Shown: in pieces, positions 1 to 25,652 of the stretch | Numbering within the stretch: the stretch's first letter is position 1 | How the letters are laid out: every line of letters starts with the position of its first letter | Virus record (IMG/VR): IMGVR_UViG_2531839479_000006 | Direction: 5' to 3' (one strand) | Source of the DNA: a virus | Taxonomy: Duplodnaviria > Heunggongvirae > Uroviricota > Caudoviricetes | DNA: 25,652 nt | Notes under the pieces: generated by a model | The model's input: the letters and a program-made list of their open reading frames with translations, nothing else | Database searches by the model: none | What the model was told of the DNA's origin: nothing | Translations under genes and position numbers: made by a program

Positions 1-1119
1 TCAAATAACCAACTTAACCCATTCCTGACCTCGAGTATCGTTATAGCGATCGGTGGTTGCCTGGACTTTATGTCCTAGTAATGTTTTTGTATCGATACCC
101 TGTGCACGGTACAGCCGTTCTGATAGAGAGCGTTGTTCATGAAATGTTGGCGGAGTTTTTCCTGCTGGTGGAATTATCCCAGCCAGATCCCGTGCTTTGG
201 CAAAGTAGTCGCTCAGGTTGTCTTTACTCATCGGCTTCGGTTGTTTCTGGTGCCGACTATGGATTAGATATGGACTTAATATTCTGTCTCGGCACCCATC
301 AATAACTTCTTTTAACGTTATCCCAATGGCATCACAGCGTAGTGTAAGCGGTAACGCCAGACGCATTCCGGTTTTTCCCTGGGTGATATGCAAGTGTTCG
401 TTCCACACATCTGAAAAACGCATGTGGCAAATGTCATCACGGCGCTGACCAGTAACAATCGCAAGAAGCATTGCGTTACGGATAAAGTGTTTTTCAGGCG
501 TTGCATTGTAAATTTTTTGCCAGTCTTCCATGGTGAGCCTGGCTCTGGTTACTTTAGGGATCGGTTTACGGGTAGCCTCCGGAGGATTCCATCCAGGAGG
601 AACTTCCCCTGCATGTTGTGCTTCTTTATAAATATCAACCCATAATCCACGATTTACTCTCGCTGTGCTGACCATGTCTTTATCCAGCCACTCATCCAGT
701 ATTAATGCAAAGTCTCTTACTTCCAGTTCTTTCAATGGGTGGTTTCCCAGACGGGAAACCAGGTATGCAGCCATTCGGGCTTTTTCTTTGTGAGTTGTAG
801 TTGCAATATCCCCATTTTTCAGTCGCGTGTCCTGTATTTTCAGATATCGATCAACCCATGCCTTTAATCTGATACCCCGACGTTTTGTTGCTGACGGACT
901 TTCATCAATTTTGCGCATGAAATATTCAGCTTCTGCTGCAGCTATTCGCTGATTGGCTGTGGAAGCGATTTTTTCTGCTTTGCCTTTGTCTGTTCCGAGA
1001 CCGTGAAATTTTCCAGTCACAGGGTTTTTATACTGGTAGTAAACCCTGCCAGTTCTGCGATCAAACTTTTCGTAAAGACCGGTTACGTCAGTGCTGTTTT
1101 TTCGTGGCCTCGGTGACAT
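1..1119 (-). CDS. int: Tyrosine recombinase, lambda-family phage integrase
   Basis: Complete 372-aa ORF ending at the window edge. C-terminal catalytic region follows the lambda Int pattern as I recall it (AIVTGQRRDD, HITQGKTG, PPTFHEQRSLSERLY, GHK...TDRY, ends EWVKLVI). Start overlaps the upstream xis-like ORF. Confidence 0.9.
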   Translation of the reverse strand: MSPRPRKNSTDVTGLYEKFDRRTGRVYYQYKNPVTGKFHGLGTDKGKAEKIASTANQRIAAAEAEYFMRKIDESPSATKRRGIRLKAWVDRYLKIQDTRLKNGDIATTTHKEKARMAAYLVSRLGNHPLKELEVRDFALILDEWLDKDMVSTARVNRGLWVDIYKEAQHAGEVPPGWNPPEATRKPIPKVTRARLTMEDWQKIYNATPEKHFIRNAMLLAIVTGQRRDDICHMRFSDVWNEHLHITQGKTGMRLALPLTLRCDAIGITLKEVIDGCRDRILSPYLIHSRHQKQPKPMSKDNLSDYFAKARDLAGIIPPAGKTPPTFHEQRSLSERLYRAQGIDTKTLLGHKVQATTDRYNDTRGQEWVKLVI

Positions 1120-1357
1120 GAGTTAAAATCTCCTTCAGTGCATCATCATCGCCAGTATGAATTTCCGGCGCAATTCCCGTTTCACCAGGTCCAACAAATA
1201 CTGCCCGGCGATCTATCAGCCAACGCCCACGAATTTTTTGTGGTCTTGGAACGATGTATCCTAGTTTTCCGTATTTCACCAGGGTAGTGTTTGTTATTGG
1301 GAGACTGAACCGTTTTGGTTTCCACTCATCGAGCGTTATCAGGTACTGTTCGCTCAT
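1088..1357 (-). CDS. xis: Excisionase (Xis-like)
   Basis: Small ORF directly upstream of and overlapping int. N-terminus YLITLDEWKPKR resembles the lambda Xis start (YLTLQEWNARQ, from memory). Start chosen at the MSEQ Met, which has GGAG upstream; the six-frame ORF begins 3 codons earlier. Confidence 0.65.
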   Translation of the reverse strand: MSEQYLITLDEWKPKRFSLPITNTTLVKYGKLGYIVPRPQKIRGRWLIDRRAVFVGPGETGIAPEIHTGDDDALKEILTHVTEATKKQH

Positions 1358-1418
1358 GGCTATCACTCCGGAACGCGCCAGTTGCAGAATACCAACGACA
1401 ACTGGCGACGGTTGAACA

Positions 1419-3893
1419 TTAAAAATCAGCCTGATTCGGAATCAGTTTTTGCCAGATAGCTGAAACGTATTTTGCCTGGTAACGGGCGTCATCAAGTGCA
1501 TTATGGCGCTCACCTTCGAATGGAATAGCCGTTCTGGCATCGAAGTCTATGGCTTTCCCCAGCTCAACGATTGTGCGTACATCGCGATCGTTGTAGTAAC
1601 GCCACGGGCAGGGGATCCCCTGCCGTTCGTATGAACGGCGCAAAATCGTGTTGTCGAAGTTGGCTCCATTTCCCCAGACCTGAACAAAAAATTCACCGGA
1701 GTTTTCGTCGATAAATTCCCGCAATTGTAACAGTGCATCATCTAACGGGATTTCATCGGTCATAATGGCAGATTGCGCTTCGCGTGATTGCTTAAGCCAC
1801 CATTTAATGGTGTCTCGATCAATGACTCCGCCAGCAGTTTCCAGATCGATAGTCTTACTAAATTCCGGTCCCATATCTCCGGTTTGCGGATCGAAAAATA
1901 TTGCACCTATTGAGATAATCGGGGCATCAGGATTTTTTCCCATGGTTTCAAGGTCGATCATTAGATGGTCACACGTCCTACTGGCGGATGTGATTTCGTG
2001 ATGACCGTTCACCTTAATTGAGTGATCTGCCGTCTCGCCAGTTTCATTATCGCTATTGTGATGCTGATTGCCGCCAGTGTTCTTCTTGTTTGGATGTTCA
2101 GCGCCTTCCATTTCCTCCGGATCATCTTCCTGAACTTCAACCTGATACTCTTCATCGAATGTTTCCTGGTATGTTGCGTCGCCCATCACCGCGCCACAAT
2201 CAGGGCAGTTGCCGCCGCCGGTCTGACCGCAGGCGGTGCAGATCTTTTCCGGTTCCTGTTGCACTACTGGTTCAGGTTGTTTCGTTTCTGGCTCGTTTTG
2301 TAACGCATTTGGGCTGTTTTGTTCCGCTTTCTGGCCGTTCTGTTCCGTTTCTTGCTGGTTCTGGTTCACAGAATCGCGGGTTTCCATCCCCTTCACCCAT
2401 TTCGGATCATTCGGATCGCTAATTCCTGCAACAAATTCACCACGTGATACTGCAAGCAGTTCATCGGCGTCAGGCTGGCTGATATTGGCTGCCTGCATAA
2501 TGTTGTTTACTTCGTCAGCGGGAACTTTTACCGGCCCTGGTTGTGCGGTCGTGTCAGATGCACCAGTATTTTGTTGTGAACCTGAGTATGTACTGTTTTT
2601 GCGGACGAAATATTCTTCTTTCGTGATTTCAGTAGCCCCTGCAGCCAGTGCCTTATCCAGACCAGAAGGTTTGTTTGCGCGACCGTATTTTTCGCCGTCC
2701 TTATCGGTGAAAAGGAAGTAGAACGGTCCCTCACGCTCTACAGATGGTTCGTCTTCCACTTCGCATTCGGTTTTTTCGTTGTCCGGCATTGCCGTTTCCA
2801 CTGCATCAGTTTCTGGTACTGGTGACGGGAGAGTACCAGCTGTGCCCTGATTTGTTCCTTCGTCATCTTCAAACACGCCCTTGGTAGTCAGGTATTCAGT
2901 GATGTATTTGTTCAGTGCTACGGGATCTTTGTGAATGTCGATCGGACGCTCACGGACAAGACCAAAAATAGGCTGACGGTCGTAGCGAACGGCATCGGGT
3001 TGTTTGCGCATTGATGCGGAAATGCGCTTCCAGTCTTCGCGATCTTTGTCGATAACTTCATTTTTTGCCCAGCGATGGATGCTGCCGTCAATGTTTCCGG
3101 TATCAATATCGCCAGGCCAGAGAGCGCAGGCCAGTTCTTCATCCAGCGTTTTCCATGTCTGCTTGTATTCGCGACAAATGGCGGCAGTGACTGGGTTGAT
3201 TTTTCCTGCTGAGTTTTCAGTGTTCTGTTGATTGACTCTGGCGCTGGCGAGATCAACAACAGACGTGTATTTTCCAGTCTCTTTGCGCTCTGCGTCCTGC
3301 CGTTTTTTCCAGTTACGTAATTCAGCCTGAATTTCGGGCCATTTGGCACCCGGATTACATTTGTGTTTAACCCATCCGATAGCGAACAGTTTGCGTTCCG
3401 GATACATAGCGTTAATTTCAGGCGTTTTCATCAGTGCTTCAACGATATGCCCGTCAAAGGTAGCAACATCTTCCTGCAGTAATTCCTGCGCGTCAATCGC
3501 CATATCAACGGTGATGTTTTCACATGTACCGAACTTAACCAGGACCGCGTTCTGTACTTCAAGGGACAGCTTGTCAAAATTGACGTTCATCGGATCGGAT
3601 TCTGGTTCGACCGGAATAAAGGAAGCGGATTCCTCATCCCAGCGGTTTTCCTGCATATATTCAGCATCCCAGGAATCGAGGGCAGGGCGGGGTATACCGG
3701 GTTTATCCTCGCAAACAAGAAATTTATAAGCGCAGTCCTGAGCAGCCGGATAATGTTCCAGGAATTGCCAGTGAAATTTTGCGCGGGCGCGACGTTCATC
3801 ACCGGCTTCAATGGCAGTGGCTACAGCGACGGCACCTTCTTCCTTTATTGCCTGTTCGTCCGGAATAGCGGCGCAAATAAAGACTTTACTCAT
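1419..3893 (-). CDS. Prophage exonuclease, 824 aa, with C-terminal DnaQ-like DEDDh 3'-5' exonuclease domain and a central CxxC...CxxC motif
   Basis: C-terminal motifs read directly: IDLETMG (Exo I), WGNGANFDNTIL (Exo II), HNALDDARYQAKY (Exo III with His). Central CTACGQTGGGNCPDCG looks like a zinc ribbon. Sits where lambdoid phages carry exo/recombination genes. Confidence 0.75.
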   Translation of the reverse strand: MSKVFICAAIPDEQAIKEEGAVAVATAIEAGDERRARAKFHWQFLEHYPAAQDCAYKFLVCEDKPGIPRPALDSWDAEYMQENRWDEESASFIPVEPESDPMNVNFDKLSLEVQNAVLVKFGTCENITVDMAIDAQELLQEDVATFDGHIVEALMKTPEINAMYPERKLFAIGWVKHKCNPGAKWPEIQAELRNWKKRQDAERKETGKYTSVVDLASARVNQQNTENSAGKINPVTAAICREYKQTWKTLDEELACALWPGDIDTGNIDGSIHRWAKNEVIDKDREDWKRISASMRKQPDAVRYDRQPIFGLVRERPIDIHKDPVALNKYITEYLTTKGVFEDDEGTNQGTAGTLPSPVPETDAVETAMPDNEKTECEVEDEPSVEREGPFYFLFTDKDGEKYGRANKPSGLDKALAAGATEITKEEYFVRKNSTYSGSQQNTGASDTTAQPGPVKVPADEVNNIMQAANISQPDADELLAVSRGEFVAGISDPNDPKWVKGMETRDSVNQNQQETEQNGQKAEQNSPNALQNEPETKQPEPVVQQEPEKICTACGQTGGGNCPDCGAVMGDATYQETFDEEYQVEVQEDDPEEMEGAEHPNKKNTGGNQHHNSDNETGETADHSIKVNGHHEITSASRTCDHLMIDLETMGKNPDAPIISIGAIFFDPQTGDMGPEFSKTIDLETAGGVIDRDTIKWWLKQSREAQSAIMTDEIPLDDALLQLREFIDENSGEFFVQVWGNGANFDNTILRRSYERQGIPCPWRYYNDRDVRTIVELGKAIDFDARTAIPFEGERHNALDDARYQAKYVSAIWQKLIPNQADF

Positions 3894-3972
3894 GTTGTTT
3901 TAACCTCATTACAGATTTAAGGGTGAACAAATCCCTGCCATTGCTGGCATATAAAATGAAACCGGATATTAA

Positions 3973-4176
3973 TTACGGCGCTGTTTTAAGTCCTGCCGGG
4001 ATTTCGTTATTATCCATGTGAATAACTTTATCGACCGGATAGCAGTTACCGGGAATTTTTTGTTCTGCTGCGGCAGCCATGCATTCTTTCATTGAACCGT
4101 AAATGTCAATAACCATGTCAACAGGCTCGCCAGTATTAAGAAAAACAGTCAGAGTGAGGGCAATAGCAGTATTCAT
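3973..4176 (-). CDS. Small hydrophobic-N-terminus protein, 67 aa, in the position of ydfD in dicB operons
   Basis: Internal Met with AAGGA 8 nt upstream; N-terminus MNTAIALTLTVFL is signal/TM-like. Its ATG overlaps the dicB stop by 4 nt. The six-frame ORF extends to 4230 without a ribosome binding site. Confidence 0.5.
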   Translation of the reverse strand: MNTAIALTLTVFLNTGEPVDMVIDIYGSMKECMAAAAEQKIPGNCYPVDKVIHMDNNEIPAGLKTAP

Positions 4177-4361
4177 TGCCAGTATCCTTTTTGCATCGGG
4201 CGTAAACGTGCCAGCATTGAAAGAATGCATATTTTATTTAATAGCTCCCGTTCGTATTTTCTCTTATTAATGGCATCTTCAGTAAATACTGGGTTACTGA
4301 TAGTGACACCAATTTCAAAACAACCTTCAGACGTATTGACGTTTGGTAATAACGTTTCCAT
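4173..4361 (-). CDS. dicB: Cell division inhibitor DicB homologue, 62 aa
   Basis: 62-aa ORF METLLPNVNTSEGCFEIGVTISNPVFTEDAINKRK...LARLRPMQKGYWQ closely matches E. coli DicB as I recall it, and has the same length. GAGGA sits 7 nt upstream of the ATG. The six-frame ORF (4173-4457) has an unsupported N-terminal extension. Confidence 0.65.
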   Translation of the reverse strand: METLLPNVNTSEGCFEIGVTISNPVFTEDAINKRKYERELLNKICILSMLARLRPMQKGYWQ

Positions 4362-4540
4362 TATCGCGTCCTCAACAATGAATTTTGTGATGCGGTGCCT
4401 GGTGCCTCCAGGTGACGTTAACCAGTTAATAATTAACGCCGGATACAGAGAACCCACCCATAAGAACCAATACGGAAGTCAACTGGCCTTTTTAACTGTT
4501 CCGCGTGCGCTGAGCCGCATTCACCGCATCACAAAATTCA

Positions 4541-4605
4541 CTTTAAAAGGGGCGGGTATCATGGGAAAAACAAAACGGATACCCGCCAAAAGGTAATCAA
4601 CATGG
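4541..4605 (-). ncRNA. dicF: DicF-like small RNA candidate with 3' hairpin
   Basis: Minus-strand reading UUUUGGCGGGUAUCCGUUUUGU...GAUACCCGCCCCUUUU. The core resembles E. coli DicF (UUUGGCGGUAUCAGUUUUAC...CCGCCC, from memory). A 10-bp GC-rich stem followed by a short U-run ends about 180 nt upstream of dicB. Exact ends are not determinable by eye. Confidence 0.4.
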
Positions 4606-5151
4606 GTTGTTGCAGCGGGGTTGTCACTCAGGCGTATGGTCAACCTGACAACCCGGTGGACATTTGCGAGGAACGGAGAACCCCCGCCATACTTACCGCC
4701 GCGCCATTTCGCGGAGTGCCACAACCGGAAGCGCACGGTCGACGAAAATTTAACGACAGGCTATCTATGAACCAGCAACCTCGCCGTGCGCTTTCGCGTT
4801 ATGCTCTGACTTTTCAGAGAAATATCCTTTCAGTAAACTGTCAGTGCCGGATGCTCACCCGTGTCCGGCGCACACACTCCACCTCACCCGTGGAGAACTC
4901 CTTAATTACCAACCCTCAGGAGGGTGAATGTTAAAATCAACGCTTATTGCTAAATGCCTTTATCAAAATCGCATGGTAAGCAGCATTTCAATAGGCGAAT
5001 CTGCAGTTAAAAGTATTTTCGAAGAGTACTTTCGAAGAGTACTTTTCTGGGCGTGATTTTAATAAATGGAATACCAAATTACCGCCAGCAGTTTCAACGC
5101 GTATTCTGAAAGCAACTGAAAGAGCAAGTACAATTCGCGTTAACTATTTCA

Positions 5152-5559
5152 TTAAAGATTTGTGGGGTCTTTGATATCCACAGAGCCTAAAGTATGTGCA
5201 TATGGATGTGCTATTGTGCGCCCCTGTAAATTTGCATCGTTTTCTAAATCTTTTGATTTCAACAGAACATCAGCAAGACTCTGAATCATGCAGAGATAAT
5301 CAAAAACAGTTGCCGTTTCTGTTCTGACTGCTGAAATAACATGACCATTCAGGCAAACAGAAATTACCCGTTCATCAATATCGTTTTCCTGTTTTTGATT
5401 ATCAGAACAATATAGCCCTGAAAAAGCATTGCGCACATTACGAACCATATTATCGATGGTTTCTTTTTTGGTGTATGCCGGGTCAATTTTCACCAGACTA
5501 TCACCGAGTGTCGTTGCAGCAATTATCTGGATTTCTTTTGGTAAATCTTTAAATTCCAT
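5152..5559 (-). CDS. Hypothetical protein, 135 aa, leftward early operon
   Basis: Clean ORF with GAGG 7 nt upstream of the ATG. Same strand and tight spacing with the flanking leftward genes. No family recognised. Confidence 0.55.
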   Translation of the reverse strand: MEFKDLPKEIQIIAATTLGDSLVKIDPAYTKKETIDNMVRNVRNAFSGLYCSDNQKQENDIDERVISVCLNGHVISAVRTETATVFDYLCMIQSLADVLLKSKDLENDANLQGRTIAHPYAHTLGSVDIKDPTNL

Positions 5560-5581
5560 TATTAGCCTCGTTGGTTAACCA

Positions 5582-5800
5582 TTAACGTGGGTATGTAATC
5601 ATTCTGGCAATGCTTAATGCCGCTGCTTTTTCCAGATTGGTGATATCCTGCTCCAGAGCGGACAGATTTTCAGCCTGCTTAGCCCTGGCTTCATTGGCCC
5701 ATTTCAGGTCCTGCGCAGCCTTAATTTTCTGGTGCATCCACTCATAAAGTTCATCATCGGTATAGTCTGGCGCGATGATGACGGGTTCTCGTTTCTGCAT
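5582..5800 (-). CDS. Small protein, 72 aa, same size and position as YdfC of dicB operons
   Basis: ORF with GAGGA 6 nt upstream of the ATG. Identity inferred from gene order and size only. Confidence 0.55.
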   Translation of the reverse strand: MQKREPVIIAPDYTDDELYEWMHQKIKAAQDLKWANEARAKQAENLSALEQDITNLEKAAALSIARMITYPR

Positions 5801-5829
5801 ACTGATTCCTCGCGGTGCTGCTTCGCTTA

Positions 5830-5958
5830 TCAGCCGTTAGATTTTGCCAAACTGGAAAGCGCCTGTTTAAATTCGCTGAAGCTGAGGGCTTCTTCGCCTT
5901 CGGCAAGGCCTTCGAAGTATTCTTCGTAAGCCTTTTCCATGATTGTGTTGAAATCCAT
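5830..5958 (-). CDS. Small acidic protein, 42 aa, same size and position as YdfB; absent from the six-frame track
   Basis: Hand-translated MDFNTIMEKAYEEYFEGLAEGEEALSFSEFKQALSSLAKSNG with AGGTGA 5 nt upstream. It starts 2 nt after the stop of the upstream ORF. The track's 69-aa ORF 5754-5963 is a different frame with junk-like R/K/S composition. Confidence 0.5.
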   Translation of the reverse strand: MDFNTIMEKAYEEYFEGLAEGEEALSFSEFKQALSSLAKSNG

Positions 5959-5959
5959 A

Positions 5960-6115
5960 TCACTCACCTGAGTTTCTTTCCAGCCAGCGACGGGCACCAT
6001 TTTCGGTTTTAAACGTTTTGCTTTTGGTATGCGTCATCGCGGTGAACGTGCCGTCCTGATTGGGAAACACGCCGCACACCAGAGATTCGTTGTTGCCAAG
6101 ATCGATAGTATCCAT
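5960..6115 (-). CDS. Small protein, 51 aa, same size and position as YdfA
   Basis: Internal Met of the 78-aa ORF gives MDTIDLGNNESLVCGVFPNQDGTF..., 51 aa. It is the first gene after the candidate leftward promoter. Confidence 0.5.
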   Translation of the reverse strand: MDTIDLGNNESLVCGVFPNQDGTFTAMTHTKSKTFKTENGARRWLERNSGE

Positions 6116-6324
6116 GTTGACCTCATTTCCCCTTAACGCCGGGGTGGCGGAACAAAAACCTGCTGCATAGTTATTAAAGTTGAACCCTGCCGTCATGTTC
6201 TTACGCCTCGGGCTGGCTACTTAACCCCTGACCACTGCCTGGTAACTCGAAGTATTGCCCTGCATTCTGTAGGATGGGGTGAGGGAATGAATGAGGTTTA
6301 GAAAAACGAACTTTTCAGGTCAAT

Positions 6325-6340
6325 GTTTTTTTATCAAAAC
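6325..6340. promoter_or_regulatory. Candidate left operator (GTTTT-N6-AAAAC dyad) next to a leftward promoter
   Basis: GTTTTTTTATCAAAAC matches the dyad found twice between the cI-like and cro-like genes. On the minus strand it abuts a TTGACC -35 (6319-6324) and, 17 bp downstream, a weak TAAACC -10. Confidence 0.4.
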
Positions 6341-6407
6341 ATTTTAAGCAGGCAGCTGTTAAGCCATCACCACGATGGCATACAGTTAATCAAATAGATG
6401 AGGTTGG

Positions 6408-7046
6408 TTAAATATCTTGTTGAATTTTAAAGCATACGCCCAATATGCAAGATAGATCATCCAGCATAATTGAAGGGTAGCGAGGATTCGTGGGGACTAA
6501 AAGAATATCCGGCCCTTCTATCTCCAGTTTACGAATGACAGGTGTTGTGGTCCCTTTGGGTAAGGCAAGGACAATATTTCCTGGTTGTACGGTTCGATCG
6601 GGATCAACAAAAACTGTTGAACCATTTGGGATGGAAACTCCCCCACCAGATGTTGACATACTGTCACTCTCTAGAACAACTGCAAAGGTATTGACCGGGA
6701 TTTCTCCGACAAGCTGCACACAAGAGGTTATTGAGGAATTTTTCATATAATCACTCCAGCTTGCTGCCTGCTGAAGTGATAGTAGCGGAACCGTTTTTAT
6801 CGGCGGTAAAGATAGATCAAGCGAATCACCTGTATTTAACTCTCCTCCATTAAGAAGCCAATTTTCGTTTACTTTCAATATTTTTGCCAGTGAACTTATG
6901 TAACGCGAGGACGGCGCTCCTCCACCGTTCATCCATTGACTTACGGAGCCTTTTGATGCGCCAGTGCCATTGACAAGGTCTTTGCCTTTCAGGTTTAGCG
7001 CATGCATACGTTGGGTTATGCGTTCAGATATAGTTTGCTTGCTCAT
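6408..7046 (-). CDS. CI-like prophage repressor (N-terminal HTH, C-terminal LexA/S24 autopeptidase domain)
   Basis: The C-terminus follows lambda CI closely (ESDSM...VFVDPDRTVQPGNIV...LVPTNPRYPSI and an RKL lysine motif). N-terminal HTH. Divergent from the cro-like gene. Confidence 0.85.
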   Translation of the reverse strand: MSKQTISERITQRMHALNLKGKDLVNGTGASKGSVSQWMNGGGAPSSRYISSLAKILKVNENWLLNGGELNTGDSLDLSLPPIKTVPLLSLQQAASWSDYMKNSSITSCVQLVGEIPVNTFAVVLESDSMSTSGGGVSIPNGSTVFVDPDRTVQPGNIVLALPKGTTTPVIRKLEIEGPDILLVPTNPRYPSIMLDDLSCILGVCFKIQQDI

Positions 7047-7062
7047 GTTTTGATTTTAAAAC
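7047..7062. promoter_or_regulatory. Operator site 1 (GTTTTGATTTTAAAAC), abutting the cI start codon
   Basis: Dyad GTTTT-N6-AAAAC directly adjacent to the cI ATG. A TAAAAT -10-like hexamer on the minus strand lies 6 nt before the ATG, suggesting a leaderless cI transcript. Confidence 0.45.
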
Positions 7063-7092
7063 ACAGATGGTTTTGTTTCTTGACTTTCTTTG

Positions 7093-7108
7093 GTTTTGAT
7101 TATTAAAC
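7093..7108. promoter_or_regulatory. Operator site 2 (GTTTTGATTATTAAAC) overlapping the candidate rightward promoter
   Basis: Second copy of the dyad, overlapping the spacer and -10 region downstream of a TTGACT -35 (7079-7084), upstream of the cro-like gene. Confidence 0.4.
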
Positions 7109-7137
7109 TTTTGACGTTCAGTTTTATGGAGCGACTC

Positions 7138-7368
7138 ATGAAAAAATCAGAAGTATTAGGCTATTTTGGCGGAGTTGTTAAAACAGCCGCAGCTCTAGGA
7201 ACGTCAAAAACCACAGTCAGCATGTGGGGGGAAGAGGTTCCGTGGAAATGGGCGTTGCTAATTCAGGCAGTCACTGCCGGGGCGCTCAAATATGAGTTAC
7301 ACATACCGACGGTTGTCATTCCCGGTTCTGATCATAATCCGCCTTCTAACCAAGGGGGGGATTCATGA
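7138..7368 (+). CDS. Cro-like HTH regulator (YdaS-like)
   Basis: Small ORF divergent from the repressor. Start chosen at MKKSEVLG, which has GGAG 7 nt upstream. HTH-like segment VVKTAAALGTSKTTVSMW. Confidence 0.65.
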   Translation: MKKSEVLGYFGGVVKTAAALGTSKTTVSMWGEEVPWKWALLIQAVTAGALKYELHIPTVVIPGSDHNPPSNQGGDS

Positions 7369-7790
7369 AAATCAAGCATGAACACATCCGCATGGCGATG
7401 AATGCCTGGGCGCATCCGGACGGCGAAAAAGTACCGGCTGCGAAAATTACCAAAGCGTATTTCGAGCTGGGAATGACGTTCCCGGAACTGTATGACGACA
7501 GCCATCCGGAAGCCCTGGCTCGCAATACCCAGAAAATTTTCCGCTGGGTAGAGAAAGACACCCCTGATGCAGTTGAAAAAATTCAGGCGTTGTTACCAGC
7601 GATCGAAAAGGCAATGCCACCTTTGCTGGTGGCCAGAATGCGCAGCCACAGTTCAGCTTATTTTCGGGAGCTGGTGGAGACGCGGGAGCGACTGGTGAGA
7701 GACGCTGATGATTTTGTCGCAGTGGCAATCGCCGGTTTCAATCAGATGAACCGTGGTGGCCCGGCAGGAAATGCTGTGGCAGTACATTGA
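7365..7790 (+). CDS. CII-position protein, 141 aa (YdaT-like)
   Basis: Start overlaps the cro-like stop (ATGA). It sits where lambdoid phages have cII; resemblance to YdaT is by size and N-terminal MKIKHEHI only. Confidence 0.55.
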   Translation: MKIKHEHIRMAMNAWAHPDGEKVPAAKITKAYFELGMTFPELYDDSHPEALARNTQKIFRWVEKDTPDAVEKIQALLPAIEKAMPPLLVARMRSHSSAYFRELVETRERLVRDADDFVAVAIAGFNQMNRGGPAGNAVAVH

Positions 7791-7861
7791 CTGACAATAG
7801 CCATATCGAATCGCTTCCGGCAACTCGTGAGTAAAAAGATTCGGTATCAGAAGAGGTGAGT

Positions 7862-8932
7862 ATGGCTAACGCCTGGCTCAGATTATGGCATGACATGCCA
7901 AATGACCCTAAGTGGCGAACAATTGCCAGGGTGTCAGGGCAGCCAATTGCAACAGTGATGGCAGTGTATATCCACCTCCTGGTGAGCGCGTCACGAAATG
8001 TCACGCGAGGTCACATTGATGTCACGACAGAAGATTTGGCAAGTGCGCTCGACGTGACAGAAGAGGTAATTGATTCAATTTTGCAGACGATGCAGGGGCG
8101 GGTACTTGATGGTGATTTAATCACTGGATGGGAAAAACGCCAGGTGCTGAAAGAGGACAACGGCAATATTTCGCAAACCGCAAAATCTCCGGCAGAGCGC
8201 AAGAGGGCGCAGCGAGAGAGGGAAAGAAAGCGGGAACAAAATGGCGATTGTCACGGCGAGTCACGAAATGTCACGCACATGTCACGACGAGTCACGACAG
8301 ATAAAGATACAGATAAAGATACAGATCAAGAAGATCAAAACACTATGGTCCATGGCGTAAAAAACGCCACGAACCAGGCAGGGGATGTTCAGACCGTCAC
8401 TCCTGGCCAGCCCGCAGGCACGACACCGGAAGCCGATTCAGCGTATGCGCTGAAAGCCGATTCGGGCGCTGTGCAGCAGGTGATGACCGCAAGGCAGGAG
8501 CAATCACACCAACTTCAGCAGCCTGAAGCCGATTCCGCCATTCAGCGGGAAGCCGATCGGGTAGTCCCGGAAAACACCGGGCAGCCTGTGGGACGAGTGG
8601 ATTATCCTGATGTGTTCGAACAGATCTGGCGGGAATACCCGTTGCGTGCTGGGGCAAACCCGAAGAAATCCGCTTTCAGTGCCTGGAAGGCCAGATTACG
8701 CGAGGGGGTGTCACCAGAGGCCATGCTGGATGGCGTGAGGCGTTACGCAAGATACCTTGCGGCTACCGGGAAAACGGGAACGGAATTTGTTCAGCGAGCG
8801 ACGACGTTTTTTGGACCGGACCGGAATTTTGAAAACCCCTGGCTGCTCCCGGTAAGCGGCACGAACAACCAGCGTTGTGTGAATCATATTTCTGAACCGG
8901 ATACCGAAATTCCACCGGGCTTCAGGGGGTAA
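7862..8932 (+). CDS. Replication initiation protein (O-like) containing the origin iterons
   Basis: ATG with AGAAGAGG upstream. Two clusters of GTCACG iterons and an AT-rich tandem repeat lie inside the coding sequence, as for lambda ori inside gene O. Confidence 0.65.
   Translation: MANAWLRLWHDMPNDPKWRTIARVSGQPIATVMAVYIHLLVSASRNVTRGHIDVTTEDLASALDVTEEVIDSILQTMQGRVLDGDLITGWEKRQVLKEDNGNISQTAKSPAERKRAQRERERKREQNGDCHGESRNVTHMSRRVTTDKDTDKDTDQEDQNTMVHGVKNATNQAGDVQTVTPGQPAGTTPEADSAYALKADSGAVQQVMTARQEQSHQLQQPEADSAIQREADRVVPENTGQPVGRVDYPDVFEQIWREYPLRAGANPKKSAFSAWKARLREGVSPEAMLDGVRRYARYLAATGKTGTEFVQRATTFFGPDRNFENPWLLPVSGTNNQRCVNHISEPDTEIPPGFRG
7990..8030. repeat. Iteron cluster 1: four GTCAC(G) repeats at 10-11 bp spacing
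   Basis: GTCACG at 7990, 8000 and 8021, GTCACA at 8010. The 17-mer GTCACGAAATGTCACGC is shared with cluster 2. Confidence 0.55.
8250..8340. repeat. Iteron cluster 2 plus AT-rich tandem repeat: candidate replication origin
   Basis: GTCACG at 8250, 8260, 8270, 8281 and 8291 (helical phasing), followed by GATAAAGATACA x2 and an A/T-rich run. Confidence 0.6.
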
Positions 8933-8972
8933 GTGTTGATTTCTGGTCATGAGGTAATTTTCAGGAGGACTT

Positions 8973-9395
8973 GTGGCAAAAGTTTTTACACAAGAAGAGC
9001 GAGAAAAAATTAAAGGGCAGGTTGTTGAACTCGTACGCCAGAGTGGGCGTGAGACGTTACGGCAACTGGAAGTCAAGACAGGTGCGACAAGATATCTGAT
9101 GAGCGTTCTCGCAAGAGAGCTGGTTGCCAGCGGCGATGTATACAACTCTGGTTACGGGTTATTCCCGTCTGAACAGGCGCGTAAGGACTGGCAAAATGCC
9201 CGTAAAAAGCTCTCAAGGGCAAAGCTGAAGAAACCATCTGCGGTTGATCCGGACCTTATCTGGTCATTACCTGACGGAGAAATACGTCGCTACGACAGGC
9301 GTCAGAACATAATCTGTCGCGAGTGCCGGAAGAGTGAGGTTATGCAGCGTGTGCTGGCATTTTATCAGGGTAATTTTCAGGAGGTGATGGCGTGA
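8973..9395 (+). CDS. Hypothetical protein, 140 aa, replication module
   Basis: ORF with a GTG start and GGAGGA upstream. Basic C-terminus with CxxC. Function unknown; it is not an obvious helicase loader. Confidence 0.45.
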   Translation: MAKVFTQEEREKIKGQVVELVRQSGRETLRQLEVKTGATRYLMSVLARELVASGDVYNSGYGLFPSEQARKDWQNARKKLSRAKLKKPSAVDPDLIWSLPDGEIRRYDRRQNIICRECRKSEVMQRVLAFYQGNFQEVMA

Positions 9396-9688
9396 GGGTG
9401 AGGGTTTATATCGCCGGTCCAATGACGGGGTATGAAAATTTCAACCGTGAGGCGTTTCACAAGGCAGAAGAGGAACTGAAACGGGAAGGGCATACCGTCT
9501 TAAACCCGGCAGTACTTCCGGACGGGCTGACACAGCCGCACTACATGGATATTTGCATGGCAATGATTCGTTGTGTGGATGCGATTTACATGCTGAAAGG
9601 CTGGCAGCGGTCAGCAGGCGCTAAGGCAGAACTGGCGCTGGCGGAGAAACTGGGGCATGCAGTTATTTTCCAGGAGGAGGTACAGTGA
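9392..9688 (+). CDS. DUF4406-like protein (nucleoside 2-deoxyribosyltransferase-like fold)
   Basis: N-terminal VYIAGPMTG...NF pattern typical of that phage family (from memory). Start overlaps the upstream stop. Confidence 0.5.
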   Translation: MRVRVYIAGPMTGYENFNREAFHKAEEELKREGHTVLNPAVLPDGLTQPHYMDICMAMIRCVDAIYMLKGWQRSAGAKAELALAEKLGHAVIFQEEVQ

Positions 9689-9960
9689 ATATCGACGCAA
9701 CAATGACGATTGGTACGGCCCTCAATACGGGGCTGGCGCTTCTTGGTTGGTGCTACATCATGTTCTGCTCATGGCGGTGGCTGTCACTGATGTTACTGAA
9801 AGAATGGAATAAACGCTGTAAACAGACGCAGCGGCAGAAGGCAATGAATGCGTTTTTTGAGACCTTCGATATTGACAGTATAGAACCAGGAGAGCCAGCT
9901 CGCGTGATTAGCAGAGGTGACGTTGTAATTCTTGTATACCGGAGTGAAGAGAAAGCATAA
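9685..9960 (+). CDS. Hypothetical small membrane protein, 91 aa
   Basis: ORF overlapping the upstream stop, with a hydrophobic segment LALLGWCYIMFCSW. Last gene before the composition drops. Confidence 0.4.
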   Translation: MNIDATMTIGTALNTGLALLGWCYIMFCSWRWLSLMLLKEWNKRCKQTQRQKAMNAFFETFDIDSIEPGEPARVISRGDVVILVYRSEEKA

Positions 9961-10074
9961 TCCAAATCTGAATAATTAAATCCAGCACTGTAAATAAAAT
10001 TTAATCCTTAACCGGAGGGATTTCTGCACCCTCAGAACATCAGGAGGCCGCCCGAAAGGGCGGTGGAGATAATA

Positions 10075-10590
10075 ATGGAAATAACTAAAGAACGATTATT
10101 GGAAATAGCAAATCTTAGTGAAAGGGCATTAAGTGATGGGAGGATTATTTCTCCTGATGCTTATGAATCAGTTACAAGTATAGAAATAATAACGATGGCC
10201 AGGATGCTTCTTGCTCGCTTCAAAAAAGAATATAAAAAACAGGTAGATAGCAATGCTAATATATATGATATTTTGGACTGTTGGGGAGCTTGGGCTGTAG
10301 CTGGAAATAGTTCTATCAACTGGCAGCAAGTGGCTGATAAATATAAAGATGTTGTGCCTCATGGTAAAAAATTGCGTCGCCAGAGCAGCGATGATGAAGG
10401 GCGAGTGATTGATGAGTGGATATTGAGACTCAGACAATATAAAATAGATGAATATGAGTTAATTGTTGCCCACTTTGTAATAGGCGTTTCTTTGAGAAAG
10501 ATCGCAAAAAGAAAGAAATGTGCGGATGGGACTATTAGAAAAAAAATACAAGCAGCGATGGGAGTATTGGAGGGAGTATTAATGCTCTAA
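10075..10590 (+). CDS. Q-like regulator (antiterminator-Q family fold, C-terminal sigma-70 region-4-like HTH), AT-rich
   Basis: ATG with GGAG 6 nt upstream. Shares a W-G-x-W motif and a C-terminal basic HTH (SLRKIAKRKK...TIRKKI) with the prophage Q at 15304-15858 (WGRW ... MSKRKMAELL ... RNRI). Composition matches the AT-rich insertion. Confidence 0.55.
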   Translation: MEITKERLLEIANLSERALSDGRIISPDAYESVTSIEIITMARMLLARFKKEYKKQVDSNANIYDILDCWGAWAVAGNSSINWQQVADKYKDVVPHGKKLRRQSSDDEGRVIDEWILRLRQYKIDEYELIVAHFVIGVSLRKIAKRKKCADGTIRKKIQAAMGVLEGVLML

Positions 10591-10599
10591 CTGTTAGAG

Positions 10600-11820
10600 C
10601 TAAATAAAAATCTTCGCAAGAAATATTCCTGCTGCAATAGAACTTGGTAGCCAAGCCAAATACATAAATAACTTTATTGTATTATCACATTTGGTTTGGC
10701 TCTTTGATAGTTCATATAGAGCCTCATTAATGTCCTTCTTAAGGTCTTCTGGATAATTTTCATTGTTTTTTAGAAAAGGCATAAATGCTATATCTTTAGC
10801 ATGGTAAATATGTTTTAATTGTTTATCCTGATTGAGTAATACCATATATAAAATAAGTGAGCTTAACAATACACCTAATAAAACGAGTAACATTTCAGAT
10901 CTTGATGTTAGTTTTATAATCCCGAAGGATGCCAGTAAAGACACAGGGATTGATAATACTTTTGTCGTCAAATCAGTAATAAGTTTTGAGATTTTTTCAG
11001 CAAACTCTGCTTCAGACTTCGCAATTTCTTTTCGTGCCTTATGGAATGAAAAACCACTCATATACGTGGATAAATTATTTTCAAATAGCTTTACAAATTT
11101 ATCCCAATGGCAAATTAGGTTTTCAAAATCATATTTGTTATCGAGAATAAACTCCACTATGGTATTCCTGAAAATACCTGTTTTTTCTGCTTGATGGGGG
11201 ATTTGGGCGTTTTTTACATCTAAAAGACTCTTGATGATAGCATCATCAATGTCATTTATATTGAGCATCTTAGGTGTAATGCACGTTTCTAAAATAATAG
11301 ATGTTGATTTTGCGTCAGAATCTTTCACGAAAACTAAACGATAATTTGAAGATTCCGATTTTGTATCGTGAAAGTGCGCAATCTCAGCCAGGGAAGAAAT
11401 AATTGCACAAATTTTCTCGATTTTTATAATTTCGTCCGGTTTACTTGAATCAGACGGATGAAAATCCTCATCGATTATGTAATACTCTTTAGGAATTACA
11501 CCTTTCTTGAGTGAGTTTATACAAAGGAACTCTTGAATTGAGTTATAGAAACGTTCTGCTCCATTTTTAGGGGATATGTAAGTGTATGAGAATTTATCTC
11601 CAATTTTAATTGGGTGTGATTTTAAATCGTCTTCGTCAATGAACTCATTATTAATATCAACATCTTCAAAATAACCGTAGGCTTTATGTGAATTTACTAA
11701 CAAGTTTACCAAACGTTGATTGTTATTATTTATTTCAACAGTTGCAGAAAAAGAACGTCCGTCGAATTGGGGCTTCGATGATGCTCTATAAAAATCTACA
11801 ACCGTTGATAAATTAGCCAT
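10600..11820 (-). CDS. Membrane-anchored protein, ~406 aa: soluble N-terminal domain plus 2-3 C-terminal TM helices; candidate effector
   Basis: Long AT-rich ORF. C-terminal hydrophobic helices EMLLVLLGVLLSSLILYMVLL and LFMYLAWLPSSIAAGIFLAKIFI. Its ATG lies inside the last codons of the upstream gene (ATGGCTAA), indicating translational coupling. Confidence 0.8.
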   Translation of the reverse strand: MANLSTVVDFYRASSKPQFDGRSFSATVEINNNNQRLVNLLVNSHKAYGYFEDVDINNEFIDEDDLKSHPIKIGDKFSYTYISPKNGAERFYNSIQEFLCINSLKKGVIPKEYYIIDEDFHPSDSSKPDEIIKIEKICAIISSLAEIAHFHDTKSESSNYRLVFVKDSDAKSTSIILETCITPKMLNINDIDDAIIKSLLDVKNAQIPHQAEKTGIFRNTIVEFILDNKYDFENLICHWDKFVKLFENNLSTYMSGFSFHKARKEIAKSEAEFAEKISKLITDLTTKVLSIPVSLLASFGIIKLTSRSEMLLVLLGVLLSSLILYMVLLNQDKQLKHIYHAKDIAFMPFLKNNENYPEDLKKDINEALYELSKSQTKCDNTIKLFMYLAWLPSSIAAGIFLAKIFI

Positions 11821-12955
11821 TTTCTTTTCCACTATCCCTTATTTTTAAATTTTCTTTTACCACAGCGCTTAGTTTAGCCTTAAATTCAGCTGGTAAGTTT
11901 GTAAATGATAATCTTCCAGTTGTTTCATCGTACCACACATCATCATCAGCTGTCACTCCAAGGAGAGACTTGTCAAAATTAAATCCAATCTCATCAGTCT
12001 TAAAGGTGATGTTTTTAATGTCTTTCAACGCCCGTTTACTGATAACAAATTCAGTTGGGATTCTCACATTTTCACTATTTAAAAAAAGAATTAATTCGTG
12101 AGTGTAAGATTCTTTGGTAGACTCATCTAAATTTGTCATGTGACGTGCTGCAATTACTTCAATATCACTCAATCGGGCTGATAAATTTTTAGCTGCTTGT
12201 GTGTCTAAATATGCAATAACGTCATGTTTAAATCTATTGGCACATGCTTTAAGTTCTGGTTTTTGGTTAAAAAATTGTTTTGCGACAGTTGGTAGTTTTT
12301 TTGTGGCTTTTGCTGCTGCAAGTGATTTGTCGCATCCTATTGCTGCAATAAAATATGCTGATGTGGATTGACCCACTCCTTTACTTACGAAACTTAGATA
12401 ACTTAAGTCAATTTTTTCAGACTCATCAGCAGTTTTATATTGTTGGTAGAGATTGAAATTTATTCTTGCTGCTTGGTGTATTTTGGATAGATCCAAATGG
12501 ATCATTTCTTCAGGTTCGAGTTTGTTGCTGATAGTAACACCATTTTTCTTTTTAATCATTGCAATTAAAAAGAATTTATTGTTATTTACAATATAGTCAC
12601 AAAACACAATAAAACCACCAGATGACCAAGGTTCTTCTTTGGCTTTTTTTACAAGTTGCTTCATCACTTCAATAGAAAAAGGCACAAACTTTTCATTAAT
12701 GTTATCCTCTGACTGAGAATACTCTTCAAATATTGATGGCACAGGCCCTTGTTCTGTTTTCTCCTCTTTAAAAACGCCATAATGTGCAGAATTGCCTTTG
12801 GTTCCATATAAAGATGAAATGTCTTGAATAAGTTTTATAACAATTGGATTGGTTTTATCGAGAGGAGTGGATCTAAGCTGATACGGCTTAGAAAAATCAA
12901 AATCCTTTTTTGCTTCTTTAATTAGTTCATGAACGATAACTTGCTTAATTTCCAT
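11813..12955 (-). CDS. NdpA/YejK-family (nucleoid-associated protein, 37-kDa family) homologue, diverged, 380 aa
   Basis: Blocks match E. coli YejK as I recall it: IVHELIK vs ALHQLIK, SGGFIVFCDY vs DGGFVLFCHY, YLSFVSKGVGQ vs YLTFLKGRVGR, and the C-terminal GFNFD...LLG...D.TTGRLSF vs [30 protein letters not shown] upstream. Confidence 0.8.
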   Translation of the reverse strand: MEIKQVIVHELIKEAKKDFDFSKPYQLRSTPLDKTNPIVIKLIQDISSLYGTKGNSAHYGVFKEEKTEQGPVPSIFEEYSQSEDNINEKFVPFSIEVMKQLVKKAKEEPWSSGGFIVFCDYIVNNNKFFLIAMIKKKNGVTISNKLEPEEMIHLDLSKIHQAARINFNLYQQYKTADESEKIDLSYLSFVSKGVGQSTSAYFIAAIGCDKSLAAAKATKKLPTVAKQFFNQKPELKACANRFKHDVIAYLDTQAAKNLSARLSDIEVIAARHMTNLDESTKESYTHELILFLNSENVRIPTEFVISKRALKDIKNITFKTDEIGFNFDKSLLGVTADDDVWYDETTGRLSFTNLPAEFKAKLSAVVKENLKIRDSGKENG

Positions 12956-13045
12956 ATTGAAAATATCACCTATGTTATTGTTAGATCGTTTGTGATTTTT
13001 TTACCATCACAACAACGACACAAAATCATTAATGCGTACGCAAAA

Positions 13046-13074
13046 ATTTTGAATAATGAGTTAATCAATGTCAA
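13046..13074 (-). promoter_or_regulatory. Candidate promoter for the NdpA-like/membrane-protein operon
   Basis: Minus-strand TTGACA (13069-13074), a 17-bp spacer, then CAAAAT (13046-13051), about 90 nt upstream of the NdpA-like ATG. Pattern match only. Confidence 0.3.
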
Positions 13075-13230
13075 TAGTTAAACACACTACCGCTGTAGAG
13101 TTGTTGTCATTAAATTGCGTCATAAGTAGAATTGCTGCGGGTGCTTGAGGCTATCTGTCTCAGGCATGAACACCAAAAGGCAGATAGAGAAAAGCCCCAC
13201 CCGACTATAAATCGAAGTGAGGCCAGTCTT

Positions 13231-13437
13231 ATGTCTCGACAACTGAAGATTAGCCTCTTACGTGCCGAAAGGCAAGGAGAAGCAGGCTATGAAGCAGCAA
13301 AAGGCGATGTTAATCGCCCTGATCGTCATCTGTTTAACCGTCATAGTGACGGCACTGATAACGAGGAAAGACCTCTGCGAGGTACGAATCCGAACCGGCC
13401 AGACGGAGGTCGCTGTCTTCACAGCTTACGAACCTGA
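13231..13437 (+). CDS. mok: Mok-like overlapping reading frame of the hok locus
   Basis: ORF starting MSRQLK with GAAGTGAGG upstream, overlapping hok in another frame as in hok/sok loci. Confidence 0.45.
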   Translation: MSRQLKISLLRAERQGEAGYEAAKGDVNRPDRHLFNRHSDGTDNEERPLRGTNPNRPDGGRCLHSLRT

Positions 13438-13444
13438 GGAGTAA
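13289..13444 (+). CDS. hok: Hok/Gef-family type I toxin, 51 aa
   Basis: MKQQKAMLIALIVICLTVIVTALITRKDLCEVRIRTGQTEVAVFTAYEPEE is near-identical to the Hok/HokD family sequence as I recall it. AGGAGA 8 nt upstream. Confidence 0.85.
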   Translation: MKQQKAMLIALIVICLTVIVTALITRKDLCEVRIRTGQTEVAVFTAYEPEE

Positions 13445-13513
13445 GAGACCAGGTGAGGGAGAAATCCCTCGCCACCTCTGATGAGTCAGGCATCCTCAAC
13501 GCACCCGCACTTA

Positions 13514-13539
13514 ACCCGCTTCGGCGGGTTTTGTTTTTT
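13514..13539 (+). terminator. Rho-independent terminator downstream of hok
   Basis: CCCGC-TTCG-GCGGG stem-loop followed by TTTTGTTTTTT. Confidence 0.6.
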
Positions 13540-13611
13540 CCTGGCATTCTGGTTTACAATTCGCACGCCAGCCTGAACAACTGGCACCTGCTGCGCCAGC
13601 AGAGACAACCG

Positions 13612-13884
13612 ATGGCGCACAAAACCAAATTTCACAATTCTGATACCGCCCTTGCCATCCGGCATGGGCGGCGTTCACACGCATTTAAAACCGACTGGTA
13701 CCAACACCCACCATGTACTGAAGAACAGGCCGAATGGCTAATTCATAACTACCGCAGACGCGGATACGAGATTAAGAAAGCCCTCAGCCTCGATTATCGT
13801 CACTGGATAATCTATGTCAGGCTCCCTTATTCCGAACGCCCACCGCGTCCGTCCCGCACATTCCAGCAACGCATCTGGAGGTAA
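13612..13884 (+). CDS. Hypothetical basic protein, ~90 aa
   Basis: Internal Met MAHKTKFHNSD... chosen because the upstream part of the six-frame ORF contains the hok terminator. Weak ribosome binding site. Confidence 0.4.
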   Translation: MAHKTKFHNSDTALAIRHGRRSHAFKTDWYQHPPCTEEQAEWLIHNYRRRGYEIKKALSLDYRHWIIYVRLPYSERPPRPSRTFQQRIWR

Positions 13885-13885
13885 C

Positions 13886-14941
13886 GTGCGGGTATTACTT
13901 CGACCTGTTCCGGTACCGGAACTTGGGCTGGTGGTGCTAAAACCGGGCCGTGAATCCATGCAGGTATTTCATAATCCTCGAGTTCTGGTGGAGCCGGAAC
14001 CGAAAAGCATGCGCGGTCTGCCGTCCGGAGTCGTTCCTGCCGTTCGCCAGCCATTGGCGGAGGATAAATCATTACTGCCATTTTTCAGCGATGAGCGGGT
14101 GATTCGTGCTGCTGGTGGTGCTGGTGCACTGTCTGACTGGCTGTTACGCCACATTAAATCCTGCCAGTGGCCTCATGGTGACTACCATCACAGCGAAACC
14201 GTCATACATCGTTACGGTACCGGTGCAATGGTGTTGTGTTGGCACTGCGACAACCAGCTGCGTGACCAGACTTCCGAATCACTCGGGCAGCTTGCTCACC
14301 AAAATTTGTCAGCATGGATGATTGACGTCATACGCCATGCAATGAATGGCACGCAGGAGCGGGAATTATCGCTGGCTGAATTATCCTGGTGGGCAACCAT
14401 AAATAACGTAGCGGACGCACTACCGGAGACGGTATTACGTCGTTCTCTGGGGTTACGTGCGGAAAAAATCCGCTCGGTGTACCGCGAAAGCGACATCATA
14501 CCGGGAGAGCAGACAGCCACCAGCATCCTGAAACAGCGCACAAAAAATCTTGCGCCGCTGCCTCACGCCCACCAGCAAAACCCGCCACAGGAAAAGACGG
14601 TGGTCAGCATTGCCGTTGATCCGGAGTCACCGGCTCAGTATCTCCAGCGCCAGAAACCACAACGGGAAGATATGCCTGTATACACGCGTTGGGTAAAAAC
14701 GCAGAAATGCATGACGTGTGGCAATCAGGCAGATGATCCGCATCACATCATTGGTCATGGACTGGGAGGGATGGGAACAAAGGCTGATGATTTGTTTGTT
14801 ATTCCGCTGTGCCGTAAATGCCATAGCGAACTACACGCCGGGGTAAAAGATTTTGAAGAAAAACACGGCAGCCAGCTGTTGTTGCTGATTCGTTTTTTAA
14901 TGCACGCGAGAAATTCGGGTGTCCTGAAGTGGAAAGCATGA
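13886..14941 (+). CDS. Prophage protein with C-terminal HNH-like Cys/His motif (YdfU-like)
   Basis: GTG start with GGAGG 4 nt upstream. C-terminal CMTCGN...DPHHIIGHG...CRKCH resembles an HNH/zinc-finger nuclease motif. Lies directly upstream of rusA. Confidence 0.6.
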   Translation: MRVLLRPVPVPELGLVVLKPGRESMQVFHNPRVLVEPEPKSMRGLPSGVVPAVRQPLAEDKSLLPFFSDERVIRAAGGAGALSDWLLRHIKSCQWPHGDYHHSETVIHRYGTGAMVLCWHCDNQLRDQTSESLGQLAHQNLSAWMIDVIRHAMNGTQERELSLAELSWWATINNVADALPETVLRRSLGLRAEKIRSVYRESDIIPGEQTATSILKQRTKNLAPLPHAHQQNPPQEKTVVSIAVDPESPAQYLQRQKPQREDMPVYTRWVKTQKCMTCGNQADDPHHIIGHGLGGMGTKADDLFVIPLCRKCHSELHAGVKDFEEKHGSQLLLLIRFLMHARNSGVLKWKA

Positions 14942-15307
14942 ATGACTGAACGCATAGAATTTGTTTTGCCTTACCCGCCAACGGTGAACACTTACTGGCG
15001 ACGTCGTGGCAGCACATATTTTGTATCAAAAGCCGGTGAGCGTTATCGCCGTGATGTGGCGCTTATTGTTCGCCAGCAGCGGCTGAAATTAAACCTGTCC
15101 GGAAGGCTGGTGATAAAGATTATTGCAGAGCCACCGGATAAACGTCGTCGTGACCTGGACAATATCCTGAAAGCACCACTGGATGCGCTGACGCATGCCG
15201 GACTTCTCATAGACGACGAGCAGTTTGATGAAATCAATATTGTGCGCGGTCAGCGCGTTCCTGGGGGGCGGCTGGGCGTGAAGATTTACAAAATTGAGAG
15301 TGAGTGA
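14942..15307 (+). CDS. rusA: Holliday junction resolvase RusA
   Basis: 120-aa ORF with the RusA signature RRRDLDNILKAPLDALTHAGLLIDDEQ, in the nin-region position. Confidence 0.85.
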   Translation: MTERIEFVLPYPPTVNTYWRRRGSTYFVSKAGERYRRDVALIVRQQRLKLNLSGRLVIKIIAEPPDKRRRDLDNILKAPLDALTHAGLLIDDEQFDEINIVRGQRVPGGRLGVKIYKIESE

Positions 15308-15858
15308 TCGTAAATATGATATACCCGGAAATTACAGGCAAAAGCGGCGAGCATTTACGTCTAAAAACGCTGGAAGCCGTCTGGATCCAGGGGAAATTAC
15401 GGATGTGGGGGCGTTGGTCGTATATAGGTGGTGGCAAACCAGGAAATATGTTCAATCAGTTGCTGGCATCCAAAAAACTGACAAAAACCGCAATCAATGA
15501 AGCCCTGCGTAGAATCAGGGAGTCAGGGATTGATAAACCAGAGCTGGAAGCATTCTTGCGAGAGATGATCGCTGGCAGACAGAAGAGCTGGTTGTCTCAC
15601 TGTACTGATGCAGAGGCGTTACGCATTGATGGGGTGATAAGTAAAGCGCTTGCACGTTATCCTGGATTGATTGATATCCTGCGGCAAAGGTACGAAGGGC
15701 GGGGGATGAGTAAACGCAAAATGGCTGAATTGTTGAATGAGGTTCACCCTGAGTGGTGCTATGCAACATGCCGCAATCGTATAGATATGTGGCTGAGAAT
15801 AGCTGAGTTTATTCTGTATCCACTGATGCGAGATGCATTTTCTTTTACTGACGCTTAG
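15304..15858 (+). CDS. Late gene antiterminator Q
   Basis: Overlaps the rusA stop. Followed by a roughly 190-bp leader and a strong intrinsic terminator, as for lambda PR'/qut/tR'. Contains a WGRW motif and a C-terminal HTH. Confidence 0.65.
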   Translation: MIVNMIYPEITGKSGEHLRLKTLEAVWIQGKLRMWGRWSYIGGGKPGNMFNQLLASKKLTKTAINEALRRIRESGIDKPELEAFLREMIAGRQKSWLSHCTDAEALRIDGVISKALARYPGLIDILRQRYEGRGMSKRKMAELLNEVHPEWCYATCRNRIDMWLRIAEFILYPLMRDAFSFTDA

Positions 15859-16023
15859 AATCTGGAGGGCGTTTGTTGTTGCACGAAGAGGATTTTTGGC
15901 TGGTAGTAAGGTTTGTGCAGTTTTAGAAAAAAAGCTTGTATTTTTAGCCATAAACTGTTTCAATCCAGCTACGCTTCGCAAAGCTGTACCGCGAGGCGAA
16001 TAGCAGACATGGACACCTGAAAG

Positions 16024-16047
16024 AACCCGCTTTATGCGGGTTTTTTT
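16024..16047 (+). terminator. tR'-like intrinsic terminator downstream of Q
   Basis: AACCCGC-TTTAT-GCGGGTT 7-bp stem followed by a T-run. Confidence 0.7.
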
Positions 16048-16170
16048 ATGCCTGAAAAACGGCACAGAACATTAAACGCGCTGGTAGTTGTGAATACTGG
16101 TCTTTCAGCTTGCTGGCTTTTTCGACAAGAGGTATTGGTATGTCACGTTAACCAGAAAAGGGAAAAAGGC

Positions 16171-16368
16171 ATGCTAAAACAGCAGGATATGACCGAAACC
16201 GCCAGAGTGGTGTTTAATGAATTAAGCGTCACCGAACCGGCGACCGTCGGGGAAATTGCGCAGAATACTTACCTTTCACGCGAACGCTGCCAGTTAATAC
16301 TGACTCAGCTTGTTATGGCGGGTCTGGCAGATTATCAGTTCGGTTGTTACAGACGCCTTCCGCAGTGA
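16171..16368 (+). CDS. Hypothetical small protein, 65 aa
   Basis: Internal Met MLKQQDMTET... with an A/G-rich ribosome binding site, the first ORF after the tR'-like terminator. The six-frame ORF extends upstream over the terminator. Confidence 0.4.
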   Translation: MLKQQDMTETARVVFNELSVTEPATVGEIAQNTYLSRERCQLILTQLVMAGLADYQFGCYRRLPQ

Positions 16369-16518
16369 AGGCTTTTTAATTTGTGGTAATGGGCGGCTGG
16401 TGGGTGTTAGCGGCACCTGCCAGCCATCTGCTCATGCGTTGGGGTCACAAGCAAACCTCAGGCCCATCTGCTTTGCGCAAAAGCGGTATGAGCCTATCAG
16501 AGAAGTGCTTATTGATCT

Positions 16519-17568
16519 ATGATTAATACTGTAAAAATATCCAGTTGTGAGTTAATCAACGCTGATTGCCTGGAGTTTATCCAGACCTTACCGGAAAACT
16601 CTGTCGATCTGATAGTCACAGACCCGCCATACTTTAAAGTGAAGCCCGAGGGCTGGGATAACCAGTGGGAGGGCGACGATGATTACCTGAAATGGCTGGA
16701 CCAGTGTCTGGCGCAGTTCTGGCGGGTACTGAAGCCTGCCGGAAGTCTTTACCTGTTCTGTGGTCATCGCCTGGCATCTGACACCGAAATCATGATGCGT
16801 GAGCGCTTTAATGTGCTGAACCACATTATCTGGGCGAAGCCGTCCGGACGCTGGAACGGGTGCAATAAGGAAAGTCTGCGGGCGTATTTTCCGGCAACAG
16901 AGCGCATTCTGTTTGCAGAACATTATCAGGGACCGTATCGCCCGAAAGATGATGGCTATGTGGCACAGGGGCGCGAGCTAAAACAGCACGTCATGGCCCC
17001 GCTGATTTCTTACTTTCGTGATGCGCGTAAATCACTGGGAATAACGTCAAAACAGATAGCGGAAGCCACCGGAAAGAAAAACATGGCTTCGCACTGGTTT
17101 GGTACCAGTCAGTGGCAGTTACCGAACGAGGGTGATTACAACAAATTGCAGGCGTTGTTTGCGCGTGTTGCGGCAGAAAAACATCAGCGCGGGGAACTGG
17201 AAAAGCCACACCACCAGCTGGTCAGCACATACAGTGAGCTGAACCGGCAGTATACGGAACTGCTGAGTGAATATAAAAATTTGCGGCGGTATTTCGGTGT
17301 GACGGCGCAGGTTCCGTACACCGATGTCTGGACGCATAAACCGGTGCAGTACTATCCAGGGAAACATCCGTGCGAAAAACCGGCAGAAATGCTGCAGCAG
17401 ATAATCAACGCGAGCAGTCGTCCGGGAGACCTGGTTGCAGATTTTTTTATGGGTTCAGGTTCAACGGTAAAAGCGGCGATGGCACTGGGGCGTTGTGCGA
17501 TTGGTGTTGAGCTGGAGACCGGACGTTTTGAACAGACAGTCAGGGAAGTTCAGGATTTAATCGTTTGA
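16519..17568 (+). CDS. DNA methyltransferase (amino-MTase with DPPY and FxGxG motifs in beta-class order), orphan
   Basis: N-terminal LIVTDPPYF (motif IV) and C-terminal DFFMGSGST (motif I). No restriction endonuclease partner adjacent. Confidence 0.85.
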   Translation: MINTVKISSCELINADCLEFIQTLPENSVDLIVTDPPYFKVKPEGWDNQWEGDDDYLKWLDQCLAQFWRVLKPAGSLYLFCGHRLASDTEIMMRERFNVLNHIIWAKPSGRWNGCNKESLRAYFPATERILFAEHYQGPYRPKDDGYVAQGRELKQHVMAPLISYFRDARKSLGITSKQIAEATGKKNMASHWFGTSQWQLPNEGDYNKLQALFARVAAEKHQRGELEKPHHQLVSTYSELNRQYTELLSEYKNLRRYFGVTAQVPYTDVWTHKPVQYYPGKHPCEKPAEMLQQIINASSRPGDLVADFFMGSGSTVKAAMALGRCAIGVELETGRFEQTVREVQDLIV

Positions 17569-17617
17569 AACGGATGAGATTGCAGAATTAATTACGCACC
17601 ATTATTATTCTGCTCCC

Positions 17618-17693
17618 GGCCCTTTAGCTCAGTGGTGAGAGCGAGCGACTCATAATCGCCAGGTCGCTGGTTCAAATCCAGCAAGGGCCACCA
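17618..17693 (+). tRNA. tRNA with CAU anticodon, Ile2-like (lysidine type)
   Basis: Cloverleaf folded by hand: acceptor GGCCCTT/AAGGGCC, D-arm GCTC/GAGC, anticodon loop CTCATAA, T-loop TTCAAAT, CCA encoded. Close to E. coli ileX as I recall it. Confidence 0.85.
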
Positions 17694-17700
17694 TCACATA

Positions 17701-17777
17701 CCGCCATTAGCTCATCAGGATAGAGCGCCAGCCTTCGAAGCTGGTTGCGCGGGGTTCGAGTCCTCGATGGCGGTCCA
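17701..17777 (+). tRNA. tRNA-Arg (anticodon UCG)
   Basis: Acceptor CCGCCAT/ATGGCGG (C1-G72), D-arm GCTC/GAGC, anticodon stem CCAGC/GCTGG with loop CTTCGAA, T-loop TTCGAGT, CCA encoded. Confidence 0.75.
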
Positions 17778-17790
17778 TTATCTGTACCCT

Positions 17791-17867
17791 GCGTTGTTAG
17801 CTCAGCCGGACAGAGCAATTGCCTTCTAAGCAATCGGTCACTGGTTCGAATCCAGTACAACGCGCCA
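17791..17867 (+). tRNA. tRNA-Arg (anticodon UCU)
   Basis: Acceptor GCGTTGT/ACAACGC, anticodon stem ATTGC/GCAAT with loop CTTCTAA, T-loop TTCGAAT, CCA encoded. Confidence 0.85.
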
Positions 17868-18059
17868 CGCTTATTTTTCCAGGCTCGCTACGGCGGGTCT
17901 TTTTCATATCCGCGTCACGTCAGGCGCACATCAAACAAACACAGAATCTTTCAGGGGGCGGGATAGTCAGTGTGACGTTCTCTGGGGGCCTGTCACTTCC
18001 GGGGATAGGTGTTTTTACGGGCTGCTGGTGGCCCTTTTTTATTTACAGGAGAAAGAAGT

Positions 18060-18452
18060 ATGTCTGAACCCTTATCCGGTTCCGGTACGGCTGCGGCGCT
18101 CGGCGGGGCGACGGTATTCGGGCTGTTTACCGGAATGGATTTCGGGATTGTGTTTGGCGCGTTCGCCGGGGCGTTATTTGTGGCAACGATGCCACAGTCA
18201 CTTTCAGTCTGGCGCGTGGTGGCACATTTTCTGGTGTCGTTTATTGTCGGCGTGCTGGGAGCGCGTGTGCTGTCAGCCTGGATTGCATCAAAAACAGGGT
18301 ATGACGGTACATCAGCAGATGCGCTTTGCGCGGTGCTGGTCTCGGTGGTGTCGGTGAAGATTCTCTCGTTCATCCACCAGCAGGATATTGCATCGCTGGT
18401 GTCCGGTGTGTTCTCCCGCCTGCGGGGTGGAGGAGGCGGCAATGTTAAGTAA
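18060..18452 (+). CDS. Holin-like membrane protein, 130 aa
   Basis: ATG with GGAGAAAG upstream. Several hydrophobic helices (TVFGLFTGMDFGIVFGAFAGALFVA and others). First gene of the lysis cassette. Confidence 0.6.
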   Translation: MSEPLSGSGTAAALGGATVFGLFTGMDFGIVFGAFAGALFVATMPQSLSVWRVVAHFLVSFIVGVLGARVLSAWIASKTGYDGTSADALCAVLVSVVSVKILSFIHQQDIASLVSGVFSRLRGGGGGNVK

Positions 18453-18717
18453 CCTTCCCGGATTGCTGAATGTGGCGTTATGCACGGTTATCGTGCTGAC
18501 GCTCTTTTTTTATCGTCGCCGTGATTCCAGACATAAACCGCTGGTGTCATGGCTGGCCTGGCTGCTGATGCTGCTGTATGCCTTTGCGCCCCTCAGCTAT
18601 CTGTGTGGTCGCCCGTTAGCAACGGGCTGGCTGGAAGTGTTTTTTAATCTGCTGTTCTGCGTGCTGGTGATACGCGCACGCGGGAACGTCACAAAAATCT
18701 TTCCATTGTTGAGGTGA
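18442..18717 (+). CDS. Second small membrane protein of the lysis cassette, 91 aa (holin/antiholin-like)
   Basis: ATG overlaps the holin stop, with AGGAGG upstream. Three hydrophobic segments. Confidence 0.5.
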   Translation: MLSNLPGLLNVALCTVIVLTLFFYRRRDSRHKPLVSWLAWLLMLLYAFAPLSYLCGRPLATGWLEVFFNLLFCVLVIRARGNVTKIFPLLR

Positions 18718-19097
18718 ATATGCCGGGTAAATTCAGATTCAGCCGTCGCAGTGAAAAAAATCTGGAGGGTGTCAAACCTCAGCTGGTTGCTGTAGTTCGC
18801 CGTGCGCTGGAGCTGACGGAGGTTGATTTCGGTATTACGGAAGGCCTGCGCAGTAAGTATCGCCAGAAACAGCTGGTTGCGGAAGGGAAAAGCCAGACCA
18901 TGAACAGCCGCCACCTGACCGGTGATGCGGTGGATGTTGTGGCCTACATCGGCAGCCAGGTGTCATGGGAGTGGCCTCTGTACGAGAAAATCGCACAGGC
19001 ATTTAAGCAGGCTGCCGCAGAGCTGGGGATCGCTATCGAATGGGGCGGGGACTGGAAAACGCTGAAAGACGGACCTCACTTTCAGCTGAAGCGATAA
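18714..19097 (+). CDS. Endolysin, M15-family zinc peptidase type (L-alanyl-D-glutamate peptidase-like)
   Basis: NSRHLTGDAVDV and DGPHFQL motifs typical of M15 peptidase endolysins. Overlaps the upstream stop. Confidence 0.75.
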   Translation: MNMPGKFRFSRRSEKNLEGVKPQLVAVVRRALELTEVDFGITEGLRSKYRQKQLVAEGKSQTMNSRHLTGDAVDVVAYIGSQVSWEWPLYEKIAQAFKQAAAELGIAIEWGGDWKTLKDGPHFQLKR

Positions 19098-19106
19098 GTA
19101 AAACAA

Positions 19107-19138
19107 AACCCCGGCTGGGGGAACAGTCCGGGGTTTTT
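19107..19138 (+). terminator. Intrinsic terminator after the endolysin
   Basis: AACCCCGG ... CCGGGGTT 8-bp stem followed by TTTTT. Confidence 0.6.
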
Positions 19139-19229
19139 AGTTTTCACGTCAAAGGGGAAATTGTGATTAGTGAGTACGGAGAAAATCCTCGTGGGAAAGT
19201 ATAAAAGATTCTTTTTGAGGTTGTCCATT

Positions 19230-19343
19230 ATGAAAGGTATTGAAATGGAAACTCCCGCGAGCCTTGATTTGACAAGGGCTGCGGCCTTTGCAATTCGCCT
19301 TGTGGCGGTCGCTGTTCTGATTTGGGCTGTGCGTTGGTGGTGA
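19230..19343 (+). CDS. Small hydrophobic peptide, 37 aa (not in the six-frame track)
   Basis: Hand-translated MKGIEMETPASLDLTRAAAFAIRLVAVAVLIWAVRWW with GAGG upstream. Its stop is followed within 2 nt by the next ORF. Confidence 0.35.
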   Translation: MKGIEMETPASLDLTRAAAFAIRLVAVAVLIWAVRWW

Positions 19344-19344
19344 T

Positions 19345-19527
19345 ATGGCGCGAAAACACTGGACACACAGAATGCCGCGAACGGCGGTGAAACGGGCACT
19401 GGTAGCGATACTGGTGCCTTTTTTATTGGTGGGGTGCGTCAGCCTGGATAAGGCGCGCCAGCTTTTCGATACCGCGTCTCAGGTCTGTGAAATTGTCGAC
19501 GGTGTTCGGCAGTGTCTGCAGAACTGA
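19345..19527 (+). CDS. Putative small lipoprotein (lipobox LLVGC), mature part ~30 aa with three Cys
   Basis: Signal-like MPRTAVKRALVAILVPFLLVGC. Tightly linked to the preceding 37-aa ORF. Confidence 0.4.
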   Translation: MARKHWTHRMPRTAVKRALVAILVPFLLVGCVSLDKARQLFDTASQVCEIVDGVRQCLQN

Positions 19528-19701
19528 TCGCCTGTAAGAGCAGAATATTTTGCTGAAAAATGAAGGATGCGCCAGCGTCCGGTAAGCATGAAATTCTGTG
19601 TTTGTGGCTACTCAATAAAATAAATTCTTTCTGTCGCCGCGAATACTCAAATGTTGATCAGTGCCCGGTGCGGCGACGGGCTTCGATATCAGGAGACGAT
19701 G

Positions 19702-20094
19702 ATGGAAAAAACAGAAAACAAACCGATTGTAATTGGTGCTGATGCTGCTCCGTTTAAGTTTGAGTTGTCTCAACTGGTGGAGATGCGTATCAGTGATGAA
19801 TGGGGTGAGGTTAAAGCCCGCGCGCAGTATGCGGATGGCGAAAACCAGTACTTGATCCACTACAAAGCAGCTGATGGTCGCGCCACGACGGAGTGGTTTG
19901 GTGAGTCAATGCTGGAAGCAACAGAAGATGATCGTCATCCGGGTTGTCCGGTATTTGCCGGTATGAAATTACCGGAAGGTGCAGTTGAACTGCAGCCGGG
20001 TGAGGTGTTCGTAATGACAGACATCATTGATGGTAAACCGCAGTATTCGCGTATTGAAATGAATAGTAAGAGTGCTCGCCTGATTCGTGAGTAA
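19702..20094 (+). CDS. Hypothetical protein, 130 aa
   Basis: ATG with AGGAG 6 nt upstream. No family recognised. Confidence 0.55.
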   Translation: MEKTENKPIVIGADAAPFKFELSQLVEMRISDEWGEVKARAQYADGENQYLIHYKAADGRATTEWFGESMLEATEDDRHPGCPVFAGMKLPEGAVELQPGEVFVMTDIIDGKPQYSRIEMNSKSARLIRE

Positions 20095-20490
20095 CAGGCA
20101 TTACAGCAGCCCTTCACTCTAAGGGGTTGCTGTAATGTGAGAAATAAAAAACCGGTCACAGGGAGCAGCTACACAGAAGCGGCCGGCGAAGACCGCCAAT
20201 ACCACCCATGCATTGATGCAACATACTAATGACAATAGCCGCTATTGATGTAAATGCAATGTTATGCATCGACGAAAATAAAAAACCGGCAGGGGAAATC
20301 CATTGAAGATTTGCCGGTGGCAAAAGAGGGCCATGTTTTTAACCTTAGTCGCAGAGTTACGGAGTGCAACTACGAATGCTGCCGGTATATGGCTGAATGG
20401 CGTTTCAATGATGTACGTCATCTTATCTGTAAATGTTAATGACAAACGCTCTCATTTGTGCGGGTCCTTCCGGTGGGGTGGCCTGCCACG

Positions 20491-20502
20491 GGGCGGGAGC
20501 GT
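20491..20502. other. Candidate cosN (12-nt cohesive-end site)
   Basis: GGGCGGGAGCGT compared with lambda cosN GGGCGGCGACCT (from memory), about 185 bp upstream of the terminase small-subunit start, as in lambda. Confidence 0.35.
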
Positions 20503-20686
20503 CGCGGAAAAAGGCTAGTTTTTGCATTTCCATGGCGGCGGCAGCATGTTTGGTAATTTATTGATAATTAAAAGTTATTTCTCTTTTCACCTGTACAATA
20601 TTTTTTTCTCCCTGTCATTAGACCAGTTTGCAATTAATTGAAATATATAAATAAACCTGATTTTCACCTGCCAGATGGAGTTGCTT

Positions 20687-21214
20687 ATGTCAAATGTGAG
20701 CGGGATCGGTGATGCTTATTACTGGAGTGTTTTTAAAATCGCCGAGGCCTTTGGGCTTCACCGGGACACAGTAAAAAAACGGCTCCTCGCGGCCAACACT
20801 CCTGTGGCTGCGACTGTCAGGGGGAACCCCGTTTACGCCCTGCAGCATGTCGGGCCTGCCCTGTTTAGTGTGAAGCATGAGGCAGCAGACTCTGTTCATG
20901 ATCCATCCCGTATGGAGCCGAAAGAGAGAAAGGACTGGTACCAGTCTGAAAATGAAAGGATCAAGCTGGAAAAGGAGCAGCGAAAACTCATCCCCGTTGA
21001 TGAAGTAGTCATCGTCTATTCGTCCATGAGAAAGGCTGTCGTCCAGGTTCTGGAGACAATTCCGGATGTTCTTGAACGCGATTGCGCCCTGACTCCTCAG
21101 GCCGTCGGCGTTGTACAGCAGGCCATTGATGACCTGCGATACACTCTTCAGGAAAAATCCTACGAGGCTTGTGCTGCTGAAATAATTCCTGATGAGGAAG
21201 GAGAGAGTCTCTAG
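20687..21214 (+). CDS. Terminase small subunit (Nu1-like)
   Basis: Start at MSNVSG with GGAG upstream. Immediately upstream of the large terminase and downstream of the cos-like site. N-terminal HTH-like segment. Confidence 0.65.
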   Translation: MSNVSGIGDAYYWSVFKIAEAFGLHRDTVKKRLLAANTPVAATVRGNPVYALQHVGPALFSVKHEAADSVHDPSRMEPKERKDWYQSENERIKLEKEQRKLIPVDEVVIVYSSMRKAVVQVLETIPDVLERDCALTPQAVGVVQQAIDDLRYTLQEKSYEACAAEIIPDEEGESL

Positions 21215-21222
21215 GAGGAATA

Positions 21223-23322
21223 ATGGGTTTTTCATCAGCCCGAAATTTGGGAAGGGACATATCGGCAGGATTTTCCCCACCACGTCGCATGCCGATTTCG
21301 GAGGCTGTTAAAAAATTCATGCGTGTTCCCAAGGGGGCTGGTAACTCGGTGCCATGGGATCCTGAACTGACACCCTACATCATTGAGCCCATGAACTGCC
21401 TGGCATCGCGTGAATACGATGCGGTGATTTTTGTTGGTCCTGCGCGAACAGGGAAGACCATTGGTCTGATCGATGGATGGATTGTCTATACCATCGTTTG
21501 CGATCCTTCGGACATGCTCGTTGTGCAGATGACCGAAGATAAGGCCCGCGAGCATTCTAAAAAGCGCCTCGACAGAACGTTCAGAAGCAGTGCGGCGGTA
21601 AAGAAAAGAATGAGTCCACGTCGTAACGACAATAATGTCCATGATAAGACGTTCAGGGATGGCTCGTTCCTTAAAATTGGTTGGCCCTCGGTCAACATTA
21701 TGTCGTCGTCGGATTACCGGTTTGTCGCCTTAACCGATTACGACCGTTTTCCGGAGAATATCGACAGCGAGGGTGATGGTTTCTCCCTGGCCTCAAAACG
21801 TACCACCACATTTATGTCCGCCGGGATGACTCTGGTGGAGAGCTCGCCGGGACGTGACATCTGCGACAGCAAATGGCGACGTAAGTCGCCTCATGAAGCG
21901 CCACCGACGACTGGTATTCTTTCCCTTTACAATCGTGGTGACCGCCGCCGCTGGTACTGGCCATGTCCGCACTGCGGTGAATATTTTCAGCCAGCCATGG
22001 ATGCCATGACCGGCTACCGTAATGAACCGGATCCCTTTAAAGCCAGTGAGGCGGCGTATCTACTTTGCCCGCACTGCAGCGGCATTATCACTGCGGAGAA
22101 AAAGCGTGAGCTCAATAGTGCAGGAGTCTGGTTGCGTGAAGGGCAGGTCATTGATCGTAACGGCAACGTTTCCGGTGAACCGCGCCGCTCCCGTATCGCC
22201 AGTTTCTGGATGGAAGGGCCAGCTGCTGCGTATCAGACCTGGGCGCAACTGGTTTACAAATTACTGACTGCAGAACAGGAGTATGAAGCGACAGGAAGCG
22301 AAGAAACACTCAGGGCGGTTATCAACACCGACTGGGGATTGCCTTATCTTCCTCGTGCCAGCATGGAGCAACGAAAAAGTGAATTGCTTGAGCAGCGGGC
22401 AGAGCCAGTTCCTTCCCGCAGTGTGCCGGATGGCGTTAATTTCCTTGTGGCGACAGTGGATGTGCAGGCGGGACGTCATCGCCGTTTTGTGGTTCAGGTA
22501 ACGGGCTATGGCAGCCGTGGCGAACGCTGGATTATTGATCGTTACAACATCACGCAGTCATTGCGCGGTGACAGCGACGGGGAGAGCCAGCGAATTGATC
22601 CGGCCAGCTATCCGGAAGACTGGGATGTCCTGCTGACGGATGTTTTTCATAAAAGCTGGCCGCTGGCCTCCGACCCTTCTCAACAAATGCGACTGATGGC
22701 AATGGCGGTGGACTCCGGCGGTGAAGACGGGGTCACTGATAATGCCTATAAATTCTGGCGTCGTTGCCGTCGTGATGGCCTTGGTAAACGTATTTACCTG
22801 TTTAAGGGCGACAGCATCCGGCGCGCAAAACTGATCACCCGTACATTCCCTGATAACACCGGACGAACGGGCCGACGGGCGCAGGCCGCAGGTGATGTGC
22901 CGCTCTGGCTTCTTCAGACGGATGCCCTGAAAGACCGGGTGAATAACGCGTTATGGCGTGACTCGCCAGGTCCCGGCTATGTGCATTTCCCTGACTGGCT
23001 GGGGAGCTGGTTTTACGACGAACTGACGTATGAAGAGCGGAGCAGTGACGGGAAATGGAGTAAGCCGGGTCGCGGTGCCAACGAAGCTTTTGACCTGATG
23101 GTGTATGCCGAGGCTCTGGTCATTCTGCATGGATACGAAAAGATCCGCTGGCCGGATGCACCGGAGTGGGCGAGCCGGGAAACCTGGCTGGAGTGTGTCC
23201 CGGACAGTACCGAACCGTCACCCTCACCGGAACCGGTATCCACGCCTGTTAAAAAACAAAAACGGAAGAAAACAGTAACTGACGATGTTAACCCCTGGCT
23301 GACTTCCGGAGGATGGTTATGA
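21223..23322 (+). CDS. Terminase large subunit (GpA family)
   Basis: 699-aa ORF with Walker A VGPARTGKT, in the lambda gene A position. Confidence 0.9.
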   Translation: MGFSSARNLGRDISAGFSPPRRMPISEAVKKFMRVPKGAGNSVPWDPELTPYIIEPMNCLASREYDAVIFVGPARTGKTIGLIDGWIVYTIVCDPSDMLVVQMTEDKAREHSKKRLDRTFRSSAAVKKRMSPRRNDNNVHDKTFRDGSFLKIGWPSVNIMSSSDYRFVALTDYDRFPENIDSEGDGFSLASKRTTTFMSAGMTLVESSPGRDICDSKWRRKSPHEAPPTTGILSLYNRGDRRRWYWPCPHCGEYFQPAMDAMTGYRNEPDPFKASEAAYLLCPHCSGIITAEKKRELNSAGVWLREGQVIDRNGNVSGEPRRSRIASFWMEGPAAAYQTWAQLVYKLLTAEQEYEATGSEETLRAVINTDWGLPYLPRASMEQRKSELLEQRAEPVPSRSVPDGVNFLVATVDVQAGRHRRFVVQVTGYGSRGERWIIDRYNITQSLRGDSDGESQRIDPASYPEDWDVLLTDVFHKSWPLASDPSQQMRLMAMAVDSGGEDGVTDNAYKFWRRCRRDGLGKRIYLFKGDSIRRAKLITRTFPDNTGRTGRRAQAAGDVPLWLLQTDALKDRVNNALWRDSPGPGYVHFPDWLGSWFYDELTYEERSSDGKWSKPGRGANEAFDLMVYAEALVILHGYEKIRWPDAPEWASRETWLECVPDSTEPSPSPEPVSTPVKKQKRKKTVTDDVNPWLTSGGWL

Positions 23323-23531
23323 ATCAGAATGATATTGAAGCCATGATTCAGCGTTATACGGAAGCTGAAATGGCGGTGCTGGACGGAAAATCCGTCACTT
23401 TTAATGGTCAGCAGATGACCATGGAAAACTTATCTGAGATCCGGCAGGGGCGGCAGGAGTGGGAGCGCCGCCTTGCGGCTCTGATTACACGACGACGTGG
23501 GCATCCCGGGTACCGGCTGGCGAGGTTCTGA
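23319..23531 (+). CDS. gpW-like head-tail joining protein
   Basis: About 70 aa, overlapping the terminase stop (ATGA). The C-terminal RRRGHPG resembles the lambda W C-terminus RRRGPAG (from memory). Confidence 0.6.
   Translation: MNQNDIEAMIQRYTEAEMAVLDGKSVTFNGQQMTMENLSEIRQGRQEWERRLAALITRRRGHPGYRLARF

Positions 23532-25652: not shown

Follow-up and report, generated by a model that had tools for sequence, protein, structure and literature searches.

The dicF slot of the lambdoid prophage analysed here holds a variant hairpin allele that the Rfam DicF model does not recognise, and the stretch between this slot and dicB is bracketed by a perfect 19-bp inverted repeat predicted to close a structured RNA domain related to STnc100. 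The window (the whole 25,652-nucleotide stretch of Caudoviricetes record IMGVR_UViG_2531839479_000006) carries these elements on its minus strand. We favour a reading in which an attenuator occupies the dicF slot, an STnc100-like domain that is cut by RNase III stands ahead of dicB, and the slot RNA is not a repressor of ftsZ; we assign this reading a probability of about 0.72.

In the proposed mechanism, the operon would be transcribed leftward, as its synteny suggests, and some transcripts would end at 4545-4548, as the K-12 literature describes for this position. The slot most likely acts as an attenuator, with such partial termination limiting read-through into toxic dicB. In the read-through RNA, a 21-bp duplex is predicted to close a 124-nt STnc100-like domain, the inner helices of which covary, and a flanking CCUU is predicted to pair with the dicB Shine-Dalgarno sequence. 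RNase III, which is known to act on the K-12 homologue, would then cut both strands in the middle of the duplex. This double cut would separate the upstream RNA from the dicB-ydfD mRNA, excise a piece of ~144 nt and leave dicB with a leader of ~25 nt and, by prediction, an exposed Shine-Dalgarno sequence. The DicB made from this mRNA would act on division, as it does according to the K-12 literature.

The locus and its inverted repeat

Judged by its sequence, the segment lies on the minus strand in the early-left operon of a lambdoid prophage and forms the intercistronic dicF-dicB spacer there, because it is colinear with ydfC-dicF-dicB of phage Tritos and of Qin in E. coli K-12. Both references align colinearly with this region of the window at ~88% identity, and the DicF annotated in phage Tritos falls at the aligned position. 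Synteny with the K-12 Qin prophage covers ydfC-dicF-dicB-ydfD, and the operon order in the window is DUF1391/ydfA, ydfB, ydfC, an extra ORF, the dicF slot, dicB, DUF1482/ydfD and an exonuclease. The dicB coding sequence (4173..4361, minus strand) encodes 62 aa and matches Pfam DicB (PF05358) with 130.5 bits. On its 3' side follow a DUF1482/YdfD-like protein and an 824-aa exonuclease with an Rv2179c-like domain, and 5' of the slot lie YdfC-, YdfB- and DUF1391/YdfA-like ORFs and an S24/HTH repressor; Pfam confirmed DicB, DUF1482, DUF1391 and the S24 repressor.

An 801-nt query around the locus is 100% identical to a prophage of E. coli strain 602354 (human stool, Bangladesh), and the RefSeq record of that prophage annotates dicB and no RNA gene. 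Related sequence was found in 4727 of 5426 complete E. coli genomes. A scan of genome contigs returned 7 dicB loci, all Escherichia/Shigella plus one probably mis-binned MAG, with no distant homologues among them.

Scanning the minus strand between 4100 and 5200 for sigma-70-like promoters found none, which is consistent with an RNA that is processed out of the operon transcript. Coding readings of the spacer were considered and rejected. A 94-aa GTG ORF (4173..4457) extends dicB upstream in frame; ORFs of 71 aa and 123 aa overlap the hairpin. All were considered spurious: dicB has its own Shine-Dalgarno sequence and AUG, the full-length Pfam match covers its 62 aa, and none of these ORFs is annotated in the identical RefSeq record.

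The initial annotation had described a perfect 19-bp inverted repeat (4379-4397 and 4522-4540) enclosing 124 nt, and sequence, shuffled controls and predicted folding all bear this out. On the minus strand, the arms UGAAUUUUGUGAUGCGGUG (4540-4522) and CACCGCAUCACAAAAUUCA (4397-4379) are 100% complementary over 19 nt and lie 124 nt apart, with AAAG between the UUUU tract (4548-4545) and the 5' arm. Two further pairs, G4541·U4378 and A4542-U4377, lengthen the minus-strand stem to 21 bp, and the full 5' and 3' arms occupy 4522..4542 and 4377..4397, respectively. Apart from one short palindrome, no other inverted repeat of 17 nt or longer occurs within a 400-nt span anywhere in the window. When the window was shuffled 100 times with its dinucleotides preserved, the longest perfect repeat per shuffle came to 10-15 nt, as against the 19 nt observed. 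The minimum-free-energy structure that RNAfold gives for 4375-4544 (minus strand) is a multibranch domain closed by the arm duplex (-71.5 kcal/mol, z = -5.9), and none of 200 shuffles reached this stability; the fold of a 256-nt region gave z = -5.4.

A perfect repeat is not peculiar to the window: across 89 related loci, all 19 pairs are Watson-Crick in 41, one is G·U in 28 and two are G·U in 11. One mismatch occurs in 9 loci and more than one in 0. Counted as individual cells over the 89 loci, the duplex holds 50 G·U pairs versus 9 mismatches. Since a G·U pair in one RNA strand corresponds to C·A on the other strand and in DNA, this excess points to a constraint on the dicB-sense RNA.

We rejected a repeat that acts at the level of DNA on the basis of this strand-specific G·U pattern and of the covariation described below. 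Two loci could be cited for such an element, be it an operator, a site of recombination or a pair of mobile-element ends: one (L019) keeps 17 nt of the 5' arm beside foreign sequence, at a recombination junction, and the other (L047), with a recombination junction nearby, lacks the 5' half of the domain. Yet arms that tolerate G·U pairs and rarely mismatches, an inner helix that covaries with a related RNA family, and a position inside a transcribed leader for which later papers cite an RNase III product in K-12 make a DNA element extremely improbable.

Taken alone, the arms of the dicB leaders hardly vary: six types of variant create a wobble and four create a mismatch. On these sequences, the dicB-leader set by itself is uninformative, as it holds too little variation for real covariation. 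The outer 10 bp in particular are almost invariant and therefore count as conserved, without support from covariation.

The hairpin in the dicF slot

The allele in the slot (4545..4605, minus strand) is placed by synteny with K-12 dicF and consists of the 5' flank CAUGUUGAUUACCUUUU, a hairpin and a U-tract. A minus-strand hairpin with a U-run upstream of dicB had been reported in the initial annotation and is indeed present: GGCGGGUAUC (4587-4578) pairs perfectly with GAUACCCGCC (4560-4551) in a 10-bp stem, and CC and then UUUU (4548-4545) follow. This intrinsic-terminator-like hairpin (4551..4587, minus strand) has a U-rich loop of 17 nt, folds with -17.2 kcal/mol and is preceded on the minus strand by a short A/U-rich stretch. 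A simple consensus terminator scan did not call it because the 17-nt loop exceeds the limit of the scan. As the GC-rich stem is followed by a CC spacer and only four U, the efficiency of termination is uncertain. Most simply, the slot hairpin is a partial terminator or attenuator before dicB.

The same element had been called a DicF-like sRNA. This holds for its position in the dicF slot and for its terminator-like shape, and it fails for family membership. The search with the Rfam DicF model (RF00039), which had been named beforehand as the test of the claim, gave no match at E<=10 in 4300-4750 and none at E<=0.1 window-wide, as against 76.7 bits for the K-12 DicF control and a gathering score of 48 bits.

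Comparison with K-12 DicF locates both what is shared and what has been replaced. The two elements occupy the same ydfC-dicB position in the same operon, end in a GC-rich hairpin with a U-tract and have an 18-20-nt stretch over the 5' arm of the hairpin in common. The 5' seed UUUCUGGUGACG of K-12, however, gives way in the window to a AUGUUGAUUACC-like sequence (~6/12 positions identical, or a gap in the MAFFT alignment), and the K-12 loop AGUUUUACUCC, which pairs with the ftsZ ribosome-binding site, gives way to the U-rich loop. Whereas the K-12 stem is interrupted, that of the window is perfect over its 10 bp, and the K-12 precursor hairpin that presents an RNase E site is absent from the window. 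Both replaced parts are contact regions in DicF, which reaches ftsZ through its 3'/loop part and xylR and pykA through its 5' end (PMC5069750).

Pairing with the ftsZ initiation region was predicted for both alleles. RNAduplex gave -38.5 kcal/mol for K-12 DicF, with 7.7% of shuffles as good, and -24.6 kcal/mol for the window allele, with 64% of shuffles as good. Because shuffling destroys the hairpin of the sRNA itself, shuffles are an imperfect control for the sRNA-ftsZ cofold, and we used the contrast between alleles instead: the cofold gain is -11.1 kcal/mol for K-12 DicF and -1.8 kcal/mol for the window allele, the hairpin of which stays closed. These models predict that the slot RNA does not target ftsZ. 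With the predicted pairing lost, filamentation through ftsZ repression by the window RNA is not expected; DicB itself would still cause filamentation.

We consider it very unlikely that the hairpin RNA is a functional member of the DicF family, that is, an sRNA of ~55 nt that pairs with ftsZ mRNA and blocks division. Its place in the dicF slot, its terminator-like hairpin end and the stretch UUUGGCGG(G)UAUC(C/A)GUUUU held in common with DicF would all suit such a role, as would a 7-bp GAGAAAC/GUUUUUC match to the ftsZ leader drawn by eye, but the RF00039 search at E<=10 stayed without a match, the xylR/pykA 5' seed and the ftsZ loop (PMC5069750) are both replaced, and the predicted ftsZ duplex is no better than shuffles, with the small cofold gain given above. 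In addition, loop indels separate the window allele from its closest class (B and B', below), unlike what a conserved seed would show. The failure of the DicF model, the exchange of seed and loop and the lost ftsZ pairing thus indicate a diverged occupant of the slot rather than a DicF family member. The slot RNA may be an sRNA with other targets.

To place the window allele among its relatives, the slot was extracted from 88 dicB loci, which fall into discrete allele classes. Class A is canonical (Rfam DicF 76.7 bits). Class B, the window allele, and class B', which is B with loop indels, have no Rfam DicF match at E<=1. Class C combines the canonical 5' end with a different hairpin (43.5 bits, gathering score 48), class D a B-like 5' flank with the canonical hairpin (61.1 bits), and class E the canonical 5' end with a short hairpin, again with no match at E<=1. 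The 5' seed and the loop are thus exchanged as modules between classes, and the GC-rich stem and U-tract are kept in every class via compensating changes.

Identity between the slot of the window and those of the other classes is 60-64%, as against 83-95% for the leader upstream of it, the domain downstream and dicB; the exception is the dicB of an Escherichia albertii locus (L090; 77.8%). The slot is the least conserved stretch, of 60-70 nt, within a strongly conserved 570-nt leader. A search with 68 allele-specific bases identified 158 carriers of B or B' among 5426 complete E. coli genomes (~3%). These alleles almost never lie under an annotated feature; among the matches listed, two overlap a 'hypothetical protein'. 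The B-type allele, its non-DicF status, its prevalence and its missing annotation appear undescribed in the literature searched, a scope outside which the 1994 dicF-related survey falls.

RNase III processing and the dicB ribosome-binding site

The inverted repeat had been proposed as a likely RNase III processing structure. Homology and published K-12 data support this claim, which is already in the literature and not new. In K-12, DicF has two 3' ends, that of a 53-nt form made by termination and that of a 72-nt form made by RNase III on the full-length operon mRNA (Faubladier 1990, as cited in PMC5069750 and PMC9438474). On MG1655 coordinates, dicF occupies 1649382-1649434 and the 5' arm of the duplex 1649444-1649462. 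The 72-nt end, as those citing papers give it, corresponds to 1649453, which is position 10 of the 5' arm and lies mid-duplex; with a sizing error of ±5 nt, it would still fall within the arm. Gordon 2017 (PMC5371410) lists an rnc-dependent site at 1649470, described as 'intergenic dicF-dicB' and flagged 'known', with no reads in either wild-type replicate as against 26 in the rnc mutant, at coarse resolution. In a 2023 study of the operon, RNase III was placed at the 5' end of a 190-nt species; the 72-nt product was not discussed there.

The same duplex, the 72-nt end and the rnc site in K-12 thus support the RNase III reading by homology, and the RNase III dependence of the window allele is carried over from K-12. 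The arms of the window align base for base with the K-12 arm that holds the 72-nt DicF end. In each arm 17/19 positions are identical, and the two loci enclose the same predicted fold at the same distance to the dicB ribosome-binding site. They differ in two pairs of the duplex, U15·G and G16·U in K-12 versus C-G and G-C in the window, and in a variable hairpin of the enclosed domain that is 14 nt longer in the window.

RNase III accommodates ~22 bp, its cuts leave a 2-nt 3' overhang, and in vivo it prefers at least one G-C among the two pairs between the cuts (PMC6212723). The 21 bp of continuous dsRNA in the window agree with the length of ~20-22 bp that the enzyme takes. By homology with K-12, a cut is predicted at 4531|4530 in the 5' arm, and from the 2-nt overhang rule and the K-12 72-nt end we infer a staggered cut at 4387|4386 in the 3' arm. 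The pairs between these predicted cuts are G-C and U-A, fitting the in vivo rule.

Early polycistronic transcripts of phages carry RNase III signals such as the lambda N-leader site and T7 R1.1-type sites. Likened by description, these also place a long duplex between cistrons, where cutting uncouples upstream and downstream RNAs and can alter downstream translation. They are simple hairpins with an internal loop, whereas the duplex in the window closes a large, conserved multi-hairpin domain.

As the initial annotation had noted, the repeat ends just upstream of the dicB ribosome-binding site: GAGG lies 5 nt past the 3' arm, in the minus-strand order UUGUU, GAGG, ACGCGAUA, AUG. The translation-initiation region of dicB spans 4359..4373 (minus strand), with the Shine-Dalgarno sequence GAGG at 4373-4370 and AUG at 4361-4359. 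Before the leader is processed, this GAGG is predicted to pair with the CCUU (4547..4550, minus strand) that directly follows the terminator stem on its 3' side, in a helix that adjoins the long duplex. For the full leader, the predicted probability that the Shine-Dalgarno sequence is unpaired does not exceed 3% in the window and 6% in K-12; in a processed mRNA predicted to begin at 4386, the last three bases of the sequence are 85-98% unpaired.

We hypothesise on these models that the RNase III cut unmasks the dicB Shine-Dalgarno sequence. The predicted sequestration involves a 4-bp helix, and the upstream tail could stay annealed to the leader after the cut. Translational control, which had been offered as the alternative to processing, is kept here as a hypothesis founded on the predicted Shine-Dalgarno pairing through those four base pairs.

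Masking of this kind could also operate with the duplex left uncut, as a structural insulator or translational repressor from which DicB synthesis would require unfolding. Although the near-complete pairing of the Shine-Dalgarno sequence in the full leaders of the window and K-12 (at most 3-6% unpaired) and the stacking of its helix beside the 21-bp stem would fit, K-12 has RNase III-dependent ends and rnc-dependent read accumulation at this site, as far as the cited reports describe them, and a perfect duplex of 21 bp comes close to an ideal substrate for RNase III. An uncut duplex is quite unlikely to be the working state.

The enclosed domain and its STnc100 relatives

The 124-nt domain inside the duplex (4398..4521, minus strand) comprises three or four hairpins, among them P4 (4440-4414, minus strand) and P5 (CCUGG-AGGCA-CCAGG, 4412-4398, minus strand). 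Rfam gave a single other signal, a match to STnc100 (RF02076) at 4384-4538 (minus strand) with 33.5 bits (local E = 1.1e-5; 6e-4 for the window against all families). This falls short of the gathering score, 47, and makes the domain a sub-threshold relative of the STnc100 core. The match recurs in 6/6 loci tested, covering classes A to E, with 28.5-38.7 bits.

Canonical STnc100 copies were taken from viral contigs, and 18 of their cores were aligned jointly with 16 dicB leaders. In this joint alignment, pairing reaches 92.8% over the inner 9 bp of the closing helix, where four consecutive pairs are changed on both sides (A-U/G-C, U-A/C-G, G-C/A-U and C-G/U-A). It is 94.5% for P4, in which both sides of six pairs have changed, and 100% for P5, which has one compensatory change; the total over the alignment is 12 pairs changed on both sides. 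Slid controls, in which partners were shifted by 1-3 columns, were 34-38% paired. The covariation score was 0.379, as against 0.04-0.09 for slid partners, and 0/500 shuffles reached it, with the caveat that the set consists of essentially two clades and that the structure was derived from the same sequences. Support for covariation of the helix comes only from this comparison with STnc100 because the dicB leaders alone are uninformative. The outer 10 bp, UGAAUUUUGU/ACAAAAUUCA, are present only in dicB leaders and absent from canonical STnc100.

STnc100 is related to PasD sRNAs; both are prophage sRNAs, and PasD binds Hfq (bioRxiv 10.64898/2026.05.13.724894). With this family the domain has in common the closing helix GNNNGGUG/CACCNNNC, the invariant GUGAAU junction, the P4 hairpin and the 3' module UCACC-NGG-AGGCA-CCNGG-CACC, and it differs in the register of the first hairpin. 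Canonical STnc100 stands alone, sometimes in tandem, with an upstream promoter-like TTGACT...TGTTAAAAG and a downstream terminator, whereas the domain in the window has neither of its own. The canonical copies also belong to the late region, close to Q, stx and lysis genes, in contrast to the early-left operon that holds the window domain. Our reading of these sequences is that the dicB leader holds an STnc100-type core, the closing helix of which appears to have been lengthened into an RNase III substrate.

A put-like processive antiterminator of the HK022 type was also considered, prompted by the two adjacent stem-loops at the end of the domain, and dropped. An Rfam E-value scan of the immunity and put region of HK022 (27600-30100), a weak test, gave no STnc100 match, and the domain lies downstream of the terminator that it would need to overcome.

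The enclosed domain might itself be the product, an STnc100/PasD-like RNA of ~144 nt that is excised by RNase III and acts in trans, for example via Hfq. The STnc100 match in 6/6 loci, with E = 1.1e-5 locally, invites this idea, as do helices common with STnc100 that carry compensatory changes, the invariant GUGAAU, UCACC and GGAGGCACC, and the report of STnc100 and PasD as prophage sRNAs, PasD being Hfq-bound (bioRxiv 10.64898/2026.05.13.724894). The score nevertheless lies under the Rfam gathering threshold, and STnc100 itself is without an established function. K-12 reads at the site appear only in the rnc mutant and are absent in wild type, which suggests that the piece is degraded, and the promoter-like sequence and terminator of canonical copies are missing from the copy in the window. 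We regard a trans-acting excised RNA as unlikely. It is not exclusive of the favoured reading.

A broader and more speculative view would take the whole spacer as a modular RNA cassette, in which a hypervariable slot between conserved RNase E/III processing flanks, where prophages exchange sRNA seeds, yields a functionally distinct 'DicF-B' sRNA and RNase III excises an STnc100/PasD-type core; we hold this to be unlikely. The 'DicF-B' sRNA would then have non-ftsZ targets, the core would be a converted stand-alone gene, and the same cut would turn on dicB translation. If true, such a cassette would tie the leader of a cell-division toxin to an sRNA family that is widespread in prophages, and would add a rare example of a bacterial sRNA released through RNase III excision.

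DicF and DicB are the textbook examples of prophage-encoded inhibitors of division in E. coli, and DicF has further effects on metabolism and EHEC virulence. The architecture of the dicB leader and the role of RNase III at its duplex are already known, and the findings on the dicF-slot variant do not overturn current understanding; the STnc100 relationship and the masking of the Shine-Dalgarno sequence are new but modest leads. For annotation, the consequence is that Rfam-based methods miss a whole class of dicF-slot alleles (those of 158/5426 complete genomes). Where a genome is scored as 'dicB present, dicF absent', its slot may hold a different RNA, and counts of functional DicF copies in pathogens should go per allele class.

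A variable slot on a fixed processing scaffold also amounts to a natural experiment in sRNA seed replacement. The duplex, the predicted Shine-Dalgarno masking and the STnc100-like core together would offer a handle on the way in which a toxic prophage gene can be silent and still inducible, and also a first functional handle on the uncharacterised STnc100/PasD family.

A variable dicF slot within a conserved leader

When we compared the dicF slot, the minus-strand position upstream of dicB (4545-4612), with dicB-type loci L001-L090, the 5' flanks fell into two types and the hairpins into four or more. Recombinant alleles were also present among these loci, such as class D, which joins a 5' flank like that of the window's own B allele to a canonical hairpin. 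The 570-nt non-coding leader around the slot is strongly conserved outside it. On this sequence comparison, the dicF slot appears to behave as a hypervariable modular cassette. In the B allele the stem is a perfect 10-bp palindrome, and one possible origin is the correction of the imperfect canonical stem by template switching. We also observed a dicF-dicB locus of E. coli type, with canonical DicF, on a contig assigned to a metagenome-assembled genome of Veillonella parvula (L085, JAGZPX010000007.1); this contig is probably a binning contaminant.

Within the loop of the main hairpin, a terminator scan uncovered a weak hairpin of 5 bp (4574-4587, minus strand), in which GGCGG/CCGUU precedes UUGUUUUU. 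The slot RNA may fold in this other way, or may terminate early here.

Upstream, the 330-nt leader (4606-4935) shares ~91% identity with E. coli K-12 across the 219 nt adjoining the slot, and its predicted fold showed a modest gain over shuffles (z = -1.7). It contains an imperfect minus-strand hairpin, CGAAAGCGCACGG...CCGUGCGCUUCCG (4726-4796), which precedes the end of the terminator by ~190 nt. A second RNase III site has been published for this operon, at the 5' end of a 190-nt DicF species (PMC10448788), and the hairpin matches this site by position.

Neighbouring and distant loci in the window

An inserted 135-aa ORF (5152-5559, minus strand) separates the ydfC-like gene from the long leader; it is missing in K-12 Qin, is annotated as 'hypothetical' in an identical RefSeq record and had no Pfam match. 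Further along, on the plus strand, a hok/sok-type toxin-antitoxin locus (13139-13444) combines an Rfam sok match (13139-13294, 122 bits) with a 50-aa Hok-like ORF (MKQQKAMLIALIVICLTVIV...) ending at 13444. A cluster of three plus-strand tRNA genes, Met(CAT), Arg(TCG) and Arg(TCT) (17618-17867), shows an arrangement that lambdoid phages of the Stx type typically have in their late region.

STnc100 units and natural arm variants

Canonical STnc100 occurs in tandem at loci L095 (2977-3365 plus neighbouring sequence) and L117, with two to three copies within ~500 nt; no canonical copy reached threshold in the whole window. Each tandem unit is preceded by a promoter-like block, CTCACAATTCA...TTGAC, which resembles the ACAAAAUUCA end of the 3' arm in the dicB leader.

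Two viral contigs carry altered versions of the inverted-repeat arms that close the STnc100-like domain upstream of dicB. In L019, unrelated sequence stands in place of the dicF slot and also of the 5' arm's first 2 nt. L047 has other sequence instead of the domain's 5' half, so that the inverted repeat cannot form; it retains intact hairpins P4 and P5, 3' arm and dicB. Together, L019 and L047 could be used as natural 'arm-minus' controls.

Follow-up and report, generated by a model that had tools for sequence, protein, structure and literature searches.

Gene organization of the locus

The window, as the whole analysed stretch of 25,652 nucleotides is called here, is 100% identical to the sequence of E. 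coli strain 602354 (NZ_CP025847), where it lies in a lambdoid prophage adjoining potC. The early operon is encoded on the minus strand and is read leftward. It starts with a cI-like repressor gene, followed by DUF1391/ydfA, ydfB, and ydfC (5582-5800). After ydfC come a 135-aa gene (5152-5559), the stretch of 4606-5151 that is the subject of this study, a DicF-like terminator-ended element (~4545-4605), dicB (4173-4361), a DUF1482 gene, and an exonuclease gene. As stated in a preliminary description of this stretch, no credible leftward ORF exists between the 135-aa gene on the minus strand and the DicF-like terminator. The GC-rich segment pointed out there is also present: 4606-4927 has a GC content of 55.6%, while the whole window has 47.9% and the flanks have 36-43%. 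However, the stretch had been taken as roughly 540 bp of non-coding DNA, whereas the non-coding part is only 4606-4927 (322 bp), and 4928-5151 is the body of a frameshifted gene for a 77-aa protein. The stretch is composed of two unrelated features side by side, a dicF leader and a broken small gene. It is very probable that 4606-4927 is the untranslated leader of a DicF-type sRNA in a leftward dicBF-type operon, and that 4928-5174 is a 77-aa gene frameshifted by a 13-bp duplication. The features are as follows.

4545 to 4605, minus strand: putative DicF-type small RNA module
4607 to 4726, minus strand: conserved 119-nt four-way-junction RNA domain (124.9 bits with covariance model R1)
4720 to 4803, minus strand: long imperfect duplex of ~25 bp, named stem A (minimum-free-energy folds; inverted repeat 4726-4738 / 4784-4796)
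4804 to 4895, minus strand: three upstream hairpins (predicted folds)
4928 to 5174, plus strand: pseudogene of a 77-aa protein of the phrog_10348 family (Shine-Dalgarno (SD) sequence GGAGG at 4919-4923; frame broken at the duplication)
5018 to 5043, plus strand: 13-bp tandem duplication, TTCGAAGAGTACT twice in exact copies, the frameshifting lesion
5152 to 5559, minus strand: 135-aa gene, convergent partner of the 77-aa gene (phrog_1363 match)

The leader is shared with the K-12 dicBF locus

It was found that window positions 4609-4914 are 92.5% identical, over ~305 nt, to the ydfC-dicF spacer of the Qin prophage in the K-12 derivative DH1, directly upstream of dicF. The synteny with the K-12 leader is also kept: ydfA/B/C lie upstream, and a terminator-ended sRNA, dicB, DUF1482/ydfD, and the exonuclease gene lie downstream, all on one strand. 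The segment 4606-4927 is thus a homologue of the K-12 ydfC-dicF untranslated leader, and the leader reading, one of several offered in the preliminary description, holds for this segment. A survey of 5,426 complete E. coli genomes found the leader in 4,429 (~82%), with a median of 2 copies. O157 shares the leader of the window.

The K-12 Qin dicBF leader and its 190-nt DicF precursor are reportedly the subject of work by Faubladier et al. in 1990. In K-12, an RNase III cut of the polycistronic transcript generates the 190-nt DicF species, and RNase E generates the 53-nt sRNA, while an internal promoter was not found (PMC10448788). Elsewhere the leader is described simply as "a long untranslated region" (PMC5069750). 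A description of the fold of the K-12 leader was not found in the searchable literature, by which the older literature is only partly covered, and the Pas-sRNA preprint and two RNase III cleavage-mapping papers have nothing on the leader region.

The GC-rich segment 4606-4927 is non-coding. Coding is excluded for the leader because the P3 segment of the RNA domain described below varies from 24 to 29 nt among relatives with no frame kept, and because the K-12 and window leaders differ by a 2-nt indel. A 110-aa ORF on the plus strand and a 71-aa ORF on the minus strand were considered as candidate genes and rejected; only 18-21 residues match phrog_3651 and phrog_8854, and the frames are not kept in relatives. 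These matches most likely result from ORFs miscalled over a conserved RNA. Rfam, searched at gathering and permissive thresholds, gave nothing for 4606-4927, its other matches being weak, eukaryotic, and implausible. A sub-threshold Rfam match to STnc100 was seen outside 4606-4927.

A conserved four-way junction in the leader

The part of the leader next to the DicF-like module folds into a four-way junction with the following elements, all on the minus strand.

4725-4718 with 4616-4609, minus strand: helix P1
4714-4710 with 4703-4699, minus strand: helix P2
4698-4695 with 4657-4654, minus strand: base of P3
4687-4682 with 4671-4666, minus strand: distal hairpin of P3
4654-4646 with 4626-4618, minus strand: helix P4
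4692-4687 (GUAUGG) with 4639-4634 (CCAUAC), minus strand: tentative loop-loop pairing

A covariation analysis in homologous prophages had been proposed in the preliminary description, and it revealed compensatory changes in the four-helix domain. I gathered 134 copies of the junction by pattern scans of genome and viral collections, together with the copies of phages P1 and P7 and of plasmids. In an alignment of 73 distinct copies fitted to the model, 97.4% of the cells are paired, compared with 36-56% when the partner strand is slid, and compensatory changes occur in 13 of the 28 pairs, compared with 2.7±1.2 in shuffles (0/500). Since an alignment fitted to the model favours the structure, an independent, unfitted MAFFT alignment of 27 diverse copies is also cited here. 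It gave 95.8% paired cells against 29-52% for the slid partners, and nine compensatory pairs against 3.0±1.1 in shuffles (0/500). RNAalifold independently added the helix at the base of P3, which has a U-A to C-G change in phage P7. At least eight stem sequences occur in the distal hairpin of P3, which is kept in nearly all of the 38 sequence variants. While the helices covary, the unpaired bases of the junction and the loops are nearly invariant.

The loop-loop pairing is complementary in all 27 aligned copies, in phage P1 as GCAUGG/CCAUGC. Three extra viral scans for non-canonical variants of this pairing found five true copies, one with a wobble and four with single-sided mismatches. The tally is one compensatory change (phage P1) and three wobble changes versus four rare single-sided mismatches, and the GUAUGG/CCAUAC pairing is regarded as tentative.

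Which strand carries the structure? At the paired positions of the 27-sequence alignment, G·U combinations outnumber A·C combinations by 46 to 3. Thus, the junction RNA is that of the minus strand, the strand of the dicB operon.

The junction was found in E. coli Qin-type leaders, P1-type phage-plasmids, Citrobacter and Erwinia prophages, and cdtI-type phages. The copies in cdtI, Citrobacter, and Erwinia-type phages closely follow the cI repressor gene, which places them behind an inferred pL. In a Klebsiella prophage, the junction is missing although a DicF-like terminator is present; DicF-type sRNAs therefore do not all require the junction. Rfam 15 does not contain the junction, as judged at the gathering and permissive thresholds. 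I found no description of this fold in the searchable literature; much of the older literature is beyond the reach of such a search, and an earlier description is possible. As for a tRNA identity, Rfam tRNA matches in the window occur only at 17618-17864, and ARAGORN detected nothing in six related loci carrying the domain.

Upstream duplex and downstream small RNA module

Three hairpins are predicted upstream of the junction: CUCUG/CAGAG (4804-4819), GCCGGA/UCCGGC (within 4839-4876), and CUCCAC/GUGGAG (4877-4895). The last corresponds to the inverted repeat CTCCAC (4877-4882) / GTGGAG (4890-4895), which had been noticed from the sequence and is indeed present with several others. The hairpins vary in a mosaic fashion among prophages. 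The first is CCCUG/CAGGG in relatives, the middle one is kept in Serratia as GCCGGG/CCCGGC, and the third is swapped for other hairpins in other prophages.

Between these hairpins and the junction lies stem A. Its 5′ arm is CAUAAC-GC-GAAAGCGCACGG-CGA (4803-4776) and its 3′ arm is UCG-A-CCGUGCGCUUCC-G-GUUGUG (4748-4720). By analogy with K-12, stem A is a probable RNase III substrate. The RNase III-generated 5′ end in K-12 was placed by counting 190 nt back from the K-12 terminator. It reads CCGUGCG|CUUCCGGUUGUGG, and the window sequence is identical (20-mer). The equivalent site, 4733|4732, lies within the 3′ arm of stem A. Because stem A is nearly invariant among the Qin-type copies, it contributes little covariation. 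The cdtI, Citrobacter, and Erwinia versions also have a duplex in this position, built from an unrelated sequence (GAUGAGAGCAUU / AGUGCUCUCUUC). The GUUGUG sequence (4725-4720) is shared by two mutually exclusive pairings; it forms either the base of stem A with CAUAAC (4803-4798) or the 5′ strand of helix P1 with GCUGCAAC. In minimum-energy folds, the full leader uses stem A, while the 193-nt RNA starting at the cut forms P1 to P4 and the terminator.

On the other side of the junction, the module of 4545-4605 has the DicF-like layout between the leader and dicB, that is, a short single-stranded seed, a GGCGG...CCGCC terminator hairpin, and a U-run. The seed occupies ~4588-4605, the stem is formed by GGCGGGUAUC (4587-4578) and GAUACCCGCC (4560-4551), and the U-run is at 4550-4545. 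The inverted repeat of the terminator (4551-4560 / 4578-4587) is complementary at 10 of 10 positions and was matched by the terminator scan. The module aligns position-for-position with K-12 DicF, while the seed and the stem differ. DicF RNA is known to pair with the mRNAs of ftsZ, manX, xylR, and pykA. The Rfam DicF model (RF00039; gathering threshold of 48 bits) has no match in the window, and none at E<=5 in 3800-5700; a relative with another sRNA variant scores 30.3 bits with this model. The small RNA of the window would be a seed variant of the DicF kind.

Behind the junction, at least six different seed/terminator versions were found. The tails downstream of the junction, taken from approximately the 3′ strand of P1, were searched with a detector for a 5-bp G·U-tolerant stem. 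In 58 of the 61 distinct tails, a GC stem with a U-run was found, ending 31-78 nt into the tail. A stricter detector requiring perfect stems of at least 7 bp recovered 25 of the 61 tails and was too strict.

Proposed processing of the leader transcript

The proposed course of events starts from what was observed in this analysis (the K-12 leader homology, the covarying helices, their strand, and the constant downstream terminator) and borrows its nuclease steps from K-12 DicF, which by comparison differs from the window in seed and terminator. The leader would be transcribed from right to left as a part of a polycistronic RNA that starts at a repressor-controlled promoter, passes ydfA/B/C and the 135-aa gene, and extends to dicB. 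The nascent leader may first fold stem A (4720-4803). RNase III would then cut stem A near 4733/4732 and generate an RNA of ~190 nt ending at the intrinsic terminator (~4545). With the upstream arm gone, the freed GUUGUGGC could pair with GCUGCAAC and close the four-helix junction (4607-4726). Finally, RNase E would cut between the junction and the terminator hairpin and release a short sRNA of the Hfq type. By analogy, I infer that the same RNase III/RNase E processing operates in this prophage; the refolding step after the RNase III cut is suggested by the folding model. In this scheme, the junction most likely serves as a scaffold for the folding, stability, and processing of the sRNA. The strong conservation of the unpaired junction and loop bases would seem to exceed the need of a simple scaffold.

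Could the junction have a regulatory job of its own? It might be a cis-acting regulator of transcription, acting on elongating RNA polymerase or responding to a factor or ligand, that tunes termination (yielding the sRNA) against read-through (into dicB or, in phage P1, into tRNA genes and ban), like the put sites of HK022 or a riboswitch aptamer. More broadly, it might represent a previously undescribed structured RNA family that sets the balance of termination and read-through or gates sRNA release, through binding of a nuclease, a chaperone, a small molecule, or RNA polymerase. The junction always lies 30-80 nt upstream of an intrinsic terminator, and this is so in three unrelated operon contexts: the Qin-type leaders, the position downstream of cI (inferred pL), and the position after the C1-controlled Pban in phage P1, whose terminator is followed by tRNA genes and ban. 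Covarying helices combined with near-invariant junction and loop bases are also typical of ligand- or protein-binding RNAs, and the formation of helix P1 competes with an upstream pairing. On the other hand, the seed variants share no conserved alternative pairing of the junction with the terminator, the neighbouring genes point to no ligand or factor, and the K-12 RNA species are already explained by nuclease processing. The junction, with four helices in 119 nt, is also unlike put, and the R1 model has no match in the HK022 PL region. Both the specific and the broader form of this proposal are therefore regarded as rather unlikely, and the scaffold remains the preferred reading. If the proposal were true, phages would be using the junction as a portable "front end", to which interchangeable modules of seed and terminator are joined. 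The junction offers a testable handle on the production of DicF-type sRNAs and on the passage of the terminator by dicB-bound transcription.

It was also considered whether the structured segment acts on the plus strand, as a 5′ leader or promoter of the 77-aa gene or as a rightward sRNA antisense to the dicBF transcript. The fold z-score of 4540-4930 is lower for the plus strand (-5.2) than for the minus strand (-2.4). In addition, CCCUCAGGAGGG (4913-4924) can sequester the SD sequence of the 77-aa gene, and a hairpin beside the SD sequence is also found in the Serratia and Klebsiella versions. However, the z-score does not outweigh the asymmetry of G·U and A·C described above, by which the junction pairs hold on the minus strand only. 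The leader and the 77-aa gene are also distributed independently: the 77-aa gene is missing from K-12 and ~3,800 other genomes that have the leader, and the junction is missing from Serratia, Dickeya, and Klebsiella, which have the gene. A scan for sigma-70-like promoters on the plus strand found none in 4600-4927, upstream of the 77-aa gene. A plus-strand function is largely refuted by these observations and is very improbable.

A strain-private duplication in a conserved small gene

As previously noticed, TTCGAAGAGTACT is an exact tandem duplicate (5018-5030 / 5031-5043), and a plus-strand ORF of 42 aa (4928-5056) exists, with GGAGG at 4919-4923, 4 nt ahead of the ATG. The chance expectation of an exact 13-nt tandem copy in 25.6 kb is ~4e-4 (25652/4^13). 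PGAP labels 4928-5174 on the plus strand as "hypothetical protein, frameshifted". The reading frame is shifted at 5031 and runs into a stop codon at 5054-5056. An intact 77-aa counterpart is annotated in O157 (WP_000920491.1), where the locus is 13 bp shorter. When one 13-bp copy was deleted in silico, the 77-aa product was restored, and the repaired product matches phrog_10348 over positions 1-76 of 77 (E 2e-44). The profile match after repair is full-length, and the window copy itself has no intact frame of ~77 codons.

The duplication junction was found in one of 5,426 complete E. coli genomes, namely that of strain 602354. All of the 649 other genomes carrying the gene have a single 13-bp copy (211 vs 224 bp) and an intact 77-aa frame, and no other copy-number variants of the unit were seen among them. 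Since the junction is restricted to one genome and the other carriers have one copy, the repeat is a strain-private lesion. It is an inactivating mutation, neither a regulatory nor a structural repeat, and is most simply attributed to replication slippage. The 13-bp duplication has shifted the frame of the 77-aa gene and created the 42-aa ORF, which has no function of its own. The antisense small gene suggested in the preliminary description is correct as to its kind and incorrect in its details: a real small gene does oppose the leftward transcript, but it is 77 aa in length, ends at 5174, and overlaps the 135-aa gene, and the 42-aa ORF is its frameshifted stump. That description had also made its reading depend on conservation in relatives; neither the 42-aa ORF nor the repeat is conserved, whereas the structured leader is. 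The idea that the 42-aa ORF is a functional small protein and the 13-bp unit a binding site or a phase-variation switch could appeal to the strong SD sequence with an ATG and to two 6-bp palindromes in the unit (TTCGAA and AGTACT), but it is ruled out for practical purposes by the distribution of the duplication and the lack of copy-number variants, by residues 36-42 being out-of-frame sequence, and by the loss of the conserved C-terminal half with its invariant FIKDLW.

The 77-aa family is widespread in Enterobacterales. Homologues form 33 clusters, the full-length ones being mostly exactly 77 aa with 53-71% identity, and their hosts are Klebsiella, Dickeya, Xenorhabdus, Salmonella, Morganella, Yersinia, and Serratia. 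The termini are invariant (MLKSTLIAKCL...FIKDLW). The AlphaFold2 model has five helices with a pLDDT of 96.6, and structure comparison found no similar solved structure. Neither the 77-aa protein nor the 135-aa protein has a Pfam, NCBIfam, or PADLOC match.

In the window, the last 23 nt of the 77-aa gene overlap with the 135-aa gene. In Serratia, Dickeya, and Klebsiella prophages, the 77-aa gene is always on the strand opposite the early-left operon and converges on a 77-79-aa gene with an overlap of exactly 23 nt. This partner is the first gene after the repressor in most of the loci examined in these three genera. The C-terminal 78 aa of the 135-aa protein are homologous to the 77-79-aa partner proteins of Serratia and Klebsiella prophages (BLASTP, 33-38% identity, E 1e-17 to 2e-16). 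Together, the 77-aa gene and its leftward partner thus constitute a conserved convergent two-gene cassette, which is, relative to K-12, an insertion between ydfC and the leader. The cassette is noteworthy for its convergent arrangement with a 23-nt overlap, kept across Enterobacterales, and for a 77-aa fold that is confidently predicted yet unmatched.

Comparison with known systems

In the form in which it was first noted, the finding is ordinary, consisting of a strain-private frameshift in a hypothetical gene that had already been flagged by the public annotation and the leader of a well-studied prophage sRNA locus. Both parts are already known, since the leader is homologous to the experimentally studied K-12 leader and the pseudogene is already annotated. 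The pseudogene resembles the phage proteins of phrog_10348 along its full length once repaired and differs from them in being frameshifted. What is added here is that the 190-nt DicF precursor contains a discrete, strongly covarying four-helix domain that is missing from Rfam and is carried by about four-fifths of complete E. coli genomes.

The closest system is the K-12 Qin leader (Ragunathan et al. 2023, PMC10448788). It shares with the window the position upstream of a terminator-ended sRNA and dicB, the identical sequence at the RNase III cut, and the same four-way junction (the K-12 copy scores 138 bits with R1). In contrast, the sRNA of the window has another seed and another terminator stem and is not recognised by the Rfam DicF model, and in the window the two-gene cassette (135-aa and 77-aa genes) separates ydfC from the leader.

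The ban leader of phages P1 and P7 has the same junction (92-100 bits) followed by an intrinsic terminator, at a site that the P1 record labels merely "dicF-like region" (NC_005856 68791-68892). These copies supply compensatory changes in P3, in P4, and in the tentative loop-loop pairing. They differ in the sequence of the closing helix and in the downstream genes, which are tRNA genes and the ban helicase gene instead of dicB. Furthermore, ~45 nt separate the junction in phage P1 from a repressor-controlled promoter, and a long duplex of the RNase III type is missing upstream.

The put sites of HK022 encode processive antitermination RNAs, which suppress downstream termination in cis and need no protein factors. 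They too are structured elements located ahead of terminators in a lambdoid phage's early leftward transcript. Homology with put was considered and rejected: put consists of two stem-loops of ~70 nt (PMC9378689), an architecture not found in the 119-nt four-way junction, and the PL-nun region of HK022, both inspected and searched with the model, gave no match by sequence or by model. With riboswitch-type regulators, the domain shares a multi-helix junction, covarying stems, and invariant junction and loop bases.

Modules of the dicF-type leader

Behind the same four-way junction lie at least six different versions of the seed and terminator (the window and the related loci L005, L007, L018, L039, L075, and L101). 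K-12 DicF, the window type (CCAUGUUGAUUACCUUUUGGCGGGUAUCC...), and the cdtI type are among them. The modules at the window locus are as follows.

4607-4726, minus strand: four-way junction, a conserved 119-nt RNA domain
4545-4605, minus strand: variable seed and intrinsic terminator
4383-4397 with 4522-4536, minus strand: second long-range duplex (UUUUGUGAUGCGGUG / CACCGCAUCACAAAA), enclosing 4398-4521, between the terminator and dicB

In a Klebsiella prophage (L146, 2770-2990, minus strand), a DicF-like seed and terminator and the second-duplex module are present, but the four-way junction is absent. Thus, the modules assort independently.

The second duplex is almost unchanged across the window, O157, and K-12, and a sub-threshold match to Rfam STnc100 (33.5 bits; gathering threshold, 47) overlaps it. 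The duplex lies at the position at which RNase III reportedly generates the 3′ end of the 72-nt DicF in K-12.

The cdtI-, Citrobacter-, and Erwinia-type prophages have a non-coding leader of about 700 nt after the repressor gene (approximately 2100-2970 in phage cdtI, L005; comparable loci, L012, L016, L039, and L053). Within this leader lie a separate long duplex (ACAACGAUGAGAGCAUU... / ...AGUGCUCUCUUCGUUGU), the junction, and a DicF-like terminator, beyond which a second duplex encloses a conserved GGGCUCAUAACCCAAUCC motif. L016 and L053 have an insert with an SD sequence and a start codon in the terminator loop.

Annotated ORFs and other features

The matches to phrog_8854 and phrog_3651 (window 4524-4736, minus strand, and 4602-4931, plus strand) are limited to 18-21 residues in the translation of the conserved RNA domain. 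Both families probably include ORFs miscalled over the conserved RNA in phage annotations; cdtI orf40 is an example of such an overlap.

The gene for 77 amino acids and its leftward partner make up a convergent cassette (window 4928-5559; around 3001-3451 in L142-L147), and their 3′ overlap is an identical 23 nt from E. coli through Serratia, Dickeya, and Klebsiella. L143 has the 77-aa gene twice in tandem (2548-2781 and 3001-3234).

Elsewhere in the prophage, the following features were found.

8250-8331: short tandem repeats (GTCACGACAA x4.9; ACAGATAAAGAT x2.9) within the annotated phage replisome organizer gene region
13139-13294, plus strand: full-length sok antitoxin RNA (122 bits)
17618-17864, plus strand: three clustered tRNA genes

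The tandem repeats look like origin iterons, and the full-length sok RNA implies a hok/sok module.

Comparison with K-12 DicF

The seed/terminator version at window 4545-4605 (minus strand) has no match to Rfam DicF, so the targets of this sRNA version may not be those of K-12 DicF.

Follow-up and report, generated by a model that had tools for sequence, protein, structure and literature searches.

Three small leftward genes of an Escherichia coli prophage are orthologues of Qin ydfA, ydfB and ydfC and very probably head its early-left operon

Which genes are the three tightly packed, small leftward reading frames of this prophage, and which part could they play in it? The window, i.e. the whole stretch of 25,652 nt that was analysed (IMG/VR record IMGVR_UViG_2531839479_000006), carries them one after another on the minus strand: a 51-aa frame at 5960-6115, a 42-aa frame for an acidic peptide at 5830-5958, and a 72-aa frame at 5582-5800. 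The original prediction had proposed three leftward ORFs of these sizes, each with its own ribosome binding site, and a Shine-Dalgarno-like motif is indeed located 5-6 nt 5' of each ATG. The contexts, as read from the sequence, are GAGG-tcaac-ATG, AGGTGA-gtgat-ATG and GAGGA-atcagt-ATG, respectively. The close packing is likewise real, although the gaps of 2 to 30 nt that had been given are slightly off. We measured 1 nt between the stop of the first frame and the start of the second, 29 nt between the second and the third, and 22 nt between the third and a 135-aa ORF that follows.

The suggested identity with YdfA, YdfB and YdfC was assessed by a BLAST-type protein comparison with the Qin prophage of K-12, which gave the same order and the same lengths. 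YdfA shares 49 of its 51 residues with the K-12 protein (96%), YdfB 40 of 42 (95%), and YdfC 70 of 72 (97%); on the DNA level the identity is 95.6% over the stretch that starts 38 nt 5' of ydfA and ends 20 nt after ydfC. Residues 2-49 of YdfA match Pfam family PF07151 (DUF1391, the YdfA/YdaF family) with 100.8 bits (E 3.2e-29), above the gathering score of 27.3 bits. The corresponding PHROG families are phrog_751 for YdfA, phrog_2061 for YdfB (5.4e-26) and phrog_1744 for YdfC (2e-39), none of which has an assigned function. A megablast search with the surrounding 3.1 kb revealed 100% identity with the chromosome of E. coli strain 602354 (NZ_CP025847.1), where RefSeq labels the genes at the same coordinates 'DUF1391 family protein', 'protein YdfB' and 'protein YdfC'. 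The three ORFs are orthologues of ydfA, ydfB and ydfC of K-12 Qin. Since this annotation is already in the public record of the genome, the finding is correct but ordinary; the cluster was known before. A 'ydfA' on IncI plasmids (PMC12111858) shares the name only and is an unrelated gene.

The exact extent of the frames deserves a closer look. The mechanical ORF list gives extended forms of two of them, 78 aa for the ydfA frame and 56 aa for the ydfB frame, and the 42-aa ydfB itself lies below the size cut-off of the ORF track, an example of how size filters lose short conserved genes. The 78-aa form of ydfA, with 27 extra upstream codons, is reported by many gene callers. Homology with K-12, however, begins only 38 nt upstream of the ydfA ATG, and the DNA beyond is unrelated; as the extension is absent from K-12, the start of the 51-aa form is the conserved one. 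The K-12 stretch just 5' of ydfA holds a promoter-like TTGAC...TAATCT. An overlapping 69-aa frame (5754-5963), which had been taken for spurious, is interrupted by stop codons in five of the seven homologous loci and is therefore spurious indeed. The assignment had also been made to depend on conservation of the frames in related prophages, and there all three are open and unchanged in length.

We then compared the window with diverged copies taken from other genomes. For ydfA, dN/dS amounts to 0.10-0.18 in the more diverged pairs (the Salmonella copy has a dS of 1.15 and a dN of 0.18), and the values of 0.41 and 0.82 belong to two pairs that rest on just 4-5 substitutions. The range is 0.10-0.42 for ydfB, Cronobacter and Citrobacter copies included, and 0.13-0.68 for ydfC. 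In all three genes the third codon positions hold most of the substitutions, and the protein lengths are constant across genera. Judged by these substitution patterns, ydfA, ydfB and ydfC are each under purifying selection. One may conceive that ydfABC matter mainly as RNA, namely as the 5' part of an sRNA precursor, and that the peptides are incidental. We regard this as extremely unlikely, because the bias towards third positions, the dN/dS values, which are well under 1 for each frame when the more diverged copies are compared, and the invariant lengths of YdfA, YdfB and YdfC between genera all speak for the peptides. The same holds for prophages of Citrobacter and Cronobacter, in which ydfB alone is the first gene after the repressor, without ydfA, ydfC and dicB and with kilR instead.

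The distribution of the genes provides a picture of independent parts. Of 5426 complete E. coli genomes, 4485 have a match to the 534-bp cassette, and in 2330 of these the match extends over at least 80% of its length; partial matches comprise ydfA plus ydfB, ydfC alone, or ydfA alone. The cassette is also found in sequenced temperate phages, e.g. vB_EcoM-606R7, PhiR42_1 and Tritos. Homologues of YdfA were detected in Escherichia, Shigella and Salmonella, those of YdfC in Escherichia only, and the YdfB homologues of Salmonella, Cronobacter and Citrobacter have 42 aa and 74-88% identity. Within YdfC, the N-terminal third (about 24 residues) is nearly invariant whereas the C-terminal half is variable. 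The position right after the repressor is kept in prophages of Escherichia, Salmonella, Citrobacter and Cronobacter, and ydfA is the first gene downstream of the repressor in the window as well as in related loci L003 and L009-L014. Among 99 IMG/VR contigs that carry the DicF slot (see below), 35 have ydfABC as in K-12, 22 have ydfA and a gene like that for the 135-aa protein (orf135) without ydfB and ydfC, ten have ydfA and ydfB without ydfC or an orf135-like gene, and six have ydfC without ydfA or ydfB. Since each of the three genes is found without the others in related prophages, they are independent modules. As the cassette has matches in some 80% of the complete E. coli genomes and its proteins are uncharacterised, a lead on their function would be of modest use.

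What controls these genes? The gene upstream of ydfA (6408-7046, minus strand) encodes a CI/LexA-like prophage repressor of 212 aa with HTH_3 and Peptidase_S24 (4e-13) domains in Pfam; a LexA-family repressor of strain YL3 (238 aa) can be aligned with it over the full length, with 32% identity. In RefSeq, this repressor consists of no more than the C-terminal 113 aa (6408-6746), and the start chosen there probably makes it too short. An 18-bp palindrome, TGTTTT-N6-AAAACA, is located at 6324-6341, where it adjoins the -35 element of a putative leftward promoter, and a second exact copy is located on the far side of the repressor gene at 7046-7063. These are the only two sites in the 25.6-kb window, against an expectation of 0.2, and in 100 shuffles the number never rose to two. 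The palindromes around the repressor gene are probably operators. The putative early-left promoter (equivalent to pL or dicBp) at 6295-6323 on the minus strand consists of TTGACC (6323-6318), 17 nt, and TAAACC (6300-6295). A consensus promoter scan did not call a leftward promoter upstream of ydfA, so that the proposed site rests on our reading of the sequence. The same scan returned a rightward TTGACT-18-TAAACT at 7080-7109, which resembles the putative leftward promoter; the palindrome at 7046-7063 lies just upstream of this site, which faces a cro-like gene. That gene (7139-7368, plus strand) is marked 'frameshifted' in RefSeq, and its 3' end differs from that of YL3 near a run of G residues at 7352-7360, immediately ahead of the gene that follows (start at 7365).

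From position 7046 to position 1, the minus strand carries the repressor gene, ydfA, ydfB, ydfC, the 135-aa ORF, an untranslated stretch, dicB, a ydfD-like gene, and the genes for an exonuclease, xis and int. This string of genes has the layout of a lambdoid early-left operon. The cell-division inhibitor gene dicB (4173-4361, minus strand, 62 aa) is recognised by Pfam (DicB, 4.9e-38) and by RefSeq, and its product shares 55 of 62 residues with K-12 DicB; the ydfD-like DUF1482 gene (3973-4176, minus strand, 67 aa; Pfam 8.6e-20) encodes a protein with 44 of 63 positions identical to K-12 YdfD. The arrangement is that of a Qin-type dicBF operon, in which promoter-proximal ydfABC are followed by dicB and a ydfD-like gene on the same strand. 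The hallmarks of DicA/DicC control, by contrast, are missing, as the upstream repressor is the 212-aa protein with HTH and S24 peptidase domains and the promoter region is non-homologous to that of K-12. In K-12, a single promoter 5' of ydfA drives the entire operon and is repressed by DicA (PMC5069750, PMC10448788), and only DicF, DicB and YdfD of this operon have been characterised (2023 J Bacteriol, PMC10448788).

Taken together, we propose, with a probability of about 0.9, that YdfA, YdfB and YdfC are separately translated small cytoplasmic proteins encoded by what would be the first cistrons of a lambdoid prophage early-left operon. In the lysogen, the CI/LexA-type repressor, sitting at TGTTTT-N6-AAAACA beside the promoter, would keep ydfABC off. 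On induction, the three proteins would be the earliest products of the left operon, with ydfB probably being translationally coupled to ydfA. An alternative is that ydfABC act in the lysogen rather than in lytic growth, e.g. by contributing to superinfection exclusion, defence or stress tolerance, by means of leaky or stationary-phase expression. This would fit with the ydfA transcripts in stationary-phase K-12 (PMC10448788) and with the toxin-antitoxin and moron-like cassettes at neighbouring sites in related prophages; ydfA and ydfB were also among the hits when overexpressed genes were screened for oxidant resistance, albeit in data that are unvalidated. Yet ydfABC lie behind a repressor-controlled promoter, and none of the PADLOC defence models was matched by YdfA, YdfB or YdfC, which makes a role in the lysogen an unlikely one. 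The interval between repressor and ydfA is a second variable site among related prophages: it is empty in the window, and in loci L011-L014 it has received toxin-antitoxin pairs (PaaA2/ParE; HigB with an HTH partner; RelB/ParE).

The region downstream of ydfC also differs from K-12. The alignment with the K-12 prophage, which the original prediction had named as a check, gave a clean insertion of 647 bp before the dicB region, at 4915-5561; the blastn break points place K-12 positions 4062/4063 at window positions 5562/4914. This insertion is a two-gene convergent cassette. One of its genes is the 135-aa ORF (5152-5559, minus strand; phrog_1363, 2.5e-42), whose product has an N-terminal part of ~65 aa and a C-terminal part of ~70 aa, each of which is found separately in other proteins. 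The other is a convergent 77-aa ORF (4928-5174, plus strand; phrog_10348), which RefSeq marks as 'frameshifted'. According to the alignment, the frameshift is caused by a 13-bp tandem duplication (AAGTACTCTTCGA, twice in a row at 5019-5044); the ORF is intact in strains YL3 and O157 PV15-279, with ~96% DNA identity. The additional 135-aa gene that had been noted relative to K-12 is thus real, but the layout is not as unusual as had been thought, since it is common in other prophages. The distance to the DicF position had been put at about 540 bp of non-coding DNA; the length is right (~540-550 bp), but it is only partly non-coding, as approximately 237 bp of it are cassette and carry the frameshifted 77-aa ORF.

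With at least 80% coverage, the cassette is present in 646 of the 5426 E. coli genomes, mostly of O157:H7. At the same site, other prophages (loci L009-L013) have different cassettes with one or more forward genes and one convergent gene each, and the cassettes seen between ydfC and the slot encode 135+77, 66+92, 124+73 or 52+211+211 aa. Given these alternative cassettes at one site, the difference from K-12 is ordinary mosaicism. YdfC varies together with the cassette in its C-terminal half, which suggests that a recombination junction lies within ydfC.

A DicF region had been assumed to follow further downstream. This assumption did not hold: canonical DicF is absent, and another allele occupies the same place, which we call the DicF slot (4545-4606, minus strand). 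An untranslated spacer at 4607-4914 (minus strand) is homologous to the K-12 spacer between ydfC and dicF and nearly identical to it, and the whole interval between ydfC and dicB aligns with K-12 at a mean column identity of 91%. When the DicF position is viewed in this alignment, it becomes clear that the flanks are conserved with K-12 and a core of 53 nt is replaced. In the slot allele, a single-stranded 5' segment (CAUGUUGAUUACCUUUU) is followed by a G+C-rich hairpin of 10 bp (~4551-4587) and a U-tract; the fold energy is -20.4 kcal/mol (z -3.6). In a search of the window with Rfam RF00039 (DicF) no match reached the gathering score, and none was obtained with the limit relaxed to E<=10, while K-12 DicF, the positive control, scored 76.7 bits in the same search. 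Over 4300-6450, nothing believable was returned by Rfam at E<=10, a sub-threshold STnc100-like match being the only notable result. It falls on the dicB leader (4384-4538, minus strand; 33.5 bits vs a cut-off of 47, E 5e-5), which is conserved with K-12. Elsewhere, the same prophage has a sok antitoxin RNA (122 bits) at 13139-13294 and three tandem tRNA genes at 17618-17864, all on the plus strand.

To what extent does the slot vary? In a survey of 120 IMG/VR contigs and a few genomes, the fetched loci contained at least five 5' segments and at least five hairpins, in several combinations that are joined at a shared TTTGGCGG; Rfam recognises only those slot alleles that have the K-12 hairpin. 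Apart from the window, slot variants were noted in loci L003, L009, L011, L013, L062, L073, L104 and L122. The allele of the window is present, unannotated, in 153 of 5426 E. coli genomes, compared with 3969 for canonical DicF. In the literature searched, which covered only part of the DicF papers, we found no description of the slot alleles.

DicF of K-12 uses its 3' region to pair with ftsZ, and its 5' end to pair with xylR and pykA. Both pairing regions differ in the window allele. Its predicted duplex with the ftsZ leader is weaker than those of its own shuffles, by a whole-molecule energy that is a crude measure, and the duplex of canonical DicF with ftsZ is only 1.2 sd better than shuffles by the same whole-molecule energy. 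With a measure this crude, and the canonical allele no further ahead than that, we state only tentatively that the window allele may not target ftsZ. It is important to note that not every dicB-linked prophage has DicF; the assumption of an ftsZ-targeting DicF at every dicB locus is wrong for strain 602354 and about 150 other sequenced genomes. The slot allele is the most interesting item in the neighbourhood of ydfABC.

From these data we suggest, as a conjecture that we would sooner bet against than for, that the stretch from ydfC to dicB is a two-tier exchange site. The first tier would be the cassette hot-spot; the second would be an sRNA slot, in which a 5' target-recognition segment and a terminator hairpin are swapped independently among prophages. 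The window allele could then be an undescribed Hfq-type prophage sRNA that lacks the anti-ftsZ region, and it might be processed out of the ydfABC transcript in the manner of DicF and regulate other targets.

What the three proteins themselves could do was approached through their folds. In the AlphaFold model of YdfA (pLDDT 78), a helix comes after three strands, a fold that also occurs in RNA- and DNA-binding domains; its matches to AP2/dsRBD-like folds are sub-threshold. A Foldseek search of this model against the PDB gave no significant match, and when 24 YdfA homologues were scanned again with Pfam at E<=10, neither AP2 nor any other domain was detected. In BFVD, YdfA resembles small uncharacterised phage proteins and HNH endonuclease domains (best E 0.058). 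The PDB profile search with YdfA returned a chance-level similarity of 19 residues to a lambda-type head decoration protein (E 0.02), which is probably the source of the label 'head-DNA stabilization protein D' that ydfA bears in some phage records (ON470580, PV340562, ON470583) and that looks like an annotation artefact. The model of YdfC is a single helix (residues 15-69, pLDDT 88); its PDB profile search gave chance-level matches only, to coiled coils of the GCN4 type at E>0.1. PDB sequence searches gave no finding for YdfB or YdfC, and Pfam, NCBIfam and PADLOC gave no match for YdfB, YdfC or the 135-aa protein.

One might suppose that one of the ydf proteins, most plausibly YdfA, takes the place of lambda N and mediates read-through of the strong intrinsic terminator in the slot, which would allow expression of dicB, the exonuclease gene, xis and int. 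The interval between the repressor gene and dicB has no gene that resembles N, and an intrinsic terminator lies inside the operon; in K-12, the 1,146-nt ydfABC-dicF transcript stops at the DicF terminator, where most transcripts end (PMC5069750, PMC10448788). The possible relation of the YdfA model to RNA- and DNA-binding folds would also suit such a role, but these fold matches are not significant, and an arginine-rich motif is found in none of the three proteins. Moreover, prophages with the slot and dicB miss ydfA, ydfB or ydfC in many combinations. Since none of the three ydf genes is a constant companion of dicB and the terminator slot, it is decidedly improbable that one of them serves as an essential antiterminator, and this in turn favours the view that YdfA, YdfB and YdfC are dispensable accessory early proteins which bind host or phage macromolecules. 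This is our best guess, at slightly less than even odds. YdfA would then be a minimal nucleic-acid-binding domain of three strands plus a helix, YdfB a helical peptide of acidic character, and YdfC a protein that forms coiled coils and has an invariant N-terminal peptide.

How does the locus compare with known systems? Its closest counterpart is ydfABC (b1571-b1573) of the dicBF operon in the cryptic prophage Qin of K-12, with which it shares the gene order, the lengths of 51, 42 and 72 aa, the spacings of 1 and 29 nt, and dicB with a ydfD-like gene downstream of ydfABC. Qin differs in its repressor, which is the 135-aa DicA instead of a 212-aa CI/LexA-type protein, and in the lack of the 647-bp cassette after ydfC; the DicF core, in turn, is replaced in the window. 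Furthermore, ydfE and intQ of Qin are annotated as pseudogenes interrupted by IS2, whereas the window has ORFs for an 824-aa exonuclease, xis and int.

The prophages of O157:H7 and YL3 share ydfC, the 135-aa gene, the convergent 77-aa gene and dicB with the window, with the cassette at the same site. The orf135 proteins are 70-85% identical, and the region of the 77-aa gene has ~96% DNA identity. YL3 also has the type of DicF-slot allele that is found in the window. In the O157 copy, by contrast, a 99-aa gene (phrog_21318) replaces ydfA and ydfB, and the 5' segment of the slot is of the DicF type. The 77-aa gene, frameshifted in the window, is intact in both O157 PV15-279 and YL3.

Rac-like prophages are more distant. 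They lack ydfC and have sieB, kilR and ydaE in place of the sRNA slot and dicB, but as in the window the first gene after the repressor is a DUF1391 gene (ydaF) or a ydfB homologue, and a division inhibitor gene (kilR) and an exonuclease gene then follow. In lambda, the leftward early operon has small non-essential genes between pL and kil that are mosaic and dispensable. The parallel with these genes is a functional analogy only, as no sequence similarity was found and the window has no homologue of N. In both cases, nevertheless, small genes stand at the start of a repressor-controlled operon, 5' of a division inhibitor, recombination genes, xis and int.

Follow-up and report, generated by a model that had tools for sequence, protein, structure and literature searches.

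The vegetative origin of a lambdoid prophage very likely lies within the gene that encodes its initiator. Judging from the repeats that it contains and from their behaviour among relatives, the segment 7990-8376 of the window (by which we mean the whole stretch of 25,652 nucleotides analysed here, IMG/VR record IMGVR_UViG_2531839479_000006) would be the phage origin, and the N-terminal domain encoded by the same gene would read the GTCACG cores. The segment has the layout of an iteron-type origin, with phased direct repeats placed by an AT-rich element and in cis to the initiator gene. The coordinates of all features are collected in Table 1.

The initiator gene and its product

The gene content of the window is that of a lambdoid prophage, which also encodes Q-like antiterminators, a λ-type gpA terminase and a portal protein. 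The order cI, cro, cII-like, initiator, Ren-like is the one found in λ, and the gene at 7862-8932 is the replication initiator gene of the lambdoid immunity/replication module. Its product is matched over its full length by phrog_3729, a family annotated as 'replication initiation protein' (E 2.8e-256), and its relatives are named 'phage replisome organizer' by NCBI, while no Pfam family scores above threshold in it. Between int and portal, no P, DnaC, helicase or loader gene was found in the window.

The N-terminal domain (aa 1-93) is confidently modelled by AlphaFold as a helical fold with a helix-turn-helix and a β-hairpin wing. Cluster 1 of the repeats codes for the end of the helix at residues 29-49 and for the next loop, and the stretch encoded by it is the only place where this domain, otherwise strongly conserved, is hypervariable and tolerates indels. 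The basic helix further on would serve DNA contact or oligomerisation; its residue 117 is Q in the proteins of loci with GTCAC repeats and W in those of loci with GAACGC repeats. The pLDDT lies below 50 from residue 129, and the disordered linker at residues 129-241 is encoded by the DNA that holds cluster 2, the A-rich tract and the palindrome. Despite the predicted disorder, residues S134, R135, V137 and T138, all encoded by cluster 2, are invariant across the aligned homologues.

The helical C-terminal domain is matched by PHROG families annotated as 'DnaD-like helicase loader', 'primosomal protein' and 'replication protein', and in relatives it is swapped for other domains, DnaT-like PF17948 domains among them; a homologue search with this domain returned short fragments only. 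The protein ends in a tail that resembles the C-terminus of E. coli DnaT, as seen in phmmer matches to the DnaT chains 6aep, 2ru8 and 9zbt of the PDB and to positions 156-179 of the NF002770 profile. The resemblance to DnaT is limited to the last 20-25 residues of the window protein: the three-helix single-stranded-DNA-binding domain of DnaT (PF17948) has no match in it, but does match relatives such as P0069. DnaT-like tails are also found on O-like proteins with unrelated N-domains.

Table 1. Features of the prophage and of the candidate origin, in positions of the window
Feature	Position	Strand	Basis
Integrase	1-1119	-	
Exonuclease	1419-3893	-	
cI-like S24 repressor	6408-7046	-	
cro	7090-7368		
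cII/YdaT-like gene	7365-7790		
Initiator gene, 356 aa, at the O position of the lambdoid early operon	7862-8932	+	phrog_3729 and context
N-terminal winged-helix-like domain, aa 1-93, presumed iteron reader	7862-8140	+	AlphaFold model
Iteron cluster 1, four direct cores, coding for aa 43-55	7990-8026	+	GTCAC(G) copies and frozen codons
Single inverted core copy (CGTGAC on the + strand)	8053-8058	-	
Basic helix, aa 110-127, AERKRAQRERERKRE	8189-8242	+	AF2 model
Iteron cluster 2, five direct GTCACG cores	8250-8296	+	
A-rich purine-skewed tract, presumed DNA-unwinding element	8297-8345	+	GC, repeat, family comparison
Inverted repeat TGGTCCATGGCGT / ACGCCACGAACCA, 13-nt arms, 5-nt loop, right of the A-rich tract	8346-8376		
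Helical C-terminal domain, aa 245-333, presumed recruiter of host replication machinery	8594-8860	+	pLDDT 92-98
C-terminal tail QRCVNHISEPDTEIPPGFRG, resembling the E. coli DnaT C-terminus	8870-8929	+	phmmer, NF002770
Ren-like LygF/DUF977 gene, next after the initiator gene	8973-9395		

Phased repeats and their conservation in relatives

A first, sequence-only reading of this DNA had described two clusters of GTCAC(G) repeats spaced by 10-11 bp, and both were recovered with the same positions and sequences. The first cluster holds GTCACG at 7990-7995, 8000-8005 and 8021-8026 and GTCACA at 8010-8015 (spacing 10, 10, 11), and the cores of the second start at 8250, 8260, 8270, 8281 and 8291 (spacing 10, 10, 11, 10). 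The 17-mer GTCACGAAATGTCACGC, which had been reported as common to the two clusters, is indeed present at both 7990-8006 and 8260-8276. The single core copy in inverted orientation at 8053-8058 was missed by that reading, as was the inverted repeat at 8346-8376. This inverted copy may reflect only conserved Asp-Val-Thr codons; in most loci of the GTCAC type, a GTGAC occurs at this relative position (about nt 192 of the gene) or is shifted from it by only a few nt.

Chance does not account for the clustering. Nine of the 15 GTCACG copies of the window fall within 307 bp, and same-strand copies of GTCAC reach 5 in 50 bp and 9 in 310 bp, against maxima of 3 and 5, respectively, in 300 first-order Markov sequences simulated from the window. 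When codons 1-160 of the initiator gene were resampled synonymously in 3000 trials, 1.5 +/- 1.1 copies of GTCAC (maximum 6) were expected versus the 9 observed. Moreover, the cores lie in all three reading frames, as xxG-TCA-CGx (Ser-Arg), GTC-ACG (Val-Thr) and xGT-CAC (Gly/Cys-His), and the period of 10-11 bp is therefore a property of the DNA. No DnaA boxes were found near the repeats; TTWTNCACA has just two matches in the window, both of them elsewhere and in a number expected by chance.

A genome-wide scan with conserved N-terminal peptides yielded 58 loci from Gamma-, Beta- and Alphaproteobacteria, Acidobacteria and a planctomycete. The same layout recurs in the homologues, where 2-6 cores (mostly 3-4) at codons ~43-55 are followed, ~230 bp further on, by mostly 3-6 cores, then by a purine-rich tract of the (AGATAA)n kind, whose distance from the cores is mostly constant at 5 nt, and finally by a short palindrome. 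GTCAC cores were found in 22 loci at positions like those of the window (~nt 128-159 and 368-498 of the gene), the proteins of this type being only 60-75% identical and their hosts ranging from 34 to 63% GC. In the 19 GTCAC-type genes that align without gaps, the commonest codon accounts for a fraction of 0.92 in cluster 1 versus 0.51 in the rest of the domain (p = 5.6e-6): Val47 is GTC in 19/19, Thr48 is ACG in 19/19, Gly50 is GGT in 19/19 and His51 is CAC in 18/18, and the sole third base that varies freely in the cluster is that of Arg49, which falls in the spacer between cores. On this evidence of codon choice, the repeats are under selection at the level of the DNA.

In more remote relatives the architecture is retained with other cores, namely GAACGC (18 loci), TAACGC (3) or TGACGC (1), and the loci L024 and L025 have GTAACG in both orientations. 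A run of at least three cores occupies the cluster 2 position in 40 of 54 loci, and in 37 of these 40 loci with a strong cluster 2, that core recurs where cluster 1 lies; of 213 spacings within runs, 169 measure 10 bp and 36 measure 11 bp, 205 in all. The type of core, be it GTCACG, GAACGC, GTAACGC or GTGACGC, follows the subfamily of the initiator protein, is always shared by the two clusters of a gene and switches in both together. The sequence-only reading had held that the iterons report the specificity of their initiator, a claim that calls for cores changing along with the protein, and since the change is both concerted and linked to subfamily, the claim is borne out in a correlative sense to which linkage contributes: the covariation of N-domain and repeats stems in part from their physical linkage and common ancestry. 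In this regard, different cores occur within one host genus (L015 versus L055 and L056 in Acidovorax; L012 and L026 versus L032 in Pseudomonas), which indicates that the reader of the repeats is encoded by the phage and is not a host protein. The commonest neighbouring gene family is present in no more than 20 of 54 loci, so that no family is a constant neighbour and only the N-domain always accompanies the repeats.

Several other uses of such repeats were weighed. Plasmid centromeres, for instance parC of R1, also have two clusters of repeats ~10-11 bp apart, and the peptide SRNVT is coded in both clusters here, which would be compatible with a repeat of the protein itself. That the repeats are a site for packaging, partition or host-factor binding, or a protein-level repeat, seems nevertheless extremely unlikely, as the λ-type gpA terminase and portal genes are far from the repeat site, the phage has no par genes, and a host reader is excluded by the different cores within one host genus. 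The protein-level repeat, for its part, is ruled out by the three reading frames, by the synonymous sites frozen in their codon choice and by the synonymous resampling.

As for the division of labour between the clusters in the candidate origin, cluster 2 is probably its core. Cluster 1 is probably accessory, because some relatives have cluster 2 alone: loci L037, L039 and L053 hold cluster 2 without cluster 1, and in L044 and L059 repeats were found at the cluster 2 position only. Nor is cluster 1 accompanied by an A-rich tract.

The A-rich tract and the palindrome

The tandem repeat and A/T-rich run that had been claimed to follow cluster 2 are present as ACAGATAAAGAT, repeated 2.9 times at 8297-8331 according to Tandem Repeats Finder, with a 12-mer repeat; the tract also includes two GATC sites (8324-8327 and 8333-8336). 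The lowest GC content of any 36-nt segment of the gene is found at 8297-8332 (GC 0.28, with 75% purine on the + strand), and GC is 0.37-0.38 over 8280-8369 in 60-nt segments. At GC 0.28-0.38, the tract of the window is only moderately AT-rich, which counts against the origin reading.

Across the family, the 36-nt segment of lowest GC lies directly after cluster 2 in 84% of the loci and is purine-rich on the coding strand (mean 77%), consisting typically of (AGATAA)n, (AGATAC)n or (AGAGAAG)n. The 42 nt that follow the last core have a GC content of 0.32, compared with 0.56 for the genes, and are 75% purine. The junction itself is conserved, with the first AGA placed 5 nt after the A of the ACG of the last core in 27 of 40 loci. 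In hosts with at least 55% GC, the ratio of Asp codons GAT:GAC is 58:4 in the tract versus 178:288 elsewhere (p = 1e-17), and that of Lys codons AAA:AAG is 36:17 versus 128:195. Such skewed codons in high-GC hosts indicate that AT-richness is selected in the DNA and does not simply follow from an encoded Asp-Lys linker.

After the tract, short palindromes, most of them rich in GC, are more frequent than in control segments, with a mean of 7.0 paired bases versus 5.7 (p = 5e-10). The extent of 7986-8340 initially proposed for the origin does contain the repeats, but falls short on the right, where the origin probably reaches ~8376 and takes in the palindrome at 8346-8376. Promoter and terminator scans gave counts at chance level, and the single-strand DNA folding of 8240-8390 is unremarkable (z = -1.0). 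The terminator scan placed one hairpin of terminator type, on the minus strand, at the 8346-8376 palindrome.

Iteron-binding initiators often autoregulate, and the arrays could accordingly be operators, through which the initiator or another phage regulator autoregulates or blocks rightward transcription, with replication starting elsewhere. The intragenic location of the sites, downstream of the early promoter region, and the lack of an A-rich tract beside cluster 1 would fit such a role, which leaves unexplained, however, the conserved junction of cluster 2 with the A-rich tract, the selection for AT in high-GC hosts, the palindrome that follows and a geometry like that of oriλ. No other iteron-like array is seen near the gene, autoregulation could coexist with origin function, and we regard operators in place of an origin as very unlikely.

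An even less probable view is that the conserved DNA is mainly a recombination junction, in which the repeats and the (GATAAA)n tract persist by allowing phages to exchange C-terminal domains with one another. The conserved N-domain does give way to the highly variable C-terminal part just after the A-rich tract, and BLAST matches to other phages start or stop within the gene. Such a junction, however, needs neither phased spacing of 10-11 bp, nor matching cores in two clusters, nor switching of cores, nor frozen synonymous sites inside the N-domain, and it is more plausible that the mosaic boundary results from the conservation of an origin.

Comparison with known origins, proposed mechanism and distribution

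The sequence-only reading had likened the region to the λ O/ori arrangement with a different iteron sequence, and at the functional level the match with oriλ holds in the linker position, the iterons and the A-rich tract. In both systems the origin lies within the initiator gene, in the linker between a DNA-binding N-domain and a recruiting C-domain; the λ iterons occupy nt 349-433 of O and are followed by the A-rich AAAAGACACTATTACAAAAGAAAAAAGAAAAGATTATT, while cluster 2 and its tract occupy nt 389-484 here. In oriλ, an inverted repeat likewise comes after the A-rich tract. The layout of an iteron array followed by an A-rich, strand-skewed tract has been described for oriλ in λ and Stx phages, where two extra iterons of Stx phages correspond to 13 additional amino acids in O (PMC7466680). 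The number of iterons thus varies with in-frame insertions in the protein in both systems, two extra iterons amounting to 7 amino acids in the present family.

On the other hand, the λ iterons are 18-19 bp long, with internal dyad symmetry, and are ~20-24 bp apart, whereas the cores described here are asymmetric, of 6-7 bp, all in one orientation and 10-11 bp apart. Furthermore, λ has one iteron array and this phage two, the additional one, cluster 1, falling within the region that codes for the N-domain. λ also has its P partner downstream, whereas this phage has no P gene, although ten relatives carry a λ P-like gene immediately downstream. The downstream partner varies among the relatives, being λ P-like, Toprim/DnaB-like (in 11 of them) or DnaC-like. 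The λ O domain Phage_rep_O (PF04492) has no match in the window protein even at E <= 10, and alignment of the N-domain with λ O by hhalign gave a probability of 0.1; by these sequence comparisons, the initiator is outside the λ O family.

Two other phage systems are among the closest known. In SPP1, whose G38P is a 'replisome organizer' and whose oriL lies inside gene 38, the phage encodes its own loader and helicase, whereas this phage encodes neither, and the N-domain gave no match to G38P by hhalign. The N-domain also remains below the thresholds of both replisome organizer/DnaD-like models, with 15.5 bits against a cut-off of 49.8 for TIGR01714 (E 0.015) and 12.8 bits against 23.3 for PF09681 (E 0.12), each alignment spanning the whole model. 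Short iterons (8 bp) in two separate clusters are found in the ori and crr of the satellite phage P4, which are both bound by the α protein, loop together and both contribute to replication; α, a primase-helicase, binds DNA through another kind of domain, and the P4 clusters are ~4.5 kb apart and lie outside the sequence that codes for the DNA-binding domain of their own initiator.

In the mechanism that we propose, the N-terminal winged-helix-like domain would bind one core per helical turn, head to tail and on one face of the DNA, and the oligomer assembled on cluster 2 would destabilise the adjoining A-rich tract. Cluster 1, ~225 bp upstream, would act as an accessory enhancer that supplies further bound protein and probably makes the DNA in between loop or wrap. 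The C-terminal domain and the DnaT-like tail would then recruit the helicase machinery of the host, which is invoked because the phage has no P, DnaC or DnaB homologue; recruitment of a helicase without a phage-encoded loader is at this point a conjecture.

A further likeness, by way of analogy only, is to the bacterial arrangement of DnaA boxes and DnaA-trios, where duplex sites in the same orientation are also followed, at a fixed distance, by an A-rich repeat of short period, an order that would be suitable for an oligomer that starts on duplex sites and grows onto a single strand. The DnaA system differs in its period, which is 3 nt versus the 6 nt of AGATAA here, and in its boxes, which are missing near the present repeats, and the initiator described here is not an AAA+ protein; nor does the sequence of the A-rich tract fit the DnaA-trio consensus. 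It is therefore with considerable doubt that we entertain a phage counterpart of bacterial box-plus-trio unwinding, in which an initiator filament would pass from phased cores onto one (AGATAA)n strand, assisted by a ~230 bp loop and by a handoff through the tail. Such a winged-helix filament would nucleate head to tail on the 10-bp-phased cores and extend in register, at the fixed offset of 5 nt, onto the 6-nt-periodic tract, which would be a sequence-specific single-strand element beyond mere AT-richness. The upstream cluster, located in the DNA that codes for the reader domain, would close the loop and thereby store torsional stress, and the DnaT-like tail would hand the bubble to the host restart/helicase-loading machinery with no phage loader involved.

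This type of origin is widespread and appears to be undescribed: no description of it was found in the literature by keyword or by exact repeat strings, and the gene is often annotated as 'hypothetical protein'. The replication proteins of the 'Eru' modules of Stx phages are called unstudied by the authors who deal with them (PMC8951638), and the Eru papers sort replication genes without addressing origins. The region is present in 2078 of 5426 complete E. coli genomes (38%), with up to 6 copies per genome, and is thus among the commonest prophage replication modules of this species. With origin and specificity types known, prophage replication modules could be typed, those of the Stx-phage 'Eru' class included, and cross-activation or incompatibility of co-resident prophages could be predicted. 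Moreover, the family offers naturally occurring variants of initiator and iterons, matched to each other, in which to see how a winged-helix domain reads a core of 6-7 bp and, if the origin reading is true, an origin cassette of one gene without a phage-encoded helicase loader.

Beyond E. coli, the N-domain family comprises ~2250 clusters at 50% identity, from several phyla. In a set of 50,697 phage records, 25 contained the N-domain, no model phage being among these. A scan of IMG/VR returned 80 loci, all of them ~100% identical E. coli copies, which therefore add no diversity. The records from a plasmid collection, which are no direct evidence of plasmid-type replication, number 11 and include two circular P. 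aeruginosa phage-like episomes of ~51 kb.

A DnaT-like tail on the initiator and its replication partners

The initiator gene of the window (7862-8932) ends in a 20-residue tail, QRCVNHISEPDTEIPPGFRG, which closely resembles the extreme C-terminus of a host primosomal protein (see table). The same tail is also terminal on several members of the N-domain family and on O-like initiators from the phages HannyBb and PhiR5_2 (O-like genes L002 and L003), whose N-domains are unrelated. The tail may be a portable docking peptide, with host proteins of the primosome or of helicase loading as its targets. In the early region (window 1-25006, int to portal), there is no gene for a helicase, for a helicase loader or for a primase, and the gene directly following the initiator codes for LygF/DUF977, a Ren-like protein. 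Among loci with the same N-domain, a λ P-like gene lies downstream in 10 and Toprim+DnaB-like genes in 11. A DnaC-like gene is carried by PhiR5_2, whose C-domain is that of the window initiator.

Features of the initiator, its relatives and the surrounding prophage genes
Feature	Position	Strand	Remark
C-terminal tail QRCVNHISEPDTEIPPGFRG	aa 337-356, window 8870-8929	+	Close match to E. coli DnaT extreme C-terminus
GNxxxxAKS, 9-residue segment	Initiator aa 101-109, window 8162-8188		Only in GTCAC-type proteins
Residue 117, basic helix	Window 8210-8212		Q in GTCAC-type, W in GAACGC-type proteins
HMSRRVT insertion	Window 8271-8291, cluster 2		21-bp step vs relatives
TCHGVSL insertion	L006 (E. albertii copy), nt 148-168 of gene, cluster 1		21-bp step
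Q-like antiterminator genes, two	Window 10063-10590 and 15304-15858
Unknown 410-aa protein and NA37 nucleoid-associated-family protein, two genes	10600-12955	-	Between Q-like genes
sok antitoxin RNA, hok/sok-type	Window 13139-13294		Rfam RF01794, 122 bits
Three-tRNA cluster (Met-CAT, Arg-TCG, Arg-TCT)	Window 17618-17867

Iterons, palindromes and the protein they encode

Between the window and its relatives, the number of iterons shifts by steps of 21 bp, each corresponding to two iterons (10 + 11 bp) and to 7 codons, so that the reading frame is kept; an example is listed for each of the two iteron clusters. For Stx phages, it has been described that O gains 13 amino acids from two extra λ-type iterons (PMC7466680). 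Two further features distinguish the initiator subfamilies named by their iteron cores, the GNxxxxAKS segment and residue 117, which may represent specificity determinants or mere lineage markers.

Past the A-rich tract, the palindrome at 8346-8376 scored on the minus strand as an intrinsic-terminator-like hairpin; 7 of its 13 pairs are GC, and the T-rich complement of the tract comes next on that strand. Such a hairpin could act as a stop for antisense transcription into the origin, or its terminator-like character may simply result from how the origin is built. Many relatives (L009, L011, L016, L017, L020 and others) carry as their post-tract palindrome CCCCC-N(2-6)-GGGGG, located ~40-90 nt past cluster 2 and encoding a recurring PPxPPRG peptide, in what looks like another instance of a DNA element shaping the protein sequence of the linker.

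Occurrence and genomic surroundings

A scan of complete E. coli genomes revealed the segment 7862-8345 in 2078 of 5426, with up to six copies in a single genome. Prophages that reside in one cell and have both the initiator and the iteron type in common could cross-activate each other or be in competition. In L044 (a Serratia MAG) and L059 (Pantoea), the N-domain is fused to a different C-terminal part, TACTACGTA-type repeats occur at the cluster 2 position only, and neither locus has a clear A-rich tract. Both may thus belong to a branch of the family that has diverged or taken on another function.

Elsewhere in the window, the minus-strand gene pair lying between the Q-like genes has the look of a moron or defence island acquired by insertion. 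There is no stx gene in the window; its sok RNA and tRNA cluster are both placed upstream of the late region, as they are in many lambdoid and Stx-type prophages.

Follow-up and report, generated by a model that had tools for sequence, protein, structure and literature searches.

The window analysed here, a stretch of 25,652 nucleotides from a tailed virus (Caudoviricetes; IMG/VR record IMGVR_UViG_2531839479_000006), contains a strongly AT-rich block in a lambdoid prophage. A preliminary description, made from the sequence by eye, read this block as a three-gene insertion in an accessory slot and as a candidate for an undescribed defence or abortive infection module. The locus raises the question of which genes form the inserted unit, what they are related to and whether they could act against phages.

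Composition and borders of the inserted segment

The G+C content is 0.336 between positions 9961 and 13130, whereas the left flank has 0.509 and the right flank 0.508, in agreement with the initial estimate of about one third versus about half. The 2,553-bp core of the block has a G+C content of 0.325, which is 5.5 sd lower than in all non-overlapping windows of the same size in the 25.6-kb sequence. The three ORFs first described are present, including the overlap between two of them, here called genes A and B (Table 1).

A blastn comparison with a sister prophage in Escherichia coli E1433 delimited this core. The two prophages share 95% identity over positions 8500–10569 and 13123–14497, with no match in between, and in E1433 the slot is filled instead by a DUF6731 gene and a 159-aa gene. 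The exchanged segment comprises gene B, gene A and the region upstream of A, not the whole AT-rich block. Flanking direct repeats marking a site-specific insertion were sought, and none were found. The replacement of one pair by another in sister prophages supports the proposal that this slot of the prophage received its cargo horizontally. However, the acquired unit consists of two genes rather than three, since the Q-like gene is 95% identical at the nucleotide level in sister prophages carrying other cargo.

This third gene encodes a Q-family antiterminator-like protein that matches PF06530 over residues 66–174 (4.6e-30, 104.4 bits, cut-off 26) and carries a 65-aa N-terminal extension, with phrog_3323 matching residues 4–67. 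Its stop codon lies 9 nt from that of gene B, and the protein shares 84% amino-acid identity with its counterpart in the sister prophage. A convergent Q neighbour recurs in 11 enterobacterial loci, as well as beside the anti-phage system DS-1, described below. Given that the gene is conserved while the sister prophage carries a different gene pair, it is part of the prophage backbone and forms the border of the slot, outside the module. A role as regulator of the module was considered and rejected, because Q stays when the cargo is swapped. Its initial inclusion in the cassette cannot be maintained either, as it is kept in E1433 without A and B, and no evidence was found of its regulating the pair.

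Table 1. Positions of the genes and sequence features of the cassette and its border in the window.
Feature	Position	Strand	Source or note
Q-family antiterminator-like gene, convergent with B	10063..10590 (alternative start 10075)	+	PF06530
Exchangeable cargo cassette (segment not common with the sister prophage)	10570..13122	.	blastn against E. coli E1433 (L002)
Gene B, 406 aa from ATG, predicted membrane effector	10600..11820	-	PGAP WP_001460783.1
ATGGCTAA overlap, start codon of B over stop codon of A	11813..11820	-	read from sequence
Gene A, YejK/NdpA-like nucleoid-associated protein, 380 aa, predicted infection sensor	11813..12955	-	PGAP WP_001460784.1
Upstream region of the pair, within the exchanged cassette	12956..13122	-	sequence inspection
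Palindrome with GCGTACGC core	13028-13047		upstream of gene A
Promoter-like site TTGACA, 17-nt spacer, CAAAAT	13074-13046	-	promoter scan

Gene A and its junction with gene B

Gene A matches the Pfam family PF04245 (NA37) at 2e-51 over profile positions 1–324 of 325, confirming the NdpA/YejK assignment and the Pfam family anticipated for it. Profile position 1 corresponds to residue 7, and the N-terminus is without CxxC pairs. Matches were also obtained with phrog_3767 (3e-73) and, over the full length, with the structure of YejK (PDB 9be2, 3e-14). Gene A shares the NA37 family with the housekeeping YejK of E. coli, from which it differs in being prophage-borne, AT-rich and coupled to a membrane partner. 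It also differs in its score of 139.4 bits against the housekeeping model NF001557, under the equivalog cut-off of 341 bits.

The overlap between the genes spans 8 nt, from the ATG of B (11820–11818) to the TAA of A (11815–11813). This overlap of the start codon of B with the stop codon of A, which is read directly from the sequence, indicates translational coupling, as had been proposed. Besides phage P7641, the related loci comprise 23 genome loci; of these 24, 17 have an A–B junction of −8 to +39 nt. For two additional loci, direct reading of the ORFs gives a gap of 9 nt (L005) or 0 nt (L025); an A–B fusion in these two was rejected, since stop codons are present and the tblastn alignments ran past them. 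A GGTGA Shine–Dalgarno-like motif lies about 10 nt ahead of the ATG of gene A. Promoter-like sites in the region numbered 12, against a shuffled expectation of 13.0, so that, with no excess, we can only infer that the pair has its own promoter.

Gene B encodes a predicted membrane protein

The product of gene B, which would be 410 aa long from an alternative GTG start at position 11832, consists of an acidic N-terminal part (approximately residues 1–283) followed by three C-terminal hydrophobic helices (approximately residues 286–303, 310–330, with a Kyte–Doolittle value of 2.83, and 385–406). An AlphaFold2 model (pLDDT 86.9) has helices at all three hydrophobic segments and, together with hydropathy, bears out the C-terminal transmembrane (TM) character first ascribed to this protein. 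Residues 1–283 carry a net charge of −10 (pI 5.35), the B-family medians being −12 and 5.0, and residues 284–406 a net charge of +3, with a pI of 9.0 for the TM part. The acidity of the N-terminal part, as calculated from the sequence, is moderate, and this part is predicted to be cytoplasmic.

Gene B matches phrog_5023 (7e-70). No Pfam domain was matched, the toxSAS domain being absent, and PGAP labels the product ‘hypothetical protein’. A Foldseek search with the model returned no specific effector fold (best E 0.78 in the PDB and 0.29 in BFVD); alpha-pore-forming toxins and CorA recur near the top of the fold-search lists and are treated as a hint only. An alignment of 45 members of the B family contains 23 invariant columns and 37 others conserved in at least 90% of the sequences. 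The invariant positions are concentrated in the helix just ahead of the first TM segment. The superfamily to which B belongs comprises at least 1,039 clusters of partner proteins.

Relationship to known anti-phage systems

DS-1 is an anti-phage system from the DefensePredictor study (Science 2026; PMC13092281), which validated it in E. coli and where its working identifier is D390 (WP_000355468.1 and WP_000150292.1; NCBIfam NF053868 and NF053869). It is active on Bas1, Bas26 and T3 (PMC13092281), and the −log EOP reaches 7.6 for Bas1 and 2.7 for Bas26 (Table S7, PMC13092281); on Bas1, plating drops by more than 7 logs and plaques are absent (PMC13092281). As a positive control, the authentic DS-1A and DS-1B proteins scored 451.4 and 375 bits against NF053868 and NF053869, which identifies these models with the DefensePredictor DS-1 proteins. 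Gene A matched NF053868 (DS1_1_antiphage) at 5.9e-29 (101.2 bits, cut-off 330) and gene B matched NF053869 (DS1_2_antiphage) at 4.4e-30 (105 bits, cut-off 315). BLASTP comparisons of A with DS-1A and of B with DS-1B gave E-values of 9e-9 and 1e-14, at approximately 20–27% identity (22% for A). The B and DS-1B families were aligned by hhalign over their full length (99.4%, E 2.7e-21, 386 columns), and the single sequences of B and DS-1B gave 97.3%.

Three other members of the window’s clade scored 72–103 bits against NF053869, whereas DS-1-clade partners at 33–37% identity scored 379–390 bits, above the cut-off, which the whole DS-1 clade passes. Since A and B fall approximately three-fold below the equivalog cut-offs, their sequences place them in a sister clade of DS-1, not in DS-1 proper. 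Moreover, because DS-1-clade proteins at 33–37% identity still pass, function is not simply transferable to A and B. The window protein accessions are absent among the DefensePredictor table rows listed.

The two systems are alike in having an NA37/YejK gene first and a partner of about 400 aa second (380 and 406 aa here, 391 and 404 aa in DS-1), a tight junction (an 8-nt overlap here, a 2-nt gap in DS-1) and, in the partner, an acidic N-terminal part followed by a basic hydrophobic C-terminal part. Both also occupy a lambdoid-prophage site on the holin/lysozyme side of a PF06530 Q gene, to which they are convergent. They differ in that DS-1A has an N-terminal Cys4 zinc-ribbon (CLEC...CDKC, residues 5–24) and a NinF-like match, which gene A lacks, and in that the hydrophobic segments of DS-1B are weaker on the Kyte–Doolittle scale than those of gene B. 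In addition, the anti-phage activity of DS-1 was demonstrated by assay, whereas the window pair is known from sequence only.

Type II PANGU was discovered in E. coli as a bicistronic operon that encodes a YejK-like nucleoid-associated protein (NAP), Pag2A, and a partner, Pag2B, whose N-terminal domain is acidic and whose C-terminal domain is transmembrane (bioRxiv 10.64898/2026.04.06.716658). It acts on T4 and Bas34 by abortive infection, with growth arrest at high MOI, needs both genes and is not toxic alone; the NAP quits the nucleoid upon T4 infection, and T4 denA mutants escape (bioRxiv 10.64898/2026.04.06.716658). The NAP binds the acidic domain with nanomolar affinity and, in the model proposed, leaves phage-degraded DNA and engages the membrane effector (bioRxiv 10.64898/2026.04.06.716658). 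The source is a preprint, whose own account leaves the activation of Pag2B undetermined (bioRxiv 10.64898/2026.04.06.716658).

The described architecture of type II PANGU is identical to that of the window pair, as compared by description and not by sequence, and this system may belong to the same family as DS-1 and the window clade or to an analogous one. Type II PANGU is defined by a bicistronic YejK-like NAP gene with an intergenic distance below 40 bp, and the window has a PF04245 protein (2e-51) with an 8-nt overlap; for the C-terminal TM domain of the partner, gene B has its predicted helices. For the acidic DNA-mimicking (DMK) domain at the N-terminus of the partner, gene B has a candidate in residues 1–283, judged by a charge count of the sequence (−10, pI 5.35). 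The window pair differs in being prophage cargo and not part of a defence island. The pair thus appears, from its sequence and layout, to be a distant relative of anti-phage systems first reported in 2025–2026, and the pairing is less novel than first supposed: both proteins match the DS-1 models, and the architecture already bears the name type II PANGU. Membership in a characterised system, which the preliminary description had listed as an argument against its reading, applies to the wider DS-1 family but not at the equivalog level.

Type I PANGU (Pag1A and Pag1B) resembles the pair in its YejK-like sensor and in the acidic, DNA-mimicking effector domain that serves as docking site. However, Pag1B is a GRel toxSAS, a soluble nucleotide pyrophosphokinase making pppGpp, whereas gene B encodes a membrane protein.

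RexA and RexB of phage lambda form a prophage-expressed two-gene abortive infection module, in which a cytoplasmic sensor activates an inner-membrane effector. Their likeness to A and B is by analogy only: the PADLOC RexA and RexB models matched neither protein, and no sequence relationship was detected. A search of A, B and the Q-like protein against PADLOC-DB v2.0.0 (2023), with E-values up to 1, returned no matches; this library is older than DS-1 and PANGU.

Conservation and distribution of the pair

An NA37 homologue of A was located directly upstream of a B homologue in all 23 other genome loci (Enterobacterales, Pseudomonas and Vibrio), which shows conserved synteny, and the divergence of A correlates with that of B (rho 0.85, p 2e-7). 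The cassette is carried by 4 out of 5,426 complete E. coli genomes, and is at least 99.8% identical in four independent E. coli genomes. The pair is AT-rich relative to its own flanks in 24 out of 24 loci. In enterobacterial prophages it usually adjoins Q, like DS-1. The neighbours in non-enterobacterial loci are mixed, including an ICE-like recombinase with a T4SS coupling protein, DUF927, a DEAD helicase with T5orf172 and housekeeping genes; no clear known defence system was found adjacent to the pair in these loci.

Proposed function and alternative explanations

We consider it likely that A and B together act as an anti-phage system carried by the prophage, in which a nucleoid-associated sensor is paired with a membrane effector; the system would have the type II PANGU architecture and belong to a sister clade of DS-1. 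The sensor and membrane-effector logic of abortive infection suggested at the outset is supported, and comes near the model published for homologous systems or those of identical architecture. Transcription of the pair in the lysogen would start at a promoter of its own and run antisense to the rightward operon of the phage. A would reside on the chromosome, and B would be embedded in the inner membrane, the acidic N-terminal part of about 280 residues pointing toward the cytoplasm. An infecting phage that degrades or disrupts host DNA would release A, which would then bind B at its acidic, DNA-like N-terminus and switch on the helical transmembrane part. B would compromise the membrane, and the infected cell would, as a result, no longer support phage growth. 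We infer that the window clade behaves like its relatives and that B acts via membrane damage. The literature on the relatives provides the phenotype against phages, the requirement for both genes, the relocation of the NAP, its binding to the acidic domain and the escape of T4 denA mutants. The present analysis shows the homology to DS-1, the strict conservation of the pairing and of the coupling, the arrangement of domains and charge in B, and the exchangeable prophage setting of the cassette.

The phage spectra of DS-1 and type II PANGU differ, so that one trigger common to both cannot be assumed.

It is unlikely, though conceivable, that the clade represents a third, functionally distinct lineage of NAP and membrane effector, in which placement beside Q serves to silence the sensor at prophage induction. 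Rightward or Q-dependent read-through would run antisense across B and A, silencing the nucleoid-integrity sensor when the prophage itself is induced. The window and DS-1 clades are approximately 20% identical, yet both are convergent to Q in lambdoid prophages, which would suggest that the placement itself is functional. If true, such a self-immunity switch, built into the locus, would allow a temperate phage to carry an abortive infection system that would otherwise fire during its own lytic growth. In this reading, the trigger may also be something other than degradation of host DNA, given that DS-1 acts on the siphovirus Bas1 and PANGU on T4.

Superinfection exclusion seems rather unlikely. 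In this case, B would block DNA entry or an early step, A would bind the incoming DNA or tether B, and the cell would survive. The pair is prophage-encoded, sits in a moron position and includes a membrane protein, and the loss of Bas1 plaques caused by DS-1 fits an early block equally well as abortive infection. However, type II PANGU gives growth arrest at high MOI and needs a phage nuclease of host DNA that acts after DNA entry, and its acidic N-terminal domain binds the NAP, not an injection component (bioRxiv 10.64898/2026.04.06.716658).

Even less probable is that A is a mobile-element regulator countering H-NS-type silencing of AT-rich prophage genes, with B as an accessory membrane protein under its control. 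There is precedent in NdpA2, a YejK/NdpA paralogue on the ICE PAPI-1, which relieves MvaT silencing together with TprA and governs transfer of the element (PMC8565334), and in the YejK-like genes of Pseudomonas temperate phages, for which no defence role was proposed (PMC10305613). Being AT-rich in every host, the cassette is also likely to be targeted by H-NS or MvaT. NdpA2 differs in being a transcriptional co-regulator for which no coupled membrane partner is described (PMC8565334). A regulatory role would not account for the way in which A is obligately paired and translationally coupled, in all 23 loci, with the same specific membrane protein of 400 aa, nor for the swapping of the pair as cargo on a constant prophage backbone. 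Nor would it account for the homology of both proteins to a pair that, expressed by itself in E. coli K-12, blocks phages.

It is very improbable that the cassette has no current function in its host and is just an inert leftover, in decay, of mosaic recombination between lambdoid prophages: the prophage does have frameshifted genes (cro-like) and a duplicated Q function, and decayed copies of the pair occur at three loci (L014, L020 and L022), but both ORFs here are intact, full length and with their coupling overlap preserved, the cassette is nearly invariant in the four independent E. coli genomes, and the B family has its 23 invariant columns and belongs to a large superfamily.

Significance

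As a probable sensor and membrane-effector system, the pair connects two systems that were named independently and without mutual citation, DS-1 and type II PANGU, with a superfamily of at least 1,039 partner clusters. Whole clades are missed by current annotation, as illustrated by the PGAP label of B and by the blindness of the 2023 PADLOC release. The 2.55-kb cassette, with its own promoter region, offers a natural test case, as the sister prophage differs essentially in cargo alone. The 23 invariant positions of this clade offer targets for mutagenesis with regard to how the partner is switched on and how it affects the cell. The practical value of the finding is modest but real. In Stx phages, the neighbourhood of Q carries the Shiga toxin genes; the recurrent Q-adjacent placement of the pair in lambdoid prophages adds to the view of this slot as a hotspot for defence cargo.

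Prophage setting and extent of the exchanged unit

The lambdoid prophage of the window adjoins potC/potD, and over the queried stretch (9900-13200) the window is 100% identical to E. coli strain 602354, isolated from human stool in Bangladesh. The preliminary description had placed an AT-rich block with three ORFs at 9961-13130, and both the G+C profile and the ORF calls agree with it. G+C is 0.336 over this block versus approximately 0.51 in both flanks, and 0.325 in a 2,553-bp core (10570-13122), which lies 5.5 sd below the other windows of the same size in the sequence. The start/stop overlap described between genes A and B, ATGGCTAA, can be read in the sequence, and the NdpA/YejK assignment of gene A, for which PF04245 had been expected, was recovered. 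No Pfam match was obtained for gene B; the C-terminal hydrophobic segments ascribed to it are present at approximately residues 286-303, 310-330 and 385-406.

Features of the cassette and its surroundings in the window
Feature	Position	Strand	Characteristics
Q-family gene	10063/10075-10590	+	PF06530, 4.6e-30
Exchanged unit	10570-13122		gene B, gene A and the region upstream of A
Gene B	10600-11820	-	406 aa
Gene A	11813-12955	-	380 aa; PF04245/NA37, 2e-51, whole profile covered
hok-family gene	13262-13444		type I toxin (PGAP: hokD)
Second Q-type gene	15316-15858		DUF1133 (PF06576, 1.9e-101); weak PF06530 match

The limits of the insertion had to be redrawn. E. coli E1433 and related strains harbour a sister prophage that matches the window at 95% identity over 8500-10569 and from 13123 onward, and has a different minus-strand pair between 10569 and 13123, encoding a DUF6731 protein and one of 159 aa. 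The presence of another pair between matching flanks delimits the mobile unit to 10570-13122. The Q-like gene, previously counted in a three-gene insertion, is thus prophage backbone and lies outside the module. Among 5,426 complete E. coli genomes, only 4 contain the cassette, and no flanking repeats marking it were found.

The equivalent slot of the sister prophage (3706-5115 of locus L002, from E. coli E1433; also in at least 10 related genomes) holds another candidate defence pair, in which the DUF6731 protein has 304 aa and the 159-aa protein shows weak matches to RexB (1.5e-3) and PDC-M18B (6.6e-3). In the window, the hok-family gene lies directly to the right of the cassette, so that the cargo slot is flanked by the Q gene on one side and by a post-segregational killer on the other.

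A sister clade of the anti-phage system DS-1

A scan of PADLOC-DB (2023) found nothing. NCBIfam release 20 holds two paired models, DS1_1_antiphage ('nucleoid-associated anti-phage protein') and DS1_2_antiphage, matched by gene A at 5.9e-29 and by gene B at 4.4e-30, respectively. These models represent DS-1 (working id D390), a system from the DefensePredictor study (PMC13092281). The module had been put forward as a candidate for an undescribed one, but systems of its kind have meanwhile been reported and validated. DS-1 pairs a 391-aa NA37 protein (DS-1A) with a 404-aa hypothetical protein (DS-1B) encoded 2 nt further on. In the published screen, its -log EOP was 7.6 for Bas1, 2.7 for Bas26 and 1.7 for both Bas3 and T3; the study offers no mechanism for DS-1, and the YejK domain is only listed among those newly validated in defence (PMC13092281).

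In direct comparisons, A shares 22% identity with DS-1A (E 9e-9) and B shares 27% identity with DS-1B over 162 residues (E 1e-14). Profiles of the two families, drawn from 45 B homologues and 34 DS-1B homologues, aligned over 386 columns, essentially their full length, with 99.4% probability (E 2.7e-21). The authentic DS-1 proteins exceed the equivalog cut-offs of 330 and 315 bits, with scores of 451 and 375, whereas A and B score approximately three-fold below these cut-offs. Three further members of the window's clade (72-103 bits) also fall below them, while DS-1-clade proteins with only 33-37% identity to DS-1B still pass, which indicates that the pair forms a clean sister clade and is not DS-1 itself. 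Moreover, DS-1A has a Cys4 zinc-ribbon at its N-terminus that gene A lacks. Judged by its sequence, the cassette is a divergent member of an already described and validated kind of system. The first reading had captured a real system and its logic from sequence alone; the Q-like gene that it included does not belong to the system.

Conservation of the pair across genomes

Scanning genomes with the B profile retrieved 23 loci, distributed among Xenorhabdus, Proteus, Shigella, Pectobacterium, Providencia, Ewingella, Pantoea, Pseudomonas, Vibrio and two MAGs. Directly upstream of the B homologue and on the same strand, all 23 loci encoded an A homologue (31-65% identity), which establishes conserved synteny of the two genes in other genomes. 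With the addition of Klebsiella phage P7641, one of only two matches among 50,697 phage records, the set comprised 24 loci. In 17 of these, the A-B junction ranged from -8 to +39 nt; direct reading of the ORFs at two further loci gave 9 and 0 nt. The divergence of A and that of B were correlated (Spearman 0.85, p 2e-7). When 1.84 billion representative proteins were searched with a profile, 1,039 clusters matched at E <= 1e-3, and the full-length matches listed were approximately 400-490 aa long.

The pair was more AT-rich than its flanks in 24 out of 24 loci, with a median difference of 13 G+C points; this also applies to Pseudomonas, with flanks of 0.55-0.60. The AT-richness could reflect either a low-GC origin combined with frequent transfer or selection for silencing of the H-NS/MvaT type.

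Copies decayed by frameshifts or fragmentation were observed in Shigella flexneri (a second copy, L014), Pseudomonas gorinensis (L020) and a Pantoea stink-bug symbiont (L022), so the system has evidently been lost as well as gained. In P. gorinensis, the A homologue is interrupted by a gap of approximately 1.2 kb that may be an insertion, and approximately 1.6 kb separate A from B. An intact pair (40% and 31% identity for A and B) occupies 4897-7176 of JAUSNP010000006.1, a 'Candidatus Moraniibacteriota' MAG contig assigned to a CPR bacterium, where it adjoins a serine recombinase and a T4SS coupling protein; either this contig is mis-binned or the pair has been transferred well outside Pseudomonadota.

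Layout of the insertion slot

In 11 enterobacterial loci, B is immediately followed by a convergent Q homologue. The same layout is found in Klebsiella phage P7641, with a 348-bp convergent ORF after B; here, the pair (PQ133623.1, 3821-6182) sits between the Q-like gene and the lysis genes, all annotated as hypothetical. It recurs in the DS-1 clade, both on the DS-1B-encoding contig and in Raoultella-type prophages at 87% identity. The adjacency is therefore a feature of the insertion slot, which both clades use. The Pseudomonas and Vibrio loci have no Q neighbour and lie on other kinds of element.

Where flanks were visible, the order was rusA, DUF968 and Q, with B and A next on the opposite strand and holin and lysozyme after them. 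The window's order is unusual, as Q and the cargo precede hok, DUF968 and rusA. Its first Q-type gene carries a 65-aa N-terminal extension (phrog_3323), and the second occupies the canonical position before the lysis genes. The unusual position of the block, together with a second Q-type gene in the canonical place, suggests that Q and its cargo were transplanted by mosaic recombination. The convergent stop codons of Q and B are only 9 nt apart and, speculatively, rightward phage transcription on induction would run antisense through the pair.

Structure of B and comparison with type II PANGU

An AlphaFold2 model of B, based on the 45-sequence alignment, was confident (pLDDT 86.9). It comprises an alpha/beta N-terminal domain (approximately residues 1-180) and long helices at 210-288, 290-303, 307-351, 358-388 and 391-405. 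Foldseek searches against PDB and BFVD returned no specific fold relative (nothing below E 0.29). The most conserved stretch, common to the DS-1B family, is the helix preceding the first hydrophobic segment (Y253-x3-F-S-F-H-K...E, then I291-P292). Invariant positions of B include Y253, F257, F259, H260, K261, P292 and G316. We infer that B is a membrane-perturbing effector whose functional core lies in this juxtamembrane helix together with the TM hairpin.

PANGU systems, defined in a preprint of April 2026 that does not cite DefensePredictor, combine a YejK-like NAP and an effector in a bicistronic operon (10.64898/2026.04.06.716658). In type II, the NAP (Pag2A) is paired with Pag2B, whose N-terminal domain is acidic and 'DNA-mimicking' and whose C-terminal domain is transmembrane. 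A type II system of E. coli gives a block of 3-4 logs against T4, requires both genes, is not toxic alone and leads to growth arrest at high MOI; denA (EndoII) mutations provide T4 with an escape route (10.64898/2026.04.06.716658). The KD between Pag2A and the isolated acidic domain is 19 nM, Pag2A-GFP departs the nucleoid upon T4 infection, and the authors leave open how Pag2B becomes active (10.64898/2026.04.06.716658).

The comparison of the window pair with type II PANGU covered the described features of that system. Like Pag2B, B has a C-terminal TM part. Its residues 1-283 have a net charge of -10 and a pI of 5.35 (family median -12 and 5.0), and its TM part has a pI of 9.0, a charge pattern also seen in DS-1B. 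By description, DS-1 and type II PANGU, both found in E. coli, share the same architecture (PMC13092281; bioRxiv 10.64898/2026.04.06.716658). Their reported phage spectra differ, with Bas1, Bas26 and T3 for DS-1, and T4 and Bas34 for PANGU.

Proposed mode of action

Three other readings fit fewer of the observations than the proposed abortive-infection pair does: an anti-silencing regulator resembling NdpA2 (PMC8565334), superinfection exclusion in place of abortive infection and, lastly, an inert remnant. The homology to DS-1, the obligate coupling of the two genes, the domain and charge layout and the behaviour as cargo were observed here. For the relatives, the literature reports phage protection (PMC13092281; 10.64898/2026.04.06.716658), as well as a need for both genes, an abortive phenotype and a NAP that resides on the nucleoid, is freed upon infection and binds the acidic domain (10.64898/2026.04.06.716658). 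In the proposed reading, A and B would be expressed from a promoter-like site at 13074-13046. By analogy, the window's clade would act as its relatives do, with B probably damaging the membrane.

Follow-up and report, generated by a model that had tools for sequence, protein, structure and literature searches.

A second Q-family gene in a Rac/Qin-like prophage as a candidate gate of an exchangeable, putatively anti-phage cargo

Why does a prophage with a Q gene of its own carry a second Q-like gene, placed in the early operon and convergent with two genes of predicted anti-phage function? Prophage-borne defence, which is often abortive infection, must not harm the prophage's own lytic growth. 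To our knowledge, few solutions to this self-immunity problem are known, e.g., BstA/aba and phi80 Tai/Ati. The locus was found in a virus record of Caudoviricetes (IMGVR_UViG_2531839479_000006), and the window, i.e., the whole stretch of DNA that was analysed, is 25,652 nt in length. The original prediction, which was made from the sequence without database searches, described a 171-aa Q-like regulator that was carried by an insertion. Together with a 5' hairpin and a 3' palindrome, this regulator was suggested to form an autonomous regulatory circuit for the inserted cassette.

The long Q gene and the Q family

The predicted ORF was confirmed as real and is called the long Q gene here. The features that concern the gene and the region between it and the prophage's own Q are as follows.

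10065-10068, + strand: GGAG Shine-Dalgarno sequence of the long Q gene, 6 nt 5' of the ATG (read from the sequence)
10075-10590, + strand: long Q gene, 171 aa, with the ATG at 10075 and the TAA at 10588-10590
13104-13540, + strand: hok/sok locus, to the right of the module (promoter and terminator scans; PGAP annotation)
13104-13132, + strand: hok/sok promoter (promoter scan)
13139-13294, + strand: sok/hok RNA element (Rfam sok, 122 bits)
13290-13445, + strand: hokD (PGAP annotation)
13513-13540, + strand: strong intrinsic hok terminator, before the nin genes (terminator scan)
15316-15858, + strand: the prophage's own Q, DUF1133 family, at the canonical site after RusA (PF06576, 2e-101; PHROG 753, 'Q-like'; annotation)

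In the Pfam profile search, long Q matched PF06530 at residues 62-170 with 104.5 bits (E=4.3e-30), the gathering cutoff being 26 bits. PHROG 79, annotated as 'Q-like', was matched at 1e-30, and Q21 was matched by phmmer. The AF2 model of long Q reached a pLDDT of 81 overall and ~90 in the Q domain. In the Foldseek search of this model against the PDB, the top 12 matches were all Q21 (probability 1.0; target-normalised TM 0.44-0.59; 118-134 aligned columns), and the next was ECF sigma region 4. The suspected Q-like, or sigma-region-4-like, nature was thus borne out by the HMM and fold searches, even more firmly than first suggested, and profile matches and predicted fold clearly place long Q as a Q21/QuuD-type antiterminator-family protein.

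Two domains were distinguished in long Q. Residues 62-171 are of the Q21/QuuD type, with the WGAW motif, the torus-forming segment and the HT[loop]H. Residues 1-61 are an N-terminal extension (~60 aa) peculiar to the clade; used as a lone query, this extension matched only truncated copies of the long Q gene. In the alignment of long and short Q proteins, the torus/RNAP-contact residues P95, K99, R101, Q103, D107, G109, I112, and D113 were invariant or nearly so, and the HT[loop]H residues were likewise almost unchanged from one form to the other. At residue 104, the window's long Q has S, where nearly all relatives have C. Over 13 distinct coding sequences, dN/dS was 0.33, 0.24, and 0.25 in three regions of the gene, the value of 0.24 belonging to residues 62-120. 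By these estimates (dN/dS ~0.3), long Q is under purifying selection, including its N-terminal extension. The gene was found by megablast in 68 of 5426 E. coli genomes, and the full-length form is kept across E. coli and Salmonella. The best explanation is that long Q is a working paralogue of the QuuD/Q21 antiterminator family, its activity being presumed from its sequence.

Q21 (PDB 6P18, 6P1A, 6JNX; PF06530) belongs to the same Pfam family as long Q and has the same predicted fold, i.e., a sigma-R4-like body with the HT[loop]H, and both proteins have the W-G-A-W helix. However, the two are just 16-19% identical, the 60-aa N-terminal extension of long Q is absent from Q21, and ~37 C-terminal residues of Q21 have no counterpart in long Q. 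The closest relatives of residues 62-171 are short forms of ~115 aa with 50-60% identity, and QuuD of DLP12 in E. coli K-12 is 32% identical. The short forms are without the N-terminal extension and lie at the canonical Q site, which follows the nin genes and RusA.

The prediction of a second Q beside the prophage's own was also correct, the latter being the DUF1133 Q. A W-G-x-W motif, on which the kinship of the two proteins had partly been based, is present in both (WGAW in long Q, WGRW in the DUF1133 Q), but their direct similarity is marginal (BLASTP E=0.04; hhalign probability 4%). The DUF1133 Q itself gave a weak PF06530 match of 27.8 bits. The long Q gene lies outside the canonical Q site. 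In the early-right operon of this Rac/Qin-like prophage, it has the replication genes on one side and hok/sok on the other. Unlike Q21, it is away from the late promoter, and it does not have the lysis-proximal position at the end of the nin region. In every annotated long-Q case with the downstream region in view, a separate canonical Q (DUF1133 or PF03589) was found downstream. No promoter of its own was predicted for the long Q gene in the consensus scan. Because the gene lies in the early-right operon without such a promoter, it is probably silent in lysogens.

The identity of long Q with AntQ of Salmonella Gifsy-1 was considered and rejected. The lead came from a weak isrK match (24 bits), which coincides with the hok terminator and is probably that terminator. 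AntQ (~226 aa) is the canonical late Q, whose gene closes the nin operon and is followed directly by isrK (Hershko-Shalev et al. 2016, PMC4825925). When over-expressed, this Q-like protein disturbs termination globally (PMC4825925). AntQ resembles long Q as a prophage Q-like protein, and has effects beyond late-gene control, but it is not an orthologue.

The 5' hairpin and the 3' palindrome

Two structures at the ends of the long Q gene had been counted as parts of the circuit. These structures and their neighbours are as follows.

9966-10064, + strand: intergenic linker of the lambdoid early-right operon, ~95 nt, ending at the 3' base of the hairpin
10047-10064, + strand: GC-rich hairpin whose tetraloop is GAAA (GNRA type), CCGCCC-GAAA-GGGCGG (10048-10063), extended by a G.U pair 10047/10064
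10584-10600, no strand assigned: palindrome GCTCTAAC-T-GTTAGAGC, where the convergent stop codons meet
10606-10632, - strand: terminator-like hairpin with a T-run, overlapping the last codons of the distal cargo gene (consensus scan only)

The hairpin was present as described, both in sequence and in fold, with an energy of -15.2 kcal/mol (z=-3.8), and 0 of 200 shuffles were equally stable. It is not specific to the long Q gene, because the linker precedes other genes in thousands of prophages. Searched by itself with megablast, the linker matched in 2065 of 5426 E. coli genomes. The alignment to three other prophages breaks right after ...GGGCGGT, where other small genes come next, and the module-specific sequence starts at the GGAG of the long Q gene, 10065. 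The hairpin energies in orthologous variants were -10.8, -12.0, and -4.1 kcal/mol, the last being that of the Salmonella orthologue, in which the hairpin is disrupted. Among 27 hairpin variants, 91% of cells were paired, mostly via C-to-U wobbles, and the covariation analysis of these variants gave one compensatory change and no measure above shuffles. An alternative loop, GGCA, is still of the GNRA type.

No match for the hairpin was found in Rfam. It was also tried as a boxB/nut element and rejected, since no arginine-rich N-like ORF was found left of the repressor gene and no second hairpin copy was found at <=3 mismatches. By the alignments, the 5' hairpin is the end of a generic linker and not a control element dedicated to the long Q gene. 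An AGGAGG lies directly 5' of it (10042-10047), and the hairpin is probably an RNA stem that bridges this upstream AGGAGG to the start codon, or an mRNA stabiliser.

The palindrome is also present, but it does not span both stop codons as had been claimed. It contains the + strand stop (10588-10590) and shares only one base with the minus-strand stop (10602-10600). The window has seven perfect palindromes with 8-bp arms; its shuffles have 2.6 +/- 2.0. As RNA, the palindrome forms a 7-bp AU-rich stem of -7.8 kcal/mol (z -1.0) on the minus strand and -11.1 kcal/mol (z -2.0) on the plus strand. An intrinsic bidirectional terminator was rejected on the grounds of this AU-rich stem and its weak energies, and the palindrome was missing from the list of the terminator scan. 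At the Salmonella locus with the same cargo type (type A, see below), it is weaker. The junction has strong bidirectional terminators (-20 to -27 kcal/mol) in cargo types C and D, and none in types B and E. Weak and type-specific, the palindrome could not be kept as a general part of a circuit, and it is at most a weak terminator remnant.

The cargo slot and the conserved core

To the right of the junction, the following features were recognized.

10600-11832, - strand: distal cargo gene, 406-410 aa, DS-1B-like (NF053869, 105 bits, cutoff 315; PHROG 5023)
11813-12955, - strand: proximal cargo gene, 380 aa, NA37/YejK-type, DS-1A-like (PF04245, 2e-51; NF053868, 101 bits, cutoff 330)
13030-13045, no strand assigned: 17-bp core TAATGCGTACGCAAAA, read on the cargo strand as TTTTGCGTACGCATTA, which includes the -35-like TTGCGT
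13033-13042, no strand assigned: perfect palindrome TGCGTACGCA within the core (from the sequence)
13046-13074, - strand: extra sigma-70-like promoter of cargo type A only, TTGACA-17-CAAAAT (consensus scan, 10/12 positions)

The two cargo genes are co-directional and overlapping. Like DS-1, they are a two-gene pair of an NA37/YejK-domain protein and a ~400-aa partner, and both match the DS-1 models, but both proteins are far below the NCBIfam equivalog cutoffs. DS-1 proper fills the same Q-core slot in other phages, with 451 and 375 bits, above the equivalog cutoffs. In PADLOC, no model matched long Q or either cargo protein of the window. Judged by the profile scores, the window's cargo is a distant DS-1 relative with a predicted anti-phage activity.

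In Rac/Qin-like prophages, the same long Q gene is found next to cargoes of at least five unrelated kinds (types A-E), all convergent with it. For cargoes B-E, PADLOC gave nothing significant, i.e., three marginal matches with E above 1e-3, and NCBIfam gave nothing significant, i.e., two weak sub-cutoff matches. The Q-core slot overall held 74 protein clusters in ~43 cargo architectures, most of them without annotation. Its contents include KwaB-like (Kiwa-like) proteins, NA37 with RelA/SpoT, GmrSD_N, AAA_15/21 proteins, and true DS-1. From this comparison of loci, the long Q gene is not tied to the DS-1-like cargo and is the constant partner of many cargoes.

The idea that the gene was carried by the insertion is therefore right in one respect. 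The GC content is 0.31-0.40 across ~10000-13200 and ~0.5 in the flanks, which confirms the AT-richness noticed earlier, and the gene shares this composition with the cargo. However, it stays constant beside many different cargoes. No convincing terminal repeats or IS-like ends were found around the cassette. The mapping of junctions against short-Q loci with related cargo, where the cargoes were just 47-72% identical, resolved no junction.

The core is present in all five cargo types, as a conserved island amid otherwise unrelated sequence. All 18 long-Q loci have exactly one copy each, and every copy is on the cargo strand. In short-Q phages, it was found in the late-promoter region at 15 of 16 loci, and DLP12 has a variant. 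In the motif-first scan, the core with G had a convergent Q-family gene 0.6-3 kb off in 62 of 63 testable loci, and for the core with A, all exceptions were environmental-metagenome contigs. The mutual information between the core variant (A/G) and Q residues showed only the separation of the long clade from the short one.

Of 86 distinct units, 43 have a good -10 hexamer whose distance from TTGCGT is exactly 17 nt. Other spacings had mostly 0-7 units, and the highest of them had 18, 13, and 12. By this preferred spacing the core is shown to provide the -35 (TTGCGT) of the predicted cargo promoter, where every promoter call is a consensus match in AT-rich DNA. In type A, the -10 at 17 nt from TTGCGT is poor (TGTCGT), and with the extra promoter of this type, the core would fall at ~+1 to +12 of the cargo transcript.

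A link between long Q and the cargo operon is thus supported at the sequence level, i.e., a core at the cargo promoter in every type, nearly always with a convergent Q-family gene. We infer from this association that the core is a candidate Q-binding element. Of the autonomous circuit first suggested, it is this association that stood, whereas the hairpin and the palindrome did not.

The layout of Q, convergent moron, and palindromic core is common to DLP12 quuD-nmpC-essD, the short relatives, and the window. In the short-Q loci (15/16) and DLP12, a conserved leader of ~55 nt comes after the core, then an intrinsic terminator, and then the lysis genes, whereas in the window the core precedes hok/sok and the nin genes, with the hok terminator ~480 nt downstream. 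The leader and the proximal terminator of the canonical loci are not conserved in the long-Q loci, and canonical antitermination at the long-Q core is therefore doubtful. On the late-gene strand, no confident assignment of a precise PR' (-35, -10, pause element) was obtained. Q21 binds a direct repeat of 8-bp subsites (bioRxiv 10.1101/651190), unlike which the core associated with long Q is palindromic.

The proposed switch, its alternatives and its meaning

In our tentative reading, to which we give a little less than an even chance, long Q would bind the core; its most likely effect would be to gate the cargo promoter, and it might also relay transcription to the right. The locus would be a three-part module, i.e., the long Q gene at its left edge, a convergent and exchangeable anti-phage cargo, and the core. 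The module would copy the late-control region of the QuuD type, which consists of Q, a defence moron, PR'/qut, and the lysis genes. Long Q would bind the core via its HT[loop]H. In a lysogen, the early operon would be repressed, so that no long Q would be made, the cargo promoter would be free and the defence would be on. At induction, the early-right transcript would bring long Q onto the core, and the overlapping cargo promoter would be shut. This shut-off would spare the prophage's own lytic growth from a cargo of the abortive-infection type. With less certainty, long Q may also load on an RNAP that starts rightwards at the core, and travel through the hok terminator to the nin genes and the true Q. 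The arrangement suggests that long Q, core, and cargo may act as a built-in switch tying defence expression to the phage life cycle.

An autonomous circuit is plausible only as a switch of this kind, negative or dependent on state. In the validation of DS systems, each was a transcription unit on one strand under its native promoter, and no convergent Q gene was included (DefensePredictor, Science 2026, PMC13092281). Because genuine DS-1 was validated in this form, it is unlikely that long Q is a required activator of the cargo.

The phage phi80 offers a comparison. Its TaiEcA lies antisense within the Q-dependent late region, and the authors propose a lytic-cycle switch-off, with western-blot data from induction (He et al. 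2024, PMC11364771). The phi80 TaiEcA/AtiEcA 'non-contiguous operon' and the window both have a prophage defence gene antisense to phage transcription. However, silencing in phi80 was attributed to transcription across the gene, whereas the switch proposed here would work through the binding of Q to a site that is also the cargo -35. A dedicated extra Q is also involved here, unlike in phi80.

Several points stand against the gating of the cargo promoter by long Q. Both the binding of Q to the core and the sign of the regulation are deduced from the arrangement of the locus. The torus segment is under purifying selection, and a simple repressor would not need a torus. The core is palindromic whereas the Q21 site is a direct repeat. 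For the poor type A -10 at 17 nt, an upstream promoter is predicted instead, and the window's S104 departs from the near-invariant C104.

In another reading, which we consider unlikely, long Q is a relay antiterminator and the module has retained its ancestral role. Long Q would join the rightward RNAP near the core, make it resistant to terminators, cross the hok terminator (13513-13540) and reach the nin genes and the true Q, and so reconnect the early and late stages of the cascade, which the convergent cassette, with its terminators, breaks. The torus/RNAP-contact segment, with its dN/dS of 0.24, is nearly invariant with the canonical Qs. The strong bidirectional terminators between long Q and cargo in types C and D would block PR read-through, and another strong terminator stands after hokD, before the nin genes. 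The order of Q, core, terminator, and downstream genes resembles PR'-tR', and in types A, D, and E, inspection by eye showed -10-like hexamers on the right side of the core, close to where canonical loci have them. However, the ~55-nt canonical leader is absent from the long-Q loci, and the sequence to the right of the core gave no consistent promoter with a pause element. In related prophages without the module, hok also separates the early genes from the nin region, and these prophages evidently manage without a relay.

It is improbable that long Q is a passenger without a regulatory tie to the cargo, in which case long Q and the core would persist mainly as flanking homology for cassette exchange and any activity would be incidental. 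Along the gene, dS rises steeply from 0.12 through 0.39 to 0.98, and homology breakpoints lie inside it at 10415 and 10569-10579, which shows that the long Q gene serves as an arm in recombination. Truncated copies of the gene occur, and genuine DS-1 works without any Q. However, a homology arm can serve without an intact reading frame, whereas purifying selection was found in all three regions, including the N-terminal extension, and full-length copies are kept in both host species groups named above.

It is very improbable that long Q is itself part of the defence, acting in trans as a weapon or decoy against superinfecting QuuD-type phages by triggering their late genes early or blocking them: many such phages have the same core, the host prophages use another Q (DUF1133 or PF03589) so that their own late genes would be untouched, the gene always accompanies defence cargo, and over-expressed AntQ has the global effect on termination noted above (PMC4825925), but a gene of the early-right operon with no predicted promoter would probably be silent in lysogens, the cis core beside every cargo is left unexplained, and no PADLOC model matches long Q.

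The gating of the cargo promoter by long Q may be one case of a wider arrangement, which we put forward as possible though rather doubtful. In QuuD-type phages, the interval from Q to the late promoter would be a large defence hotspot, in which one element serves as the Q-utilisation core and as the -35 of the divergent defence promoter, and the phage's own Q would turn the cargo off at lysis commitment. Long Q would then be a dedicated copy of this switch with an N-terminal extension, transferred along with the slot to the early operon of prophages of another, unrelated lineage, as a portable 'Q-gated defence cassette'. The literature search found no account of a defence hotspot between Q and the late promoter, and an earlier description is possible. 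The searches on DUF6731 and on the DLP12 late promoter found nothing relevant.

If Q and core gate the defence promoter, they would be a simple, modular, and widespread solution to self-immunity. If true, this would also explain why dozens of unrelated systems gather in one slot. The motif TTTGCGTACGC(A/G) beside a PF06530 gene would be a rich marker for mining new defence systems. Long Q may also be regarded as a natural experiment, in which a protein of the Q family was separated from the late operon.

Long Q and its relatives

The Q-like gene under study (long Q) forms the left edge of an AT-rich block, with GC of 0.31-0.40 over ~10000-13200 vs ~0.5 in the flanks. The window exactly matched a segment of a Rac/Qin-like lambdoid prophage in E. 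coli strain 602354, where PGAP named the product 'antiterminator Q family protein'. The reading frame was confirmed as originally predicted, i.e.:

10075-10590 (+): long Q, ATG at 10075, TAA at 10588-10590, 171 aa

The predicted kinship with Q also held. The protein matched PF06530 (Phage_antitermQ) with 104.5 bits against a cutoff of 26 at residues 62-170, as well as PHROG 79, 'Q-like', and a weak profile match to the ECF sigma-70 region 4 family was found. Q of phage 21 was the sole solved structure related by sequence. The AlphaFold2 model (44 homologues) had a pLDDT of 81, and ~90 in the Q domain; its best 12 PDB matches were all Q21, with probability 1.0, and ECF sigma region 4 domains came next. 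The original prediction was to be given up if neither Q nor sigma region 4 folds were related, and a relationship to both was found. Profile matches and the predicted structure place long Q in the Q21 family and fold. Residue 104 (10384-10386) was Ser in the window copy and its closest relative, P0003, and Cys in nearly all long and short relatives (RRQS vs RRQC); Cys149 was invariant.

The prophage's own Q candidate, a DUF1133 protein (15316-15858), barely reached PF06530 with 27.8 bits. The W-G-x-W motif said to be shared was present in both proteins, but their direct pairwise similarity was marginal. Downstream of the DUF1133 gene, three tRNA genes (Ile, Arg, Arg) were placed at ~17618-17867 (L001 16719-16968) between DNA methyltransferase and holin genes, resembling an arrangement of Stx-type lambdoid phages.

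Homologues of long Q formed two tiers. Full-length proteins (170-185 aa, >=64% identity) occurred only in E. coli and Salmonella, and short Q proteins (~115 aa, 50-60% identity, matching only residues 62-171) in many Enterobacterales. Within the long clade, conservation was highest in the N-terminal extra 60 residues; searched alone, they detected no relatives beyond truncated copies of the same gene. Among 13 distinct coding sequences, dN/dS was 0.33 in the extension, 0.24 in the WGxW and torus region, and 0.25 in the HTH and C-terminus, therefore the whole gene is under purifying selection. dS climbed along the gene (0.12, 0.39, 0.98), in agreement with homology breakpoints inside it: the 3' part moves along with the cargo, and sharing of the 5' part is recent. 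This 5' part was found in 68/5426 complete E. coli genomes.

A ParE/PaaA2 toxin-antitoxin pair lay beside the repressor gene of long-Q prophages L021-L025 and L031-L034 (about 1986-2457 or 1-347, locus coordinates) and was absent from the window's prophage. In the latter, the Cro/CI-family gene (~7138-7381) was annotated as frameshifted in the identical RefSeq record, and the LexA-family repressor as 339 nt only, though a 212-aa ORF is open at 6408-7046. The immunity region (6408-7381) may be partly defective or mis-annotated.

The cargo slot and the core element

In related prophages, long Q preceded differing convergent cargoes, in each case in the interval from the replication module to hok.

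Cargo types found convergent with long Q
Type A (window and Salmonella): 410-aa protein and NA37 protein
Type B: 159-aa protein and DUF6731 protein
Type C: single protein of 332 aa
Type D: 477-aa protein and NA37-like protein
Type E: three genes

In every annotated case with the region in view, a separate canonical Q (DUF1133 or lambda-type PF03589) was encoded further downstream. Long Q had been proposed to be carried by the insertion; since the same gene accompanies five cargo types, it has no tie to the DS-1-like insertion.

The upstream regions of the cargo types were unrelated except for TTTTGCGTACGCA, which was present in all, roughly 45-85 nt or less from the first cargo start codon, and contains the perfect palindrome TGCGTACGCA. 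The 12-mer of this core occurred exactly once per locus in 18/18 long-Q loci, always on the cargo strand; the single copy of the window was at 13033-13042. Viral contigs were then scanned with the 16-mer core alone. For the G-core, a convergent Q-family ORF was found 0.6-3.0 kb off on the cargo side in 62/63 testable loci. The A-core gave 26 loci with such an ORF (10 long, 16 short) and 11 exceptions, all environmental-metagenome contigs, as chance 16-mer matches would give. Long Q is invariably associated with both the core and the cargo slot.

Between Q and the core, 74 cargo protein clusters were counted in ~43 architectures (135 distinct intervals, from viral-contig loci that are partly redundant). 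Most architectures (short-Q loci L004-L019, L096-L215) had no Pfam, NCBIfam or PADLOC annotation. The recognized cargoes were as follows:

KwaB-like protein paired with a membrane protein
Several NA37 pairs, in one of which the partner is RelA/SpoT
GmrSD-like protein
AAA_15/21 ATPase
Experimentally validated DS-1 pair (451 and 375 bits, above the NCBIfam equivalog cutoffs)

The slot is a defence hotspot. The window's own cargo matched the DS-1 models far below cutoff and is therefore a distant DS-1-like pair. Many slot cargoes consisted of a ~300-aa protein and a ~160-190-aa membrane protein, a layout recalling RexAB.

A good -10 hexamer was located exactly 17 nt from TTGCGT on the cargo strand in 43/86 distinct units; other spacings mostly had 0-7 units, the highest counts being 18, 13 and 12. 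This preference indicates that the core supplies the -35 of the predicted cargo promoter, all promoter assignments being consensus-based and in AT-rich DNA. With a spacing of 17-18 nt, the pattern held in four of the five long-Q cargo types. In type A, that of the window, the -10 at TTGCGT was poor; predicted instead was an upstream promoter, TTGACA-17-CAAAAT, which would leave the core directly downstream of the start site. Inside the hok/sok leader, upstream of the cargo promoter, a terminator-like hairpin (13181-13203, minus strand) probably terminates Sok RNA and would shield the cargo from leftward transcription. A weak Rfam isrK-like match at 13453-13534 (+) (24 bits, E=0.029, under the gathering score) coincides in part with the strong hairpin of the hok terminator (13513-13530), and is probably a false positive caused by this terminator.

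In 15/16 short-Q loci, from Enterobacter, Citrobacter, Shigella, Erwinia, Lonsdalea and Providencia, the order was Q, one or two convergent genes that varied in size, TTTGCGTACGC(G/A), and plus-strand lysis genes. On the late-gene strand, the core was followed by ~55 conserved nt (...CGCGTACGCAAAAACTATCGTAACCTGTTAAGAGTGG...) and a classical intrinsic terminator. DLP12 of E. coli K-12 is built alike, the palindrome between convergent nmpC and essD being a variant, TACGTACGTA. This layout is the textbook one, i.e., Q, PR'/qut, tR', late genes (bioRxiv 10.1101/651190), with a slot for morons separating Q from its promoter. The core of the canonical relatives lies in the predicted late-promoter region. 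In long-Q loci, the core alone was conserved, not the late leader and proximal terminator, and the cargo was the sole transcription unit consistently adjoining it.

The 5' hairpin and the 3' palindrome

The hairpin CCGCCC-GAAA-GGGCGG at 10048-10063, lengthened by a G.U pair (10047/10064), had a stability of -15.2 kcal/mol (z -3.8), and 0/200 shuffles were as good. It ends a linker (~9966-10064) that was present in 2065/5426 E. coli genomes and stops exactly at the hairpin's 3' base. In other prophages, different small genes follow, diverging straight after ...GGGCGGT. In 120 viral-contig copies, the start codon was usually 4-9 nt past the stem. The commonest variants had no Shine-Dalgarno between stem and start, and AGGAGG just 5' of the stem. 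A stem bridging a split ribosome-binding site, of the kind described for phage T4 genes 38 and 25, would fit, as would a stem acting as an mRNA-stabilising end. Pairing was kept in 91% of cells, changes were mostly C-to-U wobbles, and the other loop, GGCA, is still GNRA; covariation of the stem had no statistical support. Three orthologous long-Q leaders had a weaker hairpin or none. Long Q is preceded by a GGAG of its own at 10065-10068; therefore the hairpin, real in sequence and stability as first described, is a generic junction linker feature and no control element of long Q.

The linker also held a near-palindrome, CTGAAT-AATTAA-ATTCAG (~9969-9986, one mismatch), and a second stem-loop, GGAGGG...CCCTC (~10015-10036). 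The features of 9966-10046 were seen also in L216-L218 and 120 IMG/VR loci (L219-L338). In thousands of lambdoid prophages, the linker is placed at a module junction within the early-right operon.

The palindrome GCTCTAAC-T-GTTAGAGC (10584-10600), described as spanning both convergent stops, contains the plus-strand stop but touches the minus-strand stop (10602-10600) by one base only. As RNA, it formed a weak 7-bp stem (-7.8 and -11.1 kcal/mol, z -1.0 and -2.0). The Q-cargo junctions of types C and D had strong bidirectional terminators (-20 to -27 kcal/mol), those of types B and E had none, and the weak palindrome of type A was weaker yet in Salmonella. At best, the palindrome is a degenerate terminator. 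Another hairpin, terminator-like and with a T-run, overlapped the final codons of the distal gene of the cargo.

Putative regulation of the cargo by long Q

Q would bind the core, where a divergent late promoter would overlap the cargo promoter. Since both could not be occupied together, Q occupancy would turn the cargo off. DS systems were validated as same-strand units with native promoters and without a convergent Q (PMC13092281), so Q is not a required activator. This and the adjoining cargo unit favour a negative, state-dependent switch, and we infer that long Q acts on the cargo in this way through binding to the core. A consensus scan predicted no promoter or terminator between the upstream genes and long Q; upon induction, it would thus be made from the early-right operon and would then shut the defence promoter. 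Tai of phi80, a prophage defence gene proposed to be off in the lytic cycle, is a precedent (PMC11364771).

The main rival explanation is that long Q antiterminates rightwards through the strong hok terminator (13513-13540) towards the nin genes and the true Q. It is favoured by the conserved torus segment and by the strong terminators of types C and D, which would otherwise isolate the downstream genes. Shut-off of the cargo and rightward antitermination could operate together.

The Q family is known, and long Q is already annotated as a member. In the literature searched, the long N-extended clade, its location away from the late region, its constant association with the core and exchangeable defence cargo, and the proposed dual role of the core appear undescribed. 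Candidate defence systems are plentiful and simple to locate in the interval from the Q gene to the TTTGCGTACGC motif.

Follow-up and report, generated by a model that had tools for sequence, protein, structure and literature searches.

A YejK-like protein and its membrane partner in a lambdoid prophage: a probable defense system of the DS-1/type II PANGU kind

Introduction

Why should a prophage carry a relative of the nucleoid-associated protein YejK (NdpA), encoded together with a membrane protein? In E. coli, yejK is a core gene. The question is raised by a stretch of viral DNA of 25,652 nucleotides (IMG/VR record IMGVR_UViG_2531839479_000006, termed the window throughout), one gene of which had been predicted from its letters to encode a mobile, highly diverged YejK homolog that forms an operon with a membrane protein gene and could plausibly serve as a sensor of invading DNA. 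The analysis reported here suggests that the two genes probably constitute a two-component abortive-infection defense system of the DS-1/type II PANGU kind, which is carried as independently transcribed antisense cargo of a lambdoid prophage. The concept itself is not new, as this kind of defense was first described in 2025-2026 and NCBIfam already contains DS1_1 and DS1_2 antiphage models.

A diverged member of the YejK family

The gene that gave rise to the question is found on the minus strand of the window.

11813..12955, minus strand: NA37/YejK-like gene, ATG start, 380 aa; RefSeq WP_001460784.1, 'nucleoid-associated protein'

The Pfam family NA37 (PF04245) covers residues 7-358 of the protein and profile positions 1-324 of 325 (E=2e-51, 175.8 bits), far above the gathering cut-off of 24.6 bits, and the protein is therefore a member of this family. 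A phmmer search of PDB sequences matched E. coli YejK (9be2) over residues 2-355 (E=3.2e-14). The same structure was the sole significant match when the AlphaFold2 model (pLDDT 84.5) was compared with the PDB by Foldseek (E=9.2e-17, probability 1.00, 19% structure-aligned identity, TM 0.46-0.51), which verified the YejK fold. The predicted homology is thus real by profile, by sequence alignment and by predicted fold. The conserved blocks that had been picked out along the whole length of the protein were likewise borne out: IVHELIK (residues 7-13), SGGFIVFCDY (112-121), YLSFVSKGVG (186-195), GFNFD (324-328) and TGRLSF (346-351) all fall on columns that are invariant, or nearly so, in an alignment of 49 family sequences, and their YejK equivalents in the phmmer alignment read ALHQLIK, DGGFVLFCHY, YLTFLKGRVG and INFD. 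Several basic positions (K13, R28, K135, R164, K181 and K210) are invariant across the family.

The protein was also rightly called highly diverged. It scored 139.4 bits with the NCBIfam YejK equivalog model NF001557, whose cut-off is 341, and because of this low score it is, judged by sequence, a paralogous or xenologous branch and not the housekeeping YejK. The premise that YejK is a single-copy chromosomal housekeeping protein proved too narrow: 47% of 1.64 million YejK-like proteins are encoded in operons with other genes (bioRxiv 10.64898/2026.04.06.716658), and NA37 proteins occur in phages as well.

Operon structure and setting in the prophage

Four features describe the arrangement of the gene, its partner and the surrounding segment.

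10600..11820, minus strand: partner gene with ATG start at 11820, 406 aa; RefSeq WP_001460783.1, 'hypothetical protein'
11813..11820, minus strand: overlap of the NA37 stop and the partner start, 8 nt, ATGGCTAA, read directly from the sequence
13046..13074, minus strand: candidate sigma-70 promoter, TTGACA-17-CAAAAT, 10/12 consensus matches
10570..13122, no strand assigned: exchangeable cargo segment of ~2.55 kb, roughly 32-38% GC over the genes and the upstream spacer

The 8-nt overlap suggests that the two genes are co-transcribed and probably translationally coupled. An alternative start of the partner gene, the upstream GTG at 11832, would yield a protein of 410 aa; the PGAP annotation also uses the ATG at 11820. 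The candidate promoter lies within the cargo segment, some 90 nt ahead of the NA37 start codon. It is no more than a candidate, because a consensus scan of the region found 11 sigma-70-like sites compared to 10.7 in shuffled sequences.

The cargo segment holds both genes and their upstream region and is bounded by a Q-family gene and a hok/sok module. Its ends were defined by comparison with a prophage of E. coli E1433, whose homology to the window covers 9501-10569 and restarts at 13123 (94% identity). In the same slot, the E1433 prophage contains a different cargo (a DUF6731 protein and a protein of 159 aa). A possible assignment of this second cargo to a known defense family was dismissed, as the RexB match (E=0.0015) was too weak and no confident match was obtained. 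The window genes are AT-rich as predicted, with a GC content of 0.33 for the NA37 gene and 0.32 for the partner gene compared to 0.52-0.53 for the genes to the right of the pair. Their phage-borne nature was verified by mapping the window onto a prophage that adjoins potCD in E. coli 602354, where a 3.5-kb query across the cassette was 100% identical. This prophage encodes integrase, excisionase, repressor, RusA, terminase and portal proteins along with replication and lysis functions, and the element that hosts the pair is a lambdoid prophage.

The partner protein combines an acidic domain with membrane helices

The partner protein can be divided into two parts.

10966..11820, minus strand: N-terminal part of the partner (residues 1-285), a soluble and acidic domain with alpha/beta and helical portions
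10603..10965, minus strand: C-terminal part of the partner (residues 286-406) with three conserved hydrophobic helices, presumably the membrane anchor and effector region

No match to the partner was detected in Pfam or by sequence search against PDB chains. A fold comparison of the partner, whose AlphaFold2 model has a pLDDT of 87, returned no structural match, and thus none that would support DNA mimicry or a pore. The composition of the protein is more telling. Residues 1-285 have a pI of 5.34 and a net charge of -10, which is a moderate acidity. The acidic character of this domain is kept in all 43 homologs analyzed (pI 4.64-5.65, net charge -7 to -18), and 97% of a set of 132 full-length cluster representatives share it. 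Conserved motifs of the domain include AHFHD and SGFSFHKARKE. By analogy to the PANGU systems described in a recent preprint and discussed below, this part of the partner is a candidate DNA-mimicking (DMK-like) domain that may bind the NA37 protein.

Hydrophobic helices were located at residues ~283-303, 305-332 and 381-406, with a helical linker of ~50 residues between them, from Kyte-Doolittle profiles, both for the single protein and averaged over the family, and from the helices of the AlphaFold2 model. A hydrophobic segment starting around residue 282 is present in each of the 132 full-length representatives, and a profile search with the partner family retrieved 1,099 cluster representatives at E<=1e-3. 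The predicted operon with a membrane protein was therefore confirmed by both the gene overlap and the three hydrophobic segments near the partner C-terminus.

Obligate pairing and mobility of the cassette

Genome loci were retrieved through the partner from Enterobacterales, Pseudomonas and Vibrio, and the NA37 gene was found directly upstream on the same strand in every one of them (21/21). Across loci, the identity of the NA37 protein to its window counterpart rises and falls with that of the partner (Pearson r=0.92, n=22). Among complete E. coli genomes the cassette is rare (4 of 5426), and its GC content is lower than that of its flanks in 25/25 loci. Settings of the cassette include lambdoid prophages, chromosomal islets and the isolated Klebsiella phage P7641. 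The cassette is mobile and accessory. Neighbors of the pair in enteric loci are phage genes, and in most enteric prophages the pair is located tail-to-tail with a Q-type antiterminator gene. Shigella and a Pantoea symbiont contain pseudogenized copies.

The neighborhoods outside the enterics were searched for known defense genes within 4.5 kb. Only the Arsukibacterium copy, which is located on an island between a BrxR/WYL gene and a type I R-M methylase gene (HsdM), had such neighbors (R-M/WYL), and the other 11 of the 12 non-enteric loci contained none within this distance. Guilt by association is therefore not the main evidence for a role in defense.

The location in prophages could also indicate that the genes serve the phage itself. 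The NA37 protein would then organize or silence phage or prophage DNA, and the membrane protein, merely sharing the transcript, would act on its own in lysogenic conversion or superinfection exclusion. Stand-alone NA37 genes, annotated as NdpA, are indeed found in Pseudomonas F116-like and other phages, and in 8/11 enteric loci the pair is located in a lambdoid prophage next to the Q antiterminator. However, the strict pairing, the co-variation and the overlap described above are at odds with two separate functions, copies of the pair are also found away from prophages, surrounded by housekeeping genes or on the R-M/BrxR island, and the homologs of both genes in related systems are jointly needed for defense. 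A phage-serving role is thus considered very unlikely.

Homology to DS-1 and similarity to type II PANGU

DS-1 (working name D390) is an experimentally validated anti-phage system that reduced plating by 7.6 logs for Bas1, 2.7 logs for Bas26 and 1.7 logs for Bas3 and T3 when cloned in MG1655 (DefensePredictor, Science 2026). Its two genes encode WP_000355468.1 and WP_000150292.1 and are represented by the NCBIfam models NF053868 and NF053869. Both window proteins matched the respective model, the NA37 protein with DS1_1_antiphage (NF053868; E=6e-29, 101.2 bits, below the equivalog cut-off of 330) and the partner with DS1_2_antiphage (NF053869; E=4e-30, 105 bits, below the equivalog cut-off of 315). 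Profile comparison with hhalign aligned the NA37 protein with DS-1A at 97.5% probability over 288 columns and the partner family with DS-1B at 98% probability over 303 columns, and BLASTP matched the partner directly to DS-1B (E=2e-14). A scan of both window proteins with the 2023 release of PADLOC-DB gave no match, as the system post-dates that library. WP_001460784 and WP_001460783 were not found among the listed rows of the DefensePredictor tables, which is no evidence of their absence.

A similar architecture was described for type II PANGU, a bicistronic system of a YejK-like nucleoid-associated protein (NAP; Pag2A) and a transmembrane protein with an N-terminal acidic DMK domain (Pag2B). 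Pag2A and Pag2B bind each other at 19 nM, defense needs both proteins, and the system is reported to cause abortive infection (bioRxiv 10.64898/2026.04.06.716658). The preprint selected such operons by an intergenic distance under 40 bp between the NAP gene and a non-NAP partner and by known defense genes within 10 kb. The 8-nt overlap places the window pair within the bicistronic distance of <40 bp, and the three conserved hydrophobic helices give the partner the C-terminal transmembrane part expected of type II. By analogy, the NA37 protein is proposed to be the sensor subunit and counterpart of Pag2A and DS-1A, and the partner is proposed to be the membrane effector and counterpart of Pag2B and DS-1B.

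Proposed mechanism and alternative readings

Anti-phage activity, the need for both genes, nucleoid release and binding of the NAP to the DMK domain are taken from the literature on these relatives, and we infer that the diverged subfamily acts in a similar way and that the membrane part has the effector role. For PANGU it was reported that Pag1A binds to the E. coli chromosome regardless of sequence, that a DNA-binding-deficient mutant renders the system constitutively toxic, that T4 escapes through mutations in the host-DNA endonuclease EndoII and that Pag2A-GFP, which is located on the nucleoid in uninfected cells, disperses upon infection (bioRxiv 10.64898/2026.04.06.716658). In the resulting model, the NAP is freed once phage nucleases degrade the host chromosome and then docks onto the acidic domain by which the effector mimics DNA. 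This mechanism stems from a single un-reviewed preprint, which established it chiefly for type I and leaves the activation of Pag2B open. Applied to the window pair, a lysogen would produce the YejK-like protein, and non-specific DNA binding would keep this protein on the host chromosome. An infecting phage that degrades or otherwise clears the host DNA would free the protein, which could then bind the acidic soluble domain of the partner, a domain that would compete with DNA for the same surface. Binding would turn on the C-terminal membrane helices, presumably by permeabilizing or depolarizing the membrane, and the cell would no longer support phage growth.

The original prediction of a sensor of invading DNA differs from this model in the nature of the trigger. 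It would require that the YejK-like protein directly recognizes incoming phage DNA, for example by structure, modification or free ends, and passes a signal on to its membrane partner. In favor of this reading, the protein has a DNA-binding fold and its pairing with the partner suits a sensor-effector system. DS-1 restricts phages such as Bas1, T3 and T7, which makes triggers besides bulk degradation of host DNA conceivable. Nevertheless, the Pag1A, mutant, EndoII and Pag2A-GFP data indicate that the signal is the loss and not the gain of DNA binding, and no sign of a discrimination between self and foreign DNA was found in the sequence. Direct sensing of phage DNA is therefore regarded as improbable. 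The part of the prediction that made the YejK fold a defense sensor acting with a membrane protein is strengthened by the homology to DS-1 and by the PANGU architecture, while the invading-DNA part is probably wrong, as the NAP studied in the preprint is bound to the host chromosome until that chromosome is degraded.

Two overlapping genes of which one encodes a membrane protein, located next to a hok/sok module, could also be taken for a toxin-antitoxin or addiction module that stabilizes the prophage, with the membrane protein as toxin, the NA37 protein as antitoxin and no role in defense. The pseudogenized copies in Shigella and the Pantoea symbiont would fit this scenario. It is contradicted by PANGU^Ecu from E. 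coli, in which neither gene alone is toxic and the NAP is an activator rather than a neutralizer (bioRxiv 10.64898/2026.04.06.716658), and by the length of 380 aa and the conserved DNA-binding-family motifs of the NA37 protein, which are unlike typical small and labile antitoxins. The chances of an addiction module are thus judged to be very slim.

Returning to the two-component defense system, it is possible, if rather unlikely, that the window subfamily forms a branch that differs in function from the other NAP-plus-membrane-effector systems and has a trigger of its own. Its partner protein could then build a helical pore resembling CorA or ClyA upon docking of the NAP to the acidic domain. 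Such a trigger could be provided by superinfecting temperate phages or by stripping of the NAP from DNA without bulk degradation. This reading is motivated by the identity of 27% or less to DS-1, the absence of a zinc ribbon and the tail-to-tail arrangement with the Q-type antiterminator gene.

Significance

The concept of such defense is already published and is left unchanged by the window pair, which adds a well-delimited, prophage-borne example to a months-old class in which YejK-like nucleoid proteins serve as chromosome-integrity sentinels. The membrane-effector branch of this class is large, with a uniform partner architecture, strict pairing with NA37 in every locus examined and a role as lambdoid-prophage cargo in enterics. 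Generic RefSeq labels and the lack of PADLOC 2023 matches suggest that prophage defense inventories of E. coli, Klebsiella, Yersinia and Salmonella undercount the pair. With its compact size of 2.55 kb and an upstream region of its own, the cassette provides a convenient experimental handle on the activation of the membrane effector. Should the subfamily be a distinct branch, its study could answer the question that the preprint left open, namely how the membrane effector is switched on.

Comparison with known systems

E. coli YejK (PDB 9be2) has the fold and the full-length conserved blocks in common with the NA37 protein of the window. The window protein is ~45 residues longer, which includes a C-terminal helix at residues 356-378, and its gene is accessory, of low GC content, prophage-borne and always paired with a membrane protein gene.

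RexAB of phage lambda is a two-gene abortive-infection system of a prophage that is expressed in the lysogen and consists of a cytoplasmic sensor and a membrane effector. The resemblance to the window pair is limited to this way of working, as trigger and folds differ, and the PADLOC scan gave no RexA or RexB match for either window protein.

Type I PANGU (Pag1A and the GRel toxSAS protein Pag1B) shares with the window pair a YejK-like NAP as sensor and the proposed logic of release from the degraded chromosome followed by binding to an acidic DNA-mimicking effector domain. The effector of type I is a soluble alarmone synthetase/nucleotide pyrophosphokinase, whereas that of the window would be a membrane protein. 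Type II PANGU combines a NAP with a partner that is acidic at its N-terminus and membrane-spanning at its C-terminus, is found in E. coli and is mobile and spread across phyla; the window pair is likened to it by its described architecture only. Type II systems were chosen by linkage to defense genes within 10 kb, while the window pair is prophage cargo without such linkage.

DS-1 was validated against phages and the window pair is known from its sequence only. The two differ in identity (22% for the A subunit and 27% over 162 aa for the B subunit), and DS-1B was not among the 150 best representatives of the partner family, to which it is at most 29% identical. DS-1A starts with an N-terminal zinc ribbon of ~40 residues (CxxC...CxxC, NinF-like match) that precedes its NA37 domain at residues 42-382; the window protein lacks the ribbon and its NA37 domain begins at residue 7. 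Both systems are accessory in E. coli and consist of a two-gene operon in the same order, with a gene for an NA37/YejK-domain protein followed by that for the membrane partner, and both components are homologous. Like the window partner, DS-1B has ~400 aa and is soluble in its N-terminal part and hydrophobic at its C-terminus. As the scores of the window proteins stay below the NCBIfam equivalog cut-offs for DS-1 and YejK and the identity to DS-1 is in the range of 22-27%, the sequences place the pair as an unvalidated, diverged subfamily of the known DS-1/type II PANGU kind.

A YejK-like protein encoded together with a membrane protein

The original prediction described an AT-rich, phage-borne homologue of the nucleoid-associated protein YejK/NdpA in an operon with a membrane protein. 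The two genes, referred to together as the pair or cassette, are:

11813..12955, minus strand: NA37 gene, open reading frame with an ATG start, 380 aa
10600..11820, minus strand: partner gene, open reading frame of 406 aa from its ATG, with the same start in PGAP

The NA37 gene product (WP_001460784.1, named 'nucleoid-associated protein' in RefSeq) belongs to the NA37 superfamily; its residues 7-358 correspond to positions 1-324 of the 325 in the Pfam NA37 profile (PF04245, E=2e-51). A phmmer search of all PDB chain sequences matched E. coli YejK (9be2) to residues 2-355 (E=3.2e-14), and the conserved blocks recognised in the raw sequence were found aligned with their YejK equivalents. An AlphaFold2 model, for which 49 homologues served as input (mean pLDDT 84.5), returned YejK 9be2 as its sole significant PDB match in Foldseek (E=9.2e-17, probability 1.00, 19% identity). 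Significant similarity to the NdpA family was thus obtained with Pfam, phmmer and structure prediction alike, and the original observation was confirmed in all particulars. With 139 bits against the 341 needed in the NCBIfam YejK equivalog model, the protein is not the housekeeping YejK orthologue, and a chromosomal yejK is presumably also present in the same genome. The gene lies in a low-GC island (0.32-0.35 over approximately 10000-13000 versus about 0.5 on either side), with a GC content of 0.33 for the NA37 gene and 0.32 for the partner gene compared with 0.52-0.53 for hokD and DUF968.

The NA37 stop codon and the partner start overlap by 8 nt (ATGGCTAA). The partner (WP_001460783.1) is named 'hypothetical protein' in RefSeq, and a Pfam search did not find a family match for it. 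In its AlphaFold2 model, which is confident (pLDDT 87), long helices come after an N-terminal domain of the alpha/beta type. The part from residue 1 to 285 is acidic, with a pI of 5.3 and a net charge of -10, and precedes three C-terminal hydrophobic segments at about 283-303, 305-332 and 381-406. This architecture is conserved: the N-domain was acidic in 43/43 homologues (pI 4.64-5.65). The top 150 hits of an exhaustive profile search included 132 full-length proteins, every one with a hydrophobic segment that begins close to residue 282, and the N-terminal part had a pI below 6 in 97% of them.

An exchangeable cargo segment in a lambdoid prophage

A 3.5 kb query containing the cassette (window 10000-13500) was 100% identical to the chromosome of E. 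coli 602354, where the surroundings form a lambdoid prophage adjoining potCD. The prophage encodes an integrase, excisionase, exonuclease, dicB, repressor, cro (frameshifted), replication genes, hokD, DUF968, RusA, DUF1133, a DNA methylase, three tRNAs, lysis genes, terminase and portal. The cassette was detected in just 4 of 5426 complete E. coli genomes. Related E. coli prophages are homologous (94% identity) over window 9501-10569 and again from 13123 onwards, with other cargo in between, which delimits:

approximately 10570-13122: exchangeable cargo segment, flanks shared with related prophages, differing cargo between them

The segment is located between a Q-family gene and hok/sok, and its transcription runs opposite to that of the early and late phage genes. 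The promoter of the cassette is a candidate, by consensus match only.

In strain E1433 the slot (locus L032:2071-3778) holds antisense genes for a DUF6731 protein of 304 aa and a 159-aa protein, an annotation also seen in other listed E. coli genomes with partial matches. Searches of known defence families gave this pair no confident match, only a RexB-like hit at E=0.0015; it could be another uncharacterised two-gene system. The hok/sok type I toxin-antitoxin locus (window 13139-13444; Rfam sok match at 13139-13294, 122 bits; RefSeq hokD) starts 16 nt past the right breakpoint. On the left, a 175-aa open reading frame (10063-10590, plus strand, GC 0.37) is annotated as 'antiterminator Q family protein' and showed only a weak sigma-70/ECF-like match (E=0.0034); it ends 9 nt from the partner stop codon and the two genes are therefore convergent. 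The DUF1133 gene is located further right (15304-15858), and three tRNA genes (17618-17867) with anticodons CAT (tRNA-Ile in RefSeq, Met by ARAGORN), TCG (Arg) and TCT (Arg) are situated just after the gene for the phage DNA methyltransferase and before the lysis genes. RefSeq annotates a frameshift in the cro-like gene (locus L001:9139-9382, window about 7138-7381), so that the prophage, although its late genes are intact, may be defective.

Pairing and distribution

The partner family was scanned against one genome per species, which returned 21 loci, and the NA37 gene was directly upstream on the same strand in all 21. The reverse look-up from NA37 homologues of Yersinia, Klebsiella and Arsukibacterium found the same pair. 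Identity to the window pair co-varies between the two proteins (Pearson r=0.92, n=22), and the GC content of the pair was below that of its flanks in 25/25 loci. In enteric loci Phage_antitermQ neighbours the pair in 8/11 cases, recurrently tail-to-tail, and further neighbours are the lambdoid phage genes DUF968, RusA, lysozyme, holins and NinB/G; the pair is also found in the isolated Klebsiella phage P7641. These phage surroundings could be read as a nucleoid protein that serves the phage next to an unrelated membrane protein, a very unlikely explanation beside the constant pairing. In Pseudomonas, Vibrio and others the pair occupies small chromosomal islets amid housekeeping genes, and in Arsukibacterium it is flanked by BrxR (WYL) and a type I R-M methylase with an integrase adjoining. 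Outside this one locus the defence-island signal is weak. Because it occurs in lambdoid prophages, phage P7641, chromosomal islets and an R-M/BrxR island, the pair is a mobile two-gene module rather than a structural or regulatory gene of the phage.

Decayed copies were also observed. A second Shigella flexneri copy and the copy of the Pantoea symbiont of Euschistus have both genes in fragments, and the NA37 gene of Pseudomonas gorinensis is split by an insertion of ~1.2 kb, a pattern that fits loss in the absence of selection. A contig of 330 kb from a candidate-phyla-radiation MAG labelled Candidatus Moraniibacteriota carries a full pair (40% and 31% identity to the window proteins); such a host would be unexpected, and the finding reflects either horizontal transfer or a binning/contamination problem. 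Genes of the NA37 family whose products share about 22-27% identity with the window protein are found in Pseudomonas F116/H66/LKA5-like phages, PseuP_222, PseuP_224, Sinorhizobium phage phi2LM21 and gut phage contigs; the annotated records name them nucleoid-associated protein/NdpA. They may act for the phage itself or belong to further sensor modules with different partners.

Proposed function and relation to known systems

PANGU systems were defined in an April 2026 preprint, the single mechanistic source (10.64898/2026.04.06.716658). Type I combines a YejK-like nucleoid-associated protein (NAP) with a toxSAS enzyme, and type II combines the NAP Pag2A with the transmembrane protein Pag2B, which carries an N-terminal acidic 'DNA-mimicking' (DMK) domain. 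In E. coli type II both genes are needed, neither is toxic alone and infection is abortive; binding of Pag2A to the DMK domain alone had a KD of 19 nM, and Pag2A-GFP, located on the nucleoid in uninfected cells, became diffuse after T4 infection. In type I, a DNA-binding-deficient NAP led to constitutive toxicity and T4 escaped via EndoII mutations. The authors state that the mode of Pag2B activation is unknown (10.64898/2026.04.06.716658).

By homology, from which all functional statements on the two window proteins derive, the cassette, which the prophage carries as cargo, is probably an abortive-infection system of the DS-1 / type II PANGU-like kind. The NA37 protein would be sequestered on host DNA and released upon phage-induced loss of chromosome integrity; once released, it would bind the acidic domain of the partner, which would activate the membrane part. 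Direct sensing of invading DNA by the NA37 protein, the role originally considered plausible, agrees with its YejK homology and is unlikely beside the departure of Pag2A from the nucleoid. The two-gene make-up could also suit an addiction module, a very improbable reading next to type II components that are not toxic singly. These two and the phage-serving explanation are less well supported than the DS-1 / type II PANGU-like one. Drawn from raw sequence, the original inference was a good one, and before 2025 it would have counted as novel; the present value of the pair lies in annotation and in how the membrane effector is activated.

DS-1 was described with DefensePredictor (Science 2026, PMC13092281; working id D390) as WP_000355468.1 (DS-1A, 391 aa, zinc ribbon and NA37) followed by WP_000150292.1 (DS-1B, 404 aa). 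Cloned in MG1655, the system is included among the validated ones, and the YejK domain is listed as newly validated in defence; Table S7 lists -log(EOP) values of 7.6 (Bas1), 2.7 (Bas26), 1.7 (Bas3, T3) and about 1 (T5, T7), and none for SECphi27 (PMC13092281). Both window components are homologous to it: the NA37 protein shares 22% identity with DS-1A (E=9e-9; profile comparison probability 97.5% over 288 columns) and the partner 27% over 162 aa with DS-1B (E=2e-14; 98%, 303 columns). The NCBIfam matches, DS1_1_antiphage ('nucleoid-associated anti-phage protein') for the NA37 protein (E=6e-29, 101 bits, cut-off 330) and DS1_2_antiphage for the partner (E=4e-30, 105 bits, cut-off 315), are highly significant and yet below the equivalog thresholds, so the pair is not a DS-1 equivalog; unlike DS-1A, the NA37 protein is also without a zinc ribbon. 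The bicistronic arrangement, acidic partner N-domain and C-terminal transmembrane helices agree with the published description of type II PANGU in all tested architectural features, and the pair may be the same system or a separate branch. As it is homologous to DS-1 and fits the type II PANGU description, yet scores below the equivalog cut-offs, the window pair is classed as a new, predicted member of this already known kind.

What the first reader, a model, noticed from the sequence alone, without database searches (positions are those of the whole stretch)
10600..11820. Membrane-anchored partner protein with unrecognised N-terminal domain and C-terminal helices
About 300 aa of soluble domain that I cannot assign to any family, followed by two strongly hydrophobic helices at the extreme C-terminus. 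This architecture is typical of membrane-disrupting effectors. Its translational coupling implies fixed stoichiometry with the NdpA-like protein.
Basis: partly seen in the sequence, partly recalled or inferred. Interest (0 to 1): 0.7.

Follow-up and report, generated by a model that had tools for sequence, protein, structure and literature searches.

The report
Prophage anti-phage membrane effector gene
The flagged gene encodes the membrane-anchored partner of a nucleoid-protein-based two-gene anti-phage system (DS-1 / type II PANGU kind). An E. coli prophage carries it as cargo. It is a divergent, unannotated member of a recently described kind, not something new in kind.

Summary
The ORF is real: window 10600-11820, minus strand, 406 aa from the ATG at 11820. 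It overlaps the stop codon of an upstream NA37/YejK-like gene (11813-12955) by 8 nt. Its first ~285 residues are soluble and match no Pfam family and no PDB fold. The C-terminus has three conserved hydrophobic helices (about 287-303, 310-330, 384-406), not two.

The pair is a distant homologue (27% and 22% identity) of DS-1, a YejK-domain two-gene system validated in E. coli (DefensePredictor, Science 2026). NCBIfam DS1_2/DS1_1 match at E 4e-30 and 6e-29, but below the curated cut-offs. The pair also has the architecture of type II PANGU (2026 preprint): a nucleoid-protein sensor plus a transmembrane effector, acting by abortive infection.

In all 71 related loci examined (23 genomes, 48 viral contigs), an NA37 gene lies directly upstream on the same strand. 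The cassette is a 32-33% GC island in a lambdoid prophage, between a Q antiterminator and sok/hokD. Sister prophages carry other sensor-plus-membrane-protein pairs in that slot.

How the effector acts is unknown, here and in the literature. Verdict: new member of a known kind, moderate interest.

The parts
10600..11820 (-). Target gene: 406-aa membrane-anchored partner (DS-1B-like / Pag2B-like); stop codon at 10600-10602
   Evidence: ORF. Start fixed by homologue alignment and RefSeq WP_001460783.1. NCBIfam NF053869 DS1_2_antiphage E 4.4e-30, 105 bits, below the 315-bit cut-off. PHROG 5023 7e-70. 27% identity to DS-1B over 162 aa. Family profile against DS-1B: E 5e-20 over residues 70-369.
11251..11820 (-). 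Residues 1-190: alpha/beta N-terminal domain with no known fold, net acidic, with conserved acidic clusters at residues 52-66 and 110-124
10957..11250 (-). Residues 191-288: helical subdomain and long juxtamembrane helix (239-288) carrying the most conserved motif, NNLSTYMSGFSFHKARKE...K287
   Evidence: Secondary structure. Invariant columns N248 N249 Y253 S255 F257 F259 H260 K261 E270 S278 K279 K287. K287 is also invariant in the 45-sequence alignment.
10912..10962 (-). Hydrophobic helix 1 (residues ~287-303), weakly hydrophobic, with invariant P292 and conserved S294
   Evidence: KD 1.68; Hessa-scale sum +4.4. Helix 290-303 in the model. P292 invariant across 45 homologues.
10831..10893 (-). 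Hydrophobic helix 2 (residues ~310-330), the strongest TM segment; conserved Q331 at its end
   Evidence: KD 2.83; Hessa-scale sum -4.0. Helix 307-351.
10603..10671 (-). Hydrophobic helix 3 (residues ~384-406) at the extreme C-terminus, with conserved W390 and P392
   Evidence: KD 1.78; Hessa-scale sum +1.9. Helix 391-405. P392 nearly invariant.
11813..12955 (-). Upstream partner gene: 380-aa NA37/YejK-like nucleoid-associated protein (putative sensor), without the N-terminal zinc ribbon of DS-1A
   Evidence: Pfam PF04245 2e-51. NCBIfam YejK equivalog 139 bits against a 341-bit cut-off, so not the housekeeping yejK. DS1_1_antiphage 5.9e-29. 22% identity to DS-1A. YejK structure 9be2 at E 3e-14. 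pI 7.6.
11813..11820 (-). 8-nt overlap between the NA37 stop codon (TAA, 11815-11813) and the target start codon (ATG, 11820-11818)
   Evidence: Read directly from the sequence. Junctions in homologous genome loci range from -8 to +39 nt.
13046..13074 (-). Promoter-like site TTGACA-17-CAAAAT, about 90 nt upstream of the NA37 start; candidate own promoter of the cassette
   Evidence: Consensus scan, 10 of 12 matches. The scan found no more sites than in shuffled sequence, so this is a candidate only.
10063..10590 (+). Left flank of the cargo slot: Q-family antiterminator gene, convergent with the target (9 nt between stop codons), GC 0.37
   Evidence: PF06530 4.6e-30. GC content. Same arrangement in a second E. 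coli prophage with a 40%-identical pair.
13139..13444 (+). Right flank of the cargo slot: sok antisense RNA and hokD type I toxin gene
   Evidence: Rfam RF01794, 122 bits. ORF 13262-13444. RefSeq hokD.

Best explanation
The gene encodes the membrane effector of a two-gene, prophage-borne anti-phage system of the DS-1 / type II PANGU kind.

Proposed mechanism:
1. The upstream NA37/YejK-like protein, a dimeric DNA clamp by homology, sits on the host nucleoid in uninfected lysogens.
2. An infecting phage such as T4 degrades the host chromosome, and the clamp loses its substrate and is released.
3. The free clamp binds the acidic cytoplasmic N-terminal domain of this protein.
4. The signal passes through the conserved juxtamembrane helix and helical stalk to the three C-terminal membrane helices.
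5. The infected cell is arrested or killed before phage progeny are made. Loss of the membrane barrier or membrane potential is my best guess for this last step.

Shown here: the gene, its architecture, its homology to DS-1, the obligate NA37 linkage, and its location as mobile-element cargo.

Taken from papers on homologues or analogues: defence activity, the requirement for both genes, the abortive phenotype, sensor relocation, nanomolar binding of the sensor to the N-domain, and escape through T4 denA mutations.

Inferred only: the sensor and effector roles in this particular pair, and the nature of the damage done at the membrane.
For: Homology to a validated system.
- NCBIfam DS1_2_antiphage matches at E 4.4e-30 and DS1_1_antiphage at E 5.9e-29.
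- BLASTP against DS-1B gives 27% identity, E 1e-14; against DS-1A, 22%, E 9e-9.
- The family profile aligns collinearly to DS-1B residues 70-369, E 5e-20.
- DS-1 (working id D390: WP_000355468.1 plus WP_000150292.1) gave -log EOP 7.6 on Bas1, 2.7 on Bas26 and 1.7 on Bas3 and T3.

Same architecture as type II PANGU.
- Type II PANGU is a YejK-like nucleoid protein plus a partner with an N-terminal acidic domain and a C-terminal TM domain.
- The preprint reports that both genes are required, neither is toxic alone, and the phenotype is abortive infection.
- The sensor leaves the nucleoid on T4 infection, and the N-domain binds the sensor with KD 19 nM.
- T4 escapes through denA mutations.

Obligate pairing.
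- NA37 is directly upstream on the same strand in 23/23 genome loci and 48/48 IMG/VR loci.
- Identities of the two proteins co-vary (r 0.93, n 17).

Mobile cargo behaviour.
- The cassette has 32-33% GC in a 48% GC prophage.
- It is present in only 4 of 5426 complete E. coli genomes.
- Homologous pairs sit between Q and the holin in another lambdoid prophage.
- Others sit between gpD and ogr in a P2-like prophage, and next to a TacA/GNAT toxin-antitoxin pair.
- In sister prophages the same Q-hokD slot holds another NA37 plus C-terminally TM-anchored pair. It can also hold a DUF6731 plus weakly RexB-like pair.

Protein features.
- Three conserved hydrophobic helices.
- Acidic soluble region with conserved acidic clusters.
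- The only invariant residues across 45 distant homologues (besides the initiator Met) are K287 and P292 at the membrane boundary, which argues against an enzyme.
Against: - Both proteins score far below the NCBIfam equivalog cut-offs (105 against 315 bits; 101 against 330 bits). PADLOC 2023 has no hit. This pair is therefore not an orthologue of the tested DS-1.
- The NA37 protein lacks DS-1A's zinc ribbon.
- The SGFSFHK motif, which is invariant in this subfamily, is absent from DS-1B.
- I could not compare the protein with Pag2B, because its sequence is not in the held text.
- The acidity of the N-domain is modest (net -10 over 285 residues, pI 5.3), so composition alone does not show DNA mimicry.
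- In the alignment to YejK, one of its two basic pore patches (R173/R176/K177) is not conserved in the window NA37.
- No experiment on this locus exists, and no effector mechanism is known for any member.
Confidence: 0.7

Rival explanations
1. Inverted roles, as in Kiwa. The membrane protein is the sensor or anchor: it detects envelope perturbation or holds the NA37 clamp at the membrane. The NA37 protein is the effector, which clamps incoming phage DNA and blocks its replication or transcription. The host cell need not die.
For: - The membrane protein has no catalytic or pore-toxin signature.
- NA37 proteins are non-specific DNA clamps (PMC11229321).
- Neither PANGU protein is toxic, alone or together, without phage.
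- The preprint itself says the activation of Pag2B is unresolved.
Against: - Type II PANGU shows growth arrest at high multiplicity of infection.
- T4 escapes it through denA mutations, which stop host-genome degradation. That points to sensing at the nucleoid, not at the envelope.
- The sensor moves off the nucleoid on infection.
- PADLOC finds no similarity to KwaA or KwaB.
Confidence: 0.12
2. A Rex-like prophage module whose main role lies in prophage biology, for example exclusion of superinfecting DNA at entry or biasing of the lysis-lysogeny switch. General abortive defence would be a side effect.
For: - The cassette sits in a lambdoid prophage beside regulatory genes.
- The same slot in sister prophages holds a DUF6731 plus weakly RexB-like pair (PADLOC RexB, E 0.0015).
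- Separate papers report that YejK and lambda RexA each resemble RdgC and CENP-N/Chl4-type proteins.
- RexA also acts on the lambda switch independently of RexB.
Against: - There is no sequence similarity to RexA or RexB.
- Homologous pairs also occur outside lambdoid prophages: in a P2-like prophage, in a chromosomal islet, and in Pseudomonas and Vibrio genomes.
- DS-1 and PANGU protect when expressed from plasmids, without any prophage.
Confidence: 0.08
3. Not a defence system: a nucleoid-membrane tether, or a post-segregational addiction module that stabilises the prophage.
For: - The pairing of a DNA-binding protein with a membrane anchor would suit a tether.
- The cassette lies next to the hok/sok addiction locus.
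Against: - It is rare and patchy (4 of 5426 E. coli genomes).
- It has a low-GC cargo signature and sits in a slot with swappable cargo.
- A homologue is validated in defence.
- The PANGU proteins are not toxic individually, which argues against a toxin-antitoxin pair.
Confidence: 0.04

Closest known systems
DS-1 (DefensePredictor working id D390; WP_000355468.1 + WP_000150292.1; NCBIfam NF053868/NF053869)
   Same: - Two genes in the same order: NA37/YejK-domain protein, then a ~400-aa partner with a soluble N-terminal part and C-terminal hydrophobic helices.
- Detectable homology in both proteins.
- Both come from E. coli.
- DS-1 is experimentally protective.
   Different: - Only 27% and 22% identity, with scores at about one third of the NCBIfam equivalog cut-offs.
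- The window NA37 lacks the N-terminal CxxC...CxxC zinc ribbon of DS-1A.
- DS-1B lacks the SGFSFHK juxtamembrane motif that is invariant in the window's subfamily.
Type II PANGU (Pag2A + Pag2B; bioRxiv 10.64898/2026.04.06.716658)
   Same: - Bicistronic: a YejK-like nucleoid protein plus a partner with an N-terminal acidic domain and a C-terminal TM domain.
- Found on mobile elements and in defence neighbourhoods.
- The published model (sensor released from the degraded nucleoid binds the effector's N-domain; abortive infection) fits the anatomy seen here.
   Different: - Homology to Pag2B could not be tested, because no sequence is held.
- The N-domain here is only moderately acidic.
- This pair has not been tested.
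Bacteriophage lambda RexA/RexB exclusion system
   Same: - Prophage-encoded pair: a non-specific DNA-binding soluble protein plus an inner-membrane partner, excluding T4-type phages.
- The two proteins interact.
- Both YejK and RexA are reported to resemble RdgC and CENP-N/Chl4-type proteins.
- A weakly RexB-like cassette occupies the same slot in sister prophages.
   Different: - No sequence similarity.
- RexB is a 16-kDa protein with four TM helices and no large cytoplasmic domain.
- Here the membrane protein carries a 285-residue soluble domain and three hydrophobic helices.
- The fold link is taken from two papers and was not tested here.
Kiwa (KwaA membrane protein + KwaB DNA-binding protein)
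   Same: A two-gene system that pairs a membrane protein with a DNA-binding protein. This comparison rests on my own knowledge of the literature, not on a test here.
   Different: - No PADLOC hit to either Kiwa protein.
- The gene order, the sizes and the proposed direction of signalling all differ.
CorA/Mrs2 magnesium channels (architecture only)
   Same: - Cytoplasmic N-terminal domain, a long stalk helix running into the membrane, and C-terminal TM helices.
   Different: - The hits have 7-9 A rmsd and sit among hundreds of generic helical bundles.
- The N-domain alone does not retrieve CorA.
- There is no Pfam CorA hit and no GMN motif.
- This is a resemblance in layout only.

Membership tests
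DS-1 (NCBIfam equivalogs NF053869 / NF053868) | Partner protein scores at or above the curated cut-off of NF053869 (315 bits) | tested here: not met
   105 bits, E 4.4e-30, covering residues 93-395. It is a homologue, not an equivalog.
DS-1 (NCBIfam equivalogs NF053869 / NF053868) | NA37 protein scores at or above the curated cut-off of NF053868 (330 bits) | tested here: not met
   101 bits, E 5.9e-29.
DS-1 (NCBIfam equivalogs NF053869 / NF053868) | Operon of an NA37-domain gene followed by a ~400-aa partner gene | tested here: met
   380-aa NA37 protein, then the 406-aa partner, with an 8-nt overlap. DS-1 is 391 aa plus 404 aa.
DS-1 (NCBIfam equivalogs NF053869 / NF053868) | N-terminal zinc ribbon on the NA37 protein, as in DS-1A (whether this is essential is not known) | tested here: not met
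   The NA37 domain starts at residue 7 of the window protein. DS-1A has CLECG...CDKCG in residues 5-23, with the NA37 domain at 42-382.
DS-1 (NCBIfam equivalogs NF053869 / NF053868) | Protects E. coli against phage | not testable with these tools
   Needs cloning and plaque assays. It has been shown only for DS-1 itself.
Type II PANGU | Two-gene operon that includes a YejK-like nucleoid-associated protein | tested here: met
   PF04245 at 2e-51. YejK structure 9be2 at E 3e-14. NA37 is adjacent in 71 of 71 related loci.
Type II PANGU | Partner has a C-terminal transmembrane domain | tested here: met
   Three conserved hydrophobic helices at 287-303, 310-330 and 384-406.
Type II PANGU | Partner has an N-terminal acidic 'DNA-mimicking' domain | tested here: inconclusive
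   Net charge -10 and pI 5.3 over residues 1-285. The region is net acidic in all 24 aligned sequences. Conserved acidic clusters lie at 52-66 and 110-124. The acidity is modest, and no surface electrostatics could be computed.
Type II PANGU | Sequence homology to Pag2B / the authors' Cluster 2 profile | not testable with these tools
   Neither the Pag2B sequence nor the supplementary table is held.
Type II PANGU | N-domain binds the nucleoid protein; both genes required; abortive infection; triggered by host-genome degradation | not testable with these tools
   These are experimental criteria.
Lambda RexAB | Homology to RexA and RexB | tested here: not met
   No PADLOC family at E up to 1 for either protein.
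Kiwa | Homology to KwaA and KwaB (DUF4868) | tested here: not met
   No PADLOC or Pfam hit.
CorA/MIT channels | CorA Pfam domain, CorA-type N-terminal fold, GMN motif between the last two TM helices | tested here: not met
Housekeeping YejK partner / housekeeping membrane protein | The NA37 protein is the yejK orthologue; the locus is conserved in the core genome | tested here: not met
   YejK equivalog scores 139 bits against a 341-bit cut-off. The cassette is present in 4 of 5426 E. coli genomes, inside a prophage.

The most novel reading that the evidence does not exclude
The NA37-plus-membrane-partner systems (this pair, DS-1, type II PANGU, and the unrelated NA37 plus 477-aa TM pair in the same prophage slot) may form one ancient class with lambda RexAB-like cassettes. 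The shared scheme would be an RdgC/CENP-N-like DNA clamp that reports loss or damage of host DNA to a dedicated inner-membrane protein. In that case the fold-orphan N-terminal domain found here would be a new clamp-receptor module that gates a three-helix membrane device. Solving it would explain how Rex-type exclusion works, a question open since the 1950s.
Probability: 0.2. Interest if true: 0.65.

Novelty: new member of a known kind. Interest (0 to 1): 0.42.

Why it matters
- **Annotation.** RefSeq calls this protein 'hypothetical'. PADLOC (2023) and the NCBIfam equivalog cut-offs both miss it. Recognising it extends the newly described nucleoid-protein-based defence class to a divergent subfamily. 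That subfamily has about 1,000 clusters at 50% identity in public data. It is carried by lambdoid and P2-like prophages of Enterobacterales and by Pseudomonas and Vibrio genomes.
- **Open mechanism.** The effector half of these systems has no known mechanism. Its soluble domain has no relative among solved structures. Its best-conserved residues lie at the junction between the stalk helix and the first membrane helix. These give concrete targets for mutagenesis.
- **Discovery handle.** The slot between Q and hokD holds interchangeable pairs of a soluble sensor and a membrane protein. It is therefore a practical place to look for further systems of this logic.

Tried and rejected
- **Apparent NA37-partner gene fusions.** My script flagged L004 and L024 as possible fusions. 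Translation shows a stop codon between the two genes in both, so there is no fusion.
- **Homology to the other NA37-linked TM partner.** I compared the target with the 477-aa partner in the same slot of strain 13E0767. BLASTP gave E 0.07 and hhalign gave probability 0.6%, so it is a distinct family.
- **Enzymatic effector.** No catalytic motif survives in 45 distant homologues. The AHFHD motif is subfamily-specific.
- **Solved relatives.** The family profile found nothing in the PDB at E below 0.2.
- **AlphaFold-database fold search.** The library was not available. It is therefore untested whether the N-domain occurs in other architectures, such as the C-terminal domain of Pag1B.
- **Sequenced phages.** Only one full-length hit (Klebsiella phage P7641, 37% identity) among 50,697 phage records. 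IMG/VR gave 48 loci.
- **Lookups that returned nothing.** The DefensePredictor tables, as held, do not list the window's own accession numbers. A phrase search across table cells failed.
Full report
**1. What is in the sequence**

The finding's coordinates hold a real gene on the minus strand. The mechanical ORF runs 10600-11832 from a GTG. All 23 aligned homologues begin at the Met encoded by the ATG at 11820, and RefSeq uses the same start (WP_001460783.1, 406 aa, 'hypothetical protein').

The ATG (11820-11818) lies two bases before the TAA stop (11815-11813) of the upstream gene, an 8-nt overlap. That upstream gene (11813-12955, 380 aa) is a clear NA37/YejK-family protein (Pfam PF04245, E 2e-51). 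It is not the housekeeping yejK: the YejK equivalog scores 139 bits against a cut-off of 341.

Both genes lie in a 32-33% GC island. The window as a whole is 48% GC.

**2. Checking the observation**

The soluble part has no hydrophobic segment. The highest Kyte-Doolittle 19-residue mean in residues 1-270 is 1.24.

The C-terminal quarter has three hydrophobic helices, not two.
- About 287-303 is weak (summed Hessa-scale value +4.4).
- About 310-330 is strong (-4.0; KD 2.83).
- About 384-406 is moderate (+1.9).
- The first two form a hairpin with a seven-residue loop.
- A charged ~55-residue helical hairpin separates the second from the third. Only the third is at the extreme C-terminus.

All three segments persist in the family-mean hydropathy of 45 homologues at 20-42% identity.

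AlphaFold2 with a 24-sequence alignment gives a confident model (pLDDT 86). Its elements are:
- an alpha/beta domain (residues 1-190);
- a small helical subdomain (194-237);
- a long helix (239-288) running into the first membrane helix;
- helices 307-351 and 358-388, which extend the membrane helices into a cytoplasmic stalk.

The likely topology is N-terminus in the cytoplasm and C-terminus outside. This is inferred. No dedicated topology predictor was available.

**3. The soluble domain is unassigned**

There is no Pfam or PADLOC hit. A profile of the family finds no solved structure (best E 0.2).

**4. What it is related to**

NCBIfam gives the lead. The target matches DS1_2_antiphage (E 4.4e-30), and the NA37 protein matches DS1_1_antiphage, 'nucleoid-associated anti-phage protein' (E 5.9e-29). 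Both score at about a third of the curated cut-offs.

DS-1 is system D390 of the DefensePredictor study (PMC13092281). It comprises WP_000355468.1 (391 aa, zinc ribbon plus YejK domain) followed by WP_000150292.1 (404 aa, hypothetical). In the screen table DS-1 gave -log EOP 7.6 on Bas1, 2.7 on Bas26, 1.7 on Bas3 and T3, and about 1 on T5 and T7.

Pairwise, the window proteins are 27% (E 1e-14) and 22% (E 9e-9) identical to the DS-1 proteins. The family profile aligns collinearly with DS-1B residues 70-369, from the alpha/beta domain through the membrane helices (E 5e-20).

A 2026 preprint (10.64898/2026.04.06.716658) defines 'PANGU' systems. In type II, a YejK-like protein (Pag2A) is paired with a transmembrane effector (Pag2B). 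Pag2B has an N-terminal acidic 'DNA-mimicking' domain and a C-terminal TM domain. The preprint reports the following:
- both genes are needed for defence, and neither is toxic alone;
- the phenotype is abortive infection;
- Pag2A-GFP leaves the nucleoid on T4 infection;
- the isolated N-domain binds Pag2A with KD 19 nM;
- T4 escapes through mutations in denA (endonuclease II).

The authors state that how Pag2A activates Pag2B is undetermined. The Pag2B sequence is not in the held text. Membership in their Cluster 2 therefore could not be tested directly.

**5. Family, linkage and context**

An exhaustive profile search found 1,029 clusters at 50% identity with E up to 1e-3, and 207 with E up to 1e-30. 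Among the 150 best hits listed, most are about 400-430 aa and match over nearly the full length; the shorter ones are partial sequences.

In 23 of 23 genome loci an NA37 gene lies directly upstream on the same strand. These loci come from Enterobacterales, Pseudomonas, Vibrio and one candidate-phylum MAG. The junctions range from -8 to +39 nt. Two apparent fusions flagged by my script were artefacts. The same holds in 48 of 48 IMG/VR viral contigs; one of these has a split NA37 match. Identities of the two proteins co-vary (r 0.93, n 17), as expected for a co-inherited pair.

The window is a lambdoid prophage next to potC/potD, 100% identical over the 2.8-kb cassette stretch compared (window 10400-13200) to E. 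coli strain 602354. The cassette occurs in only 4 of 5,426 complete E. coli genomes. It lies antisense between a Q-family antiterminator (10063-10590) and sok/hokD (13139-13444).

Sister prophages with the same flanks carry other low-GC two-gene cargo in that slot:
- a very divergent NA37 (352 aa) plus an unrelated 477-aa protein that also ends in TM helices;
- a DUF6731 protein plus a 159-aa multi-TM protein with a weak RexB match.

Homologous pairs elsewhere sit in three kinds of place:
- between Q and the holin of another lambdoid prophage;
- between gpD and ogr of a P2-like prophage;
- beside a TacA/GNAT toxin-antitoxin pair in a chromosomal islet.

This is the behaviour of defence cargo.

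**6. How it most likely works**

By homology and architecture, the NA37 protein is the sensor and this protein is the membrane effector.

YejK is a dimeric clamp with a 30 A basic pore for double-stranded DNA (PMC11229321). The window NA37 is more basic than YejK (pI 7.6). The target's soluble region is acidic in all 24 aligned sequences, with net charge -4 to -20. It has conserved acidic clusters at residues 52-66 and 110-124. That is compatible with binding in or near the clamp's DNA site. The acidity is modest, so composition alone does not show DNA mimicry.

Across 45 distant homologues the only invariant residues besides the initiator Met are K287 and P292. The nearly invariant ones include F257, F259, S294, Q331 and P392. 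Conservation therefore peaks at the stalk-membrane junction, not in any catalytic-looking site. This fits a device whose membrane helices are switched by a binding event in the cytoplasm.

Which steps are shown here, taken from papers, or only inferred is listed under Best explanation. I put the class-level assignment at about 0.7. I put membrane depolarisation or permeabilisation specifically at about 0.45.

**7. Rivals**

- **Kiwa-like inversion** (0.12). The membrane protein would be the sensor or anchor and the clamp the effector. The sequence does not exclude this. The denA escape mutants and the growth arrest reported for type II PANGU argue against it.
- **Rex-like prophage-centred role** (0.08). 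This gains some colour from the shared slot. Separate papers also report that YejK and RexA each resemble RdgC and CENP-N/Chl4-type proteins. But there is no sequence similarity to Rex proteins, and the family occurs outside lambdoid phages.
- **Tether or addiction module** (0.04). This is unlikely given the rarity, the cargo behaviour and the non-toxicity reported for PANGU proteins.

**8. Verdict**

The interpretation as a membrane effector coupled to the NA37 protein is supported at the level of system class. 'Membrane-disrupting' and 'fixed stoichiometry' go beyond the evidence.

This is a divergent, unannotated member of a kind described in 2025-2026, not a new kind. The remaining interest lies in three things: the fold-orphan receptor domain, the unknown effector mechanism, and the cargo slot that collects pairs of a soluble sensor and a membrane partner.

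Noticed in passing
window 10591-13138 (slot between Q gene 10063-10590 and sok/hokD 13139-13444); L035:5585-8048; L033:5566-6975: The slot between the Q-family antiterminator and hokD is a cargo hotspot. Sister E. coli prophages carry different antisense, low-GC (0.35-0.36) two-gene cassettes there. One is a very divergent NA37 (352 aa) plus an unrelated 477-aa protein with C-terminal TM helices. The other is a DUF6731 protein plus a 159-aa multi-TM protein with a weak PADLOC RexB hit (E 0.0015)..
   Followed up: partly
window 13139-13444 (+): Complete hok/sok type I toxin-antitoxin locus immediately beside the cassette: Rfam sok at 122 bits, and a hokD ORF of 60 aa at 13262-13444.
   Followed up: partly
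window 10063-10590 (+): The Q-family antiterminator gene (PF06530, 4.6e-30) has only 37% GC. It occurs at 80% coverage or more in 54 of 5,426 complete E. coli genomes. It may therefore be mosaic cargo itself, or may have been acquired together with the downstream slot. The prophage also has a second candidate late regulator (DUF1133) further downstream in the RefSeq annotation.
   Followed up: partly
window 11816-12955 (-), residues ~186-198 of the NA37 protein: In the phmmer alignment to E. coli YejK (9be2), the YejK pore residues R173/R176/K177, which were shown by mutagenesis to matter for DNA binding, align to G/Q/S in the window protein. The second basic patch (R276/R280/K284) has K307/K311/K314 nearby. 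The defence-type NA37 is also near-neutral (pI 7.6), unlike acidic YejK.
   Followed up: no
window 17618-17864 (+): Three tandem tRNA genes (RefSeq: Ile, Arg, Arg) lie between a DNA methyltransferase gene and the holin/lysis genes of the prophage.
   Followed up: no
window 6408-7046 (-): The window has an intact 212-aa CI/LexA-like repressor ORF (HTH plus S24 peptidase-like C-terminus). RefSeq for the near-identical strain annotates only a 112-aa 'LexA family protein' there, plus a frameshifted Cro/CI gene next to it. The immunity region may be partly decayed or mis-annotated.
   Followed up: no
L011 (JAUSNP010000006.1, 'Candidatus Moraniibacteriota' MAG), 4897-7176: A full NA37 plus partner pair (40% and 31% identity) sits on a 330-kb contig assigned to a candidate-phyla-radiation bacterium. 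All other loci are from Gammaproteobacteria. This could be real inter-phylum transfer or a binning error.
   Followed up: no
window 10582-10598: A short inverted repeat, GCTCTAAC-AG-TTAGAGC, lies across the 9-nt gap between the convergent stop codons of the Q gene and the target gene. It may be a shared bidirectional terminator hairpin. It is not GC-rich, and the terminator scan did not call it.
   Followed up: no

What the first reader, a model, noticed from the sequence alone, without database searches (positions are those of the whole stretch)
13132..13539. hok/mok type I toxin locus immediately next to the AT-rich insertion
A 51-aa Hok-family toxin with an overlapping mok-like frame and a downstream intrinsic terminator. 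By analogy to hok/sok, an antisense Sok-like RNA is expected on the minus strand near 13180-13260, but I cannot delimit it by eye. A dyad CTATCTG...CAGATAG at about 13152-13188 may belong to the mRNA fold-back elements. An addiction toxin beside the accessory island may stabilise the region.
Basis: partly seen in the sequence, partly recalled or inferred. Interest (0 to 1): 0.5.

Follow-up and report, generated by a model that had tools for sequence, protein, structure and literature searches.

The report
Ordinary prophage hok/mok/sok toxin–antitoxin locus
This is a complete, textbook hok/mok/sok type I toxin–antitoxin cassette (hokD type) in the backbone of an E. coli lambda-like prophage. 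It is real and apparently intact, but it belongs to a well-known, already annotated kind.

Summary
Window 13104-13540 holds a complete hok/mok/sok locus.

- **Toxin.** The 51-aa Hok ORF (13289-13444) matches Pfam HOK_GEF at 82 bits and differs from K-12 HokD at one residue.
- **mok.** An out-of-frame mok ORF runs 13231-13437.
- **RNA family.** The Rfam hok-leader model RF01794 scores 122 bits against a cut-off of 59.
- **Transcription signals.** There is a sigma-70-like hok promoter and an intrinsic terminator.
- **Sok.** By homology with annotated K-12 SokC, a 57-nt antisense Sok RNA runs 13240 to about 13184 on the minus strand, with its own promoter.

Folding reproduces the plasmid R1 switch. 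The full-length mRNA pairs its 5' end (tac) with a 3' element (fbi) and hides the mok ribosome-binding site. Removing the 3' end shifts it to tac/ucb plus the Sok-target hairpin. Covariation across 36 loci from several genera supports these helices.

The same DNA is annotated hokD in RefSeq E. coli genomes, and a close relative (hokW-sokW of prophage Sp5) has been characterised experimentally.

The cassette belongs to the prophage backbone (replication genes, variable cargo slot, hok, DUF968, RusA, Q). The AT-rich two-gene island simply occupies that slot, so nothing supports hok specifically stabilising it.

Novelty: already known. Interest is low.

The parts
13104..13109 (+). hok promoter -35 (TTGTCA)
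   Evidence: Consensus scan: TTGTCA, 17 nt, TAGAAT, 10 of 12 matches. The same upstream block (13078-13132) accompanies a hok locus in an unrelated contig, L015, so it belongs to the hok unit and not to the island.
13127..13132 (+). hok promoter -10 (TAGAAT)
   Evidence: A TAnAAT-like hexamer lies at a fixed distance from GGGTGCTTGAG in nearly all intact homologues.
13139..13540 (+). Full-length hok (mok-hok) mRNA, about 400 nt
   Evidence: The 5' end is inferred from the -10 spacing and from position 1 of the Rfam model. The 3' end is set by the terminator. MFE is -159.9 kcal/mol, z = -6.8.
13139..13150 (+). tac (translational activator element), GGGUGCUUGAGG
   Evidence: Pairs with fbi in the full-length fold and with ucb in 3'-truncated folds. 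The duplex is -21.5 kcal/mol and is kept, with compensatory changes, in all intact loci.
13151..13187 (+).
   Evidence: Present in all predicted conformations. It is 93.9% paired over 36 loci, with 3 pairs changed on both sides. It corresponds to the first hairpin of RF01794.
13192..13198 (+). ucb / anti-SD (AAGCCCC)
   Evidence: 13194-13198 pair with the mok SD region (13219-13223) in the full-length fold, and 13192-13198 pair with tac in truncated folds. The ucb/SD helix is 95% paired with 4 compensatory pairs. The tac/ucb helix is invariant.
13219..13257 (+). Sok-target hairpin of the truncated mRNA: mok SD GAGG 13219-13222, loop CUCGACA 13235-13241, dcb GCCUC 13253-13257
   Evidence: Forms only when the 3' end is removed. 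An equivalent hairpin of -10 to -16 kcal/mol is predicted in all 36 homologues despite sequence divergence.
13231..13437 (+). mok ORF (68 codons, -58 relative to the hok ATG)
   Evidence: Weak Pfam DUF5431 match at 20.9 bits, below the cut-off of 27.
13276..13279 (+). hok Shine-Dalgarno (GGAG)
   Evidence: Read from the sequence. The AAGGAG block is nearly invariant in homologues.
13289..13444 (+). hok ORF, 51 aa: MKQQKAMLIALIVICLTVIVTALITRKDLCEVRIRTGQTEVAVFTAYEPEE
   Evidence: Pfam HOK_GEF 82.1 bits. Annotated hokD in RefSeq. One nucleotide, and so one residue (V24I), differs from K-12 hokD.
13427..13430 (+). TACG at Tyr47: candidate TadA A-to-I editing site (Tyr to Cys)
   Evidence: TACG is invariant in all 46 aligned homologues. 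Editing of the hokC, hokD and hokE mRNAs at this position is reported in PMC12214031.
13452..13473 (+). 3' UTR hairpin that would cap the processed mRNA
   Evidence: A 9-bp stem in the folds, 97.6% paired with 3 compensatory pairs. In R1 the equivalent last stem-loop protects the truncated mRNA from exonucleases (PMC9841398).
13494..13506 (+). fbi (fold-back inhibitory element), CCUCAACGCACCC
   Evidence: Pairs with 13139-13150. Compensatory changes U-A to C-G and G-C to A-U occur in other genera.
13513..13540 (+). Intrinsic terminator of the hok mRNA
   Evidence: A 7-bp GC-rich stem with a 4-nt loop, followed by TTTTGTTTTTT.
13247..13275 (-). Sok promoter: -35 TTGCCT (reverse complement of 13270-13275), 17-nt spacer, -10 TAATCT (reverse complement of 13247-13252)
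   Evidence: Same geometry as upstream of annotated K-12 sokC: TTGACC, 17 nt, CACTCT, 6 nt, then G. The hexamers are weak (4/6 and 3/6), so the consensus scan missed them.
13184..13240 (-). Sok antisense RNA, about 57 nt: GUCGAGACAUAAGACUGGCCUCACUUCGAUUUAUAGUCGGGUGGGGCUUUUCUCUAU
   Evidence: Delimited by homology with the 59-nt sokC of K-12, which starts opposite mok +9 and ends in CUUUUCUCUAU. It has a 5' single-stranded tail, a hairpin (about -19.5 kcal/mol) and a U-rich tail. Its ends have not been mapped experimentally.

Best explanation
This is an intact hok/mok/sok type I toxin-antitoxin cassette of the hokD lineage, carried in the backbone of an E. coli lambdoid prophage. It most likely works like hok/sok of plasmid R1.

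1. A constitutive promoter makes a roughly 400-nt mok-hok mRNA. Its 5' end (tac) pairs with a 3' element (fbi). An upstream box (ucb) sequesters the mok ribosome-binding site, so this form is neither translated nor bound by Sok.
2. Slow 3' trimming removes fbi. The mRNA then refolds into tac/ucb plus a mok-SD/dcb hairpin. This form can be translated, with hok translation coupled to mok. It also exposes the loop that the 5' tail of Sok recognises.
3. While the short-lived 57-nt Sok is being made from the opposite strand, it pairs with this form and the duplex is destroyed.
4. If Sok synthesis stops, the stable mRNA pool is translated. The 51-aa Hok peptide then inserts into the inner membrane and collapses it.

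The sequence elements, the two alternative folds and their conservation are shown here. Transcription, processing, RNase III cleavage and toxicity are inferred from R1, hokW-sokW and HokD.

The most likely role in this setting is the one shown for hokW-sokW in prophage Sp5: Sok disappears after prophage induction, and Hok helps lysis and phage release. General stabilisation of the prophage is a possible additional role.
For: - **Toxin.** Pfam HOK_GEF 82 bits. One residue differs from K-12 HokD. HokD was toxic in the assays of the Hok survey preprint (10.1101/2025.08.07.668861).
- **RNA family.** Rfam RF01794 122 bits, full length 1-157.
- **Transcription signals.** Promoter and terminator.
- **tac/fbi.** A 12-bp duplex of -21.5 kcal/mol is present in the MFE fold.
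- **Conformational switch.** In silico 3' truncation moves tac from fbi to ucb and moves the mok SD from ucb to dcb. This is the switch described for R1 (PMC9841398).
- **Covariation.** On 36 loci from Escherichia, Kluyvera, Photorhabdus, Pantoea, Citrobacter and others, 87.8% of cells are paired, against 39-48% when partners are slid. 35 pairs changed on both sides, and 0 of 500 shuffles reached that number.
- **Sok.** Promoter geometry and RNA architecture match annotated K-12 SokC.
- **Public annotation.** Identical DNA is annotated hokD in RefSeq.
- **Experimental relative.** hokW-sokW is a working type I TA in a lambdoid prophage (PMC8621323). Its hok CDS is 94% identical.
- **Intactness.** There is no IS element or rearrangement. 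K-12 hokD has lost everything upstream of the hok SD, and the sister strain 214-4 carries IS150 at the mok SD.
Against: - No expression data exist for this locus.
- The Sok promoter hexamers are weak (-10 matches 3 of 6) and Sok's ends rest on homology alone.
- NCBIfam Hok models score below their curated cut-offs (48.9 against 73).
- Earlier work, as summarised in 10.1101/2025.08.07.668861, found that structurally intact chromosomal hokA, hokB and hokC loci neither mediated post-segregational killing nor responded to rifampicin. Intact anatomy therefore does not guarantee activity.
- The Sok body and tail differ from hokW-sokW (28-48% identity in that segment), so the properties of sokW cannot simply be transferred.
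Confidence: 0.88

Rival explanations
1. The cassette is anatomically intact but physiologically silent. It would be a relic carried passively in the prophage, like the chromosomal hok loci reported not to kill after rifampicin treatment or plasmid loss.
For: The literature summary reports that hokA (E. coli C), hokB (K-12) and hokC (ECOR24) did not mediate post-segregational killing. hok loci decay often: IS150 sits in this very locus in strain 214-4, K-12 hokD is truncated, and several fetched loci lack tac or fbi. The prophage may itself be defective, since cro is annotated as frameshifted.
Against: All regulatory helices are intact and match covarying positions. The hok CDS is under tight conservation among alleles, with pairwise difference of 0.08 or less over most of its length, rising to about 0.17 in the last codons. 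The close relative hokW-sokW is active in a prophage.
Confidence: 0.2
2. The cassette would act as an addiction module that specifically stabilises the neighbouring AT-rich accessory island.
For: The two are physically adjacent. In 3 of the 4 genomes with the island, an uninterrupted hok locus directly adjoins it; in the fourth, IS150 interrupts the hok leader.
Against: The hok-DUF968-RusA-Q module is found without the island in many prophages, with other cargo upstream: paa, relBE, small nin-like ORFs or an unknown gene. The island is in only 4 of 5426 genomes, whereas 4948 have a match to the hok locus. Precise loss of the island would leave hok/sok in place and carry no penalty. In strain 214-4 both the island's NAP gene and hok are damaged. 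A large survey found hok no more often near defence systems than expected by chance.
Confidence: 0.04
3. The molecular mechanism is the same, but the main role would be exclusion of superinfecting phages (abortive infection). Host transcription shut-off by a lytic phage would deplete Sok and kill the cell early.
For: [quoted passage not shown] The cassette sits next to a likely defence operon in a prophage cargo slot.
Against: hok loci are not enriched near defence systems. The only prophage-borne relative tested acted in the prophage's own induction and lysis. No defence phenotype has been reported at native copy number.
Confidence: 0.15

Closest known systems
hokD (relF) of E. coli K-12 cryptic prophage Qin
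   Same: The Hok protein is identical at 50 of 51 residues (V24I). The hok SD, CDS, 3' UTR hairpin, fbi and terminator are nearly identical. The backbone context is the same: hok, rem-like ORF, ydfU (DUF968), Q.
   Different: In K-12, homology starts only at the hok SD (window about 13276). relBE replaces the hok promoter, tac, ucb, the mok start and Sok. The window carries the complete, unrearranged form.
hokW-sokW of Stx2 prophage Sp5 / 933W-like phages (Takada et al. 2021, PMC8621323)
   Same: A lambdoid-prophage hok/sok. The hok CDS is 94% identical, the leader 5' part 92%, and the Sok promoter, dcb and hok SD block 98%. It has been shown experimentally to be a type I TA that depends on RNase III and Hfq and aids lysis after induction.
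   Different: The Sok body differs. hokW has the long hairpin type, with 21 extra nt, so the window's 25-nt Sok-hairpin segment matches at only 13 of 46 alignment columns. The Sok 5' tail and mok start region is 48% identical. The mok register also differs: one base fewer in hokW.
hok/sok of plasmid R1 (parB)
   Same: It has the same set of elements (tac, ucb, mok SD, dcb, fbi, out-of-frame mok, antisense Sok with a 5' tail plus hairpin) and the same predicted switch between full-length and truncated folds.
   Different: R1 is plasmid-borne and its Hok protein is more distant. Takada et al. give 44% identity between HokW and R1 Hok. I did not align R1 here. Post-segregational killing is proven for R1 and untested here.
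hokC/mokC/sokC (gef) of E. coli K-12
   Same: The leader and Sok architecture are the same. RF01794 scores 118 bits there. The annotated 59-nt SokC served as the template for delimiting Sok here.
   Different: mokC is in frame with hokC (same stop codon), whereas mok is out of frame here. The Sok hairpin sequence is of another type. In K-12 the locus is flanked by IS186 at its 3' end and has lost fbi.

Membership tests
Hok/Gef toxin family (Pfam PF01848) | Protein of about 50 aa matching the HOK_GEF profile above the gathering score | tested here: met
   82.1 bits against a cut-off of 22, residues 6-47 covering profile positions 1-42 of 42.
Hok/Gef toxin family (NCBIfam curated Hok models) | Score above the curated cut-off of PRK09738 (Hok subfamily) or PRK09759 (HokA) | tested here: not met
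   48.9 against 73 and 40.4 against 89. These models are tuned to other Hok subgroups. RefSeq nevertheless names the identical protein a Hok family toxin / hokD.
hok mRNA leader (Rfam RF01794, named 'sok') | Full-length match above the gathering score on the hok-sense strand | tested here: met
   122.1 bits against 59, model positions 1-157, plus strand. A control on K-12 shows that the model hits the hokC and hokB mRNA strand, opposite to the annotated sokC and sokB.
hok/sok type I TA system (R1 paradigm) | Long-range tac/fbi pairing between the 5' and 3' ends of the mRNA | tested here: met
   12 bp, -21.5 kcal/mol, present in the MFE fold. It is 93% paired over 36 loci, with 4 pairs changed on both sides.
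hok/sok type I TA system (R1 paradigm) | Alternative pairings: ucb with the mok SD in the full-length form; tac/ucb plus mok SD/dcb in the 3'-processed form | tested here: met
   Predicted folds of 13139-13537 compared with 13139-13493 and 13139-13487. The ucb/SD helix covaries. The tac/ucb and SD/dcb base pairs are invariant, which is consistent but uninformative. This is prediction only, with no probing.
hok/sok type I TA system (R1 paradigm) | mok reading frame with its own SD, starting upstream of hok and overlapping it | tested here: met
   ATG 13231, GAGG 8 nt upstream, 68 codons overlapping hok out of frame. Translational coupling was not tested.
hok/sok type I TA system (R1 paradigm) | Antisense Sok gene with its own promoter, complementary to the mok translation-initiation region | tested here: inconclusive
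   Promoter geometry and RNA architecture are homologous to annotated sokC, and the fold is a tail plus a hairpin. However, the hexamers are weak and the consensus scan missed them. No transcript data exist.
hok/sok type I TA system (R1 paradigm) | Hok is toxic; Sok neutralises it; RNase III cleaves the duplex; the mRNA is processed at its 3' end | not testable with these tools
   These points are inferred from HokD toxicity assays and from hokW-sokW experiments.

The most novel reading that the evidence does not exclude
The locus is a recombinant. Its hok CDS is 99% identical to common E. coli hokD alleles. Its 25-nt Sok hairpin body belongs to a different, short class that is identical in an O157 paa-linked hokD and matches Photorhabdus at 24 of 25 positions. 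Its Sok 5' tail and target-loop segment is only 36-61% identical to the four alleles compared segment by segment, although STEC388 carries the same segment. The exact Sok segment occurs in only 17 of 5426 E. coli genomes. The most novel reading not excluded is that shuffling of the Sok/target module is selected to give co-resident prophage hok/sok cassettes mutually orthogonal antitoxins. E. coli genomes show up to 11 matches to this hok locus.
Probability: 0.3. Interest if true: 0.35.

Novelty: already known. Interest (0 to 1): 0.1.

Why it matters
It matters little beyond correct annotation. The analysis delimits the unannotated parts of a RefSeq "hokD" locus: Sok, mok, tac, ucb, dcb and fbi. 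It shows that this copy is the complete form of the rearranged K-12 hokD. It also places hok in the conserved lambdoid backbone, next to a variable cargo slot. Two practical points follow. The Rfam family named "sok" actually models the hok-sense leader, so its strand should not be read as the strand of Sok. The neighbouring AT-rich operon, not hok, is the more interesting object in this region.

Tried and rejected
1. **Is the hok -35 supplied by the AT-rich insertion?** Megablast homology to most hokD loci begins only at 13123, which suggested this. I rejected it because the block 13078-13132, including TTGTCA, accompanies hok in an unrelated contig, L015.
2. **The 101-aa ORF from 13132 as mok.** Rejected, because it starts upstream of the transcript start. 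ATG 13231 with an SD is the homologous start.
3. **An ungapped search for fbi.** It picked wrong sites, because the E. coli duplex has a bulged C. I replaced it with duplex folding on aligned segments.
4. **An isrK-like sRNA in the hok 3' UTR.** The match scores 24 bits against a gathering score of 50. It rests on a generic hairpin plus terminator, so I rejected it.
5. **A terminator-like site on the minus strand at 13203-13181**. It is rich in G-U pairs and overlaps the ucb and dyad region. The Sok 3' end is better placed by homology at the CUUUUCUCUAU tail.
6. **A YUNR U-turn motif in the Sok-target loop.** It is present here (CUCG) but in only 21 of 36 homologues by a simple test, so I did not use it as evidence.
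7. **PADLOC on the two island proteins.** No hit.
8. **Sequence diversity among close alleles.** It peaks in the Sok-tail segment (0.30), but also in two hairpin loops (0.29 and 0.34) and at the 3' edge of the alignment (0.42). The segment is therefore variable but not uniquely so.

Full report
**What is there**

Window 13100-13545 was read directly. A 51-aa ORF runs from ATG 13289 to TAA 13444 and encodes MKQQKAMLIALIVICLTVIVTALITRKDLCEVRIRTGQTEVAVFTAYEPEE. It matches Pfam HOK_GEF at 82.1 bits, E = 2e-23. NCBIfam Hok models match only below their curated cut-offs.

A second frame overlaps it. The homologous mok start is ATG 13231, preceded by GAGG at 13219-13222. This gives 68 codons ending at TGA 13437, offset by -58 nt from hok.

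Rfam RF01794 ("sok") matches 13139-13294 on the plus strand at 122.1 bits against a gathering score of 59, over the whole model. A sigma-70-like promoter (TTGTCA 13104, 17 nt, TAGAAT 13132) and an intrinsic terminator (13513-13530 plus a T-run) bracket the unit.

**Where it comes from**

The region is 100% identical to the chromosome of E. coli strain 602354, where the ORF is annotated hokD. The window as a whole is a lambdoid prophage. Its order is integrase, exonuclease, dicB, repressor and cro, replication genes, a Q-family gene, two minus-strand genes in AT-rich DNA, hokD, DUF968, RusA, DUF1133, a methyltransferase, three tRNAs, holins, terminase and portal.

Related DNA occurs in 4948 of 5426 complete E. 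coli genomes, with up to 11 copies per genome. It also occurs in 78 phage records, many of them Stx-converting phages.

**Delimiting Sok**

The Rfam model named "sok" is built on the hok-sense strand. In K-12 it hits the strand of hokC and hokB, while sokC and sokB are annotated on the opposite strand. So it identifies the locus but does not delimit Sok.

K-12 SokC is 59 nt. It starts opposite mok position +9 and ends in CUUUUCUCUAU. The window has the same geometry on its minus strand: -35 TTGCCT (reverse complement of 13270-13275), a 17-nt spacer, -10 TAATCT (reverse complement of 13247-13252), 6 nt, then G at 13240. Homology ends at about 13184. The predicted 57-nt RNA has a single-stranded 5' tail, a hairpin of about -19.5 kcal/mol and a U-rich tail.

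The hexamers are weak and the consensus scan did not report them, so expression remains inferred.

**How it most likely works**

For R1 the literature describes three steps (PMC9841398).
- The full-length mRNA is closed by tac/fbi pairing, with the mok SD sequestered by ucb.
[quoted passage not shown] This form is translatable and is also the form Sok binds.
- RNase III destroys the duplex.

The window reproduces this in silico. In the 399-nt transcript (-159.9 kcal/mol, z = -6.8), 13139-13150 pair with 13494-13506, and the mok SD region 13219-13223 pairs with 13194-13198. When the 3' end is cut at 13493 or 13487, 13139-13146 pair with 13192-13198 instead. 13219-13223 then pair with 13253-13257, forming a hairpin whose loop (CUCGACA, 13235-13241) is complementary to the first bases of Sok.

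**Comparative support**

A scan of one genome per species returned 59 related loci, and 36 with intact leaders were aligned.
- The window's full-length structure is 87.8% paired on that alignment, against 39-48% when partners are slid. 35 pairs changed on both sides, and 0 of 500 shuffles reached that number.
- tac/fbi is 93% paired, with U-A to C-G and G-C to A-U compensations in Photorhabdus, Pantoea and Kluyvera.
- The ucb/SD helix is 95% paired with 4 compensatory pairs.
- tac/ucb and the base of SD/dcb never vary, which is consistent but uninformative.
- Loci with rearrangements or IS elements have lost the tac/fbi duplex.

**Relation to known loci**

K-12 hokD shares only the hok SD, CDS, 3' UTR and terminator. 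relBE replaces everything upstream. The window therefore holds the complete form of that gene, and the Hok protein differs at one residue.

hokW-sokW of Sp5-type phages has a 94% identical CDS. It is an experimentally shown type I TA in which Sok disappears after mitomycin C treatment and Hok accelerates lysis and phage release. This is the best guide to the role here.

The invariant TACG at Tyr47 (13427-13430) corresponds to the reported TadA editing site of hokC, hokD and hokE, which creates the second cysteine.

**Mosaicism**

- The Sok hairpin body (13200-13224) matches the long hairpin type of hokW, and of an allele whose CDS is 99% identical, at only 13-14 of 46 alignment columns.
- The same segment is identical in an O157 paa-linked hokD and matches a Photorhabdus locus at 24 of 25 positions.
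- The Sok-tail and mok-start segment (13225-13246) is 36-61% identical to all four compared alleles.
- The exact 77-nt Sok segment is in 17 genomes, and the hairpin type is in 608.
- All 36 homologues keep a Sok-target hairpin of -10 to -16 kcal/mol despite this divergence.
- Diversity is also high in two hairpin loops and at the 3' edge of the alignment, so the segment is variable but not uniquely so.

**The island and the stabilisation idea**

The AT-rich DNA (about 10591-13077) encodes a YejK-like NA37 protein and an overlapping 406-aa protein of unknown family. It is in only 4 of 5426 E. coli genomes.

Other prophages carry different genes at the same position upstream of hok. These are paa in O157 and PPompW phages, relBE in K-12 Qin, small ORFs in an Stx2k prophage, and an unknown gene in phage Tritos. 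Downstream they share hok, DUF968 and Q, with RusA between the last two in most.

hok is therefore backbone, and the island occupies a cargo slot next to it. Deleting the island alone would not remove hok/sok, so the cassette cannot selectively protect it. A published survey found no enrichment of hok near defence systems.

**Verdict**

The feature is a canonical and apparently intact member of a thoroughly studied family, and it is already annotated in public genomes. Interest is low.

Noticed in passing
window 10600-12955 (minus strand); island about 10591-13077: The AT-rich (31-34% GC) island is a two-gene operon. It encodes a YejK-like nucleoid-associated protein (Pfam NA37, 176 bits; weak NCBIfam hit to 'nucleoid-associated anti-phage protein') and an overlapping 406-aa protein with no Pfam or PADLOC match. 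It resembles the bicistronic NAP-sensor 'PANGU' defence systems described in bioRxiv 10.64898/2026.04.06.716658, but with an uncharacterised effector. It is present in only 4 of 5426 E. coli genomes. This looks more interesting than the hok locus.
   Followed up: partly
L069 (E. coli 214-4, NZ_CP025840.1), corresponding to window ~13215-13219: In a sister strain with the same island-hok arrangement, IS150 is inserted at the mok Shine-Dalgarno. It separates the promoter, tac and ucb from mok and hok, and it cuts Sok. The NAP gene there is also frameshifted. This is a natural inactivation of this very locus, like the IS-disrupted hok loci of K-12.
   Followed up: yes
window 13139-13294; L061 502-654; L062 567-718: Rfam RF01794, named 'sok antitoxin', models the hok-sense leader down to the hok AUG. 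It is not the antisense RNA. In K-12 it hits the strand opposite to annotated sokC and sokB. Annotations that take its strand at face value will place Sok on the wrong strand, with the wrong length.
   Followed up: yes
window 13427-13430: The Tyr47 codon plus the next base (TACG) is invariant in all 46 aligned hok homologues, although TAT would also encode Tyr. This fits the reported TadA A-to-I editing that recodes Tyr to Cys in the hokC, hokD and hokE mRNAs.
   Followed up: partly
window 13231-13243, compared with L002, L003, L006, L009 and L016-L023: A 1-nt length difference just after the mok ATG changes the mok register. mok is out of frame with hok here (-58, as in R1 and hokB). It appears in frame (-57, giving an N-terminally extended Hok) in many near-identical E. 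coli hokD alleles, as annotated for K-12 mokC. I checked the register directly only for L003 and mokC.
   Followed up: partly
window 10063-10590 and about 15316-15858: Two antiterminator-Q-like genes flank the region: a Phage_antitermQ protein just left of the island, and a DUF1133 protein after RusA. This suggests a recombination joint between two lambdoid nin/Q regions at the cargo slot.
   Followed up: no
window 17618-17864: A cluster of three tRNA genes lies downstream of the Q region (Ile/Arg/Arg according to RefSeq). In the Stx2k prophage of STEC388 a tRNA cluster of the same annotation and order is followed directly by stx2k. Here it is followed by holin genes and no toxin gene.
   Followed up: no
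window about 7138-7381: The cro/cI-family gene of this prophage is annotated as frameshifted in the identical RefSeq record, and another small ORF near 4928-5174 is as well. The prophage may therefore be defective, which bears on whether an induction-linked role for hok can operate here.
   Followed up: no
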